Below, one piece after another: positions 1 through 64,000 of a stretch of 64,000 nucleotides of DNA. Source of the DNA: a virus; the IMG/VR virus record IMGVR_UViG_3300044904_000300, positions 71,822 through 135,821 of that record, one strand, 5' to 3'. A program made the translations under genes and the position numbers. Within the stretch, counting starts at the first letter, position 1, and each line of letters opens with the position of its first letter. The notes beneath the pieces are model-generated. The model saw only the letters and a list, made by a program, of their open reading frames with translations. It was not told where the DNA came from and did no database searches.

Positions 1-1023
1 GACGGAGAGGTAAGCAGTCACATAGCTAAAACAGACTGCATGTTGGACATTCAGTTCTCGAACGTCACGTTGATCGTGAACTACACGACAAGTTCTGGCA
101 ACCTTTCCGGGAAGTATCTGGTCACTGCGGCCGGTCCGGTGATGGCGTGGACGGACTTGGGTGTGCCCGCAAACGCCTCTGTTACCGCGGTCAAACTCAT
201 AGGACTGGACCGTAAGGTCGGGTCCGCTAACGACATCGCCAATAACATCCTGACGCTTGGGATCTCTCCTGCGGGGAACACCACCGCAACAGTCCTAGCA
301 GGCACGTCAAACCTAGCGAGCTATACGCTTCCCAACACCGCAGGGTCGTTCAGCACACTTTCGGCGGGAAGTAATACCGCGGTGTCGAGCCTCTATAGTA
401 ACTCCAGTTCATCGGTGCAGATGACTCTTGGACTGGATGTAATCTCCGGGTCCTCGGGTGGGGGCGTCATCATCGATGAGTTTAAGAACCTCGGACTGCT
501 CATTTACTATGCACTTGGAACGACAGTCGGTGCGGTGTGGTCCCGTGTTCCTATCGGCACGAACGGACAGATCTTCACTAGCAACGGAACACTCGGTGGA
601 TGGACGACACTTTCCTATGTGGGCCCGTTCACAGGAACACCCGCAAACGCCCAAGTTCTGACCTGGAACGCAGCCGGAAGCACTTGGTATCCCGCAAACT
701 CATCGGGGGGAACGACTACCCCGGTCGATGACGGGAACAGCGGAACCTCGATCACAATCAACTGGAGCACGGGGTCAACGCACTACTTGAAGATGACCGG
801 GAACTGCACCTTGGCGTTCTCAAATCCAACTGACGGGGGCCGCTATACGCTCCTCGCCAACTCGGGGGCGGGTGGTTTTGTGATGACGTGGCCGGCCAAC
901 GTGAAGTGGGGTCTTGGTGGACAGCCCCTCAACAGCCAGGTCACCAACGTCAACGACCTCTTTACGATGGTGTATCGCTCCAGCGCCAACGTCTACTTTA
1001 TGAGCTACAACTTGGGGTATTAG
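1..1023 (+). CDS. Virion fibre/accessory protein, 5'-truncated by window edge
   Basis: Frame is open from base 1 (no stop before ATG 40). G/S/T/N-rich beta-type sequence; C-terminal domain (TINWSTG..MTGNCT..FSNP..GGRY..TWP..DLFT) is shared with 5850..7565. Confidence 0.7.
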   Translation, partial: DGEVSSHIAKTDCMLDIQFSNVTLIVNYTTSSGNLSGKYLVTAAGPVMAWTDLGVPANASVTAVKLIGLDRKVGSANDIANNILTLGISPAGNTTATVLAGTSNLASYTLPNTAGSFSTLSAGSNTAVSSLYSNSSSSVQMTLGLDVISGSSGGGVIIDEFKNLGLLIYYALGTTVGAVWSRVPIGTNGQIFTSNGTLGGWTTLSYVGPFTGTPANAQVLTWNAAGSTWYPANSSGGTTTPVDDGNSGTSITINWSTGSTHYLKMTGNCTLAFSNPTDGGRYTLLANSGAGGFVMTWPANVKWGLGGQPLNSQVTNVNDLFTMVYRSSANVYFMSYNLGY

Positions 1024-1024
1024 A

Positions 1025-1921
1025 ATGTCCTATACGATTAAAACAGCAGGGACATATCCCATCAATAATAACTCTACAACATTTGCGGCCTGGGGGTCGC
1101 TCATTTCAAATGCGCTGGCTAACTGCGGATGGACGCAGGCCACCGGAGTCGGTACCCAGATTAATTGGAGCACCGTACCAGTTCCCAACACCGCAGTCCA
1201 GTTTCCTGGTTATGAGATTTGGCAAATGAATGATAGCTTGCAGAACACCGCACCCATCTATGTGAAGTTTGAATATGGGGGATACTCCGCGAACCCGACT
1301 ATCCCTCGCATTCGTCTTACGCTTGGGGCTGGTGCAAACTCCTCGGGGAACATCACCGGGAACACCTCCTCTGCTTTGGATATACAGGATTATACGTTTA
1401 GCACATCGTTGTGGCCGTCTTGGTTTTCCGGTGCAAACAACCGTTTTTGTGCTGCGATGTGGGCGGGAGGGGCGGCTGTTTCGTTGATGTTTACTATCGA
1501 ACGCACCGTGGATGCCAACGGAACCCCAACAGGAACCGGAGCATTCGTCGCATCCTGGGTTTATAGCGCAGGAAATAAGCAAGTCGCCTGGACCCCCACA
1601 ACAGGAAACACCACGGCCATCGAAACGTCATTTGGGTTGTTGATGCCCGATGTAAGTGGTGTCGTCTCGGGGTATACGCAGGGTGCTGGCCGAATAGGAA
1701 CGCAACTTGCTTACTATCCGCTGTTTTTTTCCTATGGTCCGTTCTTCCCACCAGGAACGACACTCATGGGTTACTTCAGCGGAGAATTTACAACCGGAGT
1801 ACCTTATACGCTTCCTGTTGGGAACACAACGATGACCTACATAGCACTAGGGAACTCATATTGCGCGAACGTCTCTATACGGTCGGGTGGGAAATCCGCA
1901 TTTTTGATGCGGTGGGAATAG
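1025..1921 (+). CDS. Paralogue 1 of five-gene tandem family, putative virion/receptor-binding protein
   Basis: Shared blocks GW.QATGVGTQINW, GYEIWQMNDSLQNT.PIY, IERT.D..G, C-terminal MRWE. Confidence 0.7.
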   Translation: MSYTIKTAGTYPINNNSTTFAAWGSLISNALANCGWTQATGVGTQINWSTVPVPNTAVQFPGYEIWQMNDSLQNTAPIYVKFEYGGYSANPTIPRIRLTLGAGANSSGNITGNTSSALDIQDYTFSTSLWPSWFSGANNRFCAAMWAGGAAVSLMFTIERTVDANGTPTGTGAFVASWVYSAGNKQVAWTPTTGNTTAIETSFGLLMPDVSGVVSGYTQGAGRIGTQLAYYPLFFSYGPFFPPGTTLMGYFSGEFTTGVPYTLPVGNTTMTYIALGNSYCANVSIRSGGKSAFLMRWE

Positions 1922-1922
1922 T

Positions 1923-2801
1923 ATGAGCTATACTTTGTTAACAACCGCGGCGCCAAATAACAGCACGAATGCGCTATTTGAAGCATGGGGGCAGAGGATC
2001 TCGAACACTCTTGCTAACTGTGGATGGGTGCAGGCCACCGGAGTAGGCACGCAGATCAACTGGGCGACTGCTCCGACACCGAATGCCACGAACCAGTCTA
2101 TTGGCTATGAAATCTGGCAGATGAATGATAGCTTGCAGAACACCACACCTATCTACTTGAAGATCGAATACGGGTCTGGTGGTGGCGCAGCACAACCGGG
2201 GTTATGGGTGACGTTGGGCGCCGGCGCAAACTCCTCGGGGAACATTACAGGAAACACATCGACACGGGTTCAAGCGTCCCTCACGGGAAGTTCGGCAACG
2301 GTGTATAACTGCTACTTCTCTGGTGCGAATAACCGTTTTGCGATGGCGATGTATGGCAGCTCGTATGCTTTGATAGTCGGTGTAGAGCGCACCCTTGACG
2401 CAAATGGGACCCCAACATCAACGGGTGCGACTCTCATGTATGGGGACCAAACAACGATACACAACCAGGTGTCGTGGACCCCCGCAGCGGGAAACACCAC
2501 AGCATGGGAAACCTCATGGGGGTTCCTCACACCAGATTCCACGGTGAATAGCGGAGCACCTGGTGGTGAGCCAAGTGCTACGCAGTTAGCGTATTATCCG
2601 TGCTTCTTCACCGTCGGAGGACCGATGGCCCAGGGTTCGCTATTCCCATGTTATTTCAACGGAGATACCGTCACGGGAACCGCGGTTACTCTTCCATTTG
2701 GAAACACCACGATGACGTTTATGCCACTTGGAAACACGTTCTTCTATAGTGCATCCGTGCGGGGCACTTATAAAACGGCTCTCATGATGAGATGGGACTA
2801 G
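1923..2801 (+). CDS. Paralogue 2 of tandem family
   Basis: Same conserved blocks; ends MMRWD. Confidence 0.7.
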   Translation: MSYTLLTTAAPNNSTNALFEAWGQRISNTLANCGWVQATGVGTQINWATAPTPNATNQSIGYEIWQMNDSLQNTTPIYLKIEYGSGGGAAQPGLWVTLGAGANSSGNITGNTSTRVQASLTGSSATVYNCYFSGANNRFAMAMYGSSYALIVGVERTLDANGTPTSTGATLMYGDQTTIHNQVSWTPAAGNTTAWETSWGFLTPDSTVNSGAPGGEPSATQLAYYPCFFTVGGPMAQGSLFPCYFNGDTVTGTAVTLPFGNTTMTFMPLGNTFFYSASVRGTYKTALMMRWD

Positions 2802-2802
2802 T

Positions 2803-3714
2803 ATGAGCTACACACTTACTGCAAACATGTCGTGTAACGTGACGACGAATACCCAGTTTCGGGCTTGGGGCAGCATTATCTCTTACGCGATGGCCAACTC
2901 GGGATGGGTGCTGACCGCAAACAGCCTCGATTGGTCATCTGCTCCGGCACCAAACGTGGTTTCGCAGACCGTCGGGTGGGAGGTCTGGCGCATGAATGAC
3001 GCGATGCAGAACACCGTTCCTGTCTATCTCTACATCGGGTATGGGTCAACGGCGGCCGCTAACGTCCGTCCTGCGCTGTATATGCGCGTTGGTTCGGGGG
3101 TCAATACTTCGTTCCTTACAGCGGGTGTCGGTCCTCTGACGGGATTTCTGGGCCCGCAGAGTGGAAACATGCAGTTGCAGCCCGGGGCAACCAGCACAAA
3201 TACGACGATGCAGTCTCTGTTCTGCGGGGATACAGGGCGTATGGCGTTCGGGTTATGGTGTCGTGGATCATCCACAAGCACCTATGTGTGTTTCTTCTCT
3301 ATTGAACGCACATGCGATGCGAACGGGAACCCGACAAGCGATGGAGTGTTTGTTATCGACCGTTCGACGGTTTCCCCTTACTATAACCAACTCATGTGGC
3401 ATCCCACGATAGGGCAGATACTATGGGAACCCTCGACCACATCGTTGGCGATACTGAACCCTGCAGCCGGGGGAAGCACGTTGGGGTCGAATACCTCGGT
3501 CTATCCCGTCTACTTCACGCGAGGTGGCGGTCCATTTCTTCAACCGGGGCTTGGTGTGTTTGCGTATTTTCACCCGGAGTTTTCAGCAGGGACCGCAAAT
3601 ACATTCTCGGTCTATGGGAGCAACCACACGTTTATGCCCTTGGGGAATACCGCGTGGTATGGTGGGACCGCGCGAAGTAATAATAGCATCACTTATATGA
3701 TGCGGTGGGAATAA
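2803..3714 (+). CDS. Paralogue 3 of tandem family
   Basis: GWEVWRMNDAMQNTVPVY, IERTCDANG, ends MMRWE. Confidence 0.7.
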   Translation: MSYTLTANMSCNVTTNTQFRAWGSIISYAMANSGWVLTANSLDWSSAPAPNVVSQTVGWEVWRMNDAMQNTVPVYLYIGYGSTAAANVRPALYMRVGSGVNTSFLTAGVGPLTGFLGPQSGNMQLQPGATSTNTTMQSLFCGDTGRMAFGLWCRGSSTSTYVCFFSIERTCDANGNPTSDGVFVIDRSTVSPYYNQLMWHPTIGQILWEPSTTSLAILNPAAGGSTLGSNTSVYPVYFTRGGGPFLQPGLGVFAYFHPEFSAGTANTFSVYGSNHTFMPLGNTAWYGGTARSNNSITYMMRWE

Positions 3715-3717
3715 CAC

Positions 3718-4587
3718 ATGGCTTCAACTCTTCTTTTTGCAAACAGCTACCCCGAGAACACCGGGAATACGACGTTGCTTTGTCTGTATGGCGGCGCCAT
3801 ATCGAATGCGTTTGCGAACGCAGGATGGTTGCGGTCGGCCCAGGGCGGACAAATTGACTGGACCTCCGTAACGGGGAACGCTTCTATGAGCGCGAACTTT
3901 GGCTATGAAATCTGGCAGATGAATGATAGCTTGCAGAACACCACACCTATCTACTTGAAGATCGCGTATCGTAGCGGCGCCGCCCAGGCCAATACTCCCG
4001 CATTTCAGTTCCAGATCGGGAGTGGAACGGATGGAGCAGGCAACCTTATTGGCGTGACGAGCGTGGTGGTCGTCGCGAACACGCAGTTGGCAAACCCTAC
4101 CGCGCAGCCGTGCTTCTTTGTGGGAACTTCTAGTCGTCTTGCGATGGCGTTATGGACGACAGCCACACCCGATACCGGATGTATGTTCTTCTCCATCGAA
4201 CGCACCCATGACGCCGGGGGAAACGATACTGTTGCGGGTGCGATGATGTCGTGTTATGCGTATAATAACAACAGTTTAGGCTCGCAAATATACTGGTCAC
4301 CATTAGGAACTCCGGGTAACGCTACAGAGAACTATGGAGTCTTTGCGACGACACTCACATCGACAGGAAACGTCCTGCAAGTGTATCCGCAATACTATTG
4401 CGATGGGCTCTTTACGAACCCGTCGCTCAACATCATTTGGGCGGTAACAGGCACGGTTACACCCTATGCTCCGGTCTCTATTCCATTCTATGGTGCGACC
4501 CGTCAGTATTTACCGACATTCATCATCAATTCGGCCTCCTACCGAACGGGTACCCTCAACCTGCAACCGATGATCCTTTGGGAGTAA
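3718..4587 (+). CDS. Paralogue 4 of tandem family
   Basis: GYEIWQMNDSLQNTTPIY, IERTHDAGG, ends MILWE. Confidence 0.7.
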   Translation: MASTLLFANSYPENTGNTTLLCLYGGAISNAFANAGWLRSAQGGQIDWTSVTGNASMSANFGYEIWQMNDSLQNTTPIYLKIAYRSGAAQANTPAFQFQIGSGTDGAGNLIGVTSVVVVANTQLANPTAQPCFFVGTSSRLAMALWTTATPDTGCMFFSIERTHDAGGNDTVAGAMMSCYAYNNNSLGSQIYWSPLGTPGNATENYGVFATTLTSTGNVLQVYPQYYCDGLFTNPSLNIIWAVTGTVTPYAPVSIPFYGATRQYLPTFIINSASYRTGTLNLQPMILWE

Positions 4588-4588
4588 C

Positions 4589-5476
4589 ATGGCTTCACTT
4601 CTTCTTTCCGGCGCAAGCCTCAGCCCTAACGCTACGGACAATACGACTTGTCGCGCCACCGGAACTGCATACTCAAATGCCTTCGCAAACGCAGGGTGGA
4701 TACAAGCTACCGGTGTCGGCACGCAAATCAACTGGGGCACGGTGACGGCGAACGGAACAGCCGGGTCCAACCTGGGATACGAAATCTGGCACATGAATGA
4801 TACGCTGCAGAACACCGCGCCCATCTTTCTCAAGATCGAATATGGATGTCCCACTGGCGGCAGCTTCGGGGGATGGATCACTATAGGACAGGGAGCAGAT
4901 AGTGGGGGAAACATTACAGGATTTAGTTTGCCTCGGTACCCTTTCGGGGGTATGGGGTTCAGCCCGTGGGCGCCAACCCCTGTGTTCTTCAGCGGAAACT
5001 CCAATAGACTCGCTATTGGTTGGAGTTACCCGGGAGTGTCGTCAAATACTGGTTCATACGTGTGGAGTATCGAACGCACGCACGATAACTATGGAAACGA
5101 CACCGCAGATGGGTTTTACTTCCAGGAAATCGGTTCGTTTAACACCTCCTACTGCACACAACGCTATGTGAGCTTTAGTGCGGGCCCCGGGCCAGCGGAA
5201 GGAACCACCGGAGTGTTTATGCCCGCGGCGTCTCAGTCTGGGTTAGGTCCTAAGTTCCTCTGGTACCCTATCTGGTTTAATAACGGGGGTATGTACCTTC
5301 CCGCGCCCTCACTTATGCTTACCTGCGGGTGGTCCGCGCAATTTGCCGTGCATGTGCCGGTTACGCTTACGCACTTTGGTCAACCACACACATATTTGCC
5401 TCTCTATTGCTATGGACAAACAAATCGTTCGGGGCAAACCGCAAGTGCAACTCGCGCCATGATGTTATGGGAGTAA
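4589..5476 (+). CDS. Paralogue 5 of tandem family
   Basis: GYEIWHMNDTLQNTAPIF, IERTHDNYG, ends MMLWE. Confidence 0.7.
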   Translation: MASLLLSGASLSPNATDNTTCRATGTAYSNAFANAGWIQATGVGTQINWGTVTANGTAGSNLGYEIWHMNDTLQNTAPIFLKIEYGCPTGGSFGGWITIGQGADSGGNITGFSLPRYPFGGMGFSPWAPTPVFFSGNSNRLAIGWSYPGVSSNTGSYVWSIERTHDNYGNDTADGFYFQEIGSFNTSYCTQRYVSFSAGPGPAEGTTGVFMPAASQSGLGPKFLWYPIWFNNGGMYLPAPSLMLTCGWSAQFAVHVPVTLTHFGQPHTYLPLYCYGQTNRSGQTASATRAMMLWE

Positions 5477-5480
5477 CGCT

Positions 5481-5795
5481 ATGGCGATCAACATCAACAC
5501 CACACCGTCTCAGTTCTCAGGGATTACTTCATTCCCGGCGCCCTCGGTAGTTTCATTTCCGCCTGTAGGAAACGCTGCACCCATTCAAATCGCAGGTATA
5601 TGGAGCCCCGTAAATGCTCCGGTGGGCGACCAACAAATCTATGTCCCTGTCGCGAAGGACCGGATCACCAAGTTCGTTATAGGCTTGGGATACGCAGTAC
5701 CTGGAAGCAGCGGGGTGCAGGTCGCTGCGACGGTCCCAAACTCTAATGCTCTTGCGGAGCGGTACCCGATGATGCCTCCGTCACTCTTGCCCTAA
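5481..5795 (+). CDS. Hypothetical protein closing the paralogue operon
   Basis: 104-aa ORF packed 4 nt after paralogue 5; its stop overlaps a TAAATA motif. Confidence 0.55.
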   Translation: MAININTTPSQFSGITSFPAPSVVSFPPVGNAAPIQIAGIWSPVNAPVGDQQIYVPVAKDRITKFVIGLGYAVPGSSGVQVAATVPNSNALAERYPMMPPSLLP

Positions 5796-5849
5796 ATACT
5801 CATAGGTGTTTCCAACCGGCAAACCTAACAATACGCGAAAGTAGCTCTT

Positions 5850-7565
5850 ATGGCCTTTGTCAATCTCACGCCGACCTCGACATTCACCCAGTGGTATACC
5901 TTCACGAACGACATTGGAACGCTCCTCAATGATCAGGTCCTTGCAAACGGTGTGGTGGCGTTCGGGTCCTTTACACTCGACCCAACGGGAAACATCAACC
6001 TGTGCAATACGTTCTATGCGAATTCCGCGTCGGGTGTCGTCAATGGAAACTTTAGCGTTATCGGGGTTGGTAACACTGTTTTCTTTGGAAACAACTTCCT
6101 GGTTGTCGCTAACACCATCGTCCTCAACCCCGTCACCAGCATCCTCGTCAACACCGCACTCACCGTCAACGCTACCGCAGCGTTCCTGGCAAACATCACC
6201 GCGGTCAACATCGCTTCGTCGGGGACCATCTCTGCTGCAGCACTGCGAGCAGATGGAAACGTCACCGCCAATAACGGGACGTTGGTGGCGCGGCAAGTCT
6301 CGTTCACCACAAACGGCGCGGTCGTCAATAGCACATTTTCGAGCAACCAGAACGACTACACGACAACGGGACTCGATGACGCAGCCGTCTGGTACGCAAA
6401 TCCCACAGCGGACGTGGTGCTCACGGGGCTACAAGGACATAGCGCAGTTAGCGCAGCAGCGGATGGCGCACGAATGCTCTTCCTGCAGAACGTCTCCAGC
6501 ACCAAGAAGATCGTGCTCACACCCGCGAACGGGTCCTCATCCGCGGTCAATCAGTTTGTCGCCAGCGGAGACGTGACCGTTCTTCCTAATACGACGGTCC
6601 TGCTCATCTACACGAAGTCAACCTCGCGGTGGGAAGTCGTCGGGGGGAGTGCGGCGGGAACCTCGGGGTCCTTTACAGACTTGACGATTACCGGTGCGTT
6701 GGGTGTTGGTGGAGTCGCGACGTTCTCCGCGAACCTTGTAGCGATCCCCCTGTATGTCAACCAGGCGACGGGCCGAGTGGGGATTGGGTCAGCTACGCCG
6801 GGGTATCCTCTTGACGTTGTAGGAAACGCAAACTTCCAAAGTGTCGTATTCGTGAGCGACCTCCGAGCAACGAAACTCTCCGTCACCAGCAACGTTGCGT
6901 TTGCGAACATCGCCTTTGCGGCCAACGGCGTCACGATCTTTTCAAACTACATCACCGTCAACGGGTCCGCGGTGTCTTTCATCCAGAACCTTGAAGCGGG
7001 AACGATACTCAGCGATGCGGGTATCACCGCAACGACCTCGGTGGCGGGTGCATCGGGAGCGTTCGCGGGAGCAGTCACCGCTAATAGTATGACTGCAAAC
7101 ACGCTCTATGCCAACCTGGTGAGCGCCAACACCGGGACCTTTGGGTCTTTGGGTGTGGTTTCCGCAAGCAACGCGGTCTTCTCGCGCATCGGTGTGGGTG
7201 GCGCGGTTGATGCGAACGCGATAGCCAAGTTTGTGGGTCAGTATTTCTCGCCCCTTGTCGCTGCGGGAAGCACCGGAACGACGAAAACCCTGGACTGGAA
7301 TAACGGAAACGAACAGTATGCGACGATGACGGGGTCCTGTACCTTTACATTCTCCAACCCTGTTCCTGGTGGCCGGTATGTGGTTCTCCTCAATACGGGC
7401 GCGGGAAGTTTCACTGCGACATGGCCGAGCACCGTGCGGTGGCCTGGTGGAAGTGCACCAACGCTCACGACCGCATCGGGAAAACTTGATCTCTTTACAT
7501 TTGTCTGGAACGATACACTCAGTCTCTACTTTGGCAATTATAGCCAGAACTACTCAGCGAGCTAA
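5850..7565 (+). CDS. Tail fibre-like protein
   Basis: 571 aa, A/N/V/T-rich with GRVGIG-type fibre repeats; C-terminal domain shared with 1..1023. Confidence 0.7.
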   Translation: MAFVNLTPTSTFTQWYTFTNDIGTLLNDQVLANGVVAFGSFTLDPTGNINLCNTFYANSASGVVNGNFSVIGVGNTVFFGNNFLVVANTIVLNPVTSILVNTALTVNATAAFLANITAVNIASSGTISAAALRADGNVTANNGTLVARQVSFTTNGAVVNSTFSSNQNDYTTTGLDDAAVWYANPTADVVLTGLQGHSAVSAAADGARMLFLQNVSSTKKIVLTPANGSSSAVNQFVASGDVTVLPNTTVLLIYTKSTSRWEVVGGSAAGTSGSFTDLTITGALGVGGVATFSANLVAIPLYVNQATGRVGIGSATPGYPLDVVGNANFQSVVFVSDLRATKLSVTSNVAFANIAFAANGVTIFSNYITVNGSAVSFIQNLEAGTILSDAGITATTSVAGASGAFAGAVTANSMTANTLYANLVSANTGTFGSLGVVSASNAVFSRIGVGGAVDANAIAKFVGQYFSPLVAAGSTGTTKTLDWNNGNEQYATMTGSCTFTFSNPVPGGRYVVLLNTGAGSFTATWPSTVRWPGGSAPTLTTASGKLDLFTFVWNDTLSLYFGNYSQNYSAS

Positions 7566-7570
7566 ACACT

Positions 7571-8149
7571 ATGCCGACTGTAACGAAAACGTGGACGTTT
7601 GCCAGTAGCATCGAGGGATGGACGGGCAGCTCGTGGGGCTGGAATGTCGATGGAATTGAAAGTAACGATTCCTTCGGGTCCTATGATCAGATAACCAACG
7701 AGTATCCACTAATCAGCCCTGCTGCGACTTGGCGAGACTGGGGTGTGCCGACAAACGCCACCGCGGTCACAGGAATCGATATCCTTCATGGAAGCCGCAA
7801 GCGGGTGTCGTATGGTAACCTACAGGAATGGGGCGCGGGATTCCAAATTTTTACTGCAGGGTCCTGGCCGACGAGTCCGGTTTCAGTAACGGGTTCTCCT
7901 TTCCAGTTCGGGGCTATTAGTTTGCCGCACATAGGCTACGATAGTGCGTATGTTGATGCCGGAGCCGGCGGACTACCGATTGGCGCAGCGTATCAGTCGC
8001 CCACGACCTCTGTGCAGCTCTACTTCCAGCTTGAGGTGACGAACAAGGTTACAAAAACCGTCGCGTGGGATGTCTTCTTCAATAACTTTACGATAGAACT
8101 GACCTATACGATTCCTTACACGTTCCCGGCGCTCACGGTGGCTCCATAA
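7571..8149 (+). CDS. Virion accessory protein (beta-rich, possibly lectin-like)
   Basis: W.D.GVP.NA..VT and SVQ(L/M)...L.V motifs also occur in 1..1023. Confidence 0.55.
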   Translation: MPTVTKTWTFASSIEGWTGSSWGWNVDGIESNDSFGSYDQITNEYPLISPAATWRDWGVPTNATAVTGIDILHGSRKRVSYGNLQEWGAGFQIFTAGSWPTSPVSVTGSPFQFGAISLPHIGYDSAYVDAGAGGLPIGAAYQSPTTSVQLYFQLEVTNKVTKTVAWDVFFNNFTIELTYTIPYTFPALTVAP

Positions 8150-8166
8150 ATACGACGGATAACCCG

Positions 8167-9147
8167 ATGCCTATTCCTACAACTCGCGACGAATTCAAAG
8201 CGTATTGCCTCCGGGCCTGTGGAGACGGAGTGCTTCAGATCAACGTCACCGACGACCAAGTCGAAGACCGAATGGCTGAAGCGCTATTCTTCTATCAGCA
8301 GTATCACATGGATGCTGTGGAGTCCGTCTACATTCAGCACATGATCACGCCCAGCACGCTTACCCTCACCGATGTGCAGGGATCGTTTGTGATGAACCAG
8401 CGCCTCATCGGGGCCAACTCGCAGTTCAACGCCTTTGTCTATCAGGTCGTCAATACCTCAACGATCACCTACGCAAGCCTCATTCCAAGCAACACCGCGA
8501 ACTTCCTTGTCGGAGAGATGGTATTTGGAGCAACCGAGGGAAACGCGAATACCAACGCAAATGCGATCATTAGTAAGGTAACCCTGGGTGACTATGATAA
8601 CAACTACATCATAGTAGACCCTTCAGTCATCGGTGTGAAACGCATTTTCGCGCCATTCGACTCCCGCATCTCCGCTGATGTGCTGTTTGACCCGCAAAGC
8701 CAGTTCAATATGTCGCTCCTGGCGAACTTCACCAGTAGCTCCGTCATTCCGTATTACATCGGTCGAAGCTATCAGCAGCTCCTCAACGATATGTTCCGAG
8801 GACGCCCAGGTATCCGGTTCCAGCGTTTTACAAACAAGGTGTGCCTGGATATCAGCCTGCAAGCGAACCTCCCACCAGGATACTTCGTGATCGTGGATGG
8901 TGTCGCAGTCTTGGACCCCGAGGAATACCCGCTTATCTGGTCGGACCGCTGGCTTCAACGCTATACTATCGCGTTGATCAAGCGTCAGTGGGGAACAAAC
9001 CTCTCCAAGTATAATGGGATCGCGCTCCCCGGTGGTGTGACGCTAGATGGCGCAACGATGTATACCACCGCACAAGCAGAGTGCGACAAACTGGAAGACG
9101 AACTGCGGAATACTTACCAGGAACCACCTATGTTCATCGTAGGATAA
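8167..9147 (+). CDS. g13: Neck protein gp13
   Basis: TRDEFKAYCLR..G..V.QINV, W...Y..ALIKRQWG.NL.KY.GI.LPGGVTLDG; first gene of the g13-g14-g15 block. Confidence 0.93.
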   Translation: MPIPTTRDEFKAYCLRACGDGVLQINVTDDQVEDRMAEALFFYQQYHMDAVESVYIQHMITPSTLTLTDVQGSFVMNQRLIGANSQFNAFVYQVVNTSTITYASLIPSNTANFLVGEMVFGATEGNANTNANAIISKVTLGDYDNNYIIVDPSVIGVKRIFAPFDSRISADVLFDPQSQFNMSLLANFTSSSVIPYYIGRSYQQLLNDMFRGRPGIRFQRFTNKVCLDISLQANLPPGYFVIVDGVAVLDPEEYPLIWSDRWLQRYTIALIKRQWGTNLSKYNGIALPGGVTLDGATMYTTAQAECDKLEDELRNTYQEPPMFIVG

Positions 9148-9148
9148 C

Positions 9149-10006
9149 ATGGCCCTCAACTCATACTTTAACCAAGTTTCGTTCGCACCAGAGCAAGCGT
9201 TGGTGCAGGACCTTATCGAAGAGGCCATCCAAATCTACGGACATGATGTGTATTACATCCGCAGAGATGTCGTCAATATGGACACGCTCATCGGTGAGGA
9301 CAACTTGCAGAGCTTCAGCGAAGCATGGCCCATCGAGATGTATATAAAGACCCACGATAGTTTCCAGGGCCAGTCGGAGTTTGTGAGCAAGTTCGGGCTG
9401 ATCATCGAGGACCGCATCGACTTGTCTGTCTCCATTCGGCGCTTTCATCAGACGGTCCCCAATATGCTTCGCCCCCGCGAAGGCGACTTGATCTGGATAC
9501 AGATGTCTCCCGTGTGCCGCTACATCTTCGACATCAGGTTCGTAGAAAACCAGGAACAGATGTATCAGTTAGGAAAACTCTACACCTACGAACTGCACTG
9601 CGAGCGTATGAACTTCTCGCACGAACGAGTGACGACGCCCGAGGTCATTATCAACCAGGGCCCGCAACGGGACGCTTATACTATCGATGTTCTGCTTGGT
9701 GCGGGCACGGGTGACTACAACAACGAGGAACAGGTTTATCAAGGTGATAACTACGCGGTGGCGACTGCAACGGGAATGGTGGTGTCGTGGGATAGCGAAG
9801 TGTCGGTGCTCTCGCTGCAGAATATCACCGGAACATTCAGTAATGCTTTGCCAGTTATTGGCGTGGATAGTGGTGCGTCCTACCTACCATTAGCAACTCC
9901 GCTGACGACGCCCATCGCGCACGATCCGATTTCCGACAACCAAGAGCTTCAAACTGATAGCCCCTCTGTGCTTGTGGATAGAGGAAAGAACCCGAGATAC
10001 TCATAA
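9149..10006 (+). CDS. g14: Neck protein gp14
   Basis: EQ.LVQDLI.E.IQIYG.DVYYI, SKFGL, PREGDLI, YQLGKLYTYELHCE. Confidence 0.93.
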   Translation: MALNSYFNQVSFAPEQALVQDLIEEAIQIYGHDVYYIRRDVVNMDTLIGEDNLQSFSEAWPIEMYIKTHDSFQGQSEFVSKFGLIIEDRIDLSVSIRRFHQTVPNMLRPREGDLIWIQMSPVCRYIFDIRFVENQEQMYQLGKLYTYELHCERMNFSHERVTTPEVIINQGPQRDAYTIDVLLGAGTGDYNNEEQVYQGDNYAVATATGMVVSWDSEVSVLSLQNITGTFSNALPVIGVDSGASYLPLATPLTTPIAHDPISDNQELQTDSPSVLVDRGKNPRYS

Positions 10007-10876
10007 ATGTTTGCGACCTTTGACCATCAACAGCTTCGGCGCTACCTTCTCGCCTTTGGGTCGTTCTTCGACAACATCTTCGTTGTCCGCTACGACATCA
10101 CCGGGAAAGAGACGCAGCGCATCCAGGTCCCCATTCAATACGGGCCCAAAGAGAAGTGGTTGCTCCATATCATACAAGACCCCGACTTCTTACAGAGTGT
10201 CGCGATCACGGTCCCTCGGTTGTCTTTTGAACTAACGAGTATTACCTATGACGGGAGCCGAAAGCTCAATAACCTCAACCAGCTTCGCTTCCCCAACCAG
10301 AACGGGGAAGCTTCCAAACTCGCCCGCACCTACATCGGCGTCCCATACATCCTCAATTTCAACCTCTCCGCGCTCGTCAAGTTTCAGACCGATGGGTTCC
10401 AAATCGTTGAACAGATCCTCCCCTACTTCACGCCGGACTTGACCTTCGTGATCAATAATGTGCCAGAGCTAGGGATCTCGGACCAGATCCCGCTCACACT
10501 CACGGGAGTCTCCGAGAACGACAACTATGAGGGCGACTTTGAGAAACGACGCATCATCATTTGGTCGATGGACTATACGATGAAGGTGTATTTCTACGGT
10601 CCCAACAAAGGCCAGGGCCGCATCGAAGAAGTCATCGTGGATGTGTATAATGCTCCATATGACTCACTCAACGAACCCCCGGAATACTTTGCGACCCAAG
10701 ATGACGCTTCGACACTCATTACTAACGAACAAGGCGGTCACATCGTCACCGAGAACACCGAGGATGTATTCATTTCAACAGACCCGGTTGTGCGAATCGA
10801 TGTTGTCGCAGACCCGAAAGACCAACAAGCCCAGCCACCCGATGTGAAGGCGAACACCACGATAACTGAATTATGA
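10007..10876 (+). CDS. g15: Tail sheath stabiliser / tail terminator gp15
   Basis: AFGSFFDNI.V.R, VPIQYGPKEKWL, PRLSFE, QIVEQILPYF.P, YFYGP. Confidence 0.93.
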   Translation: MFATFDHQQLRRYLLAFGSFFDNIFVVRYDITGKETQRIQVPIQYGPKEKWLLHIIQDPDFLQSVAITVPRLSFELTSITYDGSRKLNNLNQLRFPNQNGEASKLARTYIGVPYILNFNLSALVKFQTDGFQIVEQILPYFTPDLTFVINNVPELGISDQIPLTLTGVSENDNYEGDFEKRRIIIWSMDYTMKVYFYGPNKGQGRIEEVIVDVYNAPYDSLNEPPEYFATQDDASTLITNEQGGHIVTENTEDVFISTDPVVRIDVVADPKDQQAQPPDVKANTTITEL

Positions 10877-11397
10877 TAGATGACACTTTGAATACTTTGT
10901 TGGGGATTGTTCCCGATGAAGCACTTTCCGACAATACGACACCCACAGACGACGCACTAGCGGTCGTTGATGCCCCCAGTTTGCCCAAAGTGCTCGAACG
11001 GGAACAAACGGCGATCACGGTCCAGTCGACCCCCGTGGACGAAAAACTCGATACGGACTTTGAGTTTGCCCGAGAGAAAATGCGGGATCTCATCAAGAAG
11101 GGACAGGAAGCTGTCGATTCGGCTATTATGCTTGCGACAAGTGGCGATGCCCCCCGAGCCTATGAGGTGGTGGGGAACATGATCGGCGTCATTATCGATG
11201 CGAACAAACAACTCATCGACATTCATAAAACGAAACGAGATACACAACAAGTTGGCGCCCCTACGGCCCGTGCAGACGGTTCTGGTGGCTCTGTGAATAT
11301 AGACAAAGCAGTATTCGTCGGACGCGCATCTGACCTGCTTCGTGAAATCCGGGCGCTTGCCGCGTCCAAGGTAGATACTGATGCCGAGAAATCCTAA
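10873..11397 (+). CDS. g16: Terminase small subunit gp16
   Basis: DFEFARE, PRAYEV; located between g15 and g17. Confidence 0.88.
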   Translation: MIDDTLNTLLGIVPDEALSDNTTPTDDALAVVDAPSLPKVLEREQTAITVQSTPVDEKLDTDFEFAREKMRDLIKKGQEAVDSAIMLATSGDAPRAYEVVGNMIGVIIDANKQLIDIHKTKRDTQQVGAPTARADGSGGSVNIDKAVFVGRASDLLREIRALAASKVDTDAEKS

Positions 11398-12340
11398 CCC
11401 ACAAGGATACAACGGGAACCCCCTACTCCCGCTGCCCAACGCACAGGTCGCCCTTTCCGCAGACGAACTCAAGGAATACATCGCCTGCTCTCAAGACCCT
11501 ATTTACTTCATCGAACGCTATGTCAAGATCGTCCACGTAGACCGCGGAATCGTCAAGTTCGAATTGTATCCCTTCCAGCGGGAAATCGTTCAGGCCTTCG
11601 AGCACAACCGGTTCGTCATCTGTAAGCTCGCCCGGCAGTCGGGAAAGTCGACCGTCGTGGTCTGCGGATACTTCCTCTGGTACATCCTGTTTCATACAGA
11701 TATCAGCGTCGGGTTACTCGCCAACAAAGAGGCGACCGCCATCGAACTGCTCCGTCGTTTGAAACAGAGTTTCGAACTGCTCCCCGATTTCTTGAAACAG
11801 GGCGTCGTCAAGTGGGACCAGAAGCTCATCATGCTCGCCAATAACTCTCGTGTGCGAGCGGAGAGCACCAGCGCGAGCGCGGTCCGAGGAGACACCTTCA
11901 ACATTCTGTTCCTCGATGAATTTGCGTTCGTTCCCGAGAACATCGCTCTCGAATTCATGACCTCCGTGTATCCGACTATCACATCAGGTAAGACGACGAA
12001 AATGTTCATCGTCTCAACCCCCGCGGGATACAACCTGTTCTATAAGATTTGGAATGATAGCGAAGAGGGACGGAACACCTATACGCGCATGGGCTTCACC
12101 TGGCGCGATGTCCCTGGCCGAACGGAAGTAGACGAAAACGGTGTCAACAAATGGGAGAAGGAAACTCGGCAGAATATCGGTGACATGCAGTTCGAACAAG
12201 AGTTTGAATCGGTTGTGGGGTCAACACTTGTCACCATTAGAGATAAGCAAAATGGAACCATTACCACACTACCAATAGTAAAACTTTATGCCACGTTGTA
12301 TGATGAACAACTTGGAGACATTCAATTACCGGGTTACTAG
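11381..12340 (+). CDS. g17: Terminase large subunit N-extein (ATPase) fused to 43-aa split-intein N-fragment
   Basis: ARQSGKST Walker A, FLDEFAF Walker B; TerL sequence ends at QFEQEFE (12208), followed by SVVGSTLVTIRD (intein block A-like). Confidence 0.92.
   Translation: MPRNPNPQGYNGNPLLPLPNAQVALSADELKEYIACSQDPIYFIERYVKIVHVDRGIVKFELYPFQREIVQAFEHNRFVICKLARQSGKSTVVVCGYFLWYILFHTDISVGLLANKEATAIELLRRLKQSFELLPDFLKQGVVKWDQKLIMLANNSRVRAESTSASAVRGDTFNILFLDEFAFVPENIALEFMTSVYPTITSGKTTKMFIVSTPAGYNLFYKIWNDSEEGRNTYTRMGFTWRDVPGRTEVDENGVNKWEKETRQNIGDMQFEQEFESVVGSTLVTIRDKQNGTITTLPIVKLYATLYDEQLGDIQLPGY
12209..12337 (+). mobile_element. Split intein IntN (43 aa, Ser1)
   Basis: TCG at 12209 follows the EFE extein; resembles the short IntN of atypically split TerL inteins (CV.G.T.V...). 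Confidence 0.8.
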
Positions 12341-12362
12341 TCTTTGAATGCTAAATAGAGGT

Positions 12363-12848
12363 ATGGTAGAAAAAACTTACCTCATTTACAAGTTAACTCG
12401 GGATGACGGAATGCTTTACATTGGCACAACGGATTCAACCCGATTTAAGAATCGAATGTGCCAACATCGAGGTACCTCCCGGTTTGTTGGTCATACATTT
12501 TCAACAGAGATACTTGCTGAAAATGCAGAAATTGCTATTCTATTACAAGAAGCAGACTTTATAACACAATACAACACACTTTCTCCATTTGGGCTCAACC
12601 TCACAAAAAGTGGTAAAGGAAGCGGGCACGATTCTCTACATTTTACTACACGGGGATACAAGTTTAGTGAAGAAAGCCGAAAAAGGATGAGCGAATCTGC
12701 TAAACGCCGATGCAAGACCAATCCCCGTTTGGGTTGGTCGCACAGTGAAGAAACAAAAACTCACTGGAGCAAACGACGAAAGGGCATTCACGCTCGGGCA
12801 CTTAAAGGAAAAACTATCGATGAGTTTTGTTCTCAATCGACATTATGA
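12363..12848 (+). CDS. Free-standing GIY-YIG homing endonuclease with NUMOD3-like tail, between the terL halves
   Basis: YLIYKL..DDGMLYIGTT..RFKNR..QH; HSEETK tail; AT-rich; TAAATA at 12352. Confidence 0.85.
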   Translation: MVEKTYLIYKLTRDDGMLYIGTTDSTRFKNRMCQHRGTSRFVGHTFSTEILAENAEIAILLQEADFITQYNTLSPFGLNLTKSGKGSGHDSLHFTTRGYKFSEESRKRMSESAKRRCKTNPRLGWSHSEETKTHWSKRRKGIHARALKGKTIDEFCSQSTL

Positions 12849-13149
12849 AATTTTAACTCCGGATGGATTCCGGTCTTTTGTTGGATTACACTGTATTCAA
12901 CAATCGACTATTAGTGTATTTACCCGAAGTGGTCGTATTCTTACTGGTAGTGCCAAGCATCGCATCTTAACTCCCAATGGATTCACAATTCTTGGTAACC
13001 TTATAGTTGGTGATTATGTTCAAACTCTGTTCGGCCTCGATTGTGTTGAGCGTCTTACATCTTATGAAGAAATAACAAATCTATACGACCCCATTGATGT
13101 TGACCATCCAGAACAGGCGTTTTATACTGATGAAATTATTTCACACAAT
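12820..13149 (+). mobile_element. Split intein IntC
   Basis: Ends His-Asn at 13144-13149, followed by Cys+1 at 13150. Confidence 0.85.
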
Positions 13150-14022
13150 TGTTCATTCATGGGGTCTGCGAACACGCTGATTCCCGCGCACAAGCTCGCG
13201 ATGCTGGGCTACAAGGAACCTATTGAGACGAGGGGCGACCTCAAAATCTATACCCGTCCAGTCAAGGCGACAGACGAAGGGCCCTCGCACGTCTATCAGA
13301 TCACCGTGGATATCGGAATGGGACAGGGCTTGGATTACTCGGTCATCAACGTCACAGACATTTCCGAGAACCCATTTCGGCAAGTGGCGATCTGGCGAAA
13401 CAACTCGCTTTCCGCTACGATGCTCGCACCCATCATTCGGGACATCGGGCAGTATTACAATAATGCGTTTGTCATGATGGAAATTAACCTTGAGGGACAT
13501 GCAGTTGCCGAAATGCTCCATAACGAGCTTGAGTATCCGGGGGTCATGACGGTAACTCCACACCCCAAGAAGGGACAGCATCTCTCGGGGGGTTTTGGGC
13601 TGAAGTCCCGCTTTGGCTTGAAGATGTCGGAAGCCACCAAGCGCATCGGGTGTTCCGGGCTCAAGACACTTTTTGAGCAGGATAAGTATATCGTTAATGA
13701 CTATCAGACGCTCCGCGAACTGACAACCTTTGTGGTCCATAACAAGACCTATCAGGCAGAAGTCGGAAACCACGATGATATTGTCATGACCTTGGTGCTC
13801 CTGGGTTGGCTCACGCTTCAGCTTCGTTACGAGGATTACGTGGGTCTCTCGATGCGAAAGCTGCTCATGGACCGAGGCGAAACGCTAACATTCGATACTC
13901 CCGCACTTGGACACATGGGCGACTTGGAGCAAACGCCTGTTGTCGGACTGACGCAAGGGGGAATTGAGATCATCGATGACCCGGATTTCTGGAGAGAACA
14001 AGAGGACACTTCGTGGTTATAA
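12820..14022 (+). CDS. g17: Split-intein C-fragment (110 aa) fused to terminase large subunit C-extein (nuclease domain)
   Basis: ATG 12820 with AAGGA upstream; ILTPDGF, SAKH (block B His), LYDPIDV..IISHN|C; then CSFMGS, D.G.G.G.DYS, HDD.VM. Confidence 0.9.
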   Translation: MSFVLNRHYEILTPDGFRSFVGLHCIQQSTISVFTRSGRILTGSAKHRILTPNGFTILGNLIVGDYVQTLFGLDCVERLTSYEEITNLYDPIDVDHPEQAFYTDEIISHNCSFMGSANTLIPAHKLAMLGYKEPIETRGDLKIYTRPVKATDEGPSHVYQITVDIGMGQGLDYSVINVTDISENPFRQVAIWRNNSLSATMLAPIIRDIGQYYNNAFVMMEINLEGHAVAEMLHNELEYPGVMTVTPHPKKGQHLSGGFGLKSRFGLKMSEATKRIGCSGLKTLFEQDKYIVNDYQTLRELTTFVVHNKTYQAEVGNHDDIVMTLVLLGWLTLQLRYEDYVGLSMRKLLMDRGETLTFDTPALGHMGDLEQTPVVGLTQGGIEIIDDPDFWREQEDTSWL

Positions 14023-14027
14023 TGGAG

Positions 14028-14050
14028 AAACCGGCGGCATCCGGTTTTTC
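14028..14050 (+). terminator. Intrinsic terminator after terL-C
   Basis: AAACCGG-cggcat-CCGGTTT followed by TTC. Confidence 0.6.
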
Positions 14051-14122
14051 TAAATACAGGAGTAACTACCGCAGCGTCGTGGTAGGCGAAATTTCCAAAC
14101 CTCTATTGAAGGGGACTCACAC

Positions 14123-16468
14123 ATGGCATTCATGGTATCTCCCGGCGTTAATGTTTCTGAAGTAGACCTTACCGCAGGTGCACAGCAGATTTCAGTTTCC
14201 GATGCGGCGTTTGCCGGACCATTCAATTGGGGGCCCGCACTAGAAGTTTTTAACATCGGGTCGGAAGACGACTTGGTGAAATACTTCGGCAAACCAACAG
14301 ACGATATTTACGAATACTGGTTTAGCGCGGCGGCATTCCTTGCGTATTCCAACCTTCTCCACTGCGTTCGGGCGGTGAGTGCTGGCGCGTTGAACGCCAC
14401 AGCCGACGCCAAAGCGTTGACGGGTACCGTTACGGGCAACGTGGGAAACAACATCTGGAATTCTAGCGCAGGCGGCGGGTTGGATACCGGCTACGCTTCA
14501 ACCCCTGTGCTCTTTGCAGGACAGAATATCACGCTCGATGGCGTCAACTACGTCGTATTGAGTGTAGACTCCGCAACCAAGTTCCACACCGTAGCAAACG
14601 CAGCAGTCGTTGCAAACCTCCCGGGAACCTGGGTGCTTCAGTCAGGTAACGTGACGATTGCAAACGCCTCGGCCAACGCGGTGACCACGGGGCTTGCAAA
14701 CAGTATGCTCATCACGATTGGTGCAGCAACGTATACAGTCAACACCATCGCCGCCGGCGCCAATTCGTTTACTGTTGTTGAGACTCCGGCGGTCAGCAAC
14801 GCAGCGTGCAGCATCAAGCCCATCAGCTATATTGGTGTGGATGTCGCAACCTACGGCGTCCAGCTACGGAACGACAGTCAATATGACAACGAATTTGCTA
14901 ATGGTGGAATGTTCGCGTTCGGTGACTGGATTGCGAAGTATCCGGGTGAGCTAGGCAATAGCCTCAAGGTTAGCGTGTGCCCAAGCGCAAACGCTTATCA
15001 ATCAACGCCATCGGGATCAATTGCGGTCACCGCTGGTTATACCGCACTTAATGGAACTAGTGGTTCCGCATTTCTTACGGAACTGGTTCCAGGTGACTGG
15101 ATCACTTGGTCGGGCGGTGCCCGGTATCAGATCGCCTCAATCACGAGCGATAGCCTTGCAGTATTGACGACCGCAGCGGTGAAGACCACCTCTACCCCAA
15201 TCACGAGCACGAATTGGACGCGCAGTTGGGAATGGTCACAGTTCTTCGACCTTGCGCCCGATACTAGTCAGTATGCAACAGACCGAAACGGTCAGAACGA
15301 CGAATTGCATATTGCCGTCATCGACGAAGATGGTAAGTTCACGGGCATTCCGGGTACCATCCTCGAAAAGTTCGCATTCGTGTCCAAGGCGATTGACGCT
15401 AAGACTCCGAATGGTGATGCCAACTACTACGTCACGCAGATCAATCGTCAGAGTGCTTACATCTGGTGGTTGAGTGCACCAACGACCGATACGACAAATT
15501 GGGGCGAGGACGCAAGTTCTTCCTTTGGTGCGGATCTGCTCCCGACCTCAGAGAGCCTCGTCGGCGGACAAACAGACAACGCCAACATCGGTGATGGCGA
15601 CCTGGAAACCGCATACGACCTCTTCGCGGGAACCGACACGATTGATGTATCGCTCGTTATTTCGGGTCCAGCAGACGCCACACTTGCAAGCTACCTCATT
15701 CAGGATCTTGCAGAAGTGCGGAAAGACTGTGTGGTCTTCGTTTCGCCAGAGAAGGCGGACGTGGTCAGCAACATCGGCAGCGAAGTCGCGGACATCATCG
15801 CGTTCCGCAACAGTCTGCCGTCAAGCAGCTACGGATTCTTGGACAGCGGGTGGAAATACACCTACGACAAGTATAACGACAAATACCGGTGGGTGCCGCT
15901 CAACGGCGACATCGCAGGTATCGCTGCTCGCTCAGACACACAGACAGACCCATGGTGGTCGCCAGCAGGATTCAACCGCGGACAGGTAAAGAACGTGGTG
16001 AAACTCGCGTGGAATCCTCATCAGCTAGATCGGGACGACCTCTATAAGGTCGGCGTGAACCCCGTGGTCAGCTTCCCGTCGTCGGGCATCGTGCTCTATG
16101 GCGACAAGACGCTGCTCAGCCGGCCGAGTGCGTTTGATCGGATCAACGTGCGTCGGTTGTTCATCGTGCTTGAAAAGACAATTTCGCAGATGGCACAAAG
16201 TCAGTTGTTCGAATTCAACGATGACTTTACACGGTCGCAGTTCCGCAACACCGTGAACCCATTCTTGCAGGATGTCAAGTCGCGTCGTGGTATCTACGAC
16301 TTTGCCGTAATCTGCGACACGACCAACAATACCCCGGAGGTGATTGACCAGAACCAGTTCGTAGGCGACATCTACATCAAGCCGGCTCGTTCAATCAACT
16401 TTATCCAGTTGAACTTCGTGGCGGTGCGGAGCGGCGTCAGCTTCCAAGAAGTCACAGGGGCGCTGTAA
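14123..16468 (+). CDS. g18: Tail sheath protein gp18 with large inserted beta-rich modules
   Basis: VSPGV.V.E.DLT, WWSPAGFNRG, SAFDRINVRRLF, IKPARSINFI.LNFVA. Confidence 0.95.
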   Translation: MAFMVSPGVNVSEVDLTAGAQQISVSDAAFAGPFNWGPALEVFNIGSEDDLVKYFGKPTDDIYEYWFSAAAFLAYSNLLHCVRAVSAGALNATADAKALTGTVTGNVGNNIWNSSAGGGLDTGYASTPVLFAGQNITLDGVNYVVLSVDSATKFHTVANAAVVANLPGTWVLQSGNVTIANASANAVTTGLANSMLITIGAATYTVNTIAAGANSFTVVETPAVSNAACSIKPISYIGVDVATYGVQLRNDSQYDNEFANGGMFAFGDWIAKYPGELGNSLKVSVCPSANAYQSTPSGSIAVTAGYTALNGTSGSAFLTELVPGDWITWSGGARYQIASITSDSLAVLTTAAVKTTSTPITSTNWTRSWEWSQFFDLAPDTSQYATDRNGQNDELHIAVIDEDGKFTGIPGTILEKFAFVSKAIDAKTPNGDANYYVTQINRQSAYIWWLSAPTTDTTNWGEDASSSFGADLLPTSESLVGGQTDNANIGDGDLETAYDLFAGTDTIDVSLVISGPADATLASYLIQDLAEVRKDCVVFVSPEKADVVSNIGSEVADIIAFRNSLPSSSYGFLDSGWKYTYDKYNDKYRWVPLNGDIAGIAARSDTQTDPWWSPAGFNRGQVKNVVKLAWNPHQLDRDDLYKVGVNPVVSFPSSGIVLYGDKTLLSRPSAFDRINVRRLFIVLEKTISQMAQSQLFEFNDDFTRSQFRNTVNPFLQDVKSRRGIYDFAVICDTTNNTPEVIDQNQFVGDIYIKPARSINFIQLNFVAVRSGVSFQEVTGAL

Positions 16469-16506
16469 AGATCGGGTTGAAGTAACGTCATCTTAGGAGT
16501 AGACAC

Positions 16507-17085
16507 ATGGCATTCGTATTAAACGACTTTCGCAACGCACTCCAATATGGAGGCGCACGGCCGTCGCAGTTTGATATGCAGATCGTCTGGCCGGCGACAG
16601 TAGATGCAGCTCAGGCCCGGGCCCAGCTTCCGTTTCTGTGTTCCATTTCACAGATCCCGGCCAGCACCGTTGGACAGATCACGGTGCCCTATTTCGGACG
16701 GGAACTGTATTATGCTGGAGATCGGAAGTTCGAATCGCTCACCATCACCGTGCTTAACGATGAGGACTATGCGATCCGACATTCACTCGAAGATTGGTTG
16801 AAGCAAATTCAGTCGCACTCAACGTCTGTTTCAGCGTTCCAGGGTGGAATTGCAACGTCAAGTGGTGCAGGCAGTTCCTACGCGACTCGCGGAATTGTTC
16901 GCCAACTTTCGCGTAACGAAGAGGGCAGCGGACAGCAACAGCGTTACATCTTTGAGGGAATGTTCCCGATCAACCTTTCGGGAATTGAGTTGAACTGGGA
17001 AGCTTACGACCAGATTGAACGGTATACGTGCGAATTCCGCTATCAGTGGTGGACGTGCGAGACCTATCAGAACGGCACTTGGTAA
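16507..17085 (+). CDS. g19: Tail tube protein gp19
   Basis: GGARPSQF, V.YFGR..Y.AGDR.F, IR...E.W, FP...S.IEL.W. Confidence 0.93.
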   Translation: MAFVLNDFRNALQYGGARPSQFDMQIVWPATVDAAQARAQLPFLCSISQIPASTVGQITVPYFGRELYYAGDRKFESLTITVLNDEDYAIRHSLEDWLKQIQSHSTSVSAFQGGIATSSGAGSSYATRGIVRQLSRNEEGSGQQQRYIFEGMFPINLSGIELNWEAYDQIERYTCEFRYQWWTCETYQNGTW

Positions 17086-17153
17086 GATTATTGTCCGAAG
17101 GGGCCAGCGGATCATCGTGAAGAAACTGGCCCCCTTCATAAAGGTGAACCTAC

Positions 17154-19112
17154 ATGCCACGAATTTTCGGGTTCGAGTTTACTTGGAATCGTAAATCATC
17201 CAAGCCTGGCTCGACTTCTCCCTATCCTACCGGCACGGTCCTTTCTCCTGTTCCCCCGCAGGACATGGACGGGGCTATCAACATCCAATACGGGTCTGGT
17301 GGCGGCTACTTCGGGTACTACCTGGACCTGGACGGGACGATTGTTGACGACTTCCAGCTTATCAACCGCTACCGCGAGATGCAGATTATTGCGGAGGTGG
17401 ACGAGGCGATTGACCAGATCATCAACGAAATCGTCATCCAAGATGCTGGAAGAATGCCGGTCACACTCAACTTGGATTACGTGGATGAGACAGCACTAGA
17501 CGAACAGAGCAAAATCCGGGTTCAGGCCGAATTCGACAACCTCCTGAAGATGATGAAATTCCACAAGAATGCCTACGCTGTGATGCGTCAGTGGTATATT
17601 GACGGACGACTCTATTACCACATGCTGGTAGACGAGACAAATCCACAGGAAGGCATCCAAGAGCTACGAGTCATCGATCCCCGCACCATCCGCAAGGTCC
17701 GTGAAGTAACGAGAAAGCGTCACATGGACACGCAGATGGACTTGGTGGAGGTCCAACGGGAATACTTCGTGTATAACCCGATGGGGTTTGTTGCGCCCTC
17801 TGGTGTGTCGGGTACGACGGGTAGCACAGCATCCATGCTTCAGTATAACGGCATCAAGATTACGATGGACGCCATCGCATTCTGCCCGTCTGGGCTCTTT
17901 GATGCCAATAAGCGTACCGTCCTCTCTTGGCTCCATAAAGCGATCAAGCCCCTCAACCTACTCCGCATGATGGAAGACTCGTGCGTCATCTACCGCGTTG
18001 CGCGAGCACCAGAACGTCGAGTGTTCTACATCGACGTGGGAAACTTACCGAAACAGAAGGCCGAACAGTATCTCTACGATATCATGCAAAAGTATCGTAA
18101 CAAGCTGGTGTATGACGTGTCTACAGGTGAGATTCGGGACGACCGCAAGTTCATGAGTATCATGGAAGACTTCTGGCTCCCTCGGCGAGAAGGTGGGAAG
18201 GGCACGGAAATCAGCACACTTCCCGCAGGACAGAACCTCTCGGAGATGGAAGACGTCGATTACTTCCGTCGCAAACTCTATCGTTCGCTTGGGTTGCCCC
18301 CGTCTCGTATCGATCAGGGTAGTGGATTCAATTTGGGCCGAGCGTCAGAAATCTCGCGGGACGAGTTGCGCTTTGGAAAGTTTATTCATCGTCTCCAGGT
18401 GCAGTTCAATACGATGTTTGACCAGCTACTTGAAGCGCAGCTGCGTCTCAAGGGAGTTATCACCGAACAAGAGTGGTACAAGATCAAAGACAGCATCCGC
18501 TATGACTGGCAGCAGGATAGCTACTTTGAGGAACTGAAGGGCCAGGAAATGTGGACCTCCCGCCTCAATATGATCAACCAGCTTGACCCGTATGTGAACA
18601 AGTATTTCTCGACCAAATGGGTGGTCCGTAACATCCTCAAATTCAACGAAGAGGAATGGGCGTCCATTCGTGAAGAATTTGACGACGCAGCGGGGTTGGA
18701 GATGGGCGAGGACGATGAGAAGTCCAGCCCATTCCCCACCGACAAGTTCGGCAAGTCTGATGACGAGTCGAAACAGAACCCGACATTTGCCAGCCCCGAT
18801 GACGAAGCCGATGAGATCCTGAAGTCTACAAACGACGAAGAAGACGACACTGCGGTCAATCCAGAGTTTGGTGTTGAGCTTCCAAAAGACAAGGATACGG
18901 ATGAGGATGAGGAAGATGAGCTAGATAAGAAGCTCCGCAAGCTCTCTCCCGATGAGGAAGAACACCCGGAACTAGACGACCAAGGCTTCAAGAAAGTCAA
19001 GAAGCCCGAGGAACCCATCTTGGATGCAGATAAGAGCGAACCCAAGACGGAGTTTGACGACGAAAAGAAAGCTCCGCCCTTTGGCAAGAAGAAGTCGGGC
19101 TTCCCTAAATAA
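17154..19112 (+). CDS. g20: Portal protein gp20 with long acidic C-terminal extension
   Basis: WYIDGRLYYH, LHKAIKP.N.LRMMED..VIYR..RAPERRVFYIDVGNLP, EDFWLPRREGGKGTEI.TLP. Confidence 0.96.
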   Translation: MPRIFGFEFTWNRKSSKPGSTSPYPTGTVLSPVPPQDMDGAINIQYGSGGGYFGYYLDLDGTIVDDFQLINRYREMQIIAEVDEAIDQIINEIVIQDAGRMPVTLNLDYVDETALDEQSKIRVQAEFDNLLKMMKFHKNAYAVMRQWYIDGRLYYHMLVDETNPQEGIQELRVIDPRTIRKVREVTRKRHMDTQMDLVEVQREYFVYNPMGFVAPSGVSGTTGSTASMLQYNGIKITMDAIAFCPSGLFDANKRTVLSWLHKAIKPLNLLRMMEDSCVIYRVARAPERRVFYIDVGNLPKQKAEQYLYDIMQKYRNKLVYDVSTGEIRDDRKFMSIMEDFWLPRREGGKGTEISTLPAGQNLSEMEDVDYFRRKLYRSLGLPPSRIDQGSGFNLGRASEISRDELRFGKFIHRLQVQFNTMFDQLLEAQLRLKGVITEQEWYKIKDSIRYDWQQDSYFEELKGQEMWTSRLNMINQLDPYVNKYFSTKWVVRNILKFNEEEWASIREEFDDAAGLEMGEDDEKSSPFPTDKFGKSDDESKQNPTFASPDDEADEILKSTNDEEDDTAVNPEFGVELPKDKDTDEDEEDELDKKLRKLSPDEEEHPELDDQGFKKVKKPEEPILDADKSEPKTEFDDEKKAPPFGKKKSGFPK

Positions 19113-19121
19113 GGTACAACT

Positions 19122-19790
19122 ATGGCAGCATTTAGCGCAAACACCAACACTACCGTCATCCTGATAGACACCGCTTCTCGTGCGGTCGTCAAGGATGTGC
19201 TTTATCTCGTCACTGCTGGCGACGTATCTGCTCGCCTCGTTGTGAACGCAGCTACCCTTGCGGGACGCACGATGACCCTGACGGGTGTGCCCACTTTCAA
19301 CCCCGCGCCGGCGGCCGGCCCGATTCCTGGTGAGACCATCACATCAGCGGGTGGAACTAAAGGATACGTCGTGGGCACTCTCAACGCAGCTCACACGACA
19401 TTTCAAGCTGTTCTCGCAAACAGTCAAGTAGCATTTGCGAATGGTGATGTGCTGACGACTGAGACCTCAAACGTCACCTTCACAGTAGGTGGCTCGGGCG
19501 CGGTACTCAACCCCGCAAAGGTCTCTATTGTGGGTGCCTGGTGGAGCATCAGCGGAAACTCAACAGGTAGCGTGATTAGCGTTGAGTTTGCTAACTCTGA
19601 CTGTGCGTTTACTGCATCGGGAACGGGATGGTTTGGTAAGGGAAACATCCCCGAAGCGATTACGCCGGGTAATGCGTATGCGACGGGCGACATCCTCGTT
19701 TCGACCTATGGATTGTCCGCAAAGAGTGGCTATACGCTTGTGCTGGATATCCGTAAGGAACTGGGCTTCGCGCAGCGGCCGATTTACTAA
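19122..19790 (+). CDS. Hypothetical virion protein
   Basis: 222 aa after g20; TAAATA at 19106; beta-rich. Confidence 0.6.
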   Translation: MAAFSANTNTTVILIDTASRAVVKDVLYLVTAGDVSARLVVNAATLAGRTMTLTGVPTFNPAPAAGPIPGETITSAGGTKGYVVGTLNAAHTTFQAVLANSQVAFANGDVLTTETSNVTFTVGGSGAVLNPAKVSIVGAWWSISGNSTGSVISVEFANSDCAFTASGTGWFGKGNIPEAITPGNAYATGDILVSTYGLSAKSGYTLVLDIRKELGFAQRPIY

Positions 19791-19799
19791 AGGTGGAAC

Positions 19800-20165
19800 A
19801 TGAAACACAACATCTATCGCAAACTCATCGAGCACGTTTCACGAAATGAGTGGTCGGACGCCAAAGACATCTTTGACTCTGTGATCCACGAAAAGGTCGC
19901 ACTTCGTCTTGAGGCTGAGAAGCGCGAACTGCAGGACGAAGAGGATGCTGTCTTTACACCTCCAAAGCCTGGTAAAGCCGAGAAGAAGCTTCTTGTCGAA
20001 CCTGAAGAGGATGATGAGAAGGACGAAAAGGATGTTGAGGAATGCAGCGCTGCTCCCATGAAAATCAAAGAGGGACAGAAACCGGGTACAAAGACACCGG
20101 ACTCAAAGAAACCTTGGAAGAAATACTCTCGTCCCGGTGGCTACCCAAATCTACACGGAAAATAA
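19800..20165 (+). CDS. gp67-like prohead core protein
   Basis: Helical IEHV..NEW..AKDIF..V..EKV..RLE..K motif plus acidic tail; located between g20 and g21. Confidence 0.65.
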   Translation: MKHNIYRKLIEHVSRNEWSDAKDIFDSVIHEKVALRLEAEKRELQDEEDAVFTPPKPGKAEKKLLVEPEEDDEKDEKDVEECSAAPMKIKEGQKPGTKTPDSKKPWKKYSRPGGYPNLHGK

Positions 20166-20167
20166 CT

Positions 20168-21100
20168 ATGCCGAACATCCCTTCCATCATTCTCAGCGCG
20201 ATTCGCGCTGGTGACTATGCACAAGCGACCGAAAGTGTCGCTCAGGCGCTGCAGAGCAAGGTCGAAATTCGCCTGGCCCAGGAACGCCAGAACCTCGCAC
20301 GGAACTTGGTGGGAGAAGCCAACGATGTTAAAGGCCCATTAGGCTGTGACGCAAAACATAAAGGTGGCGCAGTCTGTCGTCTCAAAGCTGGACATACGGG
20401 GAAACACCAAGCGACTGCGGGCGATGAGCATTACATATGGGAAGGTGATGTGCTTGATTTTCCGTGGCAGCGCACTTCACATTGCACAGACTGCGGAAAG
20501 ACTTGGAAAAGCCGCACAGACCCAGACAAGTGCCCCGATTGCAAGTCGCCCCAAATTCATACGGAGCCGCTGAAGGAAGCCAAAGATAATTCCTGGGCAA
20601 CTTTTACAGTCAAGTGCCAGGAATGCGGGAAGGTCTTTAAGACGAAAGAACTAAGCCCAAAATGTCCTAAGTGCGGGGGATATGACATCGACTTGTCGGA
20701 AGCCGTCGACCCCAAGTATGACCAGGCGAGAAAACTAAAAGAGGACAGTGAAGCGGACCAAGCATTCAAAACGACATATGGGTTTAATAAGTCTGGAACT
20801 GTGATTTTTTCCGCGCCCGGAAAACTTGACTATGCCGAGGTCCACGAACTTAGCCCATCTGTGAAACGTGTTGAGGTGCATGGGGTCAACTATGCTGGCC
20901 TAGACATTATTGAAGCGGGATACGTTTCATTCTCTATTGACACTTATGGAGACCGAGCAACTACGCAAAAGAGTCTCATTTCAAGACTTGCCCGCGCTGG
21001 TATTCCAGCAAAACCGGGATATACTCCCTACCAAGACCACATCGGCGTGCAAGTTCCGTCCAAGTATTCAAAGAAGGCGGATAGAGAACTGTTTGGATAA
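20168..21100 (+). CDS. gp67-like anchor plus Zn-ribbon modular protein (candidate gp21-processed polyprotein)
   Basis: Start MPNIPS at 20168; N-terminal gp67-like helix; CxxC..CxxC modules each preceded by x-x-E|A/G/D. Confidence 0.65.
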   Translation: MPNIPSIILSAIRAGDYAQATESVAQALQSKVEIRLAQERQNLARNLVGEANDVKGPLGCDAKHKGGAVCRLKAGHTGKHQATAGDEHYIWEGDVLDFPWQRTSHCTDCGKTWKSRTDPDKCPDCKSPQIHTEPLKEAKDNSWATFTVKCQECGKVFKTKELSPKCPKCGGYDIDLSEAVDPKYDQARKLKEDSEADQAFKTTYGFNKSGTVIFSAPGKLDYAEVHELSPSVKRVEVHGVNYAGLDIIEAGYVSFSIDTYGDRATTQKSLISRLARAGIPAKPGYTPYQDHIGVQVPSKYSKKADRELFG

Positions 21101-21114
21101 GTGGGAAAATAGCT

Positions 21115-22209
21115 ATGGCCAAGAAACTCAAAGAAGGCGCTGGGCAGGAACGCACCGTGCGCCACCAGTGTAAGAAGTGCGGCTATCCGTGGATGGGCCC
21201 GACCGATGAATGGGAATGTCCAAAGTGTCATGCTCGCGAGTTTAGCGAAGCGCTCAAAGCCGTCCATGATGACGACCACCAGGGACTTGCGGAAGCTCTC
21301 GGGCGTCTCATGCGGTCCAAGGTGGCATCACGTATCGCTGAAGAGAAGCGGAATGTCGCTGCGGAACTTCTATATCCTCGCATCGCAGAGGGGCGAACCG
21401 GAAAGTGCGTTGGTTGCGGTGAGAAGAGCTTGACGCTGGACGACGATGGACTGTGCCACGAGTGCTGGCAAGCGAAGCGGGACCATGAAGAAGGCGTGAA
21501 CGAGGGCTTCATCATCGTCAAGTCGACCAGAGATTCAGACAAGCCCTATGCGGGACCCGCGTGCCAAAAGGCTGGAGTCCCGAGCGGAAAGGTCTACGCA
21601 TCAAAGGAAGCAGCAGAAGCGGATGCAGAAAAGATCATGGAAGTCAACCCCGTCTGGTTCGAGGTCATCAAAGAAAGCGCGGGATGGCGGGGCTCAACGC
21701 CTGCGGATCTTGGGAGCATGGCCGTGGCCGATGATGCTTATAACGAGCGCATCAAGCCTGGCGACCGTGTAAGAACGAAGCGGGGCGGACAAATCCCAGG
21801 AATCGTCACGAAAGTCTCGAACGGAAATGTTCATTTTGATGTGGATAATCCTGGTGGATGGACGAAAACTAAGCCTATGGTGGCTCCGCTGTCTAATGTT
21901 GTCAAAGAAGATAGGCCGCATTGGAATACTCCAGTCTGTAGCCACTGTGGAGCAGAGATAGATAAAGCCGGAAAGGCAACTAGCGAGCCAGCGGACATCT
22001 ATCGGCGCGCCAAATGTCCAAACTGCGGAGCGAAGCAGCGCGCCTCTCTTGTGAAAGAAGATACCGTTTCTCAGCACGAAGTCCAGCGCATCTATGACGA
22101 AATTGGCGACGTGGGAGAAACGGAACTTCTGTGCGGAATCTCAGGCCTTCGAGTCAATCCACAGGGACAGGTGATTTCGTATATCTGTGAGGCGAAGGAA
22201 ACAGCCTAA
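21115..22209 (+). CDS. Modular Zn-ribbon/SH3-like protein (candidate gp21-processed polyprotein)
   Basis: Three CxxC pairs, an internal gp67-like helix and an SH3-like IKPGDRV module; boundaries LKE, FSE, IAE, VNE, IKE, VKE, VKE, ICE. Confidence 0.65.
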   Translation: MAKKLKEGAGQERTVRHQCKKCGYPWMGPTDEWECPKCHAREFSEALKAVHDDDHQGLAEALGRLMRSKVASRIAEEKRNVAAELLYPRIAEGRTGKCVGCGEKSLTLDDDGLCHECWQAKRDHEEGVNEGFIIVKSTRDSDKPYAGPACQKAGVPSGKVYASKEAAEADAEKIMEVNPVWFEVIKESAGWRGSTPADLGSMAVADDAYNERIKPGDRVRTKRGGQIPGIVTKVSNGNVHFDVDNPGGWTKTKPMVAPLSNVVKEDRPHWNTPVCSHCGAEIDKAGKATSEPADIYRRAKCPNCGAKQRASLVKEDTVSQHEVQRIYDEIGDVGETELLCGISGLRVNPQGQVISYICEAKETA

Positions 22210-22875
22210 ATGAAACTTATTACAGAAAATATCATAGCAGAAGCTCAAATTTTAGATGAATCTGCTGGAAAAAGTTACTACATTACTGGCCCTTTCTTGC
22301 AAGCCGAACTCAAGAACAAGAACGGGCGCGTCTATCCGCTGGAACTTCTTGTGCGAGAAGTGAACCGCTACAAGAAAGAGTTTATCAGCGAAAAACGCGC
22401 CCTCGGCGAACTTGGGCATCCTGATAGCCCGACGATCAACTTGGACCGAGTTTCACATCTCATTACAGAGATCAACCAGTCTGGAAACGACTTTATGGGA
22501 CGGGCCAAGATACTGGATACTCCAAACGGAAAGATCGTCAAGGCCCTCATAGACGATGGTGTGCAGCTCGGTGTTTCGAGTCGGGGTGTTGGCAGTCTAA
22601 ATACAACGTCACAGGGTGATGTTGTCGGCGATGACTTTTATCTCTCCACCGCTGCGGATATCGTAGCAGACCCAAGCGCCCCGGAAGCCTTCGTGCGCGG
22701 GATCATGGAAGGTAAAGAGTGGGTTTGGCAGAATGGGAAGTTGACGGAAGAACAGATACAGCAGTATCGCAAGGAACTTCAGGCCGCACCCAAGAAGAAA
22801 GTCGCACAGCGGAAAGTGGATGAAGCTCGCGTTTTTGAACGGTTTATCCGTGATATCAAGGTGTCCGTCAAGTAA
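22210..22875 (+). CDS. g21: Prohead protease gp21
   Basis: MKLITE, NKNGRVYP, ALGELGHP, GVSSRGVGS, DIVADPSAP.AFV.GIME. Confidence 0.96.
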   Translation: MKLITENIIAEAQILDESAGKSYYITGPFLQAELKNKNGRVYPLELLVREVNRYKKEFISEKRALGELGHPDSPTINLDRVSHLITEINQSGNDFMGRAKILDTPNGKIVKALIDDGVQLGVSSRGVGSLNTTSQGDVVGDDFYLSTAADIVADPSAPEAFVRGIMEGKEWVWQNGKLTEEQIQQYRKELQAAPKKKVAQRKVDEARVFERFIRDIKVSVK

Positions 22876-22910
22876 CGCGGATACAAACACCTGTAGAATG
22901 GTGCGGTTTC

Positions 22911-22918
22911 TATAAATA
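22911..22918 (+). promoter_or_regulatory. T4-type late promoter TATAAATA (representative)
   Basis: Matches the gp55 consensus; TAAATA core also at 5793, 8147, 12352, 14051, 19106, 24439, 27069, 27641, 31683, 36663, 37738, 39402, 43610, 57324 (+) and 35323, 47729, 49996 (-). Confidence 0.85.
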
Positions 22919-22960
22919 GTGCCAGTCTAATGACTGCACTCTTTTCAACGAGGTTTTTAC

Positions 22961-24418
22961 ATGGCTGACCTGGTAAATGACACGGCAAAACGGCAACTTT
23001 CCCCAAAGAATAGTGAGCCCTCACACCTCAAGGGTGGTGGCTACGATGTCCTAGGCGGCCCAACTTGGGACAACAAAGGTGGCGAGGAGCCATACAAGAT
23101 CGATGCCTCACGCGGTGTGGGCACAGATACTTCTATCCCTCACGCAACTGGTCCCGAAGCAACGCATCTTCCTCCAAAGCAGGAAGAGAAGGACCTTGAT
23201 GTTGAGTTCGACGGCGACGAGAAGAACGAGGAAGTCGATGACCTCGATAAGGAACTTGACAAGTTTGAAGACGTTGAGCCTATAGACGTTGACATCGAAG
23301 TTGACGACGAGGACGACGACGAGAAAGAAGTCAAGGAAGAAGTTGCCGGAAACGACGAGACCGACGAACACCCGTATCCTGGCCTCAAGAAATCCGACGG
23401 CGAAAAGCTCGCCGAAGAAGATGAGGAAGAGGATGAGAAGGGCAAGTTCCCCTTCAAGAAGGAAGTAGACGAGGAAGACTCCCTTGGCGACCCTGCGTTG
23501 TCAAATTCTAAGATCAAGAGTGCAGCAACAGATGCCGGCATCCCGATCAAGGAAGAAGATGATGATGAGGATGAGAACCCCTTCGCGAAGAAGGACAAGG
23601 AAGTAGAGGAAGAGGATGAGAACCCCTTCGAAAAGAAGGACAAGAAGGACGACGAAAAGGTCGAAGAGACTGTCAAGGTTCGCATCAAGCTTCCAAGTGC
23701 GAAGCTGTTTGAATCTGTCAACATGAGCGCCAAAACCCAGAAGAAGGTCGGCGTTGTGTTTGAACAGGCGATCCGTGCGACAACGAAGCAGGTCGCCTCA
23801 CAGATTCACGCACACTATAAGAAACTCCACGAAGAGCGCCTCGCAAAGCGTGATGCAGCGATGGCGAAGAAGATGGACGACTACTTGAGTTATGTGGTTG
23901 AGGAATGGATGAAGGCGAATCGCCCAGTCGTTCGTCAGTCACTACGCACTCAGCTAGCCGAGAACTTCCTCGACGGGCTCCAGAAGCTCTTCAAGGAACA
24001 CTATATCGATGTACCCGCAAGTAAGGTGAATGTTGTCGAGCAGTTGACCCGTCAGAATGCGAAGTTGAAAGCATCGTTGAATGAACAGCACGCGCAGAAG
24101 CTCAAGCTACGCCGGCTCGCGGAGCAGGCAAACAAGGCGCGAATCGTGGCGGAGTTCGCACGAGGCATGAGCGAAGTATCAGCCGTCAAGCTTCACAAGT
24201 TGGCCGAGGATACTCAGTATACCTCAGCCAAGGATTTCCGCGAGAAGCTAACCATGTTGAAGGAAAGCTACTTCCCAAAGCCAGCATCCAAAGCAAAGAT
24301 GCTTCCCGAGGAAAACATTCAGGATGAGACACCGAAGTCAAAGTCGAAGGGAATTGATCCTGACGTGACTGCTATCGCAGAAGTGCTGAGCCGACAGTCG
24401 GCGCAAGCAAAATGGTAA
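22961..24418 (+). CDS. g22: Prohead core scaffold protein gp22
   Basis: Acidic repeats, DDYLSYVVEEW, FLDGLQKLFKEHYIDVP, KESYF; TATAAATA at 22911. Confidence 0.92.
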   Translation: MADLVNDTAKRQLSPKNSEPSHLKGGGYDVLGGPTWDNKGGEEPYKIDASRGVGTDTSIPHATGPEATHLPPKQEEKDLDVEFDGDEKNEEVDDLDKELDKFEDVEPIDVDIEVDDEDDDEKEVKEEVAGNDETDEHPYPGLKKSDGEKLAEEDEEEDEKGKFPFKKEVDEEDSLGDPALSNSKIKSAATDAGIPIKEEDDDEDENPFAKKDKEVEEEDENPFEKKDKKDDEKVEETVKVRIKLPSAKLFESVNMSAKTQKKVGVVFEQAIRATTKQVASQIHAHYKKLHEERLAKRDAAMAKKMDDYLSYVVEEWMKANRPVVRQSLRTQLAENFLDGLQKLFKEHYIDVPASKVNVVEQLTRQNAKLKASLNEQHAQKLKLRRLAEQANKARIVAEFARGMSEVSAVKLHKLAEDTQYTSAKDFREKLTMLKESYFPKPASKAKMLPEENIQDETPKSKSKGIDPDVTAIAEVLSRQSAQAKW

Positions 24419-24500
24419 CACGTAGGCAACCAATTTTCTAAATACACTTGAGCGCACGTCGGACAGACACGCGCACAGATTTTGCAGGAGAATAACAACC

Positions 24501-25865
24501 ATGGCAGACCAGATGTTTCTGACCGAAGAAGTGAAGCAGAAGTGGGCACCGGTGATCGATCACCCTGACATCCCGGCGATCAAAGAGAGCTGGAAGAAGA
24601 AAGTAACCACGATTCTGCTTGAGAATACCGCGCGTGAACTAAAAAATCAGCCGCGGGTCATCACAGAAGACGTGCCGGCAAACTACTCCGGTGCGTTCCC
24701 ACGGGCGTCGGTCCTCACTGGGTTCGACCCCATCCTCATTTCGCTCATTCGTCGTTCTATGCCGAATCTGATTGCGTATGACATCTGCGGCGTCCAGCCG
24801 ATGACTGGTCCTACGGGTCTTATCTTCGCGTTGAAGTCGAACTACTCCACACAGGGTGGTAACGAAGCTCTCTACTACGAAGCCAACACAGACTTCTCAG
24901 CAGCGAACCTATCGGGAACCCAGGTGGGCGACAACCCGGCGGCAAACGCGGCGACCGGCGCTATCGCAGCCAATAGTGATTACTACTACTCGACGGGTAT
25001 GACCACGCTACAGGGCGAAGGCCTTGGGCCACGGTTGTCCCACGTCTACGCGAACGGCACGATCAACGCGAACGTAGCAAGTATTCCCGAAATGGCGTTC
25101 GAGATCGACAAGGTTACAGTCACAGCGGTGACTCGTAAGCTCAAGGCTGAATACACCATCGAGATCGCGCAGGACTTGAAGGCAATCCACGGACTCGACG
25201 CAGAGACCGAACTTGCTAACATCCTCTCGGCTGAAATCCTCGCGGAGATCAACCGTGAAATCGTGCGGACGGTGTATTGGAGTTCGGTCCCAGGTGCTCA
25301 GAACAACACCGGATCGGCCGGCATCTTCAACCTCGACACCGACAGCGATGGACGCTGGATGGTGGAGCGGTTCAAGGGTATGTTCTTCCAGATTGAGCGT
25401 GAAGCCAACGCTATCGCAAAGAGAACCCGTCGGGGCAAGGGGAACATCATCCTCTGCTCGTCAGATACGGCAAGTGCTCTCGCGGCAGCAGACATCCTCC
25501 ACTACCAGAGCGCGTATGACGCTAACCTGCAGGTGGACGACATGGGCAGCACGTTCGCTGGAACGCTACAGGGACGTTACAAGGTCTACATCGACCCGTA
25601 TGCTCCTGTCAGCGCGTATCAGTATTTCGTCGTTGGATTCCGTGGCGCATCGCCGTATGACGCAGGACTGTTCTACTGCCCATATGTTCCGCTCCAGATG
25701 CTTCGCGCACAGGACCCGAACAGCTTCCAGCCGAAGATCGGATTCCAGACTCGTTACGGAGTGGTCGCAAACCCATTCAGCAACTACGCTGGAACCAGCA
25801 ACGGCGCGATTGTGTTCGCGGCAAACGAATACTACCGCAAGGTGCTCGTTACCAACTTGATGTAA
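24501..25865 (+). CDS. g23: Major capsid protein gp23
   Basis: LIRRSMPNLIAYDICGVQPMTGPTGLIFA, IAQDLKAIHGLDAETELANILS.EI..EINRE, FQPKIGF.TRYG. Confidence 0.98.
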   Translation: MADQMFLTEEVKQKWAPVIDHPDIPAIKESWKKKVTTILLENTARELKNQPRVITEDVPANYSGAFPRASVLTGFDPILISLIRRSMPNLIAYDICGVQPMTGPTGLIFALKSNYSTQGGNEALYYEANTDFSAANLSGTQVGDNPAANAATGAIAANSDYYYSTGMTTLQGEGLGPRLSHVYANGTINANVASIPEMAFEIDKVTVTAVTRKLKAEYTIEIAQDLKAIHGLDAETELANILSAEILAEINREIVRTVYWSSVPGAQNNTGSAGIFNLDTDSDGRWMVERFKGMFFQIEREANAIAKRTRRGKGNIILCSSDTASALAAADILHYQSAYDANLQVDDMGSTFAGTLQGRYKVYIDPYAPVSAYQYFVVGFRGASPYDAGLFYCPYVPLQMLRAQDPNSFQPKIGFQTRYGVVANPFSNYAGTSNGAIVFAANEYYRKVLVTNLM

Positions 25866-25901
25866 CCCACGCCCCAAAGGGGGATGCGTTGCAAACCTTA
25901 C

Positions 25902-25940
25902 AGCCCGCCATGCGCCAGTCGCCTGGCGGGCTTTCTTTTT
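25902..25940 (+). terminator. Intrinsic terminator after g23
   Basis: AGCCCGCCA...TGGCGGGCT followed by TTCTTTTT. Confidence 0.75.
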
Positions 25941-25952
25941 ATTAGGAGCACC

Positions 25953-26165
25953 ATGAGCGAACACAAAGATTTCGCATCCACCGTTCGTCAGATTCTTACA
26001 GAAGAAGCGAAAAGCAAAAACGACCTTAAGAAAATCGCGGCCGATATTGCCGATAACACTTGTCGGTCCATCAACAAACTCACTCCGGCCGCCGTTGACG
26101 ACATGCCGTATGCTCGCCAATACACTTTGGAACAAGTTATCCACATTCTGAAGGATCGAGTGTAG
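25953..26165 (+). CDS. Small helical protein, possible internal protein
   Basis: AGGAG RBS before ATG 25953; N-terminal ..ILTE|E. Confidence 0.6.
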   Translation: MSEHKDFASTVRQILTEEAKSKNDLKKIAADIADNTCRSINKLTPAAVDDMPYARQYTLEQVIHILKDRV

Positions 26166-26166
26166 T

Positions 26167-26424
26167 ATGGACGACAAAACACTCATCGAAGCTGCAGTCA
26201 AGCAAATCTCCGAGGATAGCAAACTTACCAATCAGTGGTTGGAGAGATTTGAACGAGACATCGGGAAACTAGACGCCCACGACCTTATCGATGTTGTGGG
26301 AACAGCACTCTCATACCTTGAAACCACGCTCATGACGAGCAAGTTCCGTCAGGGTGCATCGATGGCTCGTCAGGCGGCCGTCATTACAAGCAAGATTGGC
26401 GACGAATTGATGGTAAGGAAATAG
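26167..26424 (+). CDS. Small helical protein, possible internal protein
   Basis: MDDKTLIE|AAVKQISE|D. Confidence 0.6.
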   Translation: MDDKTLIEAAVKQISEDSKLTNQWLERFERDIGKLDAHDLIDVVGTALSYLETTLMTSKFRQGASMARQAAVITSKIGDELMVRK

Positions 26425-26427
26425 CCC

Positions 26428-26697
26428 ATGGCTGATACTAAAGACCCTCTCGTTGAAGCCGCAGCACAGCAGCTCTCTGAAACTCTCCCGTGGGCGCAGT
26501 CAAAAGCGACCAACAACTTCTATCAGGACCTCAAAGATGCTGTCGATATCTCCAAGAAATGCCATCCCTCTGAGCAAGTGCAGATCGCTGCAGCTATCGT
26601 GAATAGTGCAGCGCGAAACGCGGATACTGACCCAGGGATTCGTGATCAATTGCTCAAACTCATGAAACGACTTGACGGAATCGCGGACTCCTGGTAA
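26428..26697 (+). CDS. Small helical protein, possible internal protein
   Basis: MADTKDPLVE|AAAQQLSE|T; N-terminus resembles that of the preceding gene. Confidence 0.6.
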   Translation: MADTKDPLVEAAAQQLSETLPWAQSKATNNFYQDLKDAVDISKKCHPSEQVQIAAAIVNSAARNADTDPGIRDQLLKLMKRLDGIADSW

Positions 26698-26699
26698 CT

Positions 26700-27071
26700 A
26701 TGAAAAAGAAGAACCACATCCGCTGGCTCGATGAACCTGAGGACCACAACTATCCTGCGGCCCATGCGTATCTCAGTCTCATTTTTACAGATACGACCGC
26801 GGGTCTCTATGTGGGAAGGCTCAAAAAGGCCCCGGTTCTGCTCTTCAAGTCAAAAGACATTTTTCGAGCTTCGGGGCTTCCTGCGCTTCCTGTAACTAAC
26901 TTGCACGTCAAGAAGAACCAAGAGAAAATCCAGAAGGGTGACGAACTTTCCCCTATTCTTCTGGTGCGAGACACCGATCATGGGCGTGTCATTATCGCGG
27001 ACGGGTATCATCGTCTCTGTGCGGTGTATGAGTTTGATGAAGACACGGAAATCCCTTGCAAAATCGTCTAA
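26700..27071 (+). CDS. ParB/sulfiredoxin-like N-terminal domain protein
   Basis: PILLVR...IIADGYHRL.A motif. Confidence 0.7.
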   Translation: MKKKNHIRWLDEPEDHNYPAAHAYLSLIFTDTTAGLYVGRLKKAPVLLFKSKDIFRASGLPALPVTNLHVKKNQEKIQKGDELSPILLVRDTDHGRVIIADGYHRLCAVYEFDEDTEIPCKIV

Positions 27072-27079
27072 ATACGAGT

Positions 27080-27643
27080 ATGGACCCTGAACTCACTTAC
27101 GCCCCATCGACGCACTTTGAGCAACAGAACGGGCTCTATGGGAACCACTTCCGCTTTGTGCTGGATGCGCTCCCCGACCTGACGTTCTTCGCGCAGAGCA
27201 TTACTTTACCAAGCGTGGGTGTCCCGTCTGTGCCCCGCGCCAACCCCTTCACCAAGATTCAAGAGGTCGGCGATCACTTGGACTACGCTTCGTTTACTGT
27301 AAATTACTTGGTGGACGGCGCGTTCAAGACCTATAGCAGTCTTTACTGGTGGATGAAGGGCTATGGATTCCCGCACTCTTATGAAGAGGTGCTCCAGTTC
27401 CGCGCTACTCGGGCCAAGCAAATCGGCAACATTCGTCCGCAAGTCAAGGATCTAGAGAAAACCCGTGCTACACTCTATGTGCTTCAGCCTGATACCGAAC
27501 AGACGATTGCGGAGTTTCATTTCACAGATGTCTTCCCGACGATGCTTGGGGAGATGGAGTTTACGAGCGTGCAGAGTGATGCGCCAATCCTCACAACTAT
27601 CGCGACATTCACCTTTACAGACTTTGAACTTGTGTTAGCATAA
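27080..27643 (+). CDS. g3: Tail tube terminator gp3
   Basis: F.F......LTFF.Q...LP, GD.LDY..F.V..LVD, F..VFP..L; TAAATA at 27069. Confidence 0.85.
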   Translation: MDPELTYAPSTHFEQQNGLYGNHFRFVLDALPDLTFFAQSITLPSVGVPSVPRANPFTKIQEVGDHLDYASFTVNYLVDGAFKTYSSLYWWMKGYGFPHSYEEVLQFRATRAKQIGNIRPQVKDLEKTRATLYVLQPDTEQTIAEFHFTDVFPTMLGEMEFTSVQSDAPILTTIATFTFTDFELVLA

Positions 27644-27659
27644 ATACCAAGAGGTTTGA

Positions 27660-28070
27660 ATGGCAGGATACTTGTTTAACCACGGCGCGCTGCTTCTCCA
27701 GAACGGAACGATAAACTGGGAAACGGCAAGTATTCGGGCTCGGTTGTCGCAAACGACAGAGACCCCGGATCGCAACAGCACCGTCATGACGGGTTTAGGA
27801 TTAGCAGTGACAGATTTGGTGGTCACCAGTCGCGTCGGTCCCGTGGAGGACGACATCAACAACCGGATTGCTTACCAGTCCGATCCGTTGTCGTTTCCCG
27901 CTGTCGCAGAAGGCCCGCAAGTAGACAAAGCGGTTGTATTCGCATTCGGCACAAGTGACACAGACAGCATCCCTATTGCCGTCGTCACGATCACGAATCC
28001 TGTGATGCCCAATAGGGGCGGCATTTTGATAGACATCGATCCCGCAGGGATGTTCTACACTCAACAGTAA
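27660..28070 (+). CDS. Hypothetical virion protein
   Basis: TAAATA at 27641; G..L..G.I.W...I.A.L N-terminus typical of small phage structural proteins. Confidence 0.6.
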   Translation: MAGYLFNHGALLLQNGTINWETASIRARLSQTTETPDRNSTVMTGLGLAVTDLVVTSRVGPVEDDINNRIAYQSDPLSFPAVAEGPQVDKAVVFAFGTSDTDSIPIAVVTITNPVMPNRGGILIDIDPAGMFYTQQ

Positions 28071-28082
28071 CGGAGATTTCAC

Positions 28083-28502
28083 ATGGCACTGACAGTTCCC
28101 AACGAAGGCGAAGTAACGATCCTCAACCGTTTGGTCAACCTTGAGGCGGGCGCTTCCCTCATTCTCGACTTGTTTTCTAGCAACACCACACCGAATAACG
28201 CAAGCGTTCTAGGCGACTTTGTGCTTTGCACCGGTGGTGGGTATGCAGCTAAGACACTTGCAAACACCGCATGGGCCGCGACTGGTGGATCTCCGTCTGT
28301 GGCTAACACCGCAGCACAGCAGTTCACCTTTACGAGCGTTCCGGCTGTGACCAACGTGTTTGGCTACATCGTGCATACTGCAACTAAGATTATCGCAGTG
28401 GAACGACTACCTGTAGGTGTCGCACCGTTCGTGATTTCGGCTCCGGGCGAATCTGTCACGATCACACCACAGATTACGTGCGGCTCTGTCACAAACGACT
28501 AA
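28083..28502 (+). CDS. Hypothetical virion protein
   Basis: GGGYAAKTL, GESVTITP; GGAG RBS. Confidence 0.6.
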   Translation: MALTVPNEGEVTILNRLVNLEAGASLILDLFSSNTTPNNASVLGDFVLCTGGGYAAKTLANTAWAATGGSPSVANTAAQQFTFTSVPAVTNVFGYIVHTATKIIAVERLPVGVAPFVISAPGESVTITPQITCGSVTND

Positions 28503-28614
28503 CCGCGTCTAGGAGTCAGCATGTTTATCTCTACGCATAGCCAGCGGCTCGACCGTTGGCTTGGAGCCTCATCGTCGCGCACAAGGGAACTTCCCATTTC
28601 ACTGGACTACTAAG

Positions 28615-28956
28615 ATGGCAGAGAAAACGAACTTTGAACTATACCGCGGCACCTCGGTGATCCTCCGATTTCAGCTTACAACGCCGGAATCCGCACCTGA
28701 CTATGTAACAGGATGGACGACGGTATTTACCGTCAAGTCAGAAGAGAGCGATGCCAATAACATCCTAAGTGTCGCCGGGTCGCTTTCAACAGTCCAGAAT
28801 GCTTTGAAATACGGCATTTTTGATGTGTTCCTCTCCGCGGCAAATACCGCTTTGCTTGCCGATAAGGCCATCTACGACTGGAGCCTTCGGCGAACAGACA
28901 GCGGGTTTGAGGATGTATTGGCGCTTGGTGAGGTTCGAGCCTTTACGACTGCTTAG
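28615..28956 (+). CDS. BppU-N-like beta-sandwich virion protein
   Basis: LYRGTS..L.F, G....FTVK, G.FDV.LS...T..L, YD; start adjusted to MAEK. Confidence 0.5.
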   Translation: MAEKTNFELYRGTSVILRFQLTTPESAPDYVTGWTTVFTVKSEESDANNILSVAGSLSTVQNALKYGIFDVFLSAANTALLADKAIYDWSLRRTDSGFEDVLALGEVRAFTTA

Positions 28957-28959
28957 GGC

Positions 28960-28988
28960 TTGACAAGTTGCGTCGGGTATGAGATAAT
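28960..28988 (+). promoter_or_regulatory. Sigma70-type promoter of uvsY
   Basis: TTGACA-N17-GATAAT with extended TG; in-frame ATG 7 nt downstream (28996). Confidence 0.75.
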
Positions 28989-28995
28989 GTCCTTA

Positions 28996-29430
28996 ATGAC
29001 TTTTGATGAATACGCGGCAGAGTGGGAGAAAGATGCTCCGCTCGATGCCAGCGAACTTGACACGGCAGCTCGGGAAGTGCCTATCCTCCACGCAAAGTGG
29101 TGGAAGTTCTATGTCGCGGAGCGCCTCCGCTACAAAAAGCTCGATTACGAATACAAGTCACTCTACCATCTCCGCTACGAATACTGGAACGGACGCCTAG
29201 ACGACGAGGTCCGCAAGGCCCAGAACTGGCCCGTGCAGCCCATCAAGGTGCTCTCTCCACAGCTTCCCATCTATCTTGACGCGGACCCTGTCCTACAGGA
29301 TTTGGCAAAACGCAAGACGGTGATCGAGGAAACGCTCCGGTTCATCGAAGATGTCATCAAGCAAATCAATCATCGGGGATTCCACATCAAAAACGCGGTG
29401 GACTTCCTGAAATTCAAGATGGGTGTATAA
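28996..29430 (+). CDS. uvsY: Recombination mediator UvsY
   Basis: W..D...D...L......P.LHAKW, YY/W.G, Y..AD, I..R.F.IKNA.DF.KF..G. Confidence 0.88.
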   Translation: MTFDEYAAEWEKDAPLDASELDTAAREVPILHAKWWKFYVAERLRYKKLDYEYKSLYHLRYEYWNGRLDDEVRKAQNWPVQPIKVLSPQLPIYLDADPVLQDLAKRKTVIEETLRFIEDVIKQINHRGFHIKNAVDFLKFKMGV

Positions 29431-29621
29431 TGAAGACTGTATCGTGGCATCTTCAAGCATTCGCATGGGGCTGTCTGATTCTTGGGATACTGTTAGTCCC
29501 TATTGCATCCATTCTGGCGCTTATCCACTATGCTCCGGTATGGGGCACAGTTACGGTTCTTGGGTGCGGTCTCGCTCACATGTTCGGCGTAAGCTTCATG
29601 ACGAACTACGGAAAAAAATAG
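29430..29621 (+). CDS. Small membrane protein
   Basis: Two hydrophobic segments; start overlaps the uvsY stop. Confidence 0.55.
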   Translation: MKTVSWHLQAFAWGCLILGILLVPIASILALIHYAPVWGTVTVLGCGLAHMFGVSFMTNYGKK

Positions 29622-29622
29622 T

Positions 29623-29778
29623 ATGAATAAACATGTGCGGCGGTTCGTTGTCGGAGGTGCCACTATGGGCTCGATAGCAGCGGTGATTGCGATCCTCCAT
29701 TTTCTACCTCTCTGGCTGATCGTGGCGGTCCTGACCTTCCCTCTTATGTATTTCGTTGGGATGGTCTATACAGGATAG
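29623..29778 (+). CDS. Small membrane protein (51 aa, not in the ORF track)
   Basis: MNKHVRRFVVGGATMGSIAAVIAILHFLPLWLIVAVLTFPLMYFVGMVYTG; TAG-T-ATG spacing on both sides. Confidence 0.5.
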   Translation: MNKHVRRFVVGGATMGSIAAVIAILHFLPLWLIVAVLTFPLMYFVGMVYTG

Positions 29779-29779
29779 T

Positions 29780-30016
29780 ATGATTATCTGTAAGAAATGT
29801 GGGATGCCTTTGGCGCCCCTAGTCAGCACACAATACGAATACAAAGGACCGATTTGTGGGTGTGAATATCTCGTGACACAGCCGCAGTTCCCCGAAAACC
29901 GCTTTGAAGAGCCCACGACCTTTCAGTATGTGGTCTTTGGGGCGCTAGTCGTCGTCGCGATCTTTACTGTTGTCGGCATGATCGTGTTTGTTGCATTCGC
30001 TGCTGGCTTGTTATGA
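29780..30016 (+). CDS. Zn-ribbon plus transmembrane small protein
   Basis: CKKC..CGC followed by a C-terminal TM helix. Confidence 0.5.
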   Translation: MIICKKCGMPLAPLVSTQYEYKGPICGCEYLVTQPQFPENRFEEPTTFQYVVFGALVVVAIFTVVGMIVFVAFAAGLL

Positions 30017-30213
30017 AAACTCTGGTCTGTATTGAATGCGGACAATCGATGAAACGAGGAAGGGCGGGAATACTGTATGCGAACGGGACAATCGGTATCG
30101 TCTGCGTGGGATGCTGGCGTGACCTATGGGTCGACTTCATGCACCCCGATACCTGCGATTGTGAGCACTGCCAGCGGTGCCGGGATATACTACAACGGAC
30201 AAACCGGGGGTGA
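30013..30213 (+). CDS. Small Cys-rich protein
   Basis: CIEC, CVGC, CDCEHCQRC; start overlaps the previous stop. Confidence 0.45.
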   Translation: MKTLVCIECGQSMKRGRAGILYANGTIGIVCVGCWRDLWVDFMHPDTCDCEHCQRCRDILQRTNRG

Positions 30214-30376
30214 TAGCTCTGCAGGTCCAGAATGGACCGCTATTAGCTGGACGCAAGTATATGATTGCGAGTGGATCGGACAGGAGCGCCTTGCGCCCGC
30301 GGTACTCGAACAGCCCGCGCCCAAGCCCCCCGTCGATATGTTCCGAGGGTTCAAGCGAATCCACTAAGTATTCTGT

Positions 30377-31702
30377 ATGAGTGATCTGACCATACAGCCT
30401 GTAGATGAAGTTTGGGTGACTGTTGCTTGTGACGATGCTATCGCGCACGAACTGTCCGACTACTTCACATTCAAGCCCGACAACGTAGTTTTCATGAAAC
30501 GCCAAGCCCGCTATCGGGGCTGGGACGGATCGGTGCGTCTGTTCAAACTCAAGGACCATCGCATCTATCGGGGTTTGGTTCCTCGTCTCATCGAGTTCAC
30601 AGACCAGCATAGCTACTCTGTTGATGCACAACTCCCCGAAGTGTTCCCGTTCCTACCCGACGACGCGCTCGATGGCTGGCTGGACTGGATGACTGACCAA
30701 GGCTATGCTCCACATCCCATCAGGGACTATCAAAAAGCTGCACTTCGGTCTGCGCTCGACTCACAGCGAGGCATCATCGTGTCGCCTACAGGGTCGGGGA
30801 AGTCCTACATCATTTGGCTGCTCACGCAGGCTATCTCTGTCCCGCAGACCTTGATCATCGTCCCGACAACGGGGCTGGTCGCACAGATGCACACGGACTT
30901 CCAAAGCTACGGATGCGATCCAACTCAAATCCAAACTATCCAAAGTGGCATGTCTAAAAGTCCAAATGCCCCATTAGTGATATCCACGTGGCAGAGCATT
31001 TATGACTTGCCCGCCAGTTATTTTCGCCAATTCGGGTGCGTCATCTGCGACGAAGTTCATCTTGCAAAAGCCAAGTCTCTTACCGGGCTCATGGAAAAGT
31101 GCGATCATGTCGGTTACCGATTTGGATTTACGGGAACACTTACAGACACACAAGTTCATCGCTTGATCCTCGAAGGGCTTTTCGGGAGTGTGACGCAGGT
31201 CACGACCACGAATGCGTTAGTCAGGGCCGAACAATTGGCTCCCATTCATGTAGACATGTGTGTTCTCAAGTATCCCGAATCTGTCTGCAAACAAGTTCGG
31301 CATTTCACCTATCAGGAAGAGGTTGACTTCCTTGTGTCCTCACCCGCCAGGATGGCCTGTGTCGCACAACTTGTATCCAAGCTCAAGGGTAATACTCTTG
31401 TGCTGTTCAACCTTATCGATAAACATGGGAGACAGCTATATGAGCAAATTGAGAAACTTTGCCCGGAAAAACACGTCCATTTCGTCGTCGGCTCGGTGGA
31501 CTCCGTGGAGAGAGAAGAAGTTCGGCAGTCAGTGGAGGCAGACGACATCCAAACAACCATACATTTTGGCGACCGGTCTACTACTCTTAGTGGGGATGGG
31601 TTTGTACGCTTATCAGACGGAACGCAGAAAACGGCAGATACGATAACTGAAAACGACGATGTTGATGACGCCTGGATATCACTAAATACGAGTAATAAAT
31701 AA
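30377..31702 (+). CDS. uvsW: UvsW helicase N-fragment (motifs I-IV) plus 54-aa non-helicase tail
   Basis: WDG..RLF, SPTGSGKS, DEVHL, FGFTGTL; helicase similarity ends at EREEVRQSVE (31537). Confidence 0.9.
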   Translation: MSDLTIQPVDEVWVTVACDDAIAHELSDYFTFKPDNVVFMKRQARYRGWDGSVRLFKLKDHRIYRGLVPRLIEFTDQHSYSVDAQLPEVFPFLPDDALDGWLDWMTDQGYAPHPIRDYQKAALRSALDSQRGIIVSPTGSGKSYIIWLLTQAISVPQTLIIVPTTGLVAQMHTDFQSYGCDPTQIQTIQSGMSKSPNAPLVISTWQSIYDLPASYFRQFGCVICDEVHLAKAKSLTGLMEKCDHVGYRFGFTGTLTDTQVHRLILEGLFGSVTQVTTTNALVRAEQLAPIHVDMCVLKYPESVCKQVRHFTYQEEVDFLVSSPARMACVAQLVSKLKGNTLVLFNLIDKHGRQLYEQIEKLCPEKHVHFVVGSVDSVEREEVRQSVEADDIQTTIHFGDRSTTLSGDGFVRLSDGTQKTADTITENDDVDDAWISLNTSNK

Positions 31703-31722
31703 TACTCAGTATAGGCATCCAG

Positions 31723-32370
31723 ATGGATTATCAGAAACACTACCACACTCTCTGTAGTCGTGCTCCTAAAACTCGACCGGTAGCGGGATACTATGAACGA
31801 CATCGTATTTTACCGGGGTGCTTGGGCGGGAAATATACGACAGAAAATGTTGCCTGGCTCACTCCAGAAGAACATTATGTCGCCCATCAAATCTTGGTAA
31901 AACTCCATCCAAGTGACAAAAAACTCATATATGCAGCATATCTCATGACGATTCATGACACTGATGCGCGTTCACCCAACAAACTCTATGGATGGGTTCG
32001 TCGGTCAATGGCACAAATCACCAGTACCCGAATGCGAGGTGAGTGGAGCCTTAACCGGGATAAAATGCTGGCAGGAGTTCGTCGTAACCACATTTCAAAA
32101 GAAGACAGTGCCCAATATGCAAAAGAGTCGTGGACGAGAGATACCGGTCACCGGCGCGACCAGATACGAACGCTTCAACGAGAAACCAATGCAACGACGG
32201 CTCAGAGGAACCGTGAACTCTGGCAAACCCCCGAATATCAAGAACGAATGACATGCCGGCGGCGTGGTTCCAATAGTCAATCAATGAAGGCTCTCTGGGC
32301 GAATCCCATACGGAAACAACAAATGCTGGATGCACGAAATGAAACCATCAAAAATCGAACGCGCACATAA
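31723..32370 (+). CDS. Free-standing HNH homing endonuclease splitting uvsW
   Basis: YYERHRILP.CLGG.Y...N.A.LT.EEH..AH; TAAATA at 31683 and 31696. Confidence 0.85.
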   Translation: MDYQKHYHTLCSRAPKTRPVAGYYERHRILPGCLGGKYTTENVAWLTPEEHYVAHQILVKLHPSDKKLIYAAYLMTIHDTDARSPNKLYGWVRRSMAQITSTRMRGEWSLNRDKMLAGVRRNHISKEDSAQYAKESWTRDTGHRRDQIRTLQRETNATTAQRNRELWQTPEYQERMTCRRRGSNSQSMKALWANPIRKQQMLDARNETIKNRTRT

Positions 32371-32740
32371 AGACGCAATAATCGTAGCTTCGTACGGCGT
32401 GTTCTCAACGGGGGTGAACATTCGTCGGCTTCACAATTTGGTCTTTGCGGCAGCGGGAAAATCGAAAATCCGCACACTTCAGAGCATAGGCCGGGGATTG
32501 CGGACTCATGCGTCGAAAAGCCATATCACCTTGTATGACGTAGTGGACGACCTTCGAGTCGGGGTGCGACGAAATTATGCTTGGAAACATGCCGAATTGC
32601 GGAGTGTCCTGTATGCGGAAGAAAAGTTCCCGGTGACGATACGCGCCATCGACTTGAGCAAGTTTGTTTTGAAGACGGCGCCAAGCGTCCTGGCTTCCCC
32701 TAGGCTTGACGATGATAGTGTGGGACAGGAAACTAACTAG
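32339..32740 (+). CDS. uvsW: UvsW helicase C-fragment (motifs V-VI)
   Basis: AIIVASYGVFSTGVNI, LQSIGRGLR, LYDVVDDL; start at ATG 32330 or 32339. Confidence 0.88.
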   Translation: MKPSKIERAHKDAIIVASYGVFSTGVNIRRLHNLVFAAAGKSKIRTLQSIGRGLRTHASKSHITLYDVVDDLRVGVRRNYAWKHAELRSVLYAEEKFPVTIRAIDLSKFVLKTAPSVLASPRLDDDSVGQETN

Positions 32741-32797
32741 TGCGGGAAACCGCGTCTCGTAAAACGACGCCTAAAGCGTTCTGCGGAGTGTGCGACT

Positions 32798-33100
32798 ATG
32801 CTTATTGCTTACTATCTCCTGCTCATGTCTGCCGTTATTCTCTATAACGTGTTTGACTATCTTTCGTCTGTTAAAGCTCTTGCTTCTAATCCGAATGCCA
32901 AAGAACTCAACCCGATCTTACGTTGGACTGGATTGTTCAAAGGAAAGATTGTGATATTAGGGTTTCAGCTTTTTGCGTTTTCCTATTCGTTCTGGAAGGG
33001 ACCATATCCTGCTGAAACAGGAATGACCGTCTTTGTAGTCACTCTAGCCTACATCGGGATCATCATACACAACTATCACGTTGCATCGGGAACAGATTAG
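32798..33100 (+). CDS. DUF5658-like membrane protein
   Basis: D..S...L......E.NP with hydrophobic helices. Confidence 0.55.
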   Translation: MLIAYYLLLMSAVILYNVFDYLSSVKALASNPNAKELNPILRWTGLFKGKIVILGFQLFAFSYSFWKGPYPAETGMTVFVVTLAYIGIIIHNYHVASGTD

Positions 33101-33120
33101 TTTGCCGTTTTGTATTAACT

Positions 33121-33218
33121 ACCTTAAGGTTTTAAAGGTCGAGACCTAAGACCTTAAAAGATTGGGGTTTTAAGATCTCGAAGACCTAAGACCTTATAGG
33201 ACTTTAAGTTACTTAAAG
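33121..33218. repeat. AT-rich TTAAG/AGACCT repeat tract
   Basis: AGACCTAAGACCTTA at 33142 and 33182; palindrome ACCTTAAGGT at 33121. Confidence 0.7.
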
Positions 33219-33281
33219 CCGAAAACGCATCGGCAAACAAAAGTCAAATTTTTTGAAGTCTGGCGAAAACGGAGTCACCAA

Positions 33282-33464
33282 ATGGCCGACGGAACGCAAC
33301 TCATTCAGCCCGGAGACAGGATCAAAATCTCCTCGGGGCAGTATCCAAATGCAGTCAAGTCCGGTCCCTTTAGCACAGGTTCGATGATCGTGGAGTGGGT
33401 AGAAATCAAAGATGGAATCAAGGAAATCTGGGTGCACCGAGATGACACACCTACATCAACCTAA
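33282..33464 (+). CDS. Small hypothetical protein (SH3-like)
   Basis: IQPGDRIKI motif; GGAG RBS. Confidence 0.45.
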   Translation: MADGTQLIQPGDRIKISSGQYPNAVKSGPFSTGSMIVEWVEIKDGIKEIWVHRDDTPTST

Positions 33465-33867
33465 GGGGTCATCTTGTTGTGGACAAACGTGTGTAGCGAT
33501 GGTGACAGAAACGACGCTTGATGAAGTGGTGGACGTGATCGGACGCGCCGGAACACACTATACGACGCTCCGAAAAGCGGCACAAGTGCTCACCGGTGAA
33601 GAACTGCCGTTCGGGCCGATCACACAGAGCCGAGGACGATGTATCCCTATCAGGGGGACATACATCGCTCGCGTCATTTGGTCGAGAAAGCCGCACGCTT
33701 CACATTTCATAGTCGTGCATAACGAATTTGTCTATGACCCCGACGGGTGGGAGTATCTGATGCTTCTCACCGACTGGCTCACCGAAGAACGAAAACGTCG
33801 TTGTTCACCGGACTTGAATATCACTTCCTGGGTGGAGGTGTTTCGTAAGAAAGACCTTGACAAGTAA
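33442..33867 (+). CDS. Peptidase C39-like protein
   Basis: Q....CG.TC.AM, H(F)IVV, YDP. Confidence 0.6.
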   Translation: MTHLHQPKGSSCCGQTCVAMVTETTLDEVVDVIGRAGTHYTTLRKAAQVLTGEELPFGPITQSRGRCIPIRGTYIARVIWSRKPHASHFIVVHNEFVYDPDGWEYLMLLTDWLTEERKRRCSPDLNITSWVEVFRKKDLDK

Positions 33868-33885
33868 GCACATTCGTCGTATACT
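33857..33885 (+). promoter_or_regulatory. Sigma70-type promoter upstream of g55
   Basis: TTGACA-N17-TATACT. Confidence 0.7.
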
Positions 33886-33937
33886 ACCTATAGTATTCCG
33901 CTGAATAGTTCGCAGGCTGCGAACAAAGGAACATGAA

Positions 33938-34474
33938 TTGGCAAAGACTCCTACCCATTACGTTGATAACGCTCGCTTCTTGGCTGAGATCAAAGCCTAT
34001 CGAGCTGCGTGCATAAAGGCGAAACGCACCAAAACTCCCTCACCACAGATACCGGAATACATCGGTAAGTGCTTTCTGGATATTGCGACTCACCTCAGTT
34101 ACAAGCCGAACTTCGTGGCCTACACCTACCGAGAGGACATGATTTCGGATGGGATCGAGAACTGCCTGGTCTACTTCCACAACTTTGATCCCGACAAGTC
34201 GAGCAATCCCTTTGGATACTTTACCCAAATCATTTACTATGCGTTCATTCGCCGGATTCAAAAGGAACGCAAGCACACCTATATCAAGTATAAGTGCTTG
34301 GAGCAGTCGGTGATTGATGGTGGAGCGCATACAGATTCGCCAAATGGCGCACATATCCCCGCTGACACGACGATGTTGGAGTTTGATAATGTGAAAGACT
34401 TCATCCGCCGGTTTGATGATTACACCGCTGGACGAAAAGAGCGCAGGAAACAGGCGAAAGTCGAAAAAGCATGA
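33938..34474 (+). CDS. g55: Late transcription sigma factor gp55
   Basis: HYVDN..FL, IA..LS.KPNF..YTYREDMISDGIENC, FDP.KS.NPF.YFTQI.YYAF.RRI.KE. Confidence 0.96.
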   Translation: MAKTPTHYVDNARFLAEIKAYRAACIKAKRTKTPSPQIPEYIGKCFLDIATHLSYKPNFVAYTYREDMISDGIENCLVYFHNFDPDKSSNPFGYFTQIIYYAFIRRIQKERKHTYIKYKCLEQSVIDGGAHTDSPNGAHIPADTTMLEFDNVKDFIRRFDDYTAGRKERRKQAKVEKA

Positions 34475-36657
34475 ATGTAATGTTGAAACAAGGTGATTGC
34501 CGCACCCTCTTGAAAGAACTTCCGGAGAACAGCGTTGATAGCGTGGTGACAGACCCACCGTATGAACTATCGAATGACGGAAAGGCAAGCGCCAGTCGGG
34601 TCTTCCTTGAAATGATGTTCCCACAAAATGCGAATATCAAAACCGAGTTGTCTGGCGAGGACTATCTTTCGTTCCTCGTACAGAAGGTTCTTTGTTTGAG
34701 TGGTATCACTGGGTTCCCAACTCCAGCGACCACCGTGCCAATAAGTTCCATGACATTCAATGGCAAGTCGCCGTTGGGGAATAAGGATGTCGAACACGCA
34801 AGCATAAGTGCCGTCGGTGTTTCGGATGGGGAAACTAGTGTTGATATCGGCCCCGAGGGAACGGAATACCTCGGCTGCTTTATGTTCAAACTTGCTAACA
34901 CGACTGCCGCACTCCAAGCGTTGAATAGCATTGGCACGGGCTTTGATGCGGGCGGCATCGGGGTAGGGTTTGGTATTACGACGACGAGTTACCCAGGCTT
35001 TCTTCATAGCCTCACTTCGGTTGATATCGGAGACCATAACATAGGGTCGTTCAACAATGCGTTTTCTCAACTGATAAGCACATTTGGCCGAGCAGAATAT
35101 TTGTCCGTGCCGCGCTTTAGTGCCGGCGGGGGAACGGTAGAACATTTCTCCACATACGGGGCATTGGTATTGCTTGCCCTTCTCAAGCAAACCGGCTCGC
35201 AAGTGGTAAGAACATTGGCGGGAACACGTCGTTTGCCGGCCATGTTTGAGCCTCGTCATATTTGCGTAGTAGATGATATCACAAACAGGGCAGTGTCGTT
35301 CGACATCATTGTTCATAACCAGTATTTAGCATCCACTGGGTTTATGTCTAAAGGCTGGGACGGCTCCAAAATCGCCTATGATGTCTTGATGTGGGCAGAG
35401 GTGCTCCGAGTGCTCAAACCGGGCGGACACATGCTCGCTTTTGGGGGCACTCGCACACATCATCGGATGACCTGTGCGATAGAAGATGCGGGGTTTGAAA
35501 TACGAGATGAACTGGACTGGATCTATGCGTCCGGGTTCCCCAAGTCTCTGAATGTCTCAAAGGTCATCGATAAGCAAGCGGGACATACCCGCGCATCATC
35601 CTCTGTGCCGAACATGAAGAACAAGGTGTATGGCAAAGGTATGGGCGGGGGTGAATGGAATGCGCCGAGCGAACCTGCTGTGACTGACGCAGCCAAGCAG
35701 TGGGAGGGGTGGGGCACAGCACTCAAACCAGCACGAGAGCCCATCGTCCTCGCACGAAAGCCTATGAGTGTTTCTATTGCGAAGAACATACAGGAACATG
35801 GGACGGGTGCGATCAACATCGATGCGACTCGTATTGGTGGGAACCCGGGATACAAATATGCTGCGGACCGCAACGGGACGACCTTTCATGGAGAACAGGG
35901 CGAACGAATCAAGCAGACAGCGGAGAAAAAGGGCTCGGAGTTTATTGAATCCTCAAAGGGACGCTGGCCCGCAAATGTGCTGCTCTCACATTCACCTGAT
36001 TGTGTGTGCGTTGGATCGCATGTTGAACCTGGCTATGTCATCAATCGGTGGGACGATGGCTCGAAACCCTTTGGAGACGGCGCGGGGCATCCATTTACAT
36101 CGGAGCAACAGCCTGATGAGGTCATCGAAGAATGGCGTTGCACACCAGACTGCCCGGTGCGTCAGTTGAACGAACAGAGCGGTGACCGGCCAGGTTTTGT
36201 ATCTAATGGAAACGCTACAGTTGGTGAAACGTCTGATGGTGTCACTCCGTTTCGCCGCGGAACGGGTGGTATATGGCATGAAGGAAATGGTATCCCTTGT
36301 GGGCCGCAATATAGTGATAACGGCGGAGCAGCGCGGTTCTTCTACGTCGCTAAGCCCTCTAGAGCAGAGCGAGAGGCCGGATGCGAACACTTGCCGGTCA
36401 AGACCACACCAGAGACCGTGGGACGGGACCCCAATAGTGCTGGAGTACGCAGCCCCCGTGCAGGTGCTGGGCGCGGAGCCGGCACACCACTCTTGCGTTG
36501 TACCGTGTGTGGATGCGACGGAGGCGGAGGACGTTATGTGTCGCAGTGTGTGGACGGGGGTTCGCATCGTTTTGAAGCGGCAACTTATGTGATGAAACCA
36601 GATACACCACCAGAAATAGTGGCACAAATACAAGCACTATTAGGGCAAACTCTCTAA
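34471..36657 (+). CDS. Beta-class amino-DNA methyltransferase N-fragment with 256-aa in-frame insert
   Basis: GDC..LLKELPENSVDSVVTDPPYEL [insert 34570-35337] GFMSKGWD, RVLKPGGH, WIYASGFPKS, GRWPAN, AARFFY.AK. Confidence 0.88.
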   Translation: MNVMLKQGDCRTLLKELPENSVDSVVTDPPYELSNDGKASASRVFLEMMFPQNANIKTELSGEDYLSFLVQKVLCLSGITGFPTPATTVPISSMTFNGKSPLGNKDVEHASISAVGVSDGETSVDIGPEGTEYLGCFMFKLANTTAALQALNSIGTGFDAGGIGVGFGITTTSYPGFLHSLTSVDIGDHNIGSFNNAFSQLISTFGRAEYLSVPRFSAGGGTVEHFSTYGALVLLALLKQTGSQVVRTLAGTRRLPAMFEPRHICVVDDITNRAVSFDIIVHNQYLASTGFMSKGWDGSKIAYDVLMWAEVLRVLKPGGHMLAFGGTRTHHRMTCAIEDAGFEIRDELDWIYASGFPKSLNVSKVIDKQAGHTRASSSVPNMKNKVYGKGMGGGEWNAPSEPAVTDAAKQWEGWGTALKPAREPIVLARKPMSVSIAKNIQEHGTGAINIDATRIGGNPGYKYAADRNGTTFHGEQGERIKQTAEKKGSEFIESSKGRWPANVLLSHSPDCVCVGSHVEPGYVINRWDDGSKPFGDGAGHPFTSEQQPDEVIEEWRCTPDCPVRQLNEQSGDRPGFVSNGNATVGETSDGVTPFRRGTGGIWHEGNGIPCGPQYSDNGGAARFFYVAKPSRAEREAGCEHLPVKTTPETVGRDPNSAGVRSPRAGAGRGAGTPLLRCTVCGCDGGGGRYVSQCVDGGSHRFEAATYVMKPDTPPEIVAQIQALLGQTL
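34567..35316 (-). CDS. Vsr/DUF559-like endonuclease with N-terminal Zn fingers, nested antisense inside the methyltransferase
   Basis: CPVC..CS..C repeats; SKFE....E, FDILIP...LAIECHG.YWHG; own TAAATA on the minus strand (35323-35328). Confidence 0.85.
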   Translation of the reverse strand: MNNDVERHCPVCDIIYYANMTRLKHGRQTTCSRQCSYHLRAGLLEKGKQYQCPVCGEMFYRSPAGTKARHGQIFCSAKCAYQLRKRIVERPYVMVSDINRSEAMKKAWVTRRRNTKPYPDAARIKARANAIQRLECGSRVSKFEHKAAEVFRSLGADINTSFPIRNTDGTYACVFDILIPQRRLAIECHGTYWHGGRWSWEPSDTTQTKNLLYEERKIVLARQLGFDIRILWEHHFKEDPTGACLSVIR

Positions 36658-36673
36658 TACCCTAAATAGATGT

Positions 36674-37375
36674 ATGCACACACAAACTTGTCTTGCTTGT
36701 GGAACGACCTTTACTCGGGCCTATCGCCGAAAATACTGTTCACACCGGTGTTATGCGACAAGTCCTAAACCACTGCGAAGAACGGCGCAAAGTGTGGTAT
36801 GTGCTCAATGTGGGAATAAACTAACTCGGGTTCCGTCACGCATCCAAAAAACTGCGAACCAGTTTTGTGATAAGACCTGCTATGATACTTACCAAAGCCG
36901 GTATAAGGACACCTTTACTTGTAAGACCTGTGGGGATGTGTTCGAGCGGAGCCCATCACGCAAAAAGACCAATAGCGTAAAATATTGTTCGATTGCGTGC
37001 CGCACTGCGGACCCCGAATGGGTGTTGAGTGCGTGTATTCGTGGCAACGAAGTGCAGCAGCATAAAGTGGGGCCAAACAAGTTAGAACTGGCCGGGCGGA
37101 GTATTCTTACAGAGTTGGGCTGTGAGTTTAGAGAACAGGTGCTCCTATGTGAGAAGTTTTTGGTTGATGTGCTACTTCCTACAAACATCATTGTGCAGTG
37201 GGATGGAATATACTGGCACACAGAACCGAGGCGGGCTGCGTTAGACCGCTCACAAGATGCCTACCTGAAGAAATGTGGATATCAGGTGTTGCGTTTTACT
37301 GACGACCAAGTGTATAATGAAAGAGAGTTTGTCCGTGATACTATCGCAGGAACAATACAACAAACTGCCAAGTGA
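36674..37375 (+). CDS. Vsr/DUF559-like endonuclease with Zn-finger repeats splitting the methyltransferase
   Basis: C..CG..F...YCS..C repeats; NKLE, VDVLL....IVQWDG.YWH, D.YL...GY.VLRF; TAAATA at 36663. Confidence 0.85.
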   Translation: MHTQTCLACGTTFTRAYRRKYCSHRCYATSPKPLRRTAQSVVCAQCGNKLTRVPSRIQKTANQFCDKTCYDTYQSRYKDTFTCKTCGDVFERSPSRKKTNSVKYCSIACRTADPEWVLSACIRGNEVQQHKVGPNKLELAGRSILTELGCEFREQVLLCEKFLVDVLLPTNIIVQWDGIYWHTEPRRAALDRSQDAYLKKCGYQVLRFTDDQVYNEREFVRDTIAGTIQQTAK

Positions 37376-37701
37376 GTTGCAGTCCTATTTTGAAGCGGAG
37401 GTTGGGGTGGGAGTGCATAACTTCCACCCCACTTGAAGCCGTAAAACCCATTTTATTGATGCGCTATCTCTGCCTACTCGTGACACCTCCAGGCGGCATC
37501 GTGCTCGATCCCTTTATGGGTTCCGGCACAACGGGGTGTGGAGCGGTGCAAGAGGGGTTCAGGTTCATCGGGTTTGACTTGGAAGCGGAGCATGTCGAGA
37601 TTGCTAAGGCGCGTATCGCCTATTGGACGACGCACAAGCATAAGATCGACACGCCTCTTGCGAAAGCCCTTGACACGCGCAAAGACGCCGTGTTATTCTA
37701 A
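37372..37701 (+). CDS. Methyltransferase C-fragment (motif I, SAM binding)
   Basis: VKP..LMRYLC.LVTPPGG.VLDPFMGSGTTG; the conserved HPT preceding VKP lies in a different frame. Confidence 0.85.
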   Translation: MSCSPILKRRLGWECITSTPLEAVKPILLMRYLCLLVTPPGGIVLDPFMGSGTTGCGAVQEGFRFIGFDLEAEHVEIAKARIAYWTTHKHKIDTPLAKALDTRKDAVLF

Positions 37702-37748
37702 TAGGCGCACAATATGATGTGTGGTGTTGATGTATACTAAATACTCGT

Positions 37749-38279
37749 ATGGGACATTTTATAGACCTGACAGGACAGATATTTGGTCGTTTGATAGTAA
37801 TTCGTAGAACGCCCAATAAGAAAACCACTACTATGTGGGAATGCTTATGTGAATGCGGCAATACTACGGTTGTTGATGCCTCGGCGCTTCGGAGTGGCAA
37901 TACTCGTAGTTGCGGGTGTCTTCATAACGAACAGGCTGCAAAAAACATCGCTCGTGCGGACCTTGTTCGTAAACCAGCCGCATATTACCGGTATGTTGAA
38001 CCGAAAAGCGGATATGTAAGAGTTGGTAATGTTGAATATCCGGGCTCGAAGCCCTTTCCTAATTCCGCATACGAGCATAGAGTTATAATGGCACGTCATT
38101 TAGGACGACCATTGCGGAAAGGTGAAACGGTGCATCATTTGAATGGGAATAGACAAGACAACCGCAATGAAAATCTTGAGCTTTGGTTGAAAACACAGCC
38201 CTCTGGGCAGCGTCTTCAAGACGTGCTATCTCATGCGGAACATCTATTACGAGCATATAGACCGGAGTTGTTTAAGTGA
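37749..38279 (+). CDS. HNH homing endonuclease
   Basis: DLTGQ.FGRL.V, W.C.CECG, SCGC, YEHR..M..HLGRPL...E.VHH.NG...DNR..NLEL; TAAATA at 37738. Confidence 0.88.
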
Positions 38280-39373
38280 AGGTAGGCATTTTTTCTGATA
38301 CTCACCATGGAGCCCGTAACGATTCTGGCGTCATGCAATTGTCAATGCGAAAGTTCTATGAGCATATTGTTTTTCCAACACTCAAAGAACAAGGCATTAC
38401 TCGTGTTATTCACGCCGGAGATTTTTGTGATAGACGAAAATACATCAACGGAAACACCGCAAGGTTTATAAACGATGTATACGATGCCCCTATGCAAGAA
38501 TTGGGAATATCTCAAGATATCTTATTGGGCAACCACGATATTTACTATCGTTCTTCAACAGAAGTGAGTTTGGTGGAAGACCTCTACCGGCATGTGACGG
38601 ACCGAGTGCATGTGCATTCGCAACCCACGGAAATTAATATCGCCGGGTGCGACATTCTTCTGCTGCCGTGGATAACAGATAACAATAGGGTAGCATCGAT
38701 GCGGCACATCGAAGATAGTAAATGCTCTATTGTTATCGGACACTTAGAAATTGCTGGCTTTCAGATGTATCGTGGGCTTTCAACAAATGAAGGAATGCCC
38801 GCATCATTATTTGATAGATTTGAATTGGTGATGTCAGGTCATTATCATCATAAATCACAGCAAGGCCCCATTTTCTACCTTGGTTCGATGTTTCCGATGA
38901 TTTGGAGTGACTATCAGGACCCCCGAGGGTTCCATTTGTTTGATACCGAGACACACGAACTGACCTATATCGAAAATCCGTATTCACTCTTCGTCAAGAT
39001 TCTCTATGATGACGCGGGACAGAAGCACGACTACATCAAGAAGCTCGCGCAGGCCATTCTCGCGCCGGACTCACCCTACCACGATGCGTATATCAAGGTG
39101 ATTGTGAAAAGCCGCGAACAACCGTATTGGTTTGATGTGCTTCTCGATTGCCTTTATAAAGTGAATGTGCAGGATGTGCTGGTAATAGACGACATCATCG
39201 TGGATGATGCGGACGAAACGGATAGCACCAACATTCCCGACTTGGATACGCTGACGCTCATGAAGGACTATATCGACACGCTTTCGATTTCGTGCGATAA
39301 GGATGCGTTGTTTGCGTATCTGCGTGAGAAATACCAGGATGCAGTAGCGGCAACCCAAGATGGACGCCTGTAA
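38276..39373 (+). CDS. g47: Recombination nuclease gp47 (Mre11/SbcD-like)
   Basis: DTHHG, GDF.D.RK, LGNHD, GHLE, SGHYH, YLGS. Confidence 0.93.
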
Positions 39374-39430
39374 ATACTCTAATGTAGAACCATAGATGTA
39401 TTATAAATACAGGTGTTCATAGGAGGTGTT

Positions 39431-39958
39431 ATGCCGTTCAAAGTGGCTATTGACTTGACCGGTCGTAAGGTTGGAAAGCTCGTCGTTCTTGCCCGAGCCG
39501 GAAAGAATAAATGGGGGCATCAGTTATGGGAGTGTGAATGCGAATGTGGTGCGCGATATGTTACTTCCGCAACACATTTGGCAACAGAAAAAGTAAAAAG
39601 TTGTGGATGCCAGTTACGAGCATCAGCGCGGGCCCGCCGGGGCGAAAAACACCCCCGATGGAAAGGCGGCCGCCGCGAAGATAAGAATGGGTACATCACT
39701 ATTCGTTGTTATGATTATCCGGGCGCAACAGGTTCGGTTTCGGTTTATGAGCATCAAGCAGTTATGGCGAAACATTTGGGCCGGCCTATTATGATAGACG
39801 AATCAATACATCACCGAAATGGAATCCGTAACGATAATAGGCTCGAAAATTTGGAGCTTCGTGTTTCGTATCACGGGCAGGGACAAACAATCGATGACGC
39901 CATCGCTTTAGCCCAGAGTATCCTGCGCCGTTATGCTCCGCACACATTAGTATGCTAA
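39431..39958 (+). CDS. HNH homing endonuclease, paralogue of 37749..38279
   Basis: DLTGRK.GKL.V, W.C.CECG, SCGC, YEH..VM..HLGRP, HH.NG.R.DNR.ENLEL; TATAAATA at 39402; AGGAGG RBS. Confidence 0.88.
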   Translation: MPFKVAIDLTGRKVGKLVVLARAGKNKWGHQLWECECECGARYVTSATHLATEKVKSCGCQLRASARARRGEKHPRWKGGRREDKNGYITIRCYDYPGATGSVSVYEHQAVMAKHLGRPIMIDESIHHRNGIRNDNRLENLELRVSYHGQGQTIDDAIALAQSILRRYAPHTLVC

Positions 39959-41664
39959 CCTTTACCCGCATTTCATACAAAAATTTCCTAGCAGCAGGAA
40001 ACTCACCCATCGTAGTTGACCTCAATACTCATCAATCGACCCTTATTGTCGGGCATAATGGAGCGGGGAAATCGACTTTGAGTGAGGCCATCTGTTTCGC
40101 TTTATATGGAAGACCTCTCCGAAATGTGAACAAGCCAAAACTTGTCAATTCGATTAACGGACGAGATTGCTTAGTCGAATTGGATTTCAAGACCAATAGC
40201 GGGGTGTATCGTATCAAGCGCGGTATCAAACCGAACATTTTTGAAATCTACGAGAACGGAACGCTTATACCCTCACCGGCTTCCGCTTTGGACTACCAAA
40301 CATTACTTGAAACTAATATTTTGAACTTGTCATTTCGGGCGTTTCAACAGGTGGTCATTCTTGGGAATACATCATATACTCCATTTATGCGGTTAGCCGC
40401 CGGCGCTCGCCGTGAACTTGTCGAGTCGCTTTTAGATATCGGGATTTTCTCGGCGATGAATGCGTTGACGAAGGACGAACTGACCACGCTGAAGAATGAG
40501 CTTGACAAGTGCATTCAGGCAAAGGGGCTTGTCGGTGAACAGGTCAAGATGGCGCAGAACTTCACGGAGCATCTGGAAGAACAGCGTCAGCAGCAATTGG
40601 CGGTGATTGACACCAACATCGAGCAAGTTAGCAACACCATACTGGAAACGCAATCAGCGATTACAAATCTGGAATCGGACTTACTGGAGTATGATACCGA
40701 TCACAAGGCGTTCACTGGGGCGTTTGAGAAGAAGTCGGACTACGAGCGCAACAGGTTTGCCATACAAGCCAAGCTAAAAGAGTTAGCCAAAGAGCGAGCG
40801 TTCTATGCAACGAATGATATTTGCCCAAAGTGTGAGCAATCTCTGACCGATGACCTGAAACAGGGACGCTATAATACGCTAGACAGTAAAGAAGATGGGG
40901 CGAACAAAGCTCTGGCGCAGTGTGATACGTTGATTGCCAAGTATGGTGGGATCGTCGCAACAGCGAACGCCGAACTTGCAAATGCCAAGACGCTAGAGAA
41001 CCAAATCGCCGCACAGCAGTCTTCGCTTCGCGTGTATGAAACACGGCGAGCAGAGCTTCGCAAAGAACGAGACAAGCTCGAATCGGCGACCGTGAGTACC
41101 CCGCAGGCAGTCGATGCCGAGGATCTCCAACGGCAACTTGGTGAGCTTGTAAAAAAACATGATGACTTGTCGCAAAAGCGTGTTATAATAGATGCTGCTG
41201 GAATGCTCTTGCGGGATAGTGGCATCAAGTCCAAAGTAATACGGCATTACATTCCGATCATCAATCGGACAATCAACGCCTATTTGACTGCGATGGATTT
41301 CCCGATTGCGTTCACGCTGGATGATGAGTTCCAAGAGAAAATCAAGAGCCGTTATCGTGACGACTTTGCGTATGATAGTTTTAGCGAGGGTGAGAAGAAG
41401 CGTATTGACTTGGCGCTCCTCTTGACCTGGCGAGCCGTAGCGCGGTTGAAGAACAGCGCAGCCAGCAACCTCCTGATACTGGATGAAGTGTTTGATGGGT
41501 CGCTAGACGCCAACGGGACAGAAGAGTTCCTGAAGATCATCGCGGGGCTGGAGAAGGATACGCGGGTTTTTGTCATCTCGCATAAAACGGATGTCCTCGT
41601 AGACAAATTTGCTCATACCATTACGTTCCAAAAGAACAGAGGGTTTTCGGAGATCAAAATCTAA
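39952..41664 (+). CDS. g46: Recombination ATPase gp46 (Rad50/SbcC-like)
   Basis: [13 protein letters not shown] hook, [28 protein letters not shown]. Confidence 0.95.
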
Positions 41665-42023
41665 TGGGTGGTAAGCATTCGCAGGAGTGGTCGCGGGCAT
41701 ACTGGGTGAAGAACAAAGAGCGCATTAAGGGAGTCCGCCAAGCACGTAAATTGGCGGACTATGACGCGCATTGTGAACGAGTGCGGAACGTCAATCTCCA
41801 AAAGCGGTACGGGCTCACCCCCGATGAACTCGCGGATATGACGCAAGCACAAGATGGCGTCTGTAAGATATGTGGCACTGTCGGACCCCGTGGACTGATG
41901 GTAGACCATGACCATACAACAGGTAAAGTGCGCGGACTTCTATGTGAACATTGCAATAGAGGCCTCGGCGGTTTCAAAGACGACGTAAAATTGTTGCGTA
42001 AAGCAAGTGAGTATCTGATATGA
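41664..42023 (+). CDS. Endonuclease VII-family (His-Me finger) protein, probable HEG
   Basis: [30 protein letters not shown]. Confidence 0.85.
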
Positions 42024-43612
42024 GCATCTGTGGAATCAACCCCATCCTAGACGACCCCGAGATCAACGTCACCTATGACGCGATCCTCGGCATGACTGAC
42101 GCGGAGTTTTTGGACTACGTGCAGCGAATGCGTTCGGCCCTCCGTTCCATATGGGACATACAGGACATCGCACCGGTGCGCGGGTGGAGTGAGGATGAGG
42201 TGCGTGAGGACTTCAACGCGATGTCCTCATTCAACGCGAATAAGTTCTGGCATAAGGACGAACTAACAGGACGTCGAGTGATCTTGAATACGCATAACGT
42301 GGGCAATAGCGTGAACGCTTGGAACATGTCGCGTATGCTCAAGGTGCGTTTCAACTATACAGAGGATGATAACGGACGTAGCATCTACCAGTTCTTCGCG
42401 GACGATAAGCTCTTCAAGCGTTATCTACCATATGCCCGTCGCCATTTCCTACGGGATTCGTTTTACTTCTTTGCCCAAACGGTCAAGAAGGGTGACGGGC
42501 TCCCGCACTTTCCTGAAGTCAAAGCTGCCGATGCGTCCGAATTTTGTAGAGACTTTGGGACAAAAGAGCGCACCTATGGCACCCACGAATTGCTCATCGA
42601 AGCCAAGAAGCTCGACAAGAGTTATACCGGATACGCGGAGCACCTGAAGGACGCCGAGTTCCTCGTGCTGAATTACGACGAGCTAATCGAATTGGTGAAG
42701 TCTGGTGTGCTACCAAAGATCACATGCAGAGTTATTCGAGCGAACAAAGAACTAGACCGAGATCATGCGTTTCATGTTCGCCTCTATGAGAAAGGGCAAA
42801 AGCTCTTTCCGGCGATGTTCAAGTCATTCCGCATTAGCATGTGTTCGTATGCCGTGAACTTCCCGCCCCTGACCGCGAAGCTACTCTACGAGACCTTCCT
42901 TAAGGGTCTGGAGCGCGATGGTGGGGTGATGATATGGGACCCGAGTGCTGGATGGGCCGGGCGCCTGCTTGCGGCGCTATCCCTAGACCTCCGCACGACG
43001 ACGAATGAGTTCCAGCCGGTTCGGTATATCGGCACAGACCCGAATCCCGATTTTTATGCCGATGGGAACATCTATCATGACATCGGTAAGTTCTATAACG
43101 AGGTACGCGGCGGGGCAAGTTTGTATGACGAGACCAATCGCTATCTGGTGATGCCTTATGGCTCGGAAGTGGTACAGCGTGATGCGGGATTCCAGCAGCT
43201 CAAAGGCAAACTGGACATCGTATTCACAAGTCCGCCATATTTTAACAGGGAAGCCTACAGCGAGGACGAAAATCAGTCCTATAAGAAATTCTCTAGCTAC
43301 GATAGCTGGCGCGAGGGGTTCCTACGGCCGACACTTCAAACGGCATACGACTGGCTCGCACCGGAACGCTATTTGCTTTGGAATATCGCGGACCTCAAGG
43401 TTGGGAGTAAATATCTGCCGCTCGAACAGGACAGCATCGCGATTGCCAAGCAGCTCGGCTTTAAGTTCAAGGAAACAATCCTCATGGCGCTCAAATCTAT
43501 GCCGGGTGCGAACAGGACGACCGAGGACGGGACGCTGACCGCGAAGAACTTCTGTAAGGTGGATGGCAGACTACTCAAGTTTGAGCCGGTCCATGTGTTC
43601 TACAAGCCCTAA
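42020..43612 (+). CDS. DNA amino-methyltransferase-like protein (SPPY type)
   Basis: [11 protein letters not shown] (motif I), GTDPN, FTSPPYF..E.Y (motif IV), W...FL.PT. Confidence 0.75.
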
Positions 43613-43630
43613 ATAAGCGGGAGGCAGAGT

Positions 43631-44113
43631 ATGCGAAACTCCCGTATTCAGTTAGAATTTGTTGAAACCGAGAACGATAGTGACCTGGTGGAGGCGATGC
43701 GAAGCCTCTTTGCGGATACGGTCATCTTTTATCTCAAGGCGCATGGATACCACTGGAATGTGGAAGGCCCAGACTTTGGTCCCTTCCATAAGCTCTTCGA
43801 GGGCATCTATGAAGAGGTCTACGGCACCGTCGACGACATGGCCGAACATGTTCGTAAGCTCGATGCGTTCGCGATCTACACGATAGCGATGATTGAAAAG
43901 TATCGCACGCTGTCCGATACACCTCTCACAGGTCCTCAGCCTCTCCCGATGGTGCAGGACCTTCTGTTAGCCAACGAAATGCTCTTGTCCCGCATCGCGG
44001 TGTGCTTCAAACTCGCTGAAGCTAAGGGGGAGCAGGGGCTCATGAACTACTTGGCGGACCGAACAGACGCGCATAGGAAACATGGATGGTTCTTGCGTGC
44101 GACTGTGAAGTAA
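43631..44113 (+). CDS. dps: Dps/ferritin-like DNA protection protein
   Basis: YLKAHGYHWNVEG..F...H.LFE..YEE....VD..AE, H.KH.WFL; TAAATA at 43610. Confidence 0.9.
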   Translation: MRNSRIQLEFVETENDSDLVEAMRSLFADTVIFYLKAHGYHWNVEGPDFGPFHKLFEGIYEEVYGTVDDMAEHVRKLDAFAIYTIAMIEKYRTLSDTPLTGPQPLPMVQDLLLANEMLLSRIAVCFKLAEAKGEQGLMNYLADRTDAHRKHGWFLRATVK

Positions 44114-44117
44114 GACT

Positions 44118-44408
44118 ATGCCGGAGAACCCTAACCCTCTCGACTTCACAAATGTCCATGTGACATTCAGTTTGAAGATGTTTTTGGTGATCATTACCAC
44201 GCTGATTACGCTCATCGGGGGCGGCTATGGCGCGTATTATGGGATCACTAGTCGCATTAGCTCTGTGGATACCGCGGTGAAGGCCCAGACTCAATCGACA
44301 GACGAACTACGCGCAGAAATCAAAACACTTACGGAGCGAAATGACGCCTTGAAGCAGCAAATGCTCGAATTGACGATCACACTCCGCACGAAGGGAGTTA
44401 TCAAATGA
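44118..44408 (+). CDS. Single-TM coiled-coil protein
   Basis: TM helix at about aa 18-42 followed by a heptad-rich segment. Confidence 0.6.
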   Translation: MPENPNPLDFTNVHVTFSLKMFLVIITTLITLIGGGYGAYYGITSRISSVDTAVKAQTQSTDELRAEIKTLTERNDALKQQMLELTITLRTKGVIK

Positions 44409-44764
44409 GAACTTTTCATGAATGGTTTCTAACGGATAGCTGGATGTATGTGCTTGCATTTATGGTTGTGGTTGGCTGGCTCGCGATGAGTGGATTGATG
44501 CTCCACGCTCGGGAGTTGGGGCGCCAGGACTACTATACAGAACAGCAATCGCAGGTACCTGCCTGGGCTAACATGACCAAGTCGTATGATGCGACACGCA
44601 CCGAACCTCCGGTCATGCTCATTCAACGCATCACCCCCGACTACGCACAGGTCTGCGTAGAACCCGCAAAGGATGGCGTTGTCGCATGTCGTCCTATTGG
44701 CGATCTTCGCAAGTGGATTGTTTCACCTGCACCGCCCCCGTGTCCACCGGTTGTCAAGAAATAG
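44405..44764 (+). CDS. Single-TM protein with Cys/Pro-rich tail
   Basis: TM at about aa 14-33; start overlaps the previous stop. Confidence 0.55.
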   Translation: MRTFHEWFLTDSWMYVLAFMVVVGWLAMSGLMLHARELGRQDYYTEQQSQVPAWANMTKSYDATRTEPPVMLIQRITPDYAQVCVEPAKDGVVACRPIGDLRKWIVSPAPPPCPPVVKK

Positions 44765-44784
44765 TTATAGTCAGAGGAGAACGC

Positions 44785-45543
44785 ATGTCACATATTTTGA
44801 AACATCGCTTTGGATGGGTTCCCGATTTGCCCGATCAACGGGACTTCCTCGTAAAGAAAACCGTCGTCAAGCTACCAGCAAGTGTCGATCTTCGTGCGAC
44901 TTGCGCTCCGATTGAGGACCAGGGCCAGTTGGGAAGCTGTACCGCACATGCTCTAACTGGTGCGTTAGAGTTCTTAGAAAAGAAGGATGGCGTGACGCTT
45001 GCTCAGTTGAGCCGGCTATTCGTGTATTATAACGAGCGAGCCTTAGAGGGCACTATTGCTTCCGACGCGGGAGCATCGTTGCGTGATGGAATCAAAACGC
45101 TCATCACCCAGGGAGTCTGCCCCGAGACCGAGTGGCCGTATACGATTTCGCAGTTCGCTGTAAAACCCACAGACGCTTGCTATACGGATGCGCGAAAGGA
45201 CCTCGTGACGCTGTATCAGTCGCTCACGTCACTAACTGACATGAAGACCTGTTTGGCGGACGGGTATCCGTTTGTATTTGGGTTCACCGTCTATGAGTCG
45301 TTCGAATCTAACACGGTGGCGGTGACGGGTATTGTACCGATGCCGGGGAGTGGTGAATCTGTCTTGGGAGGTCATGCTGTTCTCGCGGTTGGCTACAACG
45401 ATTCCACATCGCGATTTCTTGTTCGCAACTCGTGGGGCACATCATGGGGCATGAGTGGATATTTCACGATCCCCTATGCGTACCTGACGAACACTCGTCT
45501 CGCAAACAACTTTTGGAAGATTAGTAAAGACGCTGGGTTCTAA
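44785..45543 (+). CDS. Papain-family (C1A) cysteine protease
   Basis: DQGQLGSCTA, GGHAVLAVGY, VRNSWG..WG..GYF; GAGGAG RBS before 44785. Confidence 0.92.
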   Translation: MSHILKHRFGWVPDLPDQRDFLVKKTVVKLPASVDLRATCAPIEDQGQLGSCTAHALTGALEFLEKKDGVTLAQLSRLFVYYNERALEGTIASDAGASLRDGIKTLITQGVCPETEWPYTISQFAVKPTDACYTDARKDLVTLYQSLTSLTDMKTCLADGYPFVFGFTVYESFESNTVAVTGIVPMPGSGESVLGGHAVLAVGYNDSTSRFLVRNSWGTSWGMSGYFTIPYAYLTNTRLANNFWKISKDAGF

Positions 45544-46049
45544 GTTGGACGACGAGCAGTTAACATCTTAGCTCTATAGACGGGGTCTCTCCATAACGCA
45601 CGCATAGTCTGACCGATTGTGGAGTGCGCGAGTTTTTCTCGATAAGCGGGATCGCTTGAACGCCGAGCGCATCCCGCTTTTTGTTTAACACGATACGCAG
45701 GGTTTGCATTACGTTTTATTGCGTCTTCAGTAGAATTGCAGAGGTTCTTACGCACTTCTGGGTGTAGTGCTTGCGTTTTATGTCCGTTCTCTTTTGAGAG
45801 CGTGGGGTAAAGTTCTCGCATTCGCCGGTTGCCCAGTTTTGTTAACTCTCGCACGGTTTCGTCGTCATTCATCCATCCTGATAGAATACGCACAGCTAAC
45901 GCATCTTCTATTTTGCCATATTGCTCATAGAGTAGTTGGTGGGCAGCGATGTGTTCGGGCACGGTAAGATAAACGATATTGGCGGAATCGTCTGTGCCGC
46001 CCATGTGCTTGGGGATGATATGATGTTTGTGATAAGTAATACTAGACAT
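45540..46049 (-). CDS. HNH endonuclease
   Basis: YHKHHIIPKHMGGTDD..N.V.LT..EH..AH.LL. Confidence 0.85.
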   Translation of the reverse strand: MSSITYHKHHIIPKHMGGTDDSANIVYLTVPEHIAAHQLLYEQYGKIEDALAVRILSGWMNDDETVRELTKLGNRRMRELYPTLSKENGHKTQALHPEVRKNLCNSTEDAIKRNANPAYRVKQKAGCARRSSDPAYREKLAHSTIGQTMRALWRDPVYRAKMLTARRPT

Positions 46050-46118
46050 ATCGAACTCCTTCTAGTTCGGTAGCGTTGAGGATGGGTGCGGGACGCAACT
46101 CTCGCGCTCATCCGTTAT

Positions 46119-46559
46119 TTATGCTTCACGGACTTCAGCTTCAATCGTAGGGTAGCCCATCAAAATGGCAGCCGCGCAACGATGAGTGCCATCCATGACA
46201 TAGTAACGCTCACCTTGCTTCACGACACTCACCACTTCCTCTTTATTCTCATTCCATCGTGCAGGGTTCGCCTTGATAAGGCGTTTGAGCAAGGTGATAG
46301 TTACCCCATCTTGTGTCGGGATGAGCTTATTCACAGGAACATGCTGTAGTTTCAATCCACCGACCCGTTCCCGATGTGAAACCACATCATTCCAGCGGGA
46401 CATCGGTGGATTGTCAGGTTCGTGCGCGAAGATGTATTCGTTGTTCAGCGTTCCACCCCGAAAGAACGGGTCGTGCGGAAGCTTGGCAATCTGGTCGATT
46501 CGCGCAAACGCAGTCTTTTGGTCGACTGCTTCGGTGAAGAACTGAGCATAGCGGAGCAT
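46119..46559 (-). CDS. ParB/Srx-like protein with capsid-targeting-like N-terminus
   Basis: MLRYAQFFTE|A; V..L.PTQ, YYVMDGTHR.AA. Confidence 0.7.
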   Translation of the reverse strand: MLRYAQFFTEAVDQKTAFARIDQIAKLPHDPFFRGGTLNNEYIFAHEPDNPPMSRWNDVVSHRERVGGLKLQHVPVNKLIPTQDGVTITLLKRLIKANPARWNENKEEVVSVVKQGERYYVMDGTHRCAAAILMGYPTIEAEVREA

Positions 46560-46560
46560 A

Positions 46561-46770
46561 TTAGACCCCGCATTTATTGAGGAAGAACCCTTTGTCGAAG
46601 CGAGAATTGTCATCTCTGAATACATCTGCTAGGTCGTTCGCAATTGTATTGAGCACAATTAGTGTTTGCCCGTCCGCACGTTTTACGTGGGTCGCAATAA
46701 TCTTTGCTATTGCCTCATAATGCTGTCGTGTGAATGCCTCGCGAAGACAGTCCTGTTTGAATGTTCTCAT
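46561..46770 (-). CDS. Small protein with capsid-targeting-like N-terminus
   Basis: MRTFKQDCLRE|A; DN.RFD...F...C. Confidence 0.55.
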   Translation of the reverse strand: MRTFKQDCLREAFTRQHYEAIAKIIATHVKRADGQTLIVLNTIANDLADVFRDDNSRFDKGFFLNKCGV

Positions 46771-46775
46771 GACGC

Positions 46776-47711
46776 TTATCCTTTATGCTTTTTGAACCAC
46801 TCGACTTCGCCTTCATGTTTACCTGCAGCGGCCTTACTTGAAAAGTCACCAAGGTTCTTGCCCTTGTGCGACACCAAACGATAGCCAGAGCCGTGCTTGA
46901 CGATGTGCTCATCGACTTCATCTTCCTCACGGGGAGGCACCGTCACATAAATGGTTTTGCCATTCATCGTGACGGGATACTTCTTGATCTTACTCTTCGG
47001 GGGCGCATCCTCGCCGAGCATGTCGAGCACAACAGTTCCGAATCTCTTACGCATAACACTCTCGTTCTTTGAAATGGCGACTGCTGCATCGGCGGTCTCT
47101 TTGACAGGGTTCAATTCACCTGGTTCGGGGAGCATTTCATTCACCGGAGGCATCGTAGAGAGCTGTTGTGACTCGTCCATTTCTTCGTTGAAACGCACCT
47201 TCATGTCTTTGAAGTTGCGCTTGGCGTTGGTCAGGTCTGGAGTTTGCCAGGTTTCACGAACAGAAGGTGTGAGACGATTTCCCTTTACATCGTGCGTCCA
47301 CCAGACCTGTATCGTTGTGCCCTTACGATACAGCGTGCCATCTAGCACCTCGGCCTTCTCATCGTAGTCCTGGCGAAGGTCGGGAATACGGGGTTCGTTT
47401 GCTTCATCAATCGCTGTGCGTGTGACGAACTTGGCGCATGTGCAGTTTGGATGCAAGCACGCCTCGGGATCATGCTCCTCGCCAGGATGTCCACATGCAG
47501 CACAGACCTCACCACCCGCTACATCTTCCTCGGAGACGACCGTATCATCTTTGATTCGTAGGCCCTTGTCTTTGGCGCACTTGCGGTGCATCAGGGAGAT
47601 GTAGTCCAGGTCCCCGGCAAAGTCGTAGACAAACTGGTCCACGATATCACCGATAGGCTTGTTGTCCTTCATGACAGGTTTGCGACAGATTGAGCAGTAG
47701 GTAAGGGACAT
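46776..47711 (-). CDS. Modular protein (candidate gp21-processed polyprotein)
   Basis: TAAATA on minus strand at 47729-47734; modules delimited by VSE, IDE, FNE/MDE, VNE, VKE, LGE, VDE. Confidence 0.65.
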   Translation of the reverse strand: MSLTYCSICRKPVMKDNKPIGDIVDQFVYDFAGDLDYISLMHRKCAKDKGLRIKDDTVVSEEDVAGGEVCAACGHPGEEHDPEACLHPNCTCAKFVTRTAIDEANEPRIPDLRQDYDEKAEVLDGTLYRKGTTIQVWWTHDVKGNRLTPSVRETWQTPDLTNAKRNFKDMKVRFNEEMDESQQLSTMPPVNEMLPEPGELNPVKETADAAVAISKNESVMRKRFGTVVLDMLGEDAPPKSKIKKYPVTMNGKTIYVTVPPREEDEVDEHIVKHGSGYRLVSHKGKNLGDFSSKAAAGKHEGEVEWFKKHKG

Positions 47712-47912
47712 GCAGCACTCCTAAACATTATTTAGGGTGCTCTGTGTGCCTAATACTTACGCTGCCAGATGGGGAGATTGTCTTGCGGAGTGCGGGGAGG
47801 TGGGAGAGAACGCGGGGCCGTCGAGTCGGGTGACGGCCCCGTGAAAGCGTCTCGGATCATCGACACCCATGCTATTGTCATAATGGCATAGTAGAGGATG
47901 ATCCACATCGTT

Positions 47913-48578
47913 CTAGTCCTGATGACGAATCGTGATCGTTTCGCCTGCGTTCAAGTTGATTGTATACTGCCATTCTTGATCGCTTGCATGAATCGTGATC
48001 GTGTGCTGTCCAGGTGTAAGACCGAGTGTATTGATTTGTGTGAGAAGTCCATGCGTCTTTCCGTCCACGAAGACTTCGGCGTCAAGCGGGAACGGTCCAA
48101 AGGCGACATGTGCGTAGGTGTCGTTCTGTTGAACGCTCACAACGATATCAGGATAGGGGTACCAGAATCCGTCATCAAAGAACCAGATGCGAGGGCCGAA
48201 TTCATAGAACCACGGTGTATAGTAGCCCATCCAATAGCGGCCGCCATAGAACCAATTGCGTCCATGCGGTCCGTGCCCATAGGGACGATAGCCGTAGCCT
48301 TCCTGACGACCGCCACGCATTCCCTGACCTCCTCGCTGATAACCTTGCCGATCACCCTGAGGCGGCCGAGGAACTGCATGTCCCTGACTGCCAGGGGGAC
48401 GCGACGGAGGCGCAGCGTGCTGCTGTGCTGGAGGTGCGGGACGCTGTGCGGGCGCCGCATGAGAGACTGGTGCGCTTGCGTGACCGCCACCTCCATGTGT
48501 CGCCGGACGCTGGGCGAGTGCGGGACTTGCCACTAATGCCATCGCGAGAACGATGCCGAGAATGTTGAACCTTGCCAT
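47913..48578 (-). CDS. Secreted Pro/Gly-rich protein with C-terminal PEGA-like domain
   Basis: Signal peptide MARFNILGIVLAMALVASPALAQ; P..AEVFVDG...G, L.PGQH.I.I. Confidence 0.7.
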   Translation of the reverse strand: MARFNILGIVLAMALVASPALAQRPATHGGGGHASAPVSHAAPAQRPAPPAQQHAAPPSRPPGSQGHAVPRPPQGDRQGYQRGGQGMRGGRQEGYGYRPYGHGPHGRNWFYGGRYWMGYYTPWFYEFGPRIWFFDDGFWYPYPDIVVSVQQNDTYAHVAFGPFPLDAEVFVDGKTHGLLTQINTLGLTPGQHTITIHASDQEWQYTINLNAGETITIRHQD

Positions 48579-48626
48579 GATGTGTAACTGTCTCCTTTGA
48601 GTAACAATCGCGCTACTCTTCTCTAT

Positions 48627-48655
48627 ACTATAGCACAAACCATTCCGCCTGTCTA
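48627..48655 (-). promoter_or_regulatory. Sigma70-type promoter of the PEGA-domain gene
   Basis: Minus strand TAGACA-N17-TATAGT. Confidence 0.6.
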
Positions 48656-49990
48656 TGCAAATAGTTCGTAGTTGACCCAGCCCTGTTTTGCCGCAGGATC
48701 GGTAATCGGTGCCTTGCTTCCGATGATGCGAACCTTGGCCGACTTGGTCGAAAGGAATGAAAACCCGAGTTGTCCCTGGTCCTTTTCCCACAGCGCATTC
48801 TTTAGATTCGCCTGCCAATAGTCTTTTCCTACAAGAATCGTATGAAGCGCGGCCAGGTCCGCCTTGCTCTGATTGATCTGTGCCGCGATCACCTGATTGA
48901 AAAATGCGGTAATACTCAAGGGAAGCGCGTCTTTGATCTGAGGATTGATATTTTGAGCCAGACCGGTATTCTTACTGTTCGCATACCACGACTGTATCGC
49001 AGCCTGAATCGTTGCGACCTCTGGTGACTTCTTGCCCGCGATAATCTGAAGCGCGGCCGCCTCTATGCCCGCATCACTTAACTGTGAAGCCGGGATCTTC
49101 AGGATGTACCGCACCCCATATGCGTAAACAATCGTGCGAGAGTCTTTCTCCGTGTGTCCCGCCGCCGCAGCGACGATGTTCTTCAGGACCCCCGGCTGGA
49201 GCTTATGTTGAGCATCCAGTTCCCGAGCAGGCACTAATAGATTGCCAAAGAAGCTCGCCTTGGCGCCGACTCCATACTTGGAGGAAATGCCATAGAAGCT
49301 CTTGTCCTGCATTTCCAAGAAGCTGTCCACACCACGAAAGGCGGGGTCTGTGGGCACATGAAATGCAGTGGGCCGGCCCTTGAGTGGTGACTGAATACTC
49401 AGGACCCCGGCCTTGTTTCCAAGTAGGACCCAGCCGACGAGGAGTTCTCCAACATAGACGCCGAGTTTCTTCCGCACCGCCATATCAATTCCGCGCCAAT
49501 CTAATCCCGACCGAGGTGCGGCAAAGAAATCTTCAAAGACCGAGGCGACACCTTTACCAAGTTGTGAAGCTGACGCGCATCCCTCGATGATGCTCTTCTT
49601 AATCATGGCCGCCGATGTGAACGTAGCAACGGGAATCGGATGACCATGATACTTGAACCGACCTTGCCGAGCCCGACCCGCAAACTTCCGAGCATCCAAC
49701 GCGGAAAGTGACCCCACCCCGCTGGCGCCTGCTCCAGAGGAAGGCTTATGCGTGATGGACCAGGTATTATCAACGAGCACATGCCCGTAGACCGAGTGAT
49801 CGGAGACCCAGCGTCCAGAAGCTCCAAAGACTTTGGCGAGTGCCTGGAGGAGTTTCTTTCGGGCCTGACGGTCCTTTTCGGGAGTCCGGATAATGAGTTT
49901 CTTCGAGGAAGCCGACGGCGACAGCACCTGGGAATAGCCCGCAGACTTGAGGACGGAGAGGAGTTGTGCTTGGGTGCGTGGTGTCGGCAT
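48653..49990 (-). CDS. Late hypothetical protein, possible PD-(D/E)XK-like fold
   Basis: Start MPTPRTQ just after minus-strand TAAATA (49996-50001); GELL, VDSF..., ISSK.G.GA. Confidence 0.55.
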   Translation of the reverse strand: MPTPRTQAQLLSVLKSAGYSQVLSPSASSKKLIIRTPEKDRQARKKLLQALAKVFGASGRWVSDHSVYGHVLVDNTWSITHKPSSGAGASGVGSLSALDARKFAGRARQGRFKYHGHPIPVATFTSAAMIKKSIIEGCASASQLGKGVASVFEDFFAAPRSGLDWRGIDMAVRKKLGVYVGELLVGWVLLGNKAGVLSIQSPLKGRPTAFHVPTDPAFRGVDSFLEMQDKSFYGISSKYGVGAKASFFGNLLVPARELDAQHKLQPGVLKNIVAAAAGHTEKDSRTIVYAYGVRYILKIPASQLSDAGIEAAALQIIAGKKSPEVATIQAAIQSWYANSKNTGLAQNINPQIKDALPLSITAFFNQVIAAQINQSKADLAALHTILVGKDYWQANLKNALWEKDQGQLGFSFLSTKSAKVRIIGSKAPITDPAAKQGWVNYELFA

Positions 49991-50969
49991 GTTGGTATTT
50001 AGAGCGCGCCCGGGACAGAGGCTAAGACTGGACTCTGGCAATAAGTTAGAGGGATTCAGATGGGCAGAGAGTGTGCCGAGGACTGGCAAGGTCCCCGGTG
50101 GGGACCTGACTATAGTGGAGGGAAGTGGAGAGGGGTGGGGAGCGAGAGCGGGCAGCGCGGCCCTAGGCGCAAGAATGCCTTGCGGGCAAACGAATAGGCG
50201 CAAGAAGGGATATGAGAGGAATGGGTAAGGAAGGCTGGAGTTTTGGGGCCTGGGCCAAAGATGATGAGAAGGGACATGAAGGGACATGGGGTTTTTGGAT
50301 TCGGCTAAGCGCCCCGACGAAGGCGAAACCTCATGGCACCTTAAGGTATAACAGGTATAAGCTATGGCCTAGGCCTCCTCGCGCGCCCCGAAACTTTGGC
50401 GTTCGGCAAGTGGCGATTTCGTGGTGTGTGTTTAAGAGTATTAATATAACTCGATATAACTTCCATAACACTTCATAACACTTCGCAGCACTTCGAAAAA
50501 CTTCGTCGTTCGCAAGGCCGCACAGAGCACGGGCTAACACTTACCGAAATTGAAACTCGCACAACGTTTGAAGTATTCTGTGTGTAGTCTCGTTCAGGTG
50601 TTAATATAAGTTCTATAAAATTTCGACATGTGCATTCCACCAGTTGTGCGACCGCCAAAGTCTGGTAGAGTTTATGGCCTTCATGGCCCGGGGCCCCGGG
50701 GCGGGGGGCTGCAGCCCGGAGCCTAGGCCCTGTGCGGCATTTTCTTGTGTCAAGTTTTGAGGGTGTGCATTAATAATGAACGCCTCACGCCTTCAGAGAC
50801 CTAATGAAAACTCTAATGTTTTTACATGGTGCGGAAACTTGCCGAGCATACCAAAAATCAGGCAAAATGCTAATGTTTTCGGCAGCGTAAGAAAAGCGAA
50901 AGTCGATCCCTGTAACCTGTTGCGTTTATTGGTGTGCTAAAATAGGACACTTTAAGGGGCAGAATTCAG

Positions 50970-50998
50970 TAGACAAGCGGGGGCCATGAGCGTATAAT
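50970..50998 (+). promoter_or_regulatory. Early sigma70-type promoter (leaderless candidate)
   Basis: TAGACA-N17-TATAAT; ATG 6 nt downstream. Confidence 0.7.
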
Positions 50999-51004
50999 AG
51001 AATC

Positions 51005-53506
51005 ATGAAGTCGAGCACTGCTCAAGTCACTAGTATGTTGGATCTGTTCAACGATTCGAAGCGTGCGGTGGCGAACCTGATGGCGCGTGAAAACATCACC
51101 GTCCAGGTGATTGACGGGCTCGACACCGCGAAGTTCTCGCCGGAACTTCGAATCCTTCAAGTGCCGAATTGGACCGGTCTGACCGTGGAGCAGTGCGACC
51201 TTCTGATGTCGCATGAAATCGGTCACGGGCTCTTTACTTCGCGTACCGCCGGCAAGGGTCTGAAGCCTGGACTGTTCTCGTACCTGAACATCATCGAAGA
51301 TGCTCGCATCGAGCGCCGCATGAAGGGCGCGTTCCCTGGTCTCGCCCCGACGTTCTTCAAGGGCTATCGCGAATTTCACACCAACGGCCCGATCCTGAAG
51401 GGGACCAACACTGCGTTGATCAACCCCAAGACCGGTGAACAGGTCGCGATTGCTTCCATGAAGCTCATCGACCGTATCAACCTCCACTATAAGATCGGCG
51501 CGTTCGCGACGGTCCCGTTTACCGCCGAAGAGCGTGTGTGGCTGTCGCGCATCGATAAGGCGACCTCGACTGAGGATTGCCTGACTATCGCCCGCGAGCT
51601 GCACAAACTCGCGAAGGAACGGGACACGAAGGAACAACAGCAGAACCCCTCGAACCAGCCGAACCCCTCGAAGGGGCCCAAGCAGGAAGAGACCGAAGAG
51701 TCGGATTCGGATAACTCGCAGGACCAGGACGCCAGCGATGGTGAGAGCCAGGACGGCGACGAAGACGAATCGGACGACCAGAACGGTGCGGGCGACACGT
51801 CGGACGAAGAAGACGAAGACGAAAAAGACGGCGAAGGCGCTGGCGACGAGGACGAAGACGAAAAAGACGCCGATGGTGGAAACTCTGCCGACGGCGAATC
51901 TGACGAAAACGACGAAGACGAATCGGACGAAGCCAAGAGCAAGAGCGATGGCGACAACCCGCATGGTCAGGACCAGCAGAAGGACGCGTCGAACGCGGCC
52001 GGTGCTAACGATGACCCGAGTGCGGATACTGACGACCAGACGCAGGAAGGGCTGAAGAACATCGCCGCGAAAGCGGGTACGAGTGTTGTGCAACATCTTC
52101 TCTATCCGGTGCTCAACGATGAGGTCATGAAGGATCGAATCGTTATGGCGCGCGATTTCGCTGAAAAAGCGCACAAAACCCTCGCCGCGAATGGCGTAGC
52201 CGCGTCGGAACTTGAGGCGCTCGAAGGCATTTGGAATGATCAGTTTCTTATGACCGCGAAGCATATGGCGCTGGAGTTCGAACGCCGTAAGAATGCCAAG
52301 TGCCTCGCGAACGTCAAGACCGCGAAGTCGGGGAAGCTCGACCTGACGAAGCTCTCGCAGTATCGCTGGACCGAGGACCTCTTCAAGCGTTCCATGACCG
52401 TGCCGAACGGCAAGTCGCATGGCATCGTCATGATGATCGACGGTTCGGGCAGTATGTCGTCGCAGTTCGCTGCCGTCATCGACCAGACGCTGCTCTTCGC
52501 GGTGTTCGCCTTCCAGGTGAATATCCCGTTTGAAGCTTACATGTTCTCGGACGCTGCTGCGCAGGATGCGAATGGTAACCCCATCCGCTTCTCGTTTGTG
52601 TCGCAGGGGCTGAATACGTTCACACTCGGCGAGTCGGGCCGCCTGATTGGCCTCGTGAATACGACCACGGACCGTGCGGGTTTCAAGCGCCAGATTCGTG
52701 CGCTGCTTGCTGTGAAGACCGCGTATGACCGCAAAGCTAACGTGTCGCAGGAACTGTCGGGCGCTGTCCATCAGATTCCCGATGCGGCGCTGTGCGGCAC
52801 GCCGTTGTTTACGGGCATGATGATTGCCGAGCGTATTGTCGCCCGCATGAAAAATCAGCAGAAGCTCGATAAGACGACCTTCATCGTCATCACCGATGGC
52901 GAGGACACGAACCGCCTGTGGTTCAAGACGAACACGCCTGACCCGTATGCGTATGCACGCCGCGCTGGTTACACCAGCCTCGACAGCCCGTTCGTCGTGC
53001 GCGATGCAGTCACGAAGAAGAATCTCTCGTTCGTGCAGACCGACACGTATTATGGTGCGACCATGCCGCAGAACGGGGTGCTGACTATGCTCCTCGACGT
53101 CATGAAGCTTCGCCATGATACGCGCACCGTGTATATCTACATGCAGGAAGATCGCAGCCAGTATTACTACTCGTGGCAGAAGCCCAAGCGCGTGACGTAT
53201 CGGACCGATGGGTTCGACTATCTCATCCGTGCGGGGAAGCAGGAAGCTGCGAAGAGGATCGAGCCGACGACGATCACCGAGGCGCTCCGCGCTGATGGTC
53301 AGTATGTGCTGCCGTCGGACATCGCTGTGGCGGACCTCGCGATCATCCTGCCTGTGGGTAGCGTGACGCTGACGGAAGACGAATTCAAGAAGCTCGATAC
53401 TGCCGACCTCACGCAGAAGAAGATCGCTGCGGAGTTCACCAAGAGCATGGTGAAGGCACAAGCGAATCGCAAGTTCGTCAACAGCGTGGTGCCTCACCTC
53501 GCGTAA
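51005..53506 (+). CDS. CobT-like/VWA protein with HExxH N-domain and acidic linker
   Basis: HEIGH, NIIEDARIE, D/E-rich linker, MIDGSGSM (MIDAS), TPL, ITDGE. Confidence 0.85.
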   Translation: MKSSTAQVTSMLDLFNDSKRAVANLMARENITVQVIDGLDTAKFSPELRILQVPNWTGLTVEQCDLLMSHEIGHGLFTSRTAGKGLKPGLFSYLNIIEDARIERRMKGAFPGLAPTFFKGYREFHTNGPILKGTNTALINPKTGEQVAIASMKLIDRINLHYKIGAFATVPFTAEERVWLSRIDKATSTEDCLTIARELHKLAKERDTKEQQQNPSNQPNPSKGPKQEETEESDSDNSQDQDASDGESQDGDEDESDDQNGAGDTSDEEDEDEKDGEGAGDEDEDEKDADGGNSADGESDENDEDESDEAKSKSDGDNPHGQDQQKDASNAAGANDDPSADTDDQTQEGLKNIAAKAGTSVVQHLLYPVLNDEVMKDRIVMARDFAEKAHKTLAANGVAASELEALEGIWNDQFLMTAKHMALEFERRKNAKCLANVKTAKSGKLDLTKLSQYRWTEDLFKRSMTVPNGKSHGIVMMIDGSGSMSSQFAAVIDQTLLFAVFAFQVNIPFEAYMFSDAAAQDANGNPIRFSFVSQGLNTFTLGESGRLIGLVNTTTDRAGFKRQIRALLAVKTAYDRKANVSQELSGAVHQIPDAALCGTPLFTGMMIAERIVARMKNQQKLDKTTFIVITDGEDTNRLWFKTNTPDPYAYARRAGYTSLDSPFVVRDAVTKKNLSFVQTDTYYGATMPQNGVLTMLLDVMKLRHDTRTVYIYMQEDRSQYYYSWQKPKRVTYRTDGFDYLIRAGKQEAAKRIEPTTITEALRADGQYVLPSDIAVADLAIILPVGSVTLTEDEFKKLDTADLTQKKIAAEFTKSMVKAQANRKFVNSVVPHLA

Positions 53507-53507
53507 T

Positions 53508-53693
53508 TTGGAAGGACTGAGAGAGAACATGGGAAACCCTGCTAGTGAAACGCTTCGAATGCTGCCGAGTGCCCCCACGGGTAACACCGCGCATATCGGA
53601 CGCATCGAGTCCATTATCACCTCGTTGGTGATGCGAATTGCGGACCTTGAAGGTCGCCTTTCGAAGCTAGAACAGAAGGTGGAGAAGATATAG
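53508..53693 (+). CDS. Small coiled-coil protein
   Basis: C-terminal heptads; start probably ATG 53528. Confidence 0.4.
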   Translation: MEGLRENMGNPASETLRMLPSAPTGNTAHIGRIESIITSLVMRIADLEGRLSKLEQKVEKI

Positions 53694-53744
53694 CGAAACC
53701 CAAAAGGGGAGGCAACCCCAATAAACTGCCGACTTTCATATACG

Positions 53745-53789
53745 AAGGGGTCAGGACTGGGTAGGAACGACAAACCCGACTGACCCCTT
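53745..53789 (+). other. Stable RNA hairpin / possible terminator
   Basis: AAGGGGTCAG...CTGACCCCTT with inner GGGT/ACCC pairing. Confidence 0.5.
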
Positions 53790-53954
53790 AGTGTTTATCC
53801 TGCCCGATAGCACACGCTGCCAAGCGCATCCTGGCGAGACCTTCGCTTTTGTTATGCTTTCTGATTACAATTTTGTAAGTGCAACCTGACTTGCGTGACT
53901 TTCGCTTTCTCTTCAAAAATCTGCTTTGGTTACAATTTTGTAACCACTATTCGA

Positions 53955-53983
53955 TTGACATCGGCAGGATATGAGCGTATAAT
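53955..53983 (+). promoter_or_regulatory. Early sigma70-type promoter with upstream palindromes
   Basis: TTGACA-N17-TATAAT; TTACAA-TT-TTGTAA at 53865 and 53930. Confidence 0.8.
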
Positions 53984-53990
53984 GGTATTC

Positions 53991-54137
53991 ATGATCAAGT
54001 CAGTTAGCACACTCTACAGCCGATGCCTCGCGATCACTCTCGCGGACGGTTCCACAGTCAACGTCAAGGTGATGGGCGACAAGGTCGCCGCGAAGGCGGA
54101 CGCTGCCAAGCTTCTCGCCGCGCTGTCCACCAAGTAA
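53991..54137 (+). CDS. Small early protein (48 aa)
   Basis: ATG 7 nt after the -10 box; MIKSVSTLYSRCLAITLADGSTV. Confidence 0.55.
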   Translation: MIKSVSTLYSRCLAITLADGSTVNVKVMGDKVAAKADAAKLLAALSTK

Positions 54138-54195
54138 CCCTTCAGCTAGGGCTCTGCCCTTGCGGGAGGCAATAAACCCCGCACCGCCGGAAAAT

Positions 54196-55461
54196 ATGAA
54201 AATGACGAAAGAACAGAGGCACGCCGGCATCAACGCGGACCTTCGCAAGACCTATGGCGAGACCATCACGCGGGCACAGTTGTTTGACTACAAAACGAAG
54301 ACCGGGATCTTCGCGGAATGGCTCCAAAAGGGCCCCGAAGCTCACAAGATCGGGCGCGGCCTCTACACGGTCCCGTCTGGCGACGGTTCGCTGTCGCCCC
54401 TGCCTATCGCGAAGCCCGCGAAGGTTGAGCGCCTCGTGCCGGTGACGGCCGTCGCGCCGGAACTTGCACCCGTTATCTCGATGAGCGTGCAGGCGGATGT
54501 GCGAGACCACGATCTTCAGAACGCGACCATCGAGGACAAAATGAAGGCACTCGCGCAGGGTGCTTCGCTGCTCTCGACCATTCCTGCTCGAAATAAGACC
54601 TTCGTGCCCTTTGGGGACTACGACATGGTTGAGCAGGTGCTGTCCTCGCGTCAGTTTTTCCCGATCTACATCAGCGGCCAGTCTGGCAACGGCAAGACCT
54701 TCCAGGTCGAGCAGGCGTGCGCGAAGCTTGGGCGTGAATACGTTCGCGCCAATATCACGCTGGAAACCGACGAAGACGACCTGCTCGGTGGGTTCCGCCT
54801 CCGCGATGGCAACACCGTCTTCGAGCCGGGTCCCGCCATCGTCGCGATGCTCCGCGGTGCTGTCCTGTTGCTCGACGAAGTCGACCTCGCCAGTCCGAAA
54901 CTGCTCTGCTTGCAGCCCATCATGGAAGGCAAGTCGATCACGCTGAAGAAGCTGGGCATCACCATCGCCCCCGCGCCTGGGTTCACCGTCGTCGCGACCG
55001 CGAACACCAAGGGCCGTGGCGATGAGGCGGGGCACTTCGTGGGCACCGGTCTTCTGAATGAAGCGTTCCTCGAACGTTTCCCGATCACCGTGGAGCAGGA
55101 ATATCCTTCAATCGTCATCGAGAAGAAGATCCTCGCAAAGCACTTTGAGGCCGCGGGCTACGCCATGACGCCTCATGCAGTCACGTTCTTCGATACGCTG
55201 TCCCGCTGGGCTGATGCGATCCGCATGACCTTTGCCGAGGGCGCGTGCGATAGCATCATGTCGACTCGCCGTCTGTGCCACATCGTCCGCGCCTATGCGA
55301 TTTTCGGGGGCGACGATGCCCGGGCTCTGACGTATTGCGTGAACCGCTTTGACGCGAAGACGAAGGAATCGTTCCAAGACCTCTATAACAAGCTCGCGCC
55401 TGACGCAGCGGGCACGCCCTCGAACGTCGGACCGGATGCGTCCGCGCCGGTAGGGTTCTAA
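54196..55461 (+). CDS. cobS: MoxR/CobS-family AAA+ ATPase
   Basis: GQSGNGKT, DDLLGG, LLLDEVD, TANTKGRG, LNEAFLERF, STRRL.HI. Confidence 0.88.
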   Translation: MKMTKEQRHAGINADLRKTYGETITRAQLFDYKTKTGIFAEWLQKGPEAHKIGRGLYTVPSGDGSLSPLPIAKPAKVERLVPVTAVAPELAPVISMSVQADVRDHDLQNATIEDKMKALAQGASLLSTIPARNKTFVPFGDYDMVEQVLSSRQFFPIYISGQSGNGKTFQVEQACAKLGREYVRANITLETDEDDLLGGFRLRDGNTVFEPGPAIVAMLRGAVLLLDEVDLASPKLLCLQPIMEGKSITLKKLGITIAPAPGFTVVATANTKGRGDEAGHFVGTGLLNEAFLERFPITVEQEYPSIVIEKKILAKHFEAAGYAMTPHAVTFFDTLSRWADAIRMTFAEGACDSIMSTRRLCHIVRAYAIFGGDDARALTYCVNRFDAKTKESFQDLYNKLAPDAAGTPSNVGPDASAPVGF

Positions 55462-55505
55462 TAACCGAATCGCTGACAGCTACAAAGGACAAGAAGTAAC
55501 AGAGT

Positions 55506-55712
55506 ATGAATAGAATCAGAAACGCACGGGAATACCACAAGGCTTTGGACGAGATGGACCTCATCGAGCGCTTCAACCAGTTCAACAGTCTGCCGGGTTT
55601 CCTGCGAACCAAGCTGTTGGCCCTTGCAGCAGCCGTCGAGACCTTCGAGCTTTCCCGTGCCGATAGCGCAGTCATGTGCTCTCATGATGCGGATTATGTG
55701 AGGTCCAAGTGA
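55506..55712 (+). CDS. Small hypothetical protein
   Basis: 68-aa ORF after the ATPase on the same strand. Confidence 0.45.
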   Translation: MNRIRNAREYHKALDEMDLIERFNQFNSLPGFLRTKLLALAAAVETFELSRADSAVMCSHDADYVRSK

Positions 55713-56136
55713 CGCATCGATTTCAAACCTTTTTGGTGTGGGCAAACATCATCACATTGGCCTTGATGTTCGGATACCTCATCGCCATCATCGCCATGTG
55801 TGTCACCCAGTAGAGAGAGAGAGAGATGTCGAACATGCAAAGTAAGTGGCAGAAGATCGAGTTTTCCTATGGGTTCGCTGTGCTGTATATGGGCGAGCGA
55901 ATCGCCTTGACCTCAACAGAAGAGCAAGCAGATACGCTGATTGCCGCGGAGAAGCGGCGAGTGGTGAGGGAAGCGAAGGGGCTTTGAGTTTTGGGGTCTT
56001 GATCCCCGGGCCCCTGTATGGTCGATGTAAAAATCGGACCTTTGGGGTCCTATACGGGACTCCGCGCCGGGCAGAAGATTCTAAGGGACTCCAAAACTGA
56101 AAATGCCGAAAGGTCAAAATGGTTTCAAAATCCGTC

Positions 56137-56160
56137 AAGGGACTGTATAAGGGACTGTAT
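56137..56160. repeat. Tandem 12-bp repeat AAGGGACTGTAT x2
   Basis: Direct reading; partial copy AAGGGACT near 56083. Confidence 0.7.
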
Positions 56161-56305
56161 AAATGCGTAAACCTATCAAGAAGCTCAAGTTCCCCCGAGT
56201 GCCGCTGATTCGGCAGACCGGTGGAGCGCACCGAGACGAGCGGAGACCCGCCAAGGTCAATGCCCGGGCCGCGTTTCGAGCGGAAACCAGGCAAACAGAA
56301 TGCGC

Positions 56306-56335
56306 TTGACAAGTCTGGGCCAAGTGTGAGATAAT
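56306..56335 (+). promoter_or_regulatory. Early sigma70-type promoter (leaderless candidate)
   Basis: TTGACA-N18-GATAAT with TG; ATG at 56342. Confidence 0.65.
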
Positions 56336-56341
56336 AGGACC

Positions 56342-56557
56342 ATGAATATCCAAGCTGGCAAACGCTATCGGGTCTCAATCCGATCAACAGGACAGCATCA
56401 GTTTACTGGGTCTGCGGTGGTCGATGTGCTTCAGGTGCATACGAACGGAACCGTCACCGTGAAAACCGTGCCGTCCCGTTCCGTGCCGGGGAGCTTCACC
56501 TCGCGGGTTCCCCTGAAGTTCGAGAACGGGGAGCGGGTCTTTACGGAGGTCGTGTAA
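56342..56557 (+). CDS. Small SH3-like protein
   Basis: IQAGKRYRV..., beta-rich; directly after the promoter. Confidence 0.55.
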   Translation: MNIQAGKRYRVSIRSTGQHQFTGSAVVDVLQVHTNGTVTVKTVPSRSVPGSFTSRVPLKFENGERVFTEVV

Positions 56558-56595
56558 TGGCAAGAGCGACCGACCTCCGTGCATAATAGAGAAAT

Positions 56596-56799
56596 ATGAA
56601 TAGAACAGTTCGTTCGTTGGATGGGTGCCCGACAAAGACGCGGCCCGAGACCGTGGCGGTCCTCGTCCTCGTGGTGGAGTTTGATGAGATGCCCGAGTCG
56701 GCGCATCTTGAGGCGCTTGTGGATATGTCGCGGGAACAGGGCGGACCTGTCCGCGCCGACTTCTACAATTTGGCCCCGGCGAAAACGAGTCTTCTATGA
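56596..56799 (+). CDS. Small hypothetical protein
   Basis: Packed operon; GAGA RBS. Confidence 0.45.
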   Translation: MNRTVRSLDGCPTKTRPETVAVLVLVVEFDEMPESAHLEALVDMSREQGGPVRADFYNLAPAKTSLL

Positions 56800-57038
56800 G
56801 CGAGAACAAGAATTTCAAACACATTATCTACCCAGGCGAATCACGCTTGGAATCTCTTGGTGATCCCGTCGTGTTCTACAAGTGGGAACGGAACGAGCAA
56901 GGGGTCTGGTCCGAACGCTTTTGGTCCTTCGAGTTGTTCGCGCAAACGCAGGACGGCGAGCGCGTCATCGGATTGGTGTGTTACATTGTTACTACGTGGG
57001 ACAACCTTCATGTCAAAAAGTCTGCCAAAGCTCGGTGA
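56796..57038 (+). CDS. Small hypothetical protein
   Basis: ATGA overlap with the previous gene. Confidence 0.45.
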   Translation: MSENKNFKHIIYPGESRLESLGDPVVFYKWERNEQGVWSERFWSFELFAQTQDGERVIGLVCYIVTTWDNLHVKKSAKAR

Positions 57039-57318
57039 TCCTGTGACGTATTCCGCCGGAAGTGACCGCTATCCCGCGACCGTGATCTATATCTCTCCAA
57101 CGGGACATGAGGTCTGGATACAGTCTGACGACTCTCGGTGCATTTCCGGTAACTCTCATAACAGCGAACAGCAGGAATGGGAATATACTCAGAATCCGAA
57201 TGGCGGAATCTTGAAGTGCCGTTGGTCCCTGAAGAGGCATCGTTGGATGTCGGACGGGGCCCGCGGCGTTCCGGTAGCATTCGGGCATCGGGAACGCTAT
57301 AATGACCCCTGCTTTTGA
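57010..57318 (+). CDS. Hypothetical protein
   Basis: PKLGDPVTY..GSDRYPATV, G.R..Y.DP.F; recurrent phage-type motif. Confidence 0.6.
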   Translation: MSKSLPKLGDPVTYSAGSDRYPATVIYISPTGHEVWIQSDDSRCISGNSHNSEQQEWEYTQNPNGGILKCRWSLKRHRWMSDGARGVPVAFGHRERYNDPCF

Positions 57319-57334
57319 TGCGCTAAATAGTTCT

Positions 57335-57538
57335 ATGGCGAAGAAGAAACAGAACGCAGCGGCCGCAGAACAAGATCCGTTTCAGCCATCTCACGATATG
57401 AATGGCAAACTACTCGTCTGTGAGGAATGTGGTGGTTCTGACGGCAAACGATTTTACATTATTCCGGGCAAGCATGTTTGCTCGAAATGTTACAACGCTT
57501 GGATGCAACGCAATACGCCGCGCTCTAAGCGGATATAG
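57335..57538 (+). CDS. Small Zn-finger protein
   Basis: CEECG...CSKC; TAAATA at 57324. Confidence 0.55.
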   Translation: MAKKKQNAAAAEQDPFQPSHDMNGKLLVCEECGGSDGKRFYIIPGKHVCSKCYNAWMQRNTPRSKRI

Positions 57539-57553
57539 AAAAGGTGATAGACC

Positions 57554-57799
57554 ATGGGTGAAACTCTACTTGACCAGCTTGACACAATTGAAAGAAAACT
57601 CGCGGAACTGATTCATGCAGTCCGCCAGATTCGTTTGGACCAGGTGAACCAGGGACAGGATGCTCCGACGCCTCCTCGCGTTCAGGATGCTCCGACGACT
57701 AACGCTCCCGCGCATGAAACGCTCCCGCAGATTACTCAGCCCCGTAGCATTCATGGGTCGCTGGAGGACGTGCTTGGGTTCCCGAAGGATGGACGATAA
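57554..57799 (+). CDS. Small hypothetical protein
   Basis: AAGG RBS; coiled N-terminus. Confidence 0.5.
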   Translation: MGETLLDQLDTIERKLAELIHAVRQIRLDQVNQGQDAPTPPRVQDAPTTNAPAHETLPQITQPRSIHGSLEDVLGFPKDGR

Positions 57800-58257
57800 T
57801 GGAATGGTTTGATAGACTCGTAAAGCGGACAGAAATGTACCAGTCGTCGCTCGTTCTTCTCGGCGAGCTTGCAGCGCACGTTAGGTTACAGAACGCTTCC
57901 ATCTCGGACTTGATGGGCGAAAACGTCAAGTACCAGGCGATGCTCCGCGACAAGTCGCGCATCATCGATGAGCAGGCAATTACTATCGGAACGTTGAACC
58001 TGCGCGTTTATGATTTAGAGCAGCCGCTTCCGTTGGAAGACGTGACGAAGTTTGAATTCCCCGACGACGTAATAGCTTCTCGCCAACCGTGGCCCCGTCT
58101 TGAACTCGCGAATGGTGGAAAGATGCCGACCATCAAGACCAAGAAGACCACGAAGAAGGTGACGAAGAAGATCGTTGTAGACAAGTTTCCTGTGAAGGGA
58201 AGTAAGGTGCGCCGAGTGGTTGCGAAGAAGGCGCCCAAGAAATCAAAGAGGATGTAA
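57799..58257 (+). CDS. Coiled-coil protein with Lys-rich tail
   Basis: Start overlaps the previous stop; KKTTKKV..KKAPKKSK tail. Confidence 0.55.
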   Translation: MEWFDRLVKRTEMYQSSLVLLGELAAHVRLQNASISDLMGENVKYQAMLRDKSRIIDEQAITIGTLNLRVYDLEQPLPLEDVTKFEFPDDVIASRQPWPRLELANGGKMPTIKTKKTTKKVTKKIVVDKFPVKGSKVRRVVAKKAPKKSKRM

Positions 58258-58258
58258 C

Positions 58259-58537
58259 ATGACGCAGAGATTGACTGATATGCAGTATCTCGCGGACATT
58301 CGTGAACGCTCGAAGGAAGCCTGGCGGATACACGACATGCCGCCCGTTGACCCCGAGACTGGTGTGCCAAAGCCGTTTCGAGTGATCTCGAAGGCGGACG
58401 AGGACGTGAAGTTCCTGTTGAGAAAACTGGACGAAGCAAACGACGAGATTGCCAGACTGGAAGACATGGTAGATGATCCGTTGGGTGATGCTGATTTAGA
58501 TCCACAGAGATTTCTCAACGGAACGGTTCTGAAATGA
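58259..58537 (+). CDS. Small hypothetical protein
   Basis: DV..LL..LD motif; tight packing. Confidence 0.5.
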   Translation: MTQRLTDMQYLADIRERSKEAWRIHDMPPVDPETGVPKPFRVISKADEDVKFLLRKLDEANDEIARLEDMVDDPLGDADLDPQRFLNGTVLK

Positions 58538-58566
58538 AATCCGTCTAATCATGTAGGGGTCTTTGT

Positions 58567-58815
58567 ATGCACCATCTGATTCATTTCGTGTTTGGCATCT
58601 CGGCGTTCTTTGTGCTGTTCCTGGTGTTGCTCACTGCGATTAGCGCATACTTCCTACCTACGATTCTTGCGTTCCTCACGCATCATCAACGCCGGTGGCT
58701 CCTCGCTGCGCTCAACCTATTCCTGGGTTGGTCCTTCATCGCGTGGTTCGTGTGCATGATCTGGGTCTGGTCGGGTCCTCGCGGCCGCGCATCGGACCCC
58801 ATGTATTTCGGCTAG
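58567..58815 (+). CDS. imm: Superinfection immunity protein (T4 Imm family)
   Basis: YFLPTILA...H......LNLFLGWS.I.W...MIW. Confidence 0.85.
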   Translation: MHHLIHFVFGISAFFVLFLVLLTAISAYFLPTILAFLTHHQRRWLLAALNLFLGWSFIAWFVCMIWVWSGPRGRASDPMYFG

Positions 58816-58889
58816 ACGAAGAAAAAGCGAAAGCTCATACCTCAAAACACTAGGGATTTTTCGATTACAAAATTGTAATCATTTTGTGC

Positions 58890-58918
58890 TTGACTCTTGC
58901 CGCTAGGTATGAGACAAT
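58890..58918 (+). promoter_or_regulatory. Early sigma70-type promoter with upstream palindrome
   Basis: TTGACT-N17-GACAAT with TG; GATTACAA-AA-TTGTAATC at 58863-58880; ATG at 58925. Confidence 0.7.
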
Positions 58919-58924
58919 AGCATC

Positions 58925-59515
58925 ATGGTAAAGGGTTTCAAGAGTATCAGCGTTCCATCGAACGCGAAGCTCGTGGTTGCGTCCGAGCCGGACGCTATGC
59001 CGGAGGTCGTCCTGACCCCCGACACGGTCACGGAAACGGAAGTTGACGCGATTGAAGCGTCGGCGGATGTTCCGCACGTCGCCGAGTTGTCCGAGAAGTT
59101 CCTTCTCGCGGGCAACGCGGTTTTCACAGTCACGAATCCCAAAGGGGACCATTATACGTTCCGTGTTCGGCGCGTCGAATCCGAGTGGCCGCAAGGCTCT
59201 GGTCGGATGGGCGTGTCGTATTTCGTCAACGTCAAGGTCTCTGGTCAGGATCGTCTCTATGCGTATATCGGACTGCTCAACCCGACGACGGGCACAGTCA
59301 AGACCACGCAGAAGTCGATGTATGTTCCTGGCTCGAAGGAATACGATGTTGCCTCGTGGGCGTGCCAAGCGGTGATCGGATGTAAGATGGTCCCCGCAGG
59401 ATATCACATCGAACACGCGGGACGCTGTGGTAAGTGCGGTCGTCAGTTGACGGACCCGCAGAGCATCGAACGCGGAATCGGACCAGAATGCTGGTCCATG
59501 ATCGGGAGTTTGTAA
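58925..59515 (+). CDS. DUF6011-like protein
   Basis: AGNAVFTV.N..G.H.TF, GRC..CGR.LTDP.SIERGIGP.C. Confidence 0.75.
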   Translation: MVKGFKSISVPSNAKLVVASEPDAMPEVVLTPDTVTETEVDAIEASADVPHVAELSEKFLLAGNAVFTVTNPKGDHYTFRVRRVESEWPQGSGRMGVSYFVNVKVSGQDRLYAYIGLLNPTTGTVKTTQKSMYVPGSKEYDVASWACQAVIGCKMVPAGYHIEHAGRCGKCGRQLTDPQSIERGIGPECWSMIGSL

Positions 59516-59709
59516 TGGTTGTGCAAGTTGTTCACATCGTTTTCGAGGATATCGTCGGTGAGCCGACGCGGATCGTTGGTGTCTATGCGGACCCTCGGAC
59601 CGCTTGCATCGTTCGGAGCTACATGCAGACGTGTGCGAAGGATGCCTTCGTGACTGACGCAACGCCCCGCTATTCGTATCGTGCGGAATCGAAGGAAGTG
59701 ACGGAGTAA
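59515..59709 (+). CDS. Small hypothetical protein
   Basis: Coupled start; IVGVY motif. Confidence 0.45.
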   Translation: MVVQVVHIVFEDIVGEPTRIVGVYADPRTACIVRSYMQTCAKDAFVTDATPRYSYRAESKEVTE

Positions 59710-59710
59710 C

Positions 59711-59926
59711 ATGCGCCAGAAGAAATCGCTCCCGCAGTTCATCCGTGAAAATCGGACGGAAATCAACCACGCCATCAATTGCGCGATGTATCGCTATGAC
59801 GGCCGCGGAGGTCGCGGAACAATCCCGACGCCCCCGCCGGTGCACGACGATAAGGAAATGCGTGAATGGATTCTCTCTGATGAACCGTTGTATCGCTGGG
59901 CGCAGTCTGAAGGGGTGAACATCTAA
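59711..59926 (+). CDS. Small hypothetical protein
   Basis: D.E...W...DE.LY.WA..EGV; GGAG RBS. Confidence 0.55.
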   Translation: MRQKKSLPQFIRENRTEINHAINCAMYRYDGRGGRGTIPTPPPVHDDKEMREWILSDEPLYRWAQSEGVNI

Positions 59927-60114
59927 TGTATCCCGATGTGGTGATTGTTGACGGCGACGAGTGGCAGGGCTTGTATGTTGACGGGGTGCTGAAGTGCGAA
60001 GATCATCGACTTCGTGTGGATGAAGTGCTCGACGCACTCGGTATCAACGTGACCGTTCAGCCGACGTGGCACGATGACGTGCTGCCAGACAAACTGGAAG
60101 ATTTGAAGGACTAA
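59926..60114 (+). CDS. Small hypothetical protein
   Basis: DEW.GLYVDG.L..E.H, LP..LEDL. Confidence 0.55.
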   Translation: MYPDVVIVDGDEWQGLYVDGVLKCEDHRLRVDEVLDALGINVTVQPTWHDDVLPDKLEDLKD

Positions 60115-60115
60115 C

Positions 60116-61294
60116 ATGTTGCATACTATCACGGGAGGCGCGACCTCTGCGATTGTCTACGGGGATTATCCCGACCAGAACGAGTTGACGCAGATTTTCT
60201 CGTTGCTCTCGTGCCCTGCGTTTGCGGGTGCGAATGTTCGGATCATGCCGGACCATCATGCGGGATCGGGATGCGTCATCGGGTTCACGTCGTCTATCGA
60301 CATGACGGACCCCAAGATCGTCCCGAATGTCGTCGGTGTGGACATCGGATGTGGTGTGACCGCGATTCAGTTGCCTTCGGGCCCGACGCGGGAAGAGCAC
60401 TTTGCGGCGTTTGACCGGTTCCTGCGTTCGACGGTTCCAGCGGGGTTCAACGTTCGCCCGACCGTGTCTGACGCGATGGAACGGGTATACCGTGAAGTGT
60501 TTGGTGTGGACCCCGTTATCTTTGAATATGAGTTGACCGCGATCACGAAGAAGATCGGCATCGACGACACTCGGGTGTTGCACTCTATCGGAACGCTTGG
60601 TGGGGGTAACCACTTCATCGAGTTGGATCGGAGCGATGACGCTTCGGTGTGGTTGACCGTGCATTCAGGAAGCCGAAACTTTGGACTGCAGGTTGCGAAC
60701 TATCATCAGCGGAAGGCGCAAGCGTCTCATCCGTTCGGTGCGCTGTCGTGGCTGTCTGGTGATGATGCGTTAGAGTATCTGTCGGACATGCGACTTTGCC
60801 AGCAGTTCGCTCGTTTGAATCGTGCGTTGATGTTGTATCTGTTGTCGGACATGTTCGTGAACCGAGCGCATGTGCGAATGGCGCTGGTGAAGGATGCGGT
60901 GGAATCCGTCCATAACTACATCAGCGACGACAACGTGATCCGTAAGGGTGCGGTGTCCGCTGAAGCGGGAACGCCCGTGATTATCCCGTGGAACATGCGG
61001 GACGGAATCGTGATCGGTGTGGGTCGGGGGAATGCGGATTGGAACATGTCTGCGCCTCATGGTGCGGGCCGCCGCATGGGTCGGCGGGAAGCGAAGAACA
61101 CGCTGTCGGTCGCGGATTATAAAGCAGCGATGGAAGGCATCTGGTCGTCGTGTGTCGGGAAGTCTACGATTGACGAAGCACCGGATGCGTATAAGCCTGC
61201 GGAGTCTGTGGAAGCGGCGCTTGTGGATACTGTGGAAGTGCAGCACCACTTGAAGCCGATCTATAACTTCAAGGCGGGGGAAGAGTCGCGATGA
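60116..61294 (+). CDS. rtcB: RtcB RNA ligase
   Basis: PDHHAG.GC.IG, VGVDIGCG, GTLGGGNHFIE, VHSGSR..G, HNYI, APHGAGR, DEAP.AYK. Confidence 0.95.
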   Translation: MLHTITGGATSAIVYGDYPDQNELTQIFSLLSCPAFAGANVRIMPDHHAGSGCVIGFTSSIDMTDPKIVPNVVGVDIGCGVTAIQLPSGPTREEHFAAFDRFLRSTVPAGFNVRPTVSDAMERVYREVFGVDPVIFEYELTAITKKIGIDDTRVLHSIGTLGGGNHFIELDRSDDASVWLTVHSGSRNFGLQVANYHQRKAQASHPFGALSWLSGDDALEYLSDMRLCQQFARLNRALMLYLLSDMFVNRAHVRMALVKDAVESVHNYISDDNVIRKGAVSAEAGTPVIIPWNMRDGIVIGVGRGNADWNMSAPHGAGRRMGRREAKNTLSVADYKAAMEGIWSSCVGKSTIDEAPDAYKPAESVEAALVDTVEVQHHLKPIYNFKAGEESR

Positions 61295-61584
61295 CTCGCA
61301 GCACGAAAGTTGTCCTCGCCGTGTTCGTTGCAACGCAAGTGCTCGATGGAGTGCTGACGTATGCGGGGATCACACGGGGAGTCGCGCACGAAGCGAACCC
61401 GCTGATTGCGGGATTGATTCCGTATACCGGGCTGTTCGTTTCGTTGGGCGCGATGAAGTTGTTCGCGGTAGGATGCGGGTGTGTTCTCGCGATTCTCGAC
61501 CGCACGAAACTTCTCGCGTTCGCTGTTCTATTGTATTGGGCGTTTGCGGTGCTGCCGTGGATGTTCCTGTTGGGGATTCTGTAA
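61291..61584 (+). CDS. DUF5658-like membrane protein
   Basis: Q.LDG..TY.G...G.A.EANP. Confidence 0.65.
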   Translation: MTRSTKVVLAVFVATQVLDGVLTYAGITRGVAHEANPLIAGLIPYTGLFVSLGAMKLFAVGCGCVLAILDRTKLLAFAVLLYWAFAVLPWMFLLGIL

Positions 61585-61781
61585 TGATTGACTTGCATCT
61601 TGGTGATCGTGTCGCTTCAAGGATTGACCCGGACCGTTTCGGGACTGTGGTCGGTCTCAATCGGTTCCCGAATCTGACCGAGAAGGACTGGGCGGATGTG
61701 GAGTGGGATACTACTCCGTTGCCCAAGCAGTTCGGTCGGGTGTGGTCAATCCCTGTTGCGAAGTTGGAGCGTGTGAAATGA
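61584..61781 (+). CDS. Small SH3-like protein
   Basis: GDRV....FGTV, V.WD, L.RV. Confidence 0.5.
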   Translation: MIDLHLGDRVASRIDPDRFGTVVGLNRFPNLTEKDWADVEWDTTPLPKQFGRVWSIPVAKLERVK

Positions 61782-62092
61782 ACGATCTTGATCGTCCGCT
61801 GTCGTTTGTGTGCCCGCGCTGCGGTCCTGTGGACCACCTGACCATGAGCGGTCGGTATGTTGGTGGCGCCGTCGTGTCCGTCACGTTTTTTGTGCGTCTT
61901 CGTCCGGATGGGGGTATCGGATTTGAGACGAGTATCGACAAAAATAGTGCGCCAGGAGTCGTGGCGGAACTCGTTCGTTATCGTCAAGTGTCTTGGTGGT
62001 GCGAACGAGCGAATGAAGCTGCGTCTGGAAGATTTACCAAGTTGCGCTGTGGAGTTTGTGGCGTGAATTCTGATTTGATGGAAGTGCGATAA
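61778..62092 (+). CDS. Small Zn-ribbon protein
   Basis: CPRC ... CGVC; ATGA coupling. Confidence 0.5.
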   Translation: MNDLDRPLSFVCPRCGPVDHLTMSGRYVGGAVVSVTFFVRLRPDGGIGFETSIDKNSAPGVVAELVRYRQVSWWCERANEAASGRFTKLRCGVCGVNSDLMEVR

Positions 62093-62093
62093 C

Positions 62094-62324
62094 ATGAAGG
62101 ATTTTGCTGTGTCTATTGGAAGAGCGTTGGGTCGGTTGTCTCGTTGGAAGCGTCGGGTGCTCTGTGCCCACGACTATCTGTATGCGTTTGACCAGTCGCA
62201 TGTGTTCCTGCGTTGCGCGAAGTGCAATCATGAAACTCCTGGGTTTACTGTGACGGGAAAGCGCCCGTCTGCGCGTCCCGAGTGCGAGGGCATTCCTGAC
62301 CGTCATCGCGTGGGGAAGGCCTAG
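62094..62324 (+). CDS. Small Zn-binding protein
   Basis: C.HDY....LRC.KC.HE.PG. Confidence 0.5.
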   Translation: MKDFAVSIGRALGRLSRWKRRVLCAHDYLYAFDQSHVFLRCAKCNHETPGFTVTGKRPSARPECEGIPDRHRVGKA

Positions 62325-62325
62325 C

Positions 62326-62688
62326 ATGTTTGATGAACGTTTGGACAACGATGGATACCCCACCGAGCAGGTGCTGGAAGCCATCGAGAAATGGGACTAC
62401 CGGGACATTCCTGGTGTGTTTGCGCTCATTCGGGAACTCTGGTGGCCCGACTTTGAGCCGGGTGGGGGTTGGGGTGTGAGCGAAGGCCTCTCTCCCGAGG
62501 AACACGTGGTGGTGCATGGCCCCCTGTTTCCTGAGAGGCGGTTTATTCGCTTTGCGACGGGCGGCTGGTCGGGGAACGAATCGCTAATCTATGCGCTCCG
62601 TCGAAACCAGATTATCTGGTCCGTCACTTGGAGTTTGTCGTCTCGTGGCGGCCTGCACATTTTTACGTTGGATCGGGGCGTATCATGA
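62326..62688 (+). CDS. Hypothetical protein
   Basis: D.DGYPT...LE.I..W, ATGGWSGNE..I.AL, RGG.H.F; recurrent phage-type motif. Confidence 0.65.
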   Translation: MFDERLDNDGYPTEQVLEAIEKWDYRDIPGVFALIRELWWPDFEPGGGWGVSEGLSPEEHVVVHGPLFPERRFIRFATGGWSGNESLIYALRRNQIIWSVTWSLSSRGGLHIFTLDRGVS

Positions 62689-62945
62689 AACGAGTTGGAC
62701 CGATGAGGGATTTCGAACTCGCAAAGAAACTTCAGCCCTACCATACCGAGGGATGCCACGGTGATGAAACGGGTGAGTGCGCGAGTGATTGCGATTGGTT
62801 GGAACGGGTGCACAACACGTTCCTGGTGCTGATGGGTATTCGGGTTACTGAGCGGGCCGCGTGTGAAGCGATCTGCCGTGAGTGCGGAAGTGCCCGTGCT
62901 TCAGATCGGATTCAGGATAGGGCAAAAGACGATGACAAGCGATAG
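62685..62945 (+). CDS. Small hypothetical protein
   Basis: ER.AC..IC motif; coupled start. Confidence 0.45.
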   Translation: MKRVGPMRDFELAKKLQPYHTEGCHGDETGECASDCDWLERVHNTFLVLMGIRVTERAACEAICRECGSARASDRIQDRAKDDDKR

Positions 62946-63117
62946 ATTCGAAGAAGCAATCAAACGGTTTGCCGAAACAGACCCCGAAGCGGCCGAGGAA
63001 CTGGCTGACAGCGTGGACGAGATTCGGGCAACGATTCTGGAAGGAGCAGCGTGGAGAAAACTCGCTCTCAGACTGGCAAAAGTTGTGGCAGTTTACCAGA
63101 CCTACTCGCCAAACTAA
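62932..63117 (+). CDS. Small helical protein
   Basis: Overlaps the previous stop. Confidence 0.45.
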   Translation: MTSDRFEEAIKRFAETDPEAAEELADSVDEIRATILEGAAWRKLALRLAKVVAVYQTYSPN

Positions 63118-63141
63118 ATTTCACCTATGGGCAGATTCCTC

Positions 63142-63170
63142 TTGACAACGCCCGGCGAATATGAGATACT
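63142..63170 (+). promoter_or_regulatory. Early sigma70-type promoter
   Basis: TTGACA-N17-GATACT with TATGA before the -10 box. Confidence 0.7.
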
Positions 63171-63267
63171 AGTATCAAGAGTTGAGGGAGACACAAAGAC
63201 ACTCCCCGAAAACAACAGCCCGACGCGAATAGTCGCAAACGGGCAACGTGAAGGAGAACGGAACATT

Positions 63268-63549
63268 ATGGAACGCAAGTTCGCAAAGATTATCAAGCTG
63301 ATGGAGTCGAAGGGTGGGCGCGTGGAAGTCACGGACCCTGACCTGAAGGACATCCTCGGTGATGCCCTGTACCGCGTGGCGTCCTACATTTGGGACATCA
63401 AGCACTACGCGGGCCTCGACGTCAAGGCGATTCGTGCCGGCCGCAAGGTCGTTGCCTACGAACTCGTCGCGACCGCTTCCGCACCTGTTGCGGACAATTC
63501 TGCAGCCCCCGTGACTGACGGCACCGCGGCGGCAGACGTGACGGCGTAG
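63268..63549 (+). CDS. Putative winged-helix-like DNA-binding protein of T4-like phages
   Basis: LYR.ASYIWDIK....V.AIR.GRKV.AYELV; start ATG 63268 with AAGGAG/GGAAC upstream. Confidence 0.55.
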   Translation: MERKFAKIIKLMESKGGRVEVTDPDLKDILGDALYRVASYIWDIKHYAGLDVKAIRAGRKVVAYELVATASAPVADNSAAPVTDGTAAADVTA

Positions 63550-63583
63550 TTCTACGCGGGGTGGCTCCCCGCTGTCGTCACAG

Positions 63584-63626
63584 GGGTGCTGCGGGTTCTC
63601 TCCCCCGCCGCACCCCATTCTTTTCT
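63584..63626 (+). terminator. Intrinsic terminator
   Basis: GGGGTGCTGCGGG...CCCGCCGCACCCC followed by ATTCTTTTCT. Confidence 0.55.
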
Positions 63627-63637
63627 CACGGAACACT

Positions 63638-64000
63638 ATGGCACTCATGAAGTTCAAACGAATCCTTCCCGCACTTCCGACTCAGGAAGTGTATGATGCG
63701 ATTCTTGCGGAAGCCTTGCGTGTCGTGCGTGAGGGAACAGAAGCAGAGTGGAATGATTCGTTTGAGCTGAACGACTTCAAGTTGCTCGAACCTACCGCCC
63801 CGGATTCCGAATTTACCAATAATACATGTGTGTTTTGCGGTGGGCACCGAGTGTTCAACGAAGCGCAATACAAGATGTTCCTTCAGAACGGCGTGTCAGA
63901 ATACAGGCTGGGGCATCGGAGTTTCTGTAATCGTTGGTTGAAGTCTTGGAAATACGTCGATTATCTCGACAGGCATCTCGTTGAACGAAGGGACTACTAG
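63638..64000 (+). CDS. Hypothetical protein
   Basis: 120-aa ORF with stop at the last base; CVFC..HR. Confidence 0.55.
   Translation: MALMKFKRILPALPTQEVYDAILAEALRVVREGTEAEWNDSFELNDFKLLEPTAPDSEFTNNTCVFCGGHRVFNEAQYKMFLQNGVSEYRLGHRSFCNRWLKSWKYVDYLDRHLVERRDY

Follow-up and report, generated by a model that had tools for sequence, protein, structure and literature searches.

An antisense endonuclease gene in exact register within a viral DNA methyltransferase gene: a candidate homing element without intron or intein signatures

Introduction

The Vsr-like endonuclease I-Bth0305I and its relatives are housed in group I introns or in inteins. In T4-like phages, the mobA/gene 60 and mobE/nrdA cassettes split their host gene or lie beside their target. 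The free-standing homing endonucleases of T4-like phages have been reviewed (PMC2988022). A different arrangement is the ShiLan domain, an insert that hides an HNH endonuclease in actinobacteriophage DNA methylases; it is stop-free and non-splicing, and its endonuclease is read from the same strand, out of frame (Gosselin et al. 2023, PMC9957025; Arsenault, Gosselin and Gogarten 2025, PMC11855218).

Here we analyze a locus in a 64,000-nt stretch of viral DNA (the window; positions 71,822 to 135,821 of IMG/VR virus record IMGVR_UViG_3300044904_000300), in which a putative homing endonuclease gene, referred to as HEG1, lies antisense within a DNA methyltransferase gene. A first-pass annotation, made from the sequence alone, had considered this strategy undescribed. 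For the antisense, Vsr-type form, that view agrees with PMC11855218, in which antisense, Vsr, and DPPY are all unmentioned; it does not stand for the stop-free, non-splicing insert as such, of which ShiLan is a related case (PMC9957025, PMC11855218).

Results

The host gene, whose start overlaps the stop codon of an upstream late sigma-factor gene (phrog_234) in an ATGA, encodes a beta-class N6/N4 DNA methyltransferase, as judged by a PF01555 match above the curated cut-off and a DPPY motif at 34552-63 (Table 1). Its plus-strand ORF (34471..36657, 728 aa) and the minus-strand ORF of HEG1 (249 aa plus stop) are in exact codon-complement register. The ORF coordinates bear out the geometry given in the first-pass annotation: an insert of 256 codons parts DPPYEL, which ends at 34569, from GFMSKGWD, the methyltransferase frame is open across the whole insert, 750 of the 768 nt are endonuclease ORF, and the TAG stop of the endonuclease complements the CTA (34567-69) that encodes a host Leu. 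The reported avoidance of TTA, CTA, and TCA likewise holds, with none among the 15 Leu and 13 Ser codons of HEG1, and the seven other endonuclease genes in the window, said to have no comparable antisense frame, contain 9, 5, and 6 antisense-stop codons in the three counted. The description of the host was incomplete: the insert is indeed in frame, but the methyltransferase here is not one intact gene, being broken further downstream by a second cassette (HEG2) and a 7-nt gap.

Table 1. Features of the methyltransferase locus, in window coordinates.
Feature	Position	Strand	Basis
Methyltransferase N-terminal segment, M1 to DPPYEL	34471..34569	+	aligns with P0002 residues 1-33
HEG1, 249 aa, two CxxC..CxxC zinc fingers and Vsr-fold nuclease domain	34567..35316	-	Pfam, Foldseek
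Insert, 768 nt, open in the methyltransferase frame, endonuclease on the other strand	34570..35337	.	
HEG1 5' region, -10-like and -35-like elements	35317..35350	-	
Methyltransferase body from GFMSKGWD	35338..36657	+	PF01555, 33.5 bits against a cut-off of 26.7
HEG2, 233 aa, zinc fingers and DUF559	36674..37375	+	Pfam
Leader of the methyltransferase C-terminal piece, then 7-nt gap	37317..37440	+	
Methyltransferase C-terminal segment, VKP... DPFMGSGTTG, SAM-binding motif I	37441..37701	+	88% identical to P0002

Insert-less alleles, the existence of which had been proposed as a test, were found. Just three residues separate DPPY from FMGK in 98 of 114 close methylase homologues (e.g., DPPYELAFMGKKWD in P0002, an insert-less allele 78% identical to the methylase of the window), and only two of the 114 nearest methylases contain the insert. 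Loops of 8-48 residues occupy the same DPPY-FMGK place in 14 homologues; when compared for remnants of decayed inserts, these loops showed no resemblance. In 60 non-redundant insert-bearing loci, the endonuclease ATG is the complement of a His codon, and the endonuclease stop complements the Leu codon in DPPYxL except where it is TGA, in which case it complements the Ser codon that follows. The antisense arrangement, with its avoidance of TTA, CTA, and TCA, spans roughly 70 diverged lineages and is conserved down to about 30% identity.

The minus-strand product is, as first described, a zinc-finger endonuclease with a Vsr fold. Its Pfam Vsr match is weak (E 1.6e-4, 21.9 bits, below the curated cut-off of 27), and the top Foldseek matches of its AF2 model (pLDDT 82.8) are Vsr (1cw0/1vsr) and I-Bth0305I (3r3p). 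Among 23 sequences, D176, G190, and H194 of the catalytic motif (FDI ... ECHGxYWHG) are invariant and E187 and W193 nearly so; we take the catalytic residues to correspond to D51, H64, and H69 of Vsr. In GenBank phages, a megablast search with 5 kb of the locus returned no match, and tblastn with the endonuclease returned merely three, all distant and partial.

A -10-like element (TAAATA/AATACT, 35321-35328, with TAAATA at 35323-28 on the minus strand) is located 4-6 nt before the HEG1 ATG, which suggests that the transcript is leaderless or nearly so, and a -35-like TAGACA (35345-35350) is the antisense of the host M-S-K codons. TAnnnT is found at -12..-7 in 13 of 21 close relatives, and the 12-mer GATGCTAAATAC from this region has just two occurrences in the genome. 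Both the TAAATA and the surrounding AACCCAGT/ACTGGTT hairpin had been noticed earlier and are present; the hairpin is imperfect, and its advantage over shuffled sequence is only modest (-8.5 kcal/mol, z -2.2).

In the exact register, a stop in the host frame can arise solely from the endonuclease codons TTA, CTA, and TCA, each of which can be replaced by synonymous codons. For HEG1 alone, the open frame is only modestly unlikely: the probability of containing none of the three codons is ~0.0045 given the window's own codon usage, and this single case is not decisive because the methylase extein also holds an in-register antisense open frame of 214 codons (35992..36636). We then considered 49 non-redundant metagenomic loci classed as embedded by their flanks alone. 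None of the three codons occurs in 48 of them, and the summed log10 P over 44 loci is about -113, with the extein codon usage of each locus as the null and the loci treated as independent. The depletion is complete at AT-rich L103, where TTA/CTA make up 56% of the extein Leu codons yet none of the 20 Leu codons of the endonuclease (P about 1e-9), and at L061 (P about 1e-10). Four antisense stops were found in L021, an embedded copy on a 1-kb contig with 2.9x coverage.

A stop-free antisense frame shared by free-standing homologues had been named as an outcome that would argue against the idea, and it is not shared. The three codons account for 2.95% of codons in 12 free-standing homologues, with 3-14 in each of those outside high-GC contigs; stop-free free-standing copies are confined to contigs of GC 0.6, where the homologues contain 0-1 such codons. 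Non-embedded copies nested inside embedded clades contain 5-13. By these codon counts, the comparison shows that the depletion depends on being embedded.

Plus-strand stops in insert-bearing relatives, the sign of a dead methylase that had also been suggested as a test, are absent from 48 of the 49 loci, and the exteins of insert-bearing alleles have dN/dS of 0.17-0.43. The endonuclease frame has dN/dS of 0.14-0.39, and its codon positions vary in the order 3 > 1 > 2. On these ratios, purifying selection acts on the endonuclease as well as on the methylases that bear the insert. The read-through frame, with dN/dS of about 0.4-1.1 (a ratio confounded, as for any overlapping frames, by the overlap itself), is near-neutral in its evolution by the same measure. 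At 60-75% amino-acid identity, endonuclease third positions are somewhat less variable in embedded than in free-standing copies (0.47 vs. 0.60); there may be some constraint on the loop, or a difference in age or composition between the two sets. When an intact methylase with the insert is modelled, pLDDT is 80-98 in the core and mostly below 50 in the insert; the read-through peptide is predicted to be floppy and probably disordered. A 256-residue loop beside the catalytic DPPY might impair the enzyme.

The HEG1 family appears mobile, being sporadically distributed and having a phylogeny incongruent with that of the host gene; the identities of endonucleases and exteins correlate weakly (r = 0.35). 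In the pair L095 and L098, the endonucleases are 98% identical (dS 0.016) and the exteins 72% identical (dS 1.0), with a common 1153-bp block at 97% identity. As dated by these substitutions, the pair shows an endonuclease far younger than its host genes, which indicates homing.

Downstream of HEG1, the methyltransferase body ends in a 26-residue tail derived from the second cassette, followed by TAA (36655-57). HEG2 lies inside this 818-nt cassette, which is bounded by TTTTGAAGCGG repeats (36570-80, 37388-98). The leader of the C-terminal piece begins with an ATG at 37317, runs for 39 codons, and ends in HPT; the gap that follows (TGAAGCC, 37434-40) lies at HPT/VKP and has a stop codon as its first triplet. 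Neither HPTVKP nor the SAM-binding FxGxG is thus in the reading frame of the body, the C-terminal part being in two further frames; L002/L090 and about 40 other loci with the insert have both motifs in a single frame. Because it is split by the HEG2 cassette and the stop-containing gap, the methylase of the window may be made in pieces, or may be dying. The same leader-gap layout is present in the diverged locus L180, with TGAGGCC at the same HPT/VKP position. A scan of viral contigs for HPT-TGA-N4-VKP returned 29 matches, 28 in unrelated sequence (about the chance expectation) and one in a true methylase, that of L180. The tails derived from the HEG2 cassette are conserved in L151.

Discussion

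We propose that HEG1 is a mobile homing endonuclease gene with zinc fingers and a Vsr fold, which would have inserted on the opposite strand into the catalytic-loop codons (DPPYxL / xFMGK) of the methyltransferase. Selection presumably removes TTA, CTA, and TCA from the endonuclease, and because of this ribosomes translating the methyltransferase would read on across the element, adding some 256 residues as a poorly constrained, probably disordered loop at a loop-permissive site. Transcription of the endonuclease probably starts at a dedicated promoter, with the -10 in the insert and the -35 partly provided by host antisense codons, and the endonuclease mRNA would have little or no leader. The endonuclease presumably cuts insert-free DPPYxL-GFMGK alleles, and would spread by repair with co-conversion of the flanks. 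We infer that the long read-through protein is made and active, and that cleavage has this specificity. Taken as a whole, an antisense in-register mobile HEG1 with its own promoter, a methyltransferase translated through it, and homing on insert-free alleles is the explanation we consider probable. A bolder version has, in our estimate, slightly better than even chances: about 770 bp would be translated on both strands into two selected products, the endonuclease and a methyltransferase with a 256-residue antisense loop, giving a third way, besides introns and inteins, into an essential motif by synonymous recoding, with a promoter made partly of host codons, a leaderless mRNA, and ribosomes that hop or shift over the 7-nt gap of the window.

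Several other explanations were weighed against this proposal. Chance or codon usage could have left the antisense frame open, with only one strand truly coding: no antisense frame is more easily kept open than one in register, the methylase extein has its own 214-codon example, and high-GC free-standing homologues are nearly or entirely free of the three codons as well. Yet the depletion is complete even in AT-rich loci (L103, L061) and gone in non-embedded sister copies, the methylase exteins flanking the insert are both in frame and conserved, and HEG1 combines a confident Vsr fold, free-standing homologues, and low dN/dS. We give the chance explanation a negligible probability, as chance and codon bias are ruled out by the per-locus codon-usage nulls together with the sister copies outside the host gene. 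Nor is the endonuclease ORF an artefact of the methylase strand, given its fold, the existence of free-standing homologues, and its dN/dS. It is also improbable, though less so, that the insert is removed by an unrecognised route (an unconventional intron, or excision or cleavage at the protein level), the open frame being needed solely because translation must cross the insert before or during removal. Insertion without intron or intein machinery, as the first-pass annotation had it, agrees with the searches: Rfam cmscan found nothing relevant in 34300-35600 at E up to 10 or in 30000-42000 at E up to 1, and a Pfam search of the 728-aa product for an intein or Hint domain returned PF01555 alone. 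A group I or II intron was rejected because covariance models detected no ribozyme core, which would not fit in an insert almost filled by the endonuclease ORF; moreover, an intron would need neither a stop-free frame nor a length divisible by 3. An intein was rejected for the lack of a Hint domain and for the residue following the insert, a Gly in every one of the 60 loci instead of Cys, Ser, or Thr, and the ends of the insert are variable. The first insert residue is often Ser or Thr, and the ShiLan authors likewise left removal possible, but a catalytic splicing domain is a poor fit because the read-through peptide evolves almost neutrally.

The remaining alternative concerns the window only, where the methyltransferase could already be a pseudogene as a result of HEG2 and the 7-nt gap, the open frame across HEG1 being an inherited relic. 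The plus frame does stop at the TAA before HPTVKP and motif I, and the C-terminal part does occupy two further frames. Against decay, the C-terminal piece has its own ATG and is more similar to P0002 (88%) than the body is (78%), and HEG1 still has zero antisense stops. The recurrence of a TGARGCC gap at HPT/VKP with the same kind of leader in L180, together with the conserved cassette tails in L151, indicates maintained genes-in-pieces rather than decay. We therefore regard a pseudogene as unlikely, albeit the most serious of these alternatives.

Should the read-through protein be made and functional, homing endonucleases would gain a splicing-free route into conserved coding sequence, and the two genes would be among the longest and most widespread natural opposite-strand protein pairs (about 250 codons, roughly 70 lineages). 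The system has a built-in control, in that the forbidden codons return in sister copies located elsewhere than in the host gene, and selection on the antisense frame is therefore directly measurable. The 725-aa read-through ORF of the window is present in the protein collection, and the HEG1 endonuclease is not; as gene callers annotate only one of the two genes, such elements are systematically overlooked when phages and metagenomes are annotated. Methyltransferase engineering, too, may profit from the permissive loop after DPPY.

Comparison with Known Systems

Like an intein, the HEG1 insert lies in frame in a conserved catalytic motif and would be translated with the host protein; it differs in lacking a Hint domain, in the Gly that follows it, and in an endonuclease that is read from the other strand and is outside the host polypeptide. 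With I-Bth0305I (EDxHD, Vsr-like; PDB 3R3P), HEG1 shares a Vsr-like catalytic fold (Foldseek probability 1.0, TM on target 0.69) and the character of a phage-borne mobile endonuclease targeting conserved coding sequence. However, sequence identity is ~12%, the N-terminal zinc-finger array differs, and HEG1 is in neither an intron nor an intein.

The T4-like systems are similar in homing without an intron, beside or inside a conserved target gene. At least eight HEG1 homologues are free-standing, in divergent orientation to an uninterrupted methylase whose start is 30-75 nt away, and HEG2 with the stop-containing 7-nt gap resembles the gene 39 / mobA / gene 60 layout. In contrast to those systems, HEG1 leaves its host gene as one reading frame and shares its codons on the other strand.

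The closest published relative is ShiLan. Both are stop-free, in-frame inserts without intron or intein signatures in the same methylase family (among GenBank phages, the best matches here come from mycobacteriophage methylases, at ~44% identity), both read-through peptides are predicted to be poorly ordered loops, both have a disjunct distribution that indicates homing, and in both the endonuclease is missed by gene callers. Whereas ShiLan carries an HNH endonuclease on the same strand, in an alternate frame and at a different site, HEG1 has a Vsr fold and lies on the opposite strand in exact register, right after DPPYxL, where the cost of the overlap is the avoidance of three synonymous codons.

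An endonuclease gene antisense within a methylase gene

The methylase ORF of the window matches PF01555 (N6_N4_Mtase) above the curated Pfam cut-off, and alignment with close homologues identifies its residues 34-289 as an insertion between two motif regions that lie only 3 residues apart in 98 of 114 related methylases. On the opposite strand, the insert encodes a zinc-finger Vsr-fold endonuclease (HEG1), whose TAG stop lies opposite the host Leu codon CTA, and whose 15 Leu and 13 Ser codons include no TTA, CTA or TCA (the codons that give stops in the methylase frame, here called antisense stops). The first-pass annotation had claimed this insert, the minus-strand gene with its stop on the complement of CTA, and the avoidance of the three codons, and it was right in all details that were checked. 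Four CxxC pairs occur in HEG1, and its C-terminal domain is weakly matched by Pfam Vsr; the AlphaFold model of HEG1 (pLDDT 82.8, built on 23 homologues) is structurally closest to Vsr (1cw0, 1vsr) and to I-Bth0305I (3r3p), a homing endonuclease. The read-through ORF of the window (P0001, 725 aa) is present in the public protein collection; the 249-aa endonuclease is absent from it, hidden in this contig by the gene caller.

Features of the methylase region and other genes in the window
Feature	Position	Strand	Remarks
Methylase ORF	34471..36657	+	728 aa; start overlaps stop of late sigma-factor gene
Insert	34570-35337		768 nt; between DPPYEL and GFMSKGWD codons
HEG1	34567..35316	-	249-codon ORF; exact codon-complement register with methylase
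HEG2 cassette	36570-37398 region		818 nt; 11-bp direct repeats TTTTGAAGCGG at 36570-80 and 37388-98
HEG2	36674..37375	+	DUF559
7-nt gap TGAAGCC	37434-40	+	begins with stop codon; between HPT and VKP (ACT TGAAGCC GTA)
Methylase C-terminal piece	VKP... to 37701	+	88% identical to P0002, the nearest insert-free methylase
HNH gene	37749-38279		before SbcD-like gene
SbcD-like gene	38333-39373		gp47 homologue
HNH gene	39431-39958		between SbcD-like and SbcC-like genes
SbcC-like gene	39952-41664		gp46 homologue
Opposite-strand ORF pair	50966-53614	-/+	very long; minus 882 aa, plus 833 aa

The junctions share a common anatomy in 60 loci. Where the endonuclease ends in TAA or TAG, this stop is complementary to the Leu codon of DPPYxL; where it ends in TGA, to the Ser codon following it. 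Its ATG pairs with a host-frame His codon, with 7-20 more host-frame codons, containing the endonuclease 5' region, before GFMGK. The consensus of the close subfamily in this region is TTGCCC, 17 nt, TATAtT, 6 nt, ATG, in which TTGCCC is the antisense of the host M-G-K codons, and in 13 of 21 loci TAnnnT occupies -12..-7. The corresponding order in the window is TAGACA, a spacer of 16 or 18 nt, TAAATA or AATACT, and ATG. This hexamer geometry and spacing suggest a putative promoter made partly of host codons and an mRNA that would be leaderless or nearly so. The 12-mer GATGCTAAATAC, which contains the -10 element, has exactly two copies in the 135.8-kb genome (window 35322-35333 and G000:C1:47173-47184), each bordering an endonuclease-type cassette on its 5' side. 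At window 12350, a gene start of the form GAGG-ATG is also preceded by GCTAAATA. GATGCTAAATAC/GCTAAATA is probably the late-promoter motif of this phage; the two copies at endonuclease-type cassettes fit the late promoter previously claimed for HEG1 in type, and the promoter itself is a putative one.

Depletion of antisense stops

By itself, the window makes only a moderate case against chance: the probability of zero antisense stops is about 0.0045 under the codon usage of its own exteins (the methylase segments flanking the insert), and an in-register antisense open frame of 214 codons occurs within the methylase extein itself. We regard the comparison across relatives as the decisive evidence. 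Using the endonuclease and an alignment of its homologues as queries, we gathered 147 loci, all on uncultured viral or metagenomic contigs, of which 91 have non-redundant, near-full-length homologues (27-65% identity). The sole criterion for an embedded copy was an endonuclease lying between the N-terminal and body segments of a methylase encoded on the opposite strand, which makes the classification independent of the openness of the insert. Antisense stops are absent from 48 of the 49 loci thus defined, the exception being a 1-kb contig with 2.9x coverage (L021), whereas 12 clearly non-embedded homologues carry 3-14 each (2.95% of codons), which is the difference that the first-pass annotation had proposed to look for. 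Motif-based inspection enlarges the embedded set to 69 (68 stop-free), some of the added loci being classed using the open frame itself. With the extein codon usage of each locus as the null and loci assumed independent, the summed log10 P over 44 loci is -113. The AT-rich loci are most telling: in L103, TTA or CTA make up 56% of extein Leu codons versus none of the 20 endonuclease Leu codons. In the endonuclease tree, embedded and non-embedded states are interleaved, with supported branches forcing at least 5 changes, and 5-13 antisense stops are present in non-embedded copies nested in embedded clades; it is thus the context, and not the lineage, that determines the depletion.

Removal of the insert by splicing was also considered. 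An intron was rejected, as Rfam at permissive thresholds gave no intron in the insert and surrounding region and the endonuclease ORF occupies 750 of the 768 nt; an intein was rejected, as Pfam gave no intein domain in the methylase product and the residue following the insert is invariably Gly (60 loci).

Between pairs of insert-bearing loci, dN/dS is 0.17-0.43 for the exteins, 0.14-0.39 for the endonuclease frame, and 0.4-1.1 for the endonuclease DNA read in the methylase frame, values that are only indicative for overlapping frames. Together with nucleotide variability by codon position in the endonuclease frame (3 > 1 > 2), they indicate that both genes are maintained, and that the read-through peptide is under little constraint apart from staying open. 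Third-position variability of the endonuclease is 0.47 in embedded versus 0.60 in free-standing copies (60-75% amino-acid identity; few free-standing pairs). When the intact methylase of L090 (699 aa), which bears the insert, is modelled with AlphaFold, the core is confident, including 30 residues N-terminal to the insert, and pLDDT is below 50 for most of the insert. Unrelated loops of 8-48 residues occupy the site in 14 insert-free homologues, indicating that it is permissive.

Mobility of the endonuclease

Only 2 of the 114 nearest methylases contain the insert, and the search for insert-free alleles proposed earlier yielded P0002, the nearest relative (78% identical). Endonuclease and extein identities are weakly correlated (r = 0.35). 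Two loci, L095 and L098, have in common a 1153-bp block of 97% identity, comprising the endonuclease and flanks of ~280 bp and ~85 bp, outside which their methylases are 72% identical; dS is 0.016 for the endonuclease versus 1.0 for the exteins. In the trio L087, L088 and L016, the values are ~0.2 versus ~0.85. The common block and dS contrast would be expected from homing with co-conversion of flanks. At least eight HEG1 homologues (L092, L080, L070, L053, L062, L128, L104, L064) are free-standing and divergently oriented, at 30-75 nt from the start of an uninterrupted methylase belonging to this family, matching the classical place of intron-less homing endonucleases beside their target. The family thus has two lifestyles and switches between them.

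A second cassette and a split methylase

Directly before HPTVKP, the same methylase is split by a cassette carrying HEG2, a second endonuclease gene. The methylase N-fragment acquires a tail from the cassette (...PPEIVAQIQALLGQTL), and the C-fragment its own ATG (37317) and a 39-codon leader ending HPT (...EQYNKLPSELQSYFEA). With its plus frame stopping at 36655-57, 5' of the HPTVKP and SAM-binding motifs, the methylase copy of the window may be dying. However, the methylase of L151 (HEG2 48% identical) is split at this position too, where its tail and leader peptides are similar and the gap is absent. The diverged L180 lacks the endonuclease and retains split and leader, together with a 7-nt gap, TGAGGCC, exactly between HPT and VKP (ACC TGAGGCC GTA; 5040-5063, minus strand). 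This suggests a maintained gene in pieces with some unusual decoding, a layout that recalls T4 gene 39/mobA/gene 60. The stop-containing gap is a candidate site of short translational bypass or frameshift, where Thr-tRNA re-pairing from ACY to GCC is a speculation.

Elsewhere in the window, the SbcD-like gene has an HNH endonuclease gene on either side, the two being paralogues (phrog_374 / phrog_20891), and the plus-strand 833-aa ORF of the opposite-strand pair is without TTA, CTA or TCA.

Comparison with known systems

The first-pass annotation had regarded the strategy as undescribed. A stop-free, non-splicing methylase insert is in fact known: the ShiLan domain, which conceals an HNH endonuclease in actinophage methylases belonging to the family considered here (PMC9957025, PMC11855218). 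Antisense coding and a Vsr-type enzyme are unmentioned in these papers, and our full-text literature search found no description of the antisense form. The two inserts differ in that the ShiLan endonuclease is an HNH enzyme encoded on the same strand in another frame, whereas HEG1 is of Vsr type and antisense.

What the first reader, a model, noticed from the sequence alone, without database searches (positions are those of the whole stretch)
37317..37449. Candidate 7-nt programmed translational bypass restoring HPT-VKP in the methyltransferase C-fragment
Seen: frame A (ATG 37317 or GTG 37335) reads ...VHNFHPT then TGA (37434-36). Frame B resumes VKPILLMRYL at 37441. The family motif is N.HPTVKP, so exactly 7 nt (TGAAGCC) interrupt it. 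An 11-bp stem (37404-14 with 37420-30, GCATA loop) ends one codon before the stop. The take-off codon ACU is followed by a stop, and GCC sits right before GTA, which tRNA-Thr(GGU) could re-pair with via a first-position G-U wobble. Known precedent: the T4 gene 60 hop (take-off codon, stop, stem-loop, landing codon). Alternatives: a +1 shift at CCC-A, translation from the coupled GTG 37372 without HPT, a decayed gene, or an assembly error. TTGAAGC also occurs at 37390.
Basis: partly seen in the sequence, partly recalled or inferred. Interest (0 to 1): 0.72.

Follow-up and report, generated by a model that had tools for sequence, protein, structure and literature searches.

The report
Short ribosome hop in phage methylase
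A phage DNA-methylase gene carries a 7-base interruption (a stop codon plus four bases) in the middle of a conserved motif, and its conserved partner signals in dozens of unrelated phages suggest that ribosomes hop over it, which would be only the second such family known in phages after T4 gene 60.

Summary
Frame A reads ...VHNFHPT then TGA (37434-36). VKPILLMRYL resumes at 37441, 7 nt later. An 11-bp hairpin (37404-14 with 37420-30) ends at the Thr codon.

It is neither an assembly error nor decay. Pattern scans found 76 distinct sequences (53 clusters), including cultured mycobacteriophages ShiLan and Harley. All have a gap of 5, 6, 7, 8, 9 or 13 nt exactly between HPT and VKP.

- The gap always starts with a stop codon, apart from one TTA case.
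- The codon before Val is purine-pyrimidine-N in 74/76, the bases able to pair with a tRNA-Thr anticodon. Its third base matches the take-off codon's class (p=4e-8).
- A covarying hairpin abuts the Thr codon, and a GGAGG lies 5' of it. Both are absent from 79 uninterrupted relatives.
- Both sides are under purifying selection in their own frames.
- 36/76 have no start codon for the downstream part.
- 55/76 have a homing endonuclease just upstream, against 6/79 controls.

Best reading (about 0.6): a homing-endonuclease cassette, analogous to T4 mobA/gene 60, that splits the methylase, adds tail and head peptides, and carries a short stop-hop by peptidyl-tRNA-Thr. No experiment supports this yet. 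I found no prior description in the literature library searched.

The parts
34471..36600 (+). N-terminal fragment of the beta-class N6/N4 DNA methyltransferase. It has the DPPY motif at the start, is interrupted by an antisense endonuclease gene at 34567-35316, and resumes at GFMSKGWDG. It ends with a zinc-ribbon insert ...HRFEAATYVMKP.
   Evidence: Pfam PF01555. tblastn of the intact phage methylases Jinkies, Eyeball and vir555. The intact relative P0020 has the same CxxCxC...C.H..FE insert directly followed by N.HPTVKP.
36601..36657 (+). C-terminal extension (CTE) of the N fragment, DTPPEIVAQIQALLGQTL, followed by a stop. It is not methylase sequence.
   Evidence: It does not align to intact methylases. 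A similar tail (L.DLTPEQVDHVVARL...) ends the N fragment in L009, L010, L052 and ShiLan.
36674..37375 (+). Homing-endonuclease gene (233 aa), Vsr/DUF559-type nuclease with N-terminal zinc-ribbon repeats.
   Evidence: Pfam DUF559 at 8.5e-10, plus MTES_1575. Homologues lie 19-115 nt upstream of the gap in 43 other gap-bearing loci, in either orientation.
37317..37412 (+). Start (ATG 37317) and N-terminal extension (NTE) of the C fragment in frame A: MKESLSVILSQEQYNKLPSELQSYFEAEVGVG. It overlaps the 3' end of the endonuclease gene.
   Evidence: The conserved peptide (LS.EQ[YF][ND]KLP.ELQ.[YH]F / MRDF..DEIPADIR.YFEEV) is seen in other cassettes. Frame A shows the excess of third-position and synonymous changes.
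37397..37401 (+). Shine-Dalgarno-like GGAGG just 5' of the hairpin.
   Evidence: A core of 5 nt or more is present in 47/58 gap alleles against 3/63 intact alleles at the same position, p = 4e-19. In the window's fold, GGU pairs with the take-off codon ACU.
37404..37430 (+). 11-bp hairpin (5' arm 37404-14, loop GCATA 37415-19, 3' arm 37420-30, which encodes N-F-H-P). It ends at the base before the take-off codon.
   Evidence: Covariation: 92.1% of cells paired against 80.5% in shuffles, score 0.39 against 0.146, 0/500 shuffles as high; sliding the partner gives about 50%. Partner permutation gives 3.72 against 1.25 extra pairs.
37413..37433 (+). Methylase-derived codons VHNFHPT in frame A. The last codon, ACT 37431-33, is the proposed take-off codon (Thr).
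   Evidence: P0002 reads GVHNFHPTVKP. Sequence.
37434..37440 (+). 7-nt coding gap: stop TGA 37434-36, a variable base A 37437, and the proposed landing codon GCC 37438-40.
   Evidence: The same gap TGAAGCC occurs in L043, L069 and L084. Across all 76 sequences the gap is 5-13 nt and starts with a stop.
37441..37701 (+). C-terminal methylase part in frame B: VKPILLMRYLCLLVTPPGGIVLDPFMGSGTT... (AdoMet-binding motif I), through to the stop.
   Evidence: PF01555 at 9.7e-16. CcrM 6PBD at 3e-12. Purifying selection in this frame.

Best explanation
The methylase gene has been invaded by a homing-endonuclease cassette. The cassette splits the enzyme about 8 codons before the HPTVKP motif. It gives the N fragment a short tail and the C fragment a new start and head peptide. 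It also places a 7-nt insert (stop + N + GCC) exactly between the Thr and Val codons of the motif.

Proposed decoding (inferred):
1. A ribosome translating the C fragment from ATG 37317 melts the hairpin and arrives with ACU (Thr) in the P site and UGA in the A site.
2. Termination is slow.
3. The hairpin re-zips as its 3' arm leaves the ribosome. The upstream GGAGG may help by pairing with 16S rRNA. This pulls the mRNA forward.
4. Peptidyl-tRNA-Thr lets go of ACU and re-pairs with GCC 7 nt downstream (G.U, C-G, C-G).
5. Decoding resumes at GUA, giving ...NFHPT-VKPILL... with the motif intact.

By analogy with T4 mobA/gene 60, the insert probably also breaks the endonuclease's own recognition site.

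Shown here: the anatomy, its conservation, covariation, selection on both sides, and the link to endonucleases. Inferred: the hop itself, its driving force, and the self-immunity role.
For: (1) Pattern scans found 76 distinct sequences in 53 clusters with a gap exactly between HPT and VKP. Gap lengths are 5 nt (25), 6 (13), 7 (about 29), 8 (5), 9 (2) and 13 (1), so all three frame classes occur. Single clusters at 85% nt identity or more mix gap lengths: 5 and 7 in one, and 6, 7 and 13 in another.

(2) In scans that did not require a stop, every true site but one (L214, TTA) has a stop codon right after Thr. TGG never occurs although the pattern allowed it.

(3) The codon before Val is R-Y-N in 74/76 (G45/A29/T2 at position 1, C70/T6 at position 2). 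These are the bases that can pair with U36 and G35 of a Thr anticodon. The two exceptions have an R-Y-N codon in frame earlier in the gap. The third-base class matches that of the take-off codon: YY 43, RR 12, YR 5, RY 1, Fisher p = 4e-8 at cluster level.

(4) A hairpin abuts the take-off codon. Upstream MFE is -18.4 in gap alleles against -5.3 kcal/mol in 63 distinct intact controls (p = 7e-21). Covariation is supported. G.T pairs (32) outnumber A.C pairs (12), which points to sense-strand RNA.

(5) A GGAGG lies 5' of the hairpin in 47/58 gap alleles against 3/63 controls.

(6) Synonymous and third-position excess is found in frame A upstream of the gap and in the C frame downstream, and not in the other frames. 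All complete C-part ORFs are 62-144 aa, apart from one artefactual contig.

(7) 36/76 have no ATG, GTG or TTG in the C frame between the last stop and VKP. The hairpin's GTG shows no frame preference: 28/25/15.

(8) No relative with sense codons inserted between HPT and VKP was found in viral contigs, against more than 586 relatives overall. The motif therefore does not seem to tolerate the 2-residue insertion that a frameshift or readthrough would produce.

(9) An endonuclease lies next to the gap in 55/76 loci against 6/79 controls. This parallels the MobA element, which combines an endonuclease, CTE/NTE extensions and a bypass (bioRxiv 10.1101/2022.08.31.505936).

(10) Pairing of mRNA as it exits the ribosome has been proposed as the forward driver in gene 60 (bioRxiv 10.1101/2024.12.09.627546).
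Against: No protein, ribosome-profiling or reporter data exist, so the hop is inferred from sequence alone.

In the window the landing codon GCC needs a first-position G.U pair. GCN is commoner than the perfectly matched ACN in the family, which a pure re-pairing model does not predict.

Five or six third-base combinations do not match, for example ACC to ACG.

R-Y-N codons encode T, A, I, V and M, so a protein-level constraint on a translated residue could mimic the pairing rule.

In the mycobacteriophage clade, GGAGG-N6-GTG lies in the C frame and is annotated as the start of gp67. Some 5-nt gaps create ATGA or TTGA stop-start overlaps.

Synthetic stop-hops in E. coli are inefficient (PMC5009743).

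The matched codons could also reflect how the insert arose (microhomology) rather than how it is decoded.
Confidence: 0.6

Rival explanations
1. There is no recoding and the enzyme works in pieces. The frame-A peptide ends at the stop. The SAM-binding part is translated separately in frame B from an upstream start (window: GTG 37372 or TTG 37390/37402), or by termination-reinitiation aided by the GGAGG and by hairpin unfolding. The pieces then assemble non-covalently.
For: In ShiLan and Harley, GGAGG-N6-GTG is in the C frame and is annotated as the gp67 start. 40/76 sequences have some start codon in the C frame. Some 5-nt gaps form ATGA or TTGA overlaps that give M-T-V-K-P. C-fragment ORFs such as MTVKP... 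are called in public data (P0018, P0061). Split phage enzymes with added tails are known, such as T4 gp39/gp60 and Aeh1 NrdA.
Against: 36/76 have no canonical start in the C frame. The hairpin GTG has no frame preference. The frame-B reading upstream of the gap shows no coding signature, whereas frame A does, right up to Thr. This model needs a three-piece enzyme that includes a 29-39 aa peptide cut inside a conserved motif. It does not explain the immediate stop, the R-Y-N rule or the third-base match.
Confidence: 0.15
2. Recoding differs by frame rather than being a hop. In the window this would be a +1 frameshift at ACU-UGA (or at CCC-A), giving HPT-EA-VKP (or HP-LEA-VKP). The 6- and 9-nt gaps would use stop readthrough, and the 5- and 8-nt gaps a -1 or +2 shift.
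For: 7 nt equals 1 mod 3. A stop in the A site and an upstream Shine-Dalgarno-like sequence and hairpin are known stimulators of +1 shifting (prfB; refolding of an upstream hairpin favours forward shifts; both from memory). The codon before Val would then encode a small residue (A, T, V, I or M), which could explain R-Y-N.
Against: It requires three different mechanisms for one conserved module, even within single 85% clusters. ACN gives no slippery re-pairing in the +1 or -1 frame. The Shine-Dalgarno-like sequence is 20-43 nt away, not the 3 nt of prfB. No natural relative carries 1-4 sense codons between HPT and VKP. The third-base match between take-off and landing codons is left unexplained.
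Confidence: 0.1
3. The methylase is dead. The insert only protects the endonuclease's home site from self-cleavage, and the hairpin and GGAGG serve the endonuclease (mRNA stability or expression, or a DNA recognition structure). The C part is not made in a useful form.
For: The methylase is dispensable in some phage relatives (PMC11855218). The gap is tightly linked to endonucleases. The public gene call for the window starts only at MRYL (P0001).
Against: Purifying selection acts on both sides in the right frames. All C-part ORFs are intact across 53 clusters, including loci where the endonuclease has decayed or been lost. The hairpin is kept with antisense endonucleases and with none at all. 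It has no U-tract, so it is not a terminator.
Confidence: 0.1

Closest known systems
Phage T4 gene 60 bypass within the MobA mobile element (Bonocora et al. 2011, cited as ref 19 in bioRxiv 10.1101/2022.08.31.505936, Manning & Atkins)
   Same: A homing endonuclease splits a conserved phage enzyme gene and adds C- and N-terminal extensions to the two halves. A non-coding insert sits a few tens of codons into the downstream half. The take-off codon is followed by a stop, the landing codon can pair with the same tRNA, and the joined reading restores an invariant motif. The endonuclease is often decayed or replaced by another family, including Vsr-like ones.
   Different: The host gene is a DNA methyltransferase, not topoisomerase II. 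The gap is 5-13 nt, not about 50. There is no take-off stem-loop in the gap and no mini Shine-Dalgarno sequence within it. Instead a strong covarying hairpin ends at the take-off codon, with a GGAGG 5' of it. The tRNA is Thr, not Gly or Asp. There is no sequence homology to the MobA element. The hop is untested.
Synthetic 'stop-hops' in E. coli (Weiss et al. 1987, as described in PMC5009743)
   Same: Peptidyl-tRNA moves from a codon 5' of a stop to a matched codon just 3' of it, so a few extra nucleotides encode nothing.
   Different: Those were low-level events in engineered constructs without stimulators. The review states that no natural in-frame stop-hop is known. Here the module is natural, conserved and carries dedicated signals.
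byp elements of Magnusiomyces capitatus mitochondria (as cited in PMC5009743 and the Manning & Atkins preprint)
   Same: Many short non-coding inserts are bypassed, with matched or wobble-matched take-off and landing codons and a poorly decoded A-site codon.
   Different: Those are 27-55 nt inserts in mitochondria, scattered over many genes and not tied to homing endonucleases. The element here sits at a single fixed site in one gene family.
ShiLan domain / insertion elements of actinophage DNA methylases (PMC9957025, PMC11855218)
   Same: It is the same methylase family, and in part the same phages: ShiLan gp65-gp67 carry the TAGAGCC gap. Homing endonucleases are hidden in or beside the gene. 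L007 and L044 carry an out-of-frame HNH just upstream of the gap.
   Different: Term searches of those papers (frameshift, bypass, gp66, gp67) find no description of the split at HPT|VKP, the small gp66 ORF, the gap or the hairpin.

Membership tests
Programmed translational bypassing (gene 60 type) | The take-off codon is followed by a stop or a slowly decoded codon. | tested here: met
   The window has ACT TGA. All 76 sequences have a stop, and L214 has TTA.
Programmed translational bypassing (gene 60 type) | A landing codon that the same peptidyl-tRNA can pair with lies immediately 5' of the resume codon. | tested here: met
   R-Y-N in 74/76, with third-base class match at p = 4e-8. In the window, GCC needs a first-position G.U pair, so the match is imperfect.
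Programmed translational bypassing (gene 60 type) | Joining the two reading frames restores the uninterrupted protein sequence of homologues. | tested here: met
   HPT|VKP against HPTVKP in P0002 and in 79 intact loci.
Programmed translational bypassing (gene 60 type) | Conserved stimulatory mRNA structure. | tested here: met
   A covarying hairpin is specific to gap alleles. It lies 5' of the take-off codon, unlike the T4 take-off stem-loop.
Programmed translational bypassing (gene 60 type) | A nascent-peptide signal. | tested here: inconclusive
   A conserved P.[ED]L..[YH]F lies 14-20 residues before take-off in cassette loci. It is absent in loci where the N part is contiguous, such as L057 and L097.
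Programmed translational bypassing (gene 60 type) | One polypeptide is made across the gap. | not testable with these tools
   This needs mass spectrometry or a reporter assay.
MobA mobile element of T4-like phages | Inserted in the topoisomerase II large-subunit gene, with a MobA-type endonuclease and a homologous 50-nt cassette. | tested here: not met
   The host gene is PF01555 and the endonuclease is DUF559/Vsr-like. The gap is 7 nt. It is an analogue, not a member.
Group I intron | A ribozyme core detectable by a covariance model, with no protein-level constraint on the flanks. | tested here: not met
   No Rfam match at gathering threshold, nor at E <= 10 in 34000-38500. The tail and head peptides are conserved as protein.
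Intein / split intein | An in-frame insert with a C/S/T nucleophile at the start and HN followed by C/S/T at the end. | tested here: not met
   There are stops between the pieces. The tail begins with D and the head ends before VHNF. No intein domain was found in Pfam.
prfB-type +1 programmed frameshift | A slippery CUU-U type site with a Shine-Dalgarno sequence 3 nt upstream, and a constant +1 frame change. | tested here: not met
   ACN is not slippery. The Shine-Dalgarno-like sequence is 20-43 nt upstream. Gaps occur in all three frame classes.
N6_N4_Mtase (PF01555), beta class | DPPY motif in the N-terminal part and HPT.KP...DPF.GSGTT in the C-terminal part. | tested here: met

The most novel reading that the evidence does not exclude
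This is a natural, portable 'spring-loaded' stop-hop module: a Shine-Dalgarno anchor, a hairpin that re-zips at the mRNA exit, a stop codon, and a landing codon that Thr-tRNA can pair with. It makes ribosomes skip 5-13 nt with useful efficiency. Several unrelated homing-endonuclease families (Vsr-like in either orientation, and HNH) use it to disrupt their own target site inside an invariant methylase motif without harming the enzyme. It would be the second independent family of programmed bypassing in phages, and the first natural stop-hop.
Probability: 0.5. Interest if true: 0.9.

Novelty: new variant of a known kind. Interest (0 to 1): 0.85.

Why it matters
Programmed bypassing in bacteria and phages rests on one system, T4 gene 60 and its homologues. 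A 2022 survey still called that cassette unique, and the 2016 recoding review states that no natural stop-hop is known.

A second, unrelated and much simpler module would give a minimal system for testing three questions: what makes a peptidyl-tRNA let go, what drives the mRNA forward, and how landing sites are chosen. It comes with 53 natural variant clusters, gap lengths from 5 to 13 nt and plentiful compensatory changes.

It occurs in cultured, genetically tractable mycobacteriophages (ShiLan, Harley and other cluster F1 phages). There the methylase is currently annotated as three separate genes, which may need re-annotation.

It would also show that pairing a homing endonuclease with a bypass insert that protects its own site is a recurrent evolutionary solution, not a one-off.

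Tried and rejected
Group I intron: no Rfam hit, even at E <= 10, and the flanking peptides are conserved as protein.

Intein or split intein: stop codons lie between the pieces and there are no splicing blocks.

Assembly error or random decay: rejected because 76 independent sequences, including finished phage genomes, share the arrangement, and both sides are under purifying selection.

Position of the N-fragment end: I first placed it at ...GAGRGAG by comparison with P0002. P0020 showed that the following zinc-ribbon stretch is a natural variant of the family and that the methylase runs on to ...YVMKP.

Near-identity DNA search of phage records found nothing for the window itself.

The first strict pattern (TRAAGCN) found nothing in viral contigs.

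L006 and L213 were chance matches in intact genes.

RNAalifold on unaligned equal-length slices gave no structure because loop lengths differ. I replaced it with an in-register subset and a permutation test.

The DNA behind P0002-P0010 could not be fetched, so their gaps were inferred only from the frame-B peptides.

Intrinsic terminator: rejected because no U-tract follows the hairpin.

Pairing of the take-off codon with an upstream GGU ('anticodon mimic'): predicted in the window and in about a quarter of loci, but not general.

Full report
**What is at the site.** The window belongs to a 135.8-kb T4-like virus record. Between 34471 and 37701 lies a beta-class N6/N4 DNA methyltransferase gene (PF01555) in several pieces. 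Intact phage methylases (Jinkies, Eyeball, vir555) align to three stretches: the DPPY start, a long middle part, and the SAM-binding end.

The N fragment runs to ...HRFEAATYVMKP. The zinc-ribbon stretch just before that point is a natural variant also present in the uninterrupted relative P0020. The fragment then carries an 18-residue tail (36601-36654) that is not methylase sequence, and a stop.

A 233-aa DUF559/Vsr-like endonuclease gene follows (36674-37375).

From ATG 37317, frame A reads MKESLSVILSQEQYNKLPSELQSYFEAEVGVGVHNFHPT and then TGA (37434-36). Frame B reads VKPILLMRYLCLLVTPPGGIVLDPFMGSGTT... from 37441 to 37701. The close relative P0002 (86% identical) reads GVHNFHPTVKPITLMRYL.

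The 11-bp hairpin 37404-14/37420-30 is real. MFE is -28.2 kcal/mol, z = -4.66, and 0 of 200 shuffles fold as well.

**It is not an accident.** Short C-fragment proteins from other contigs (P0007, P0008, P0010, P0013, P0038, P0058) begin with ...TP[LP][EK]AVKP. That is the frame-B reading of HPT, a stop and AGCN.

DNA pattern scans of viral, genome and metagenome collections gave 76 distinct sequences in 53 clusters at 85% nt identity. All have a gap exactly between the Thr and Val codons. Gap lengths are 5 nt (25 sequences), 6 (13), 7 (about 29, including the window), 8 (5), 9 (2) and 13 (1). The set includes cultured mycobacteriophages. L010 is phage Harley. In phage ShiLan the region is annotated as gp65 methyltransferase, gp66 hypothetical protein (the frame-A peptide ending HPT) and gp67 methyltransferase.

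**What is conserved.**

1. A stop codon directly follows the Thr codon. In scans that did not require it, every true site but one had it. The exception, L214, has TTA. TGG never occurred although the pattern allowed it.

2. The codon just before Val is purine-pyrimidine-N in 74/76. Position 1 is G45/A29/T2 and position 2 is C70/T6. These are the bases able to pair, by Watson-Crick or G.U pairing, with U36 and G35 of a Thr anticodon. The two exceptions have such a codon in frame earlier in the gap. Its third base falls in the same class as that of the take-off codon: YY 43, RR 12, YR 5, RY 1, Fisher p = 4e-8 counted per cluster.

3. A hairpin of 8-12 bp has a 3' arm made of the N-x-H-P codons and ends at or one base before the Thr codon. 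The MFE of the 40 nt upstream is -18.4 kcal/mol in 58 gap alleles against -5.3 in 63 distinct uninterrupted relatives (p = 7e-21). On average 9.1 against 3.1 of the last ten bases are paired. The variable stem positions covary:
   - There are 3.72 consecutive extra pairs against 1.25 +/- 0.17 when partners are permuted.
   - On 22 in-register sequences, 92.1% of cells are paired against 80.5% in shuffles. The covariation score is 0.39 against 0.146, with 0/500 shuffles as high, and about 50% pairing when the partner is slid.
   - G.T pairs (32) outnumber A.C pairs (12), as expected for sense-strand RNA.

4. A GGAGG-type core lies just 5' of the hairpin in 47/58 gap alleles against 3/63 controls (p = 4e-19).

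**Both sides are real coding sequence.** Pairwise differences concentrate at third positions, and synonymous changes abound, only in frame A upstream of the gap and only in the C frame downstream. For the C part the synonymous to non-synonymous codon counts are 21076:20325, against 4966:36189 and 2592:34764 in the other frames. Upstream they are 594:853, against 169:1264 and 154:1257. All complete C-part ORFs are 62-144 aa, except on one palindromic artefact contig.

**Which decoding fits.**

- A single frameshift cannot serve gaps of 5, 6, 7, 8, 9 and 13 nt, and close relatives within one cluster differ in gap length.
- Separate initiation cannot be general. 36/76 sequences have no ATG, GTG or TTG in the C frame between the last stop and VKP. 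The GTG inside the hairpin has no preferred frame, 28/25/15.
- Viral contigs hold no relative with sense codons inserted between HPT and VKP, against more than 586 relatives. The two extra residues that a +1 shift or readthrough would add are therefore unlikely to be tolerated.
- A hop of peptidyl-tRNA-Thr from ACN to the R-Y-N codon explains all gap lengths, the stop, the pairing rule and the exact restoration of HPTVKP.

The role of the hairpin as a forward driver is my inference. It agrees with the proposal that pairing of mRNA as it leaves the ribosome drives gene 60 bypassing. In the window the extended fold also pairs GGU of GGAGGU with the take-off codon, but this is seen in only part of the family.

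**Link to homing endonucleases.** 55 of 76 gap loci have an endonuclease gene or remnant ending 19-115 nt upstream of the site. They are Vsr-like in sense orientation (22), Vsr-like antisense (21) and HNH (about 10). In 79 intact loci the count is 6, none of them Vsr-like. Cassette loci share a tail on the N fragment and a head on the C fragment. Some loci keep the gap with a contiguous N part and no endonuclease, for example L057 and L097.

This is the architecture described for the T4 MobA element: an endonuclease, CTE and NTE extensions, and a bypass insert that protects the home site. That element also shows endonuclease decay and replacement by Vsr-like or GIY-YIG genes, and its bypass cassette was said to remain unique. 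The self-immunity role here is inferred by analogy.

**Prior knowledge.** The 2016 recoding review describes synthetic stop-hops and says no natural in-frame case is known. Term searches of the two papers on this methylase family (ShiLan domain) find no mention of a frameshift, a bypass, gp66 or gp67. Full-text searches for bypass, take-off and stop-hop terms found no description of this element. The held library is incomplete, so this is absence of evidence only.

**Caveats.** Nothing here shows the protein.
- GCN is commoner than ACN as the landing codon.
- A few third-base pairs mismatch.
- R-Y-N also corresponds to the small residues T, A, V, I and M.
- In the mycobacteriophage clade a good Shine-Dalgarno sequence with GTG lies in the C frame.
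- Some 5-nt gaps form ATGA or TTGA overlaps.

I put the hop at about 0.6, a multi-piece enzyme without recoding at 0.15, frame-specific recoding at 0.1, and a dead gene at 0.1.

Noticed in passing
window 34567-35316 (- strand): A second Vsr-like endonuclease gene lies antisense inside the N-terminal part of the same methylase, between DPPYEL and GFMSKGWDG. The methylase frame stays open across it: the ORF 34471-36657 is 728 aa. This is already the subject of another finding of this scan (e1-5975609).
   Followed up: no
G000:C1 8785-28324 (outside the window): The phage genome encodes 28 tRNAs, including all three Thr isoacceptors: CGU at 24592-24665, UGU at 24778-24851 and GGU at 25325-25398. 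The GGU species would read the take-off codon ACU and could pair with GCC. The window itself holds no tRNA.
   Followed up: partly
window 37749-38279 and 39413-39958 (+): Two related free-standing HNH endonuclease genes (PF13392) flank an SbcCD-like nuclease and ATPase gene pair (38276-39373 and 39952-41664). The region is dense with homing endonucleases.
   Followed up: no
L007 1103-1528 and L044 7475-7861: An HNH endonuclease ORF lies in the third frame while the methylase frame stays open across it, as in the ShiLan domain. It sits immediately upstream of the hairpin and 7-nt gap.
   Followed up: partly
L214 4966-5032: This is the one gap allele in which the take-off codon is followed by TTA (Leu) instead of a stop, in an 8-nt gap TTAAAGCC. 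TTA may be a rare 'hungry' codon in a GC-rich host. It looks like the 7-nt gap TAAAGCC with one extra T.
   Followed up: no
L076 109-241: The contig carries two copies of the site in inverted orientation, 1 nt apart. This is probably an assembly artefact, and the C-part ORF is only 25 aa there.
   Followed up: no
It is probably chance.
   Followed up: partly
P0039 (protein): This C-terminal methylase fragment begins with a head peptide (MQIDEAMYNRMPSNLQALFEKLP...) like the window's NTE. It is attached further upstream, before the ARFFY motif, and has an uninterrupted HPTVKP. The same kind of cassette may therefore split the gene at another site without a gap.
   Followed up: no
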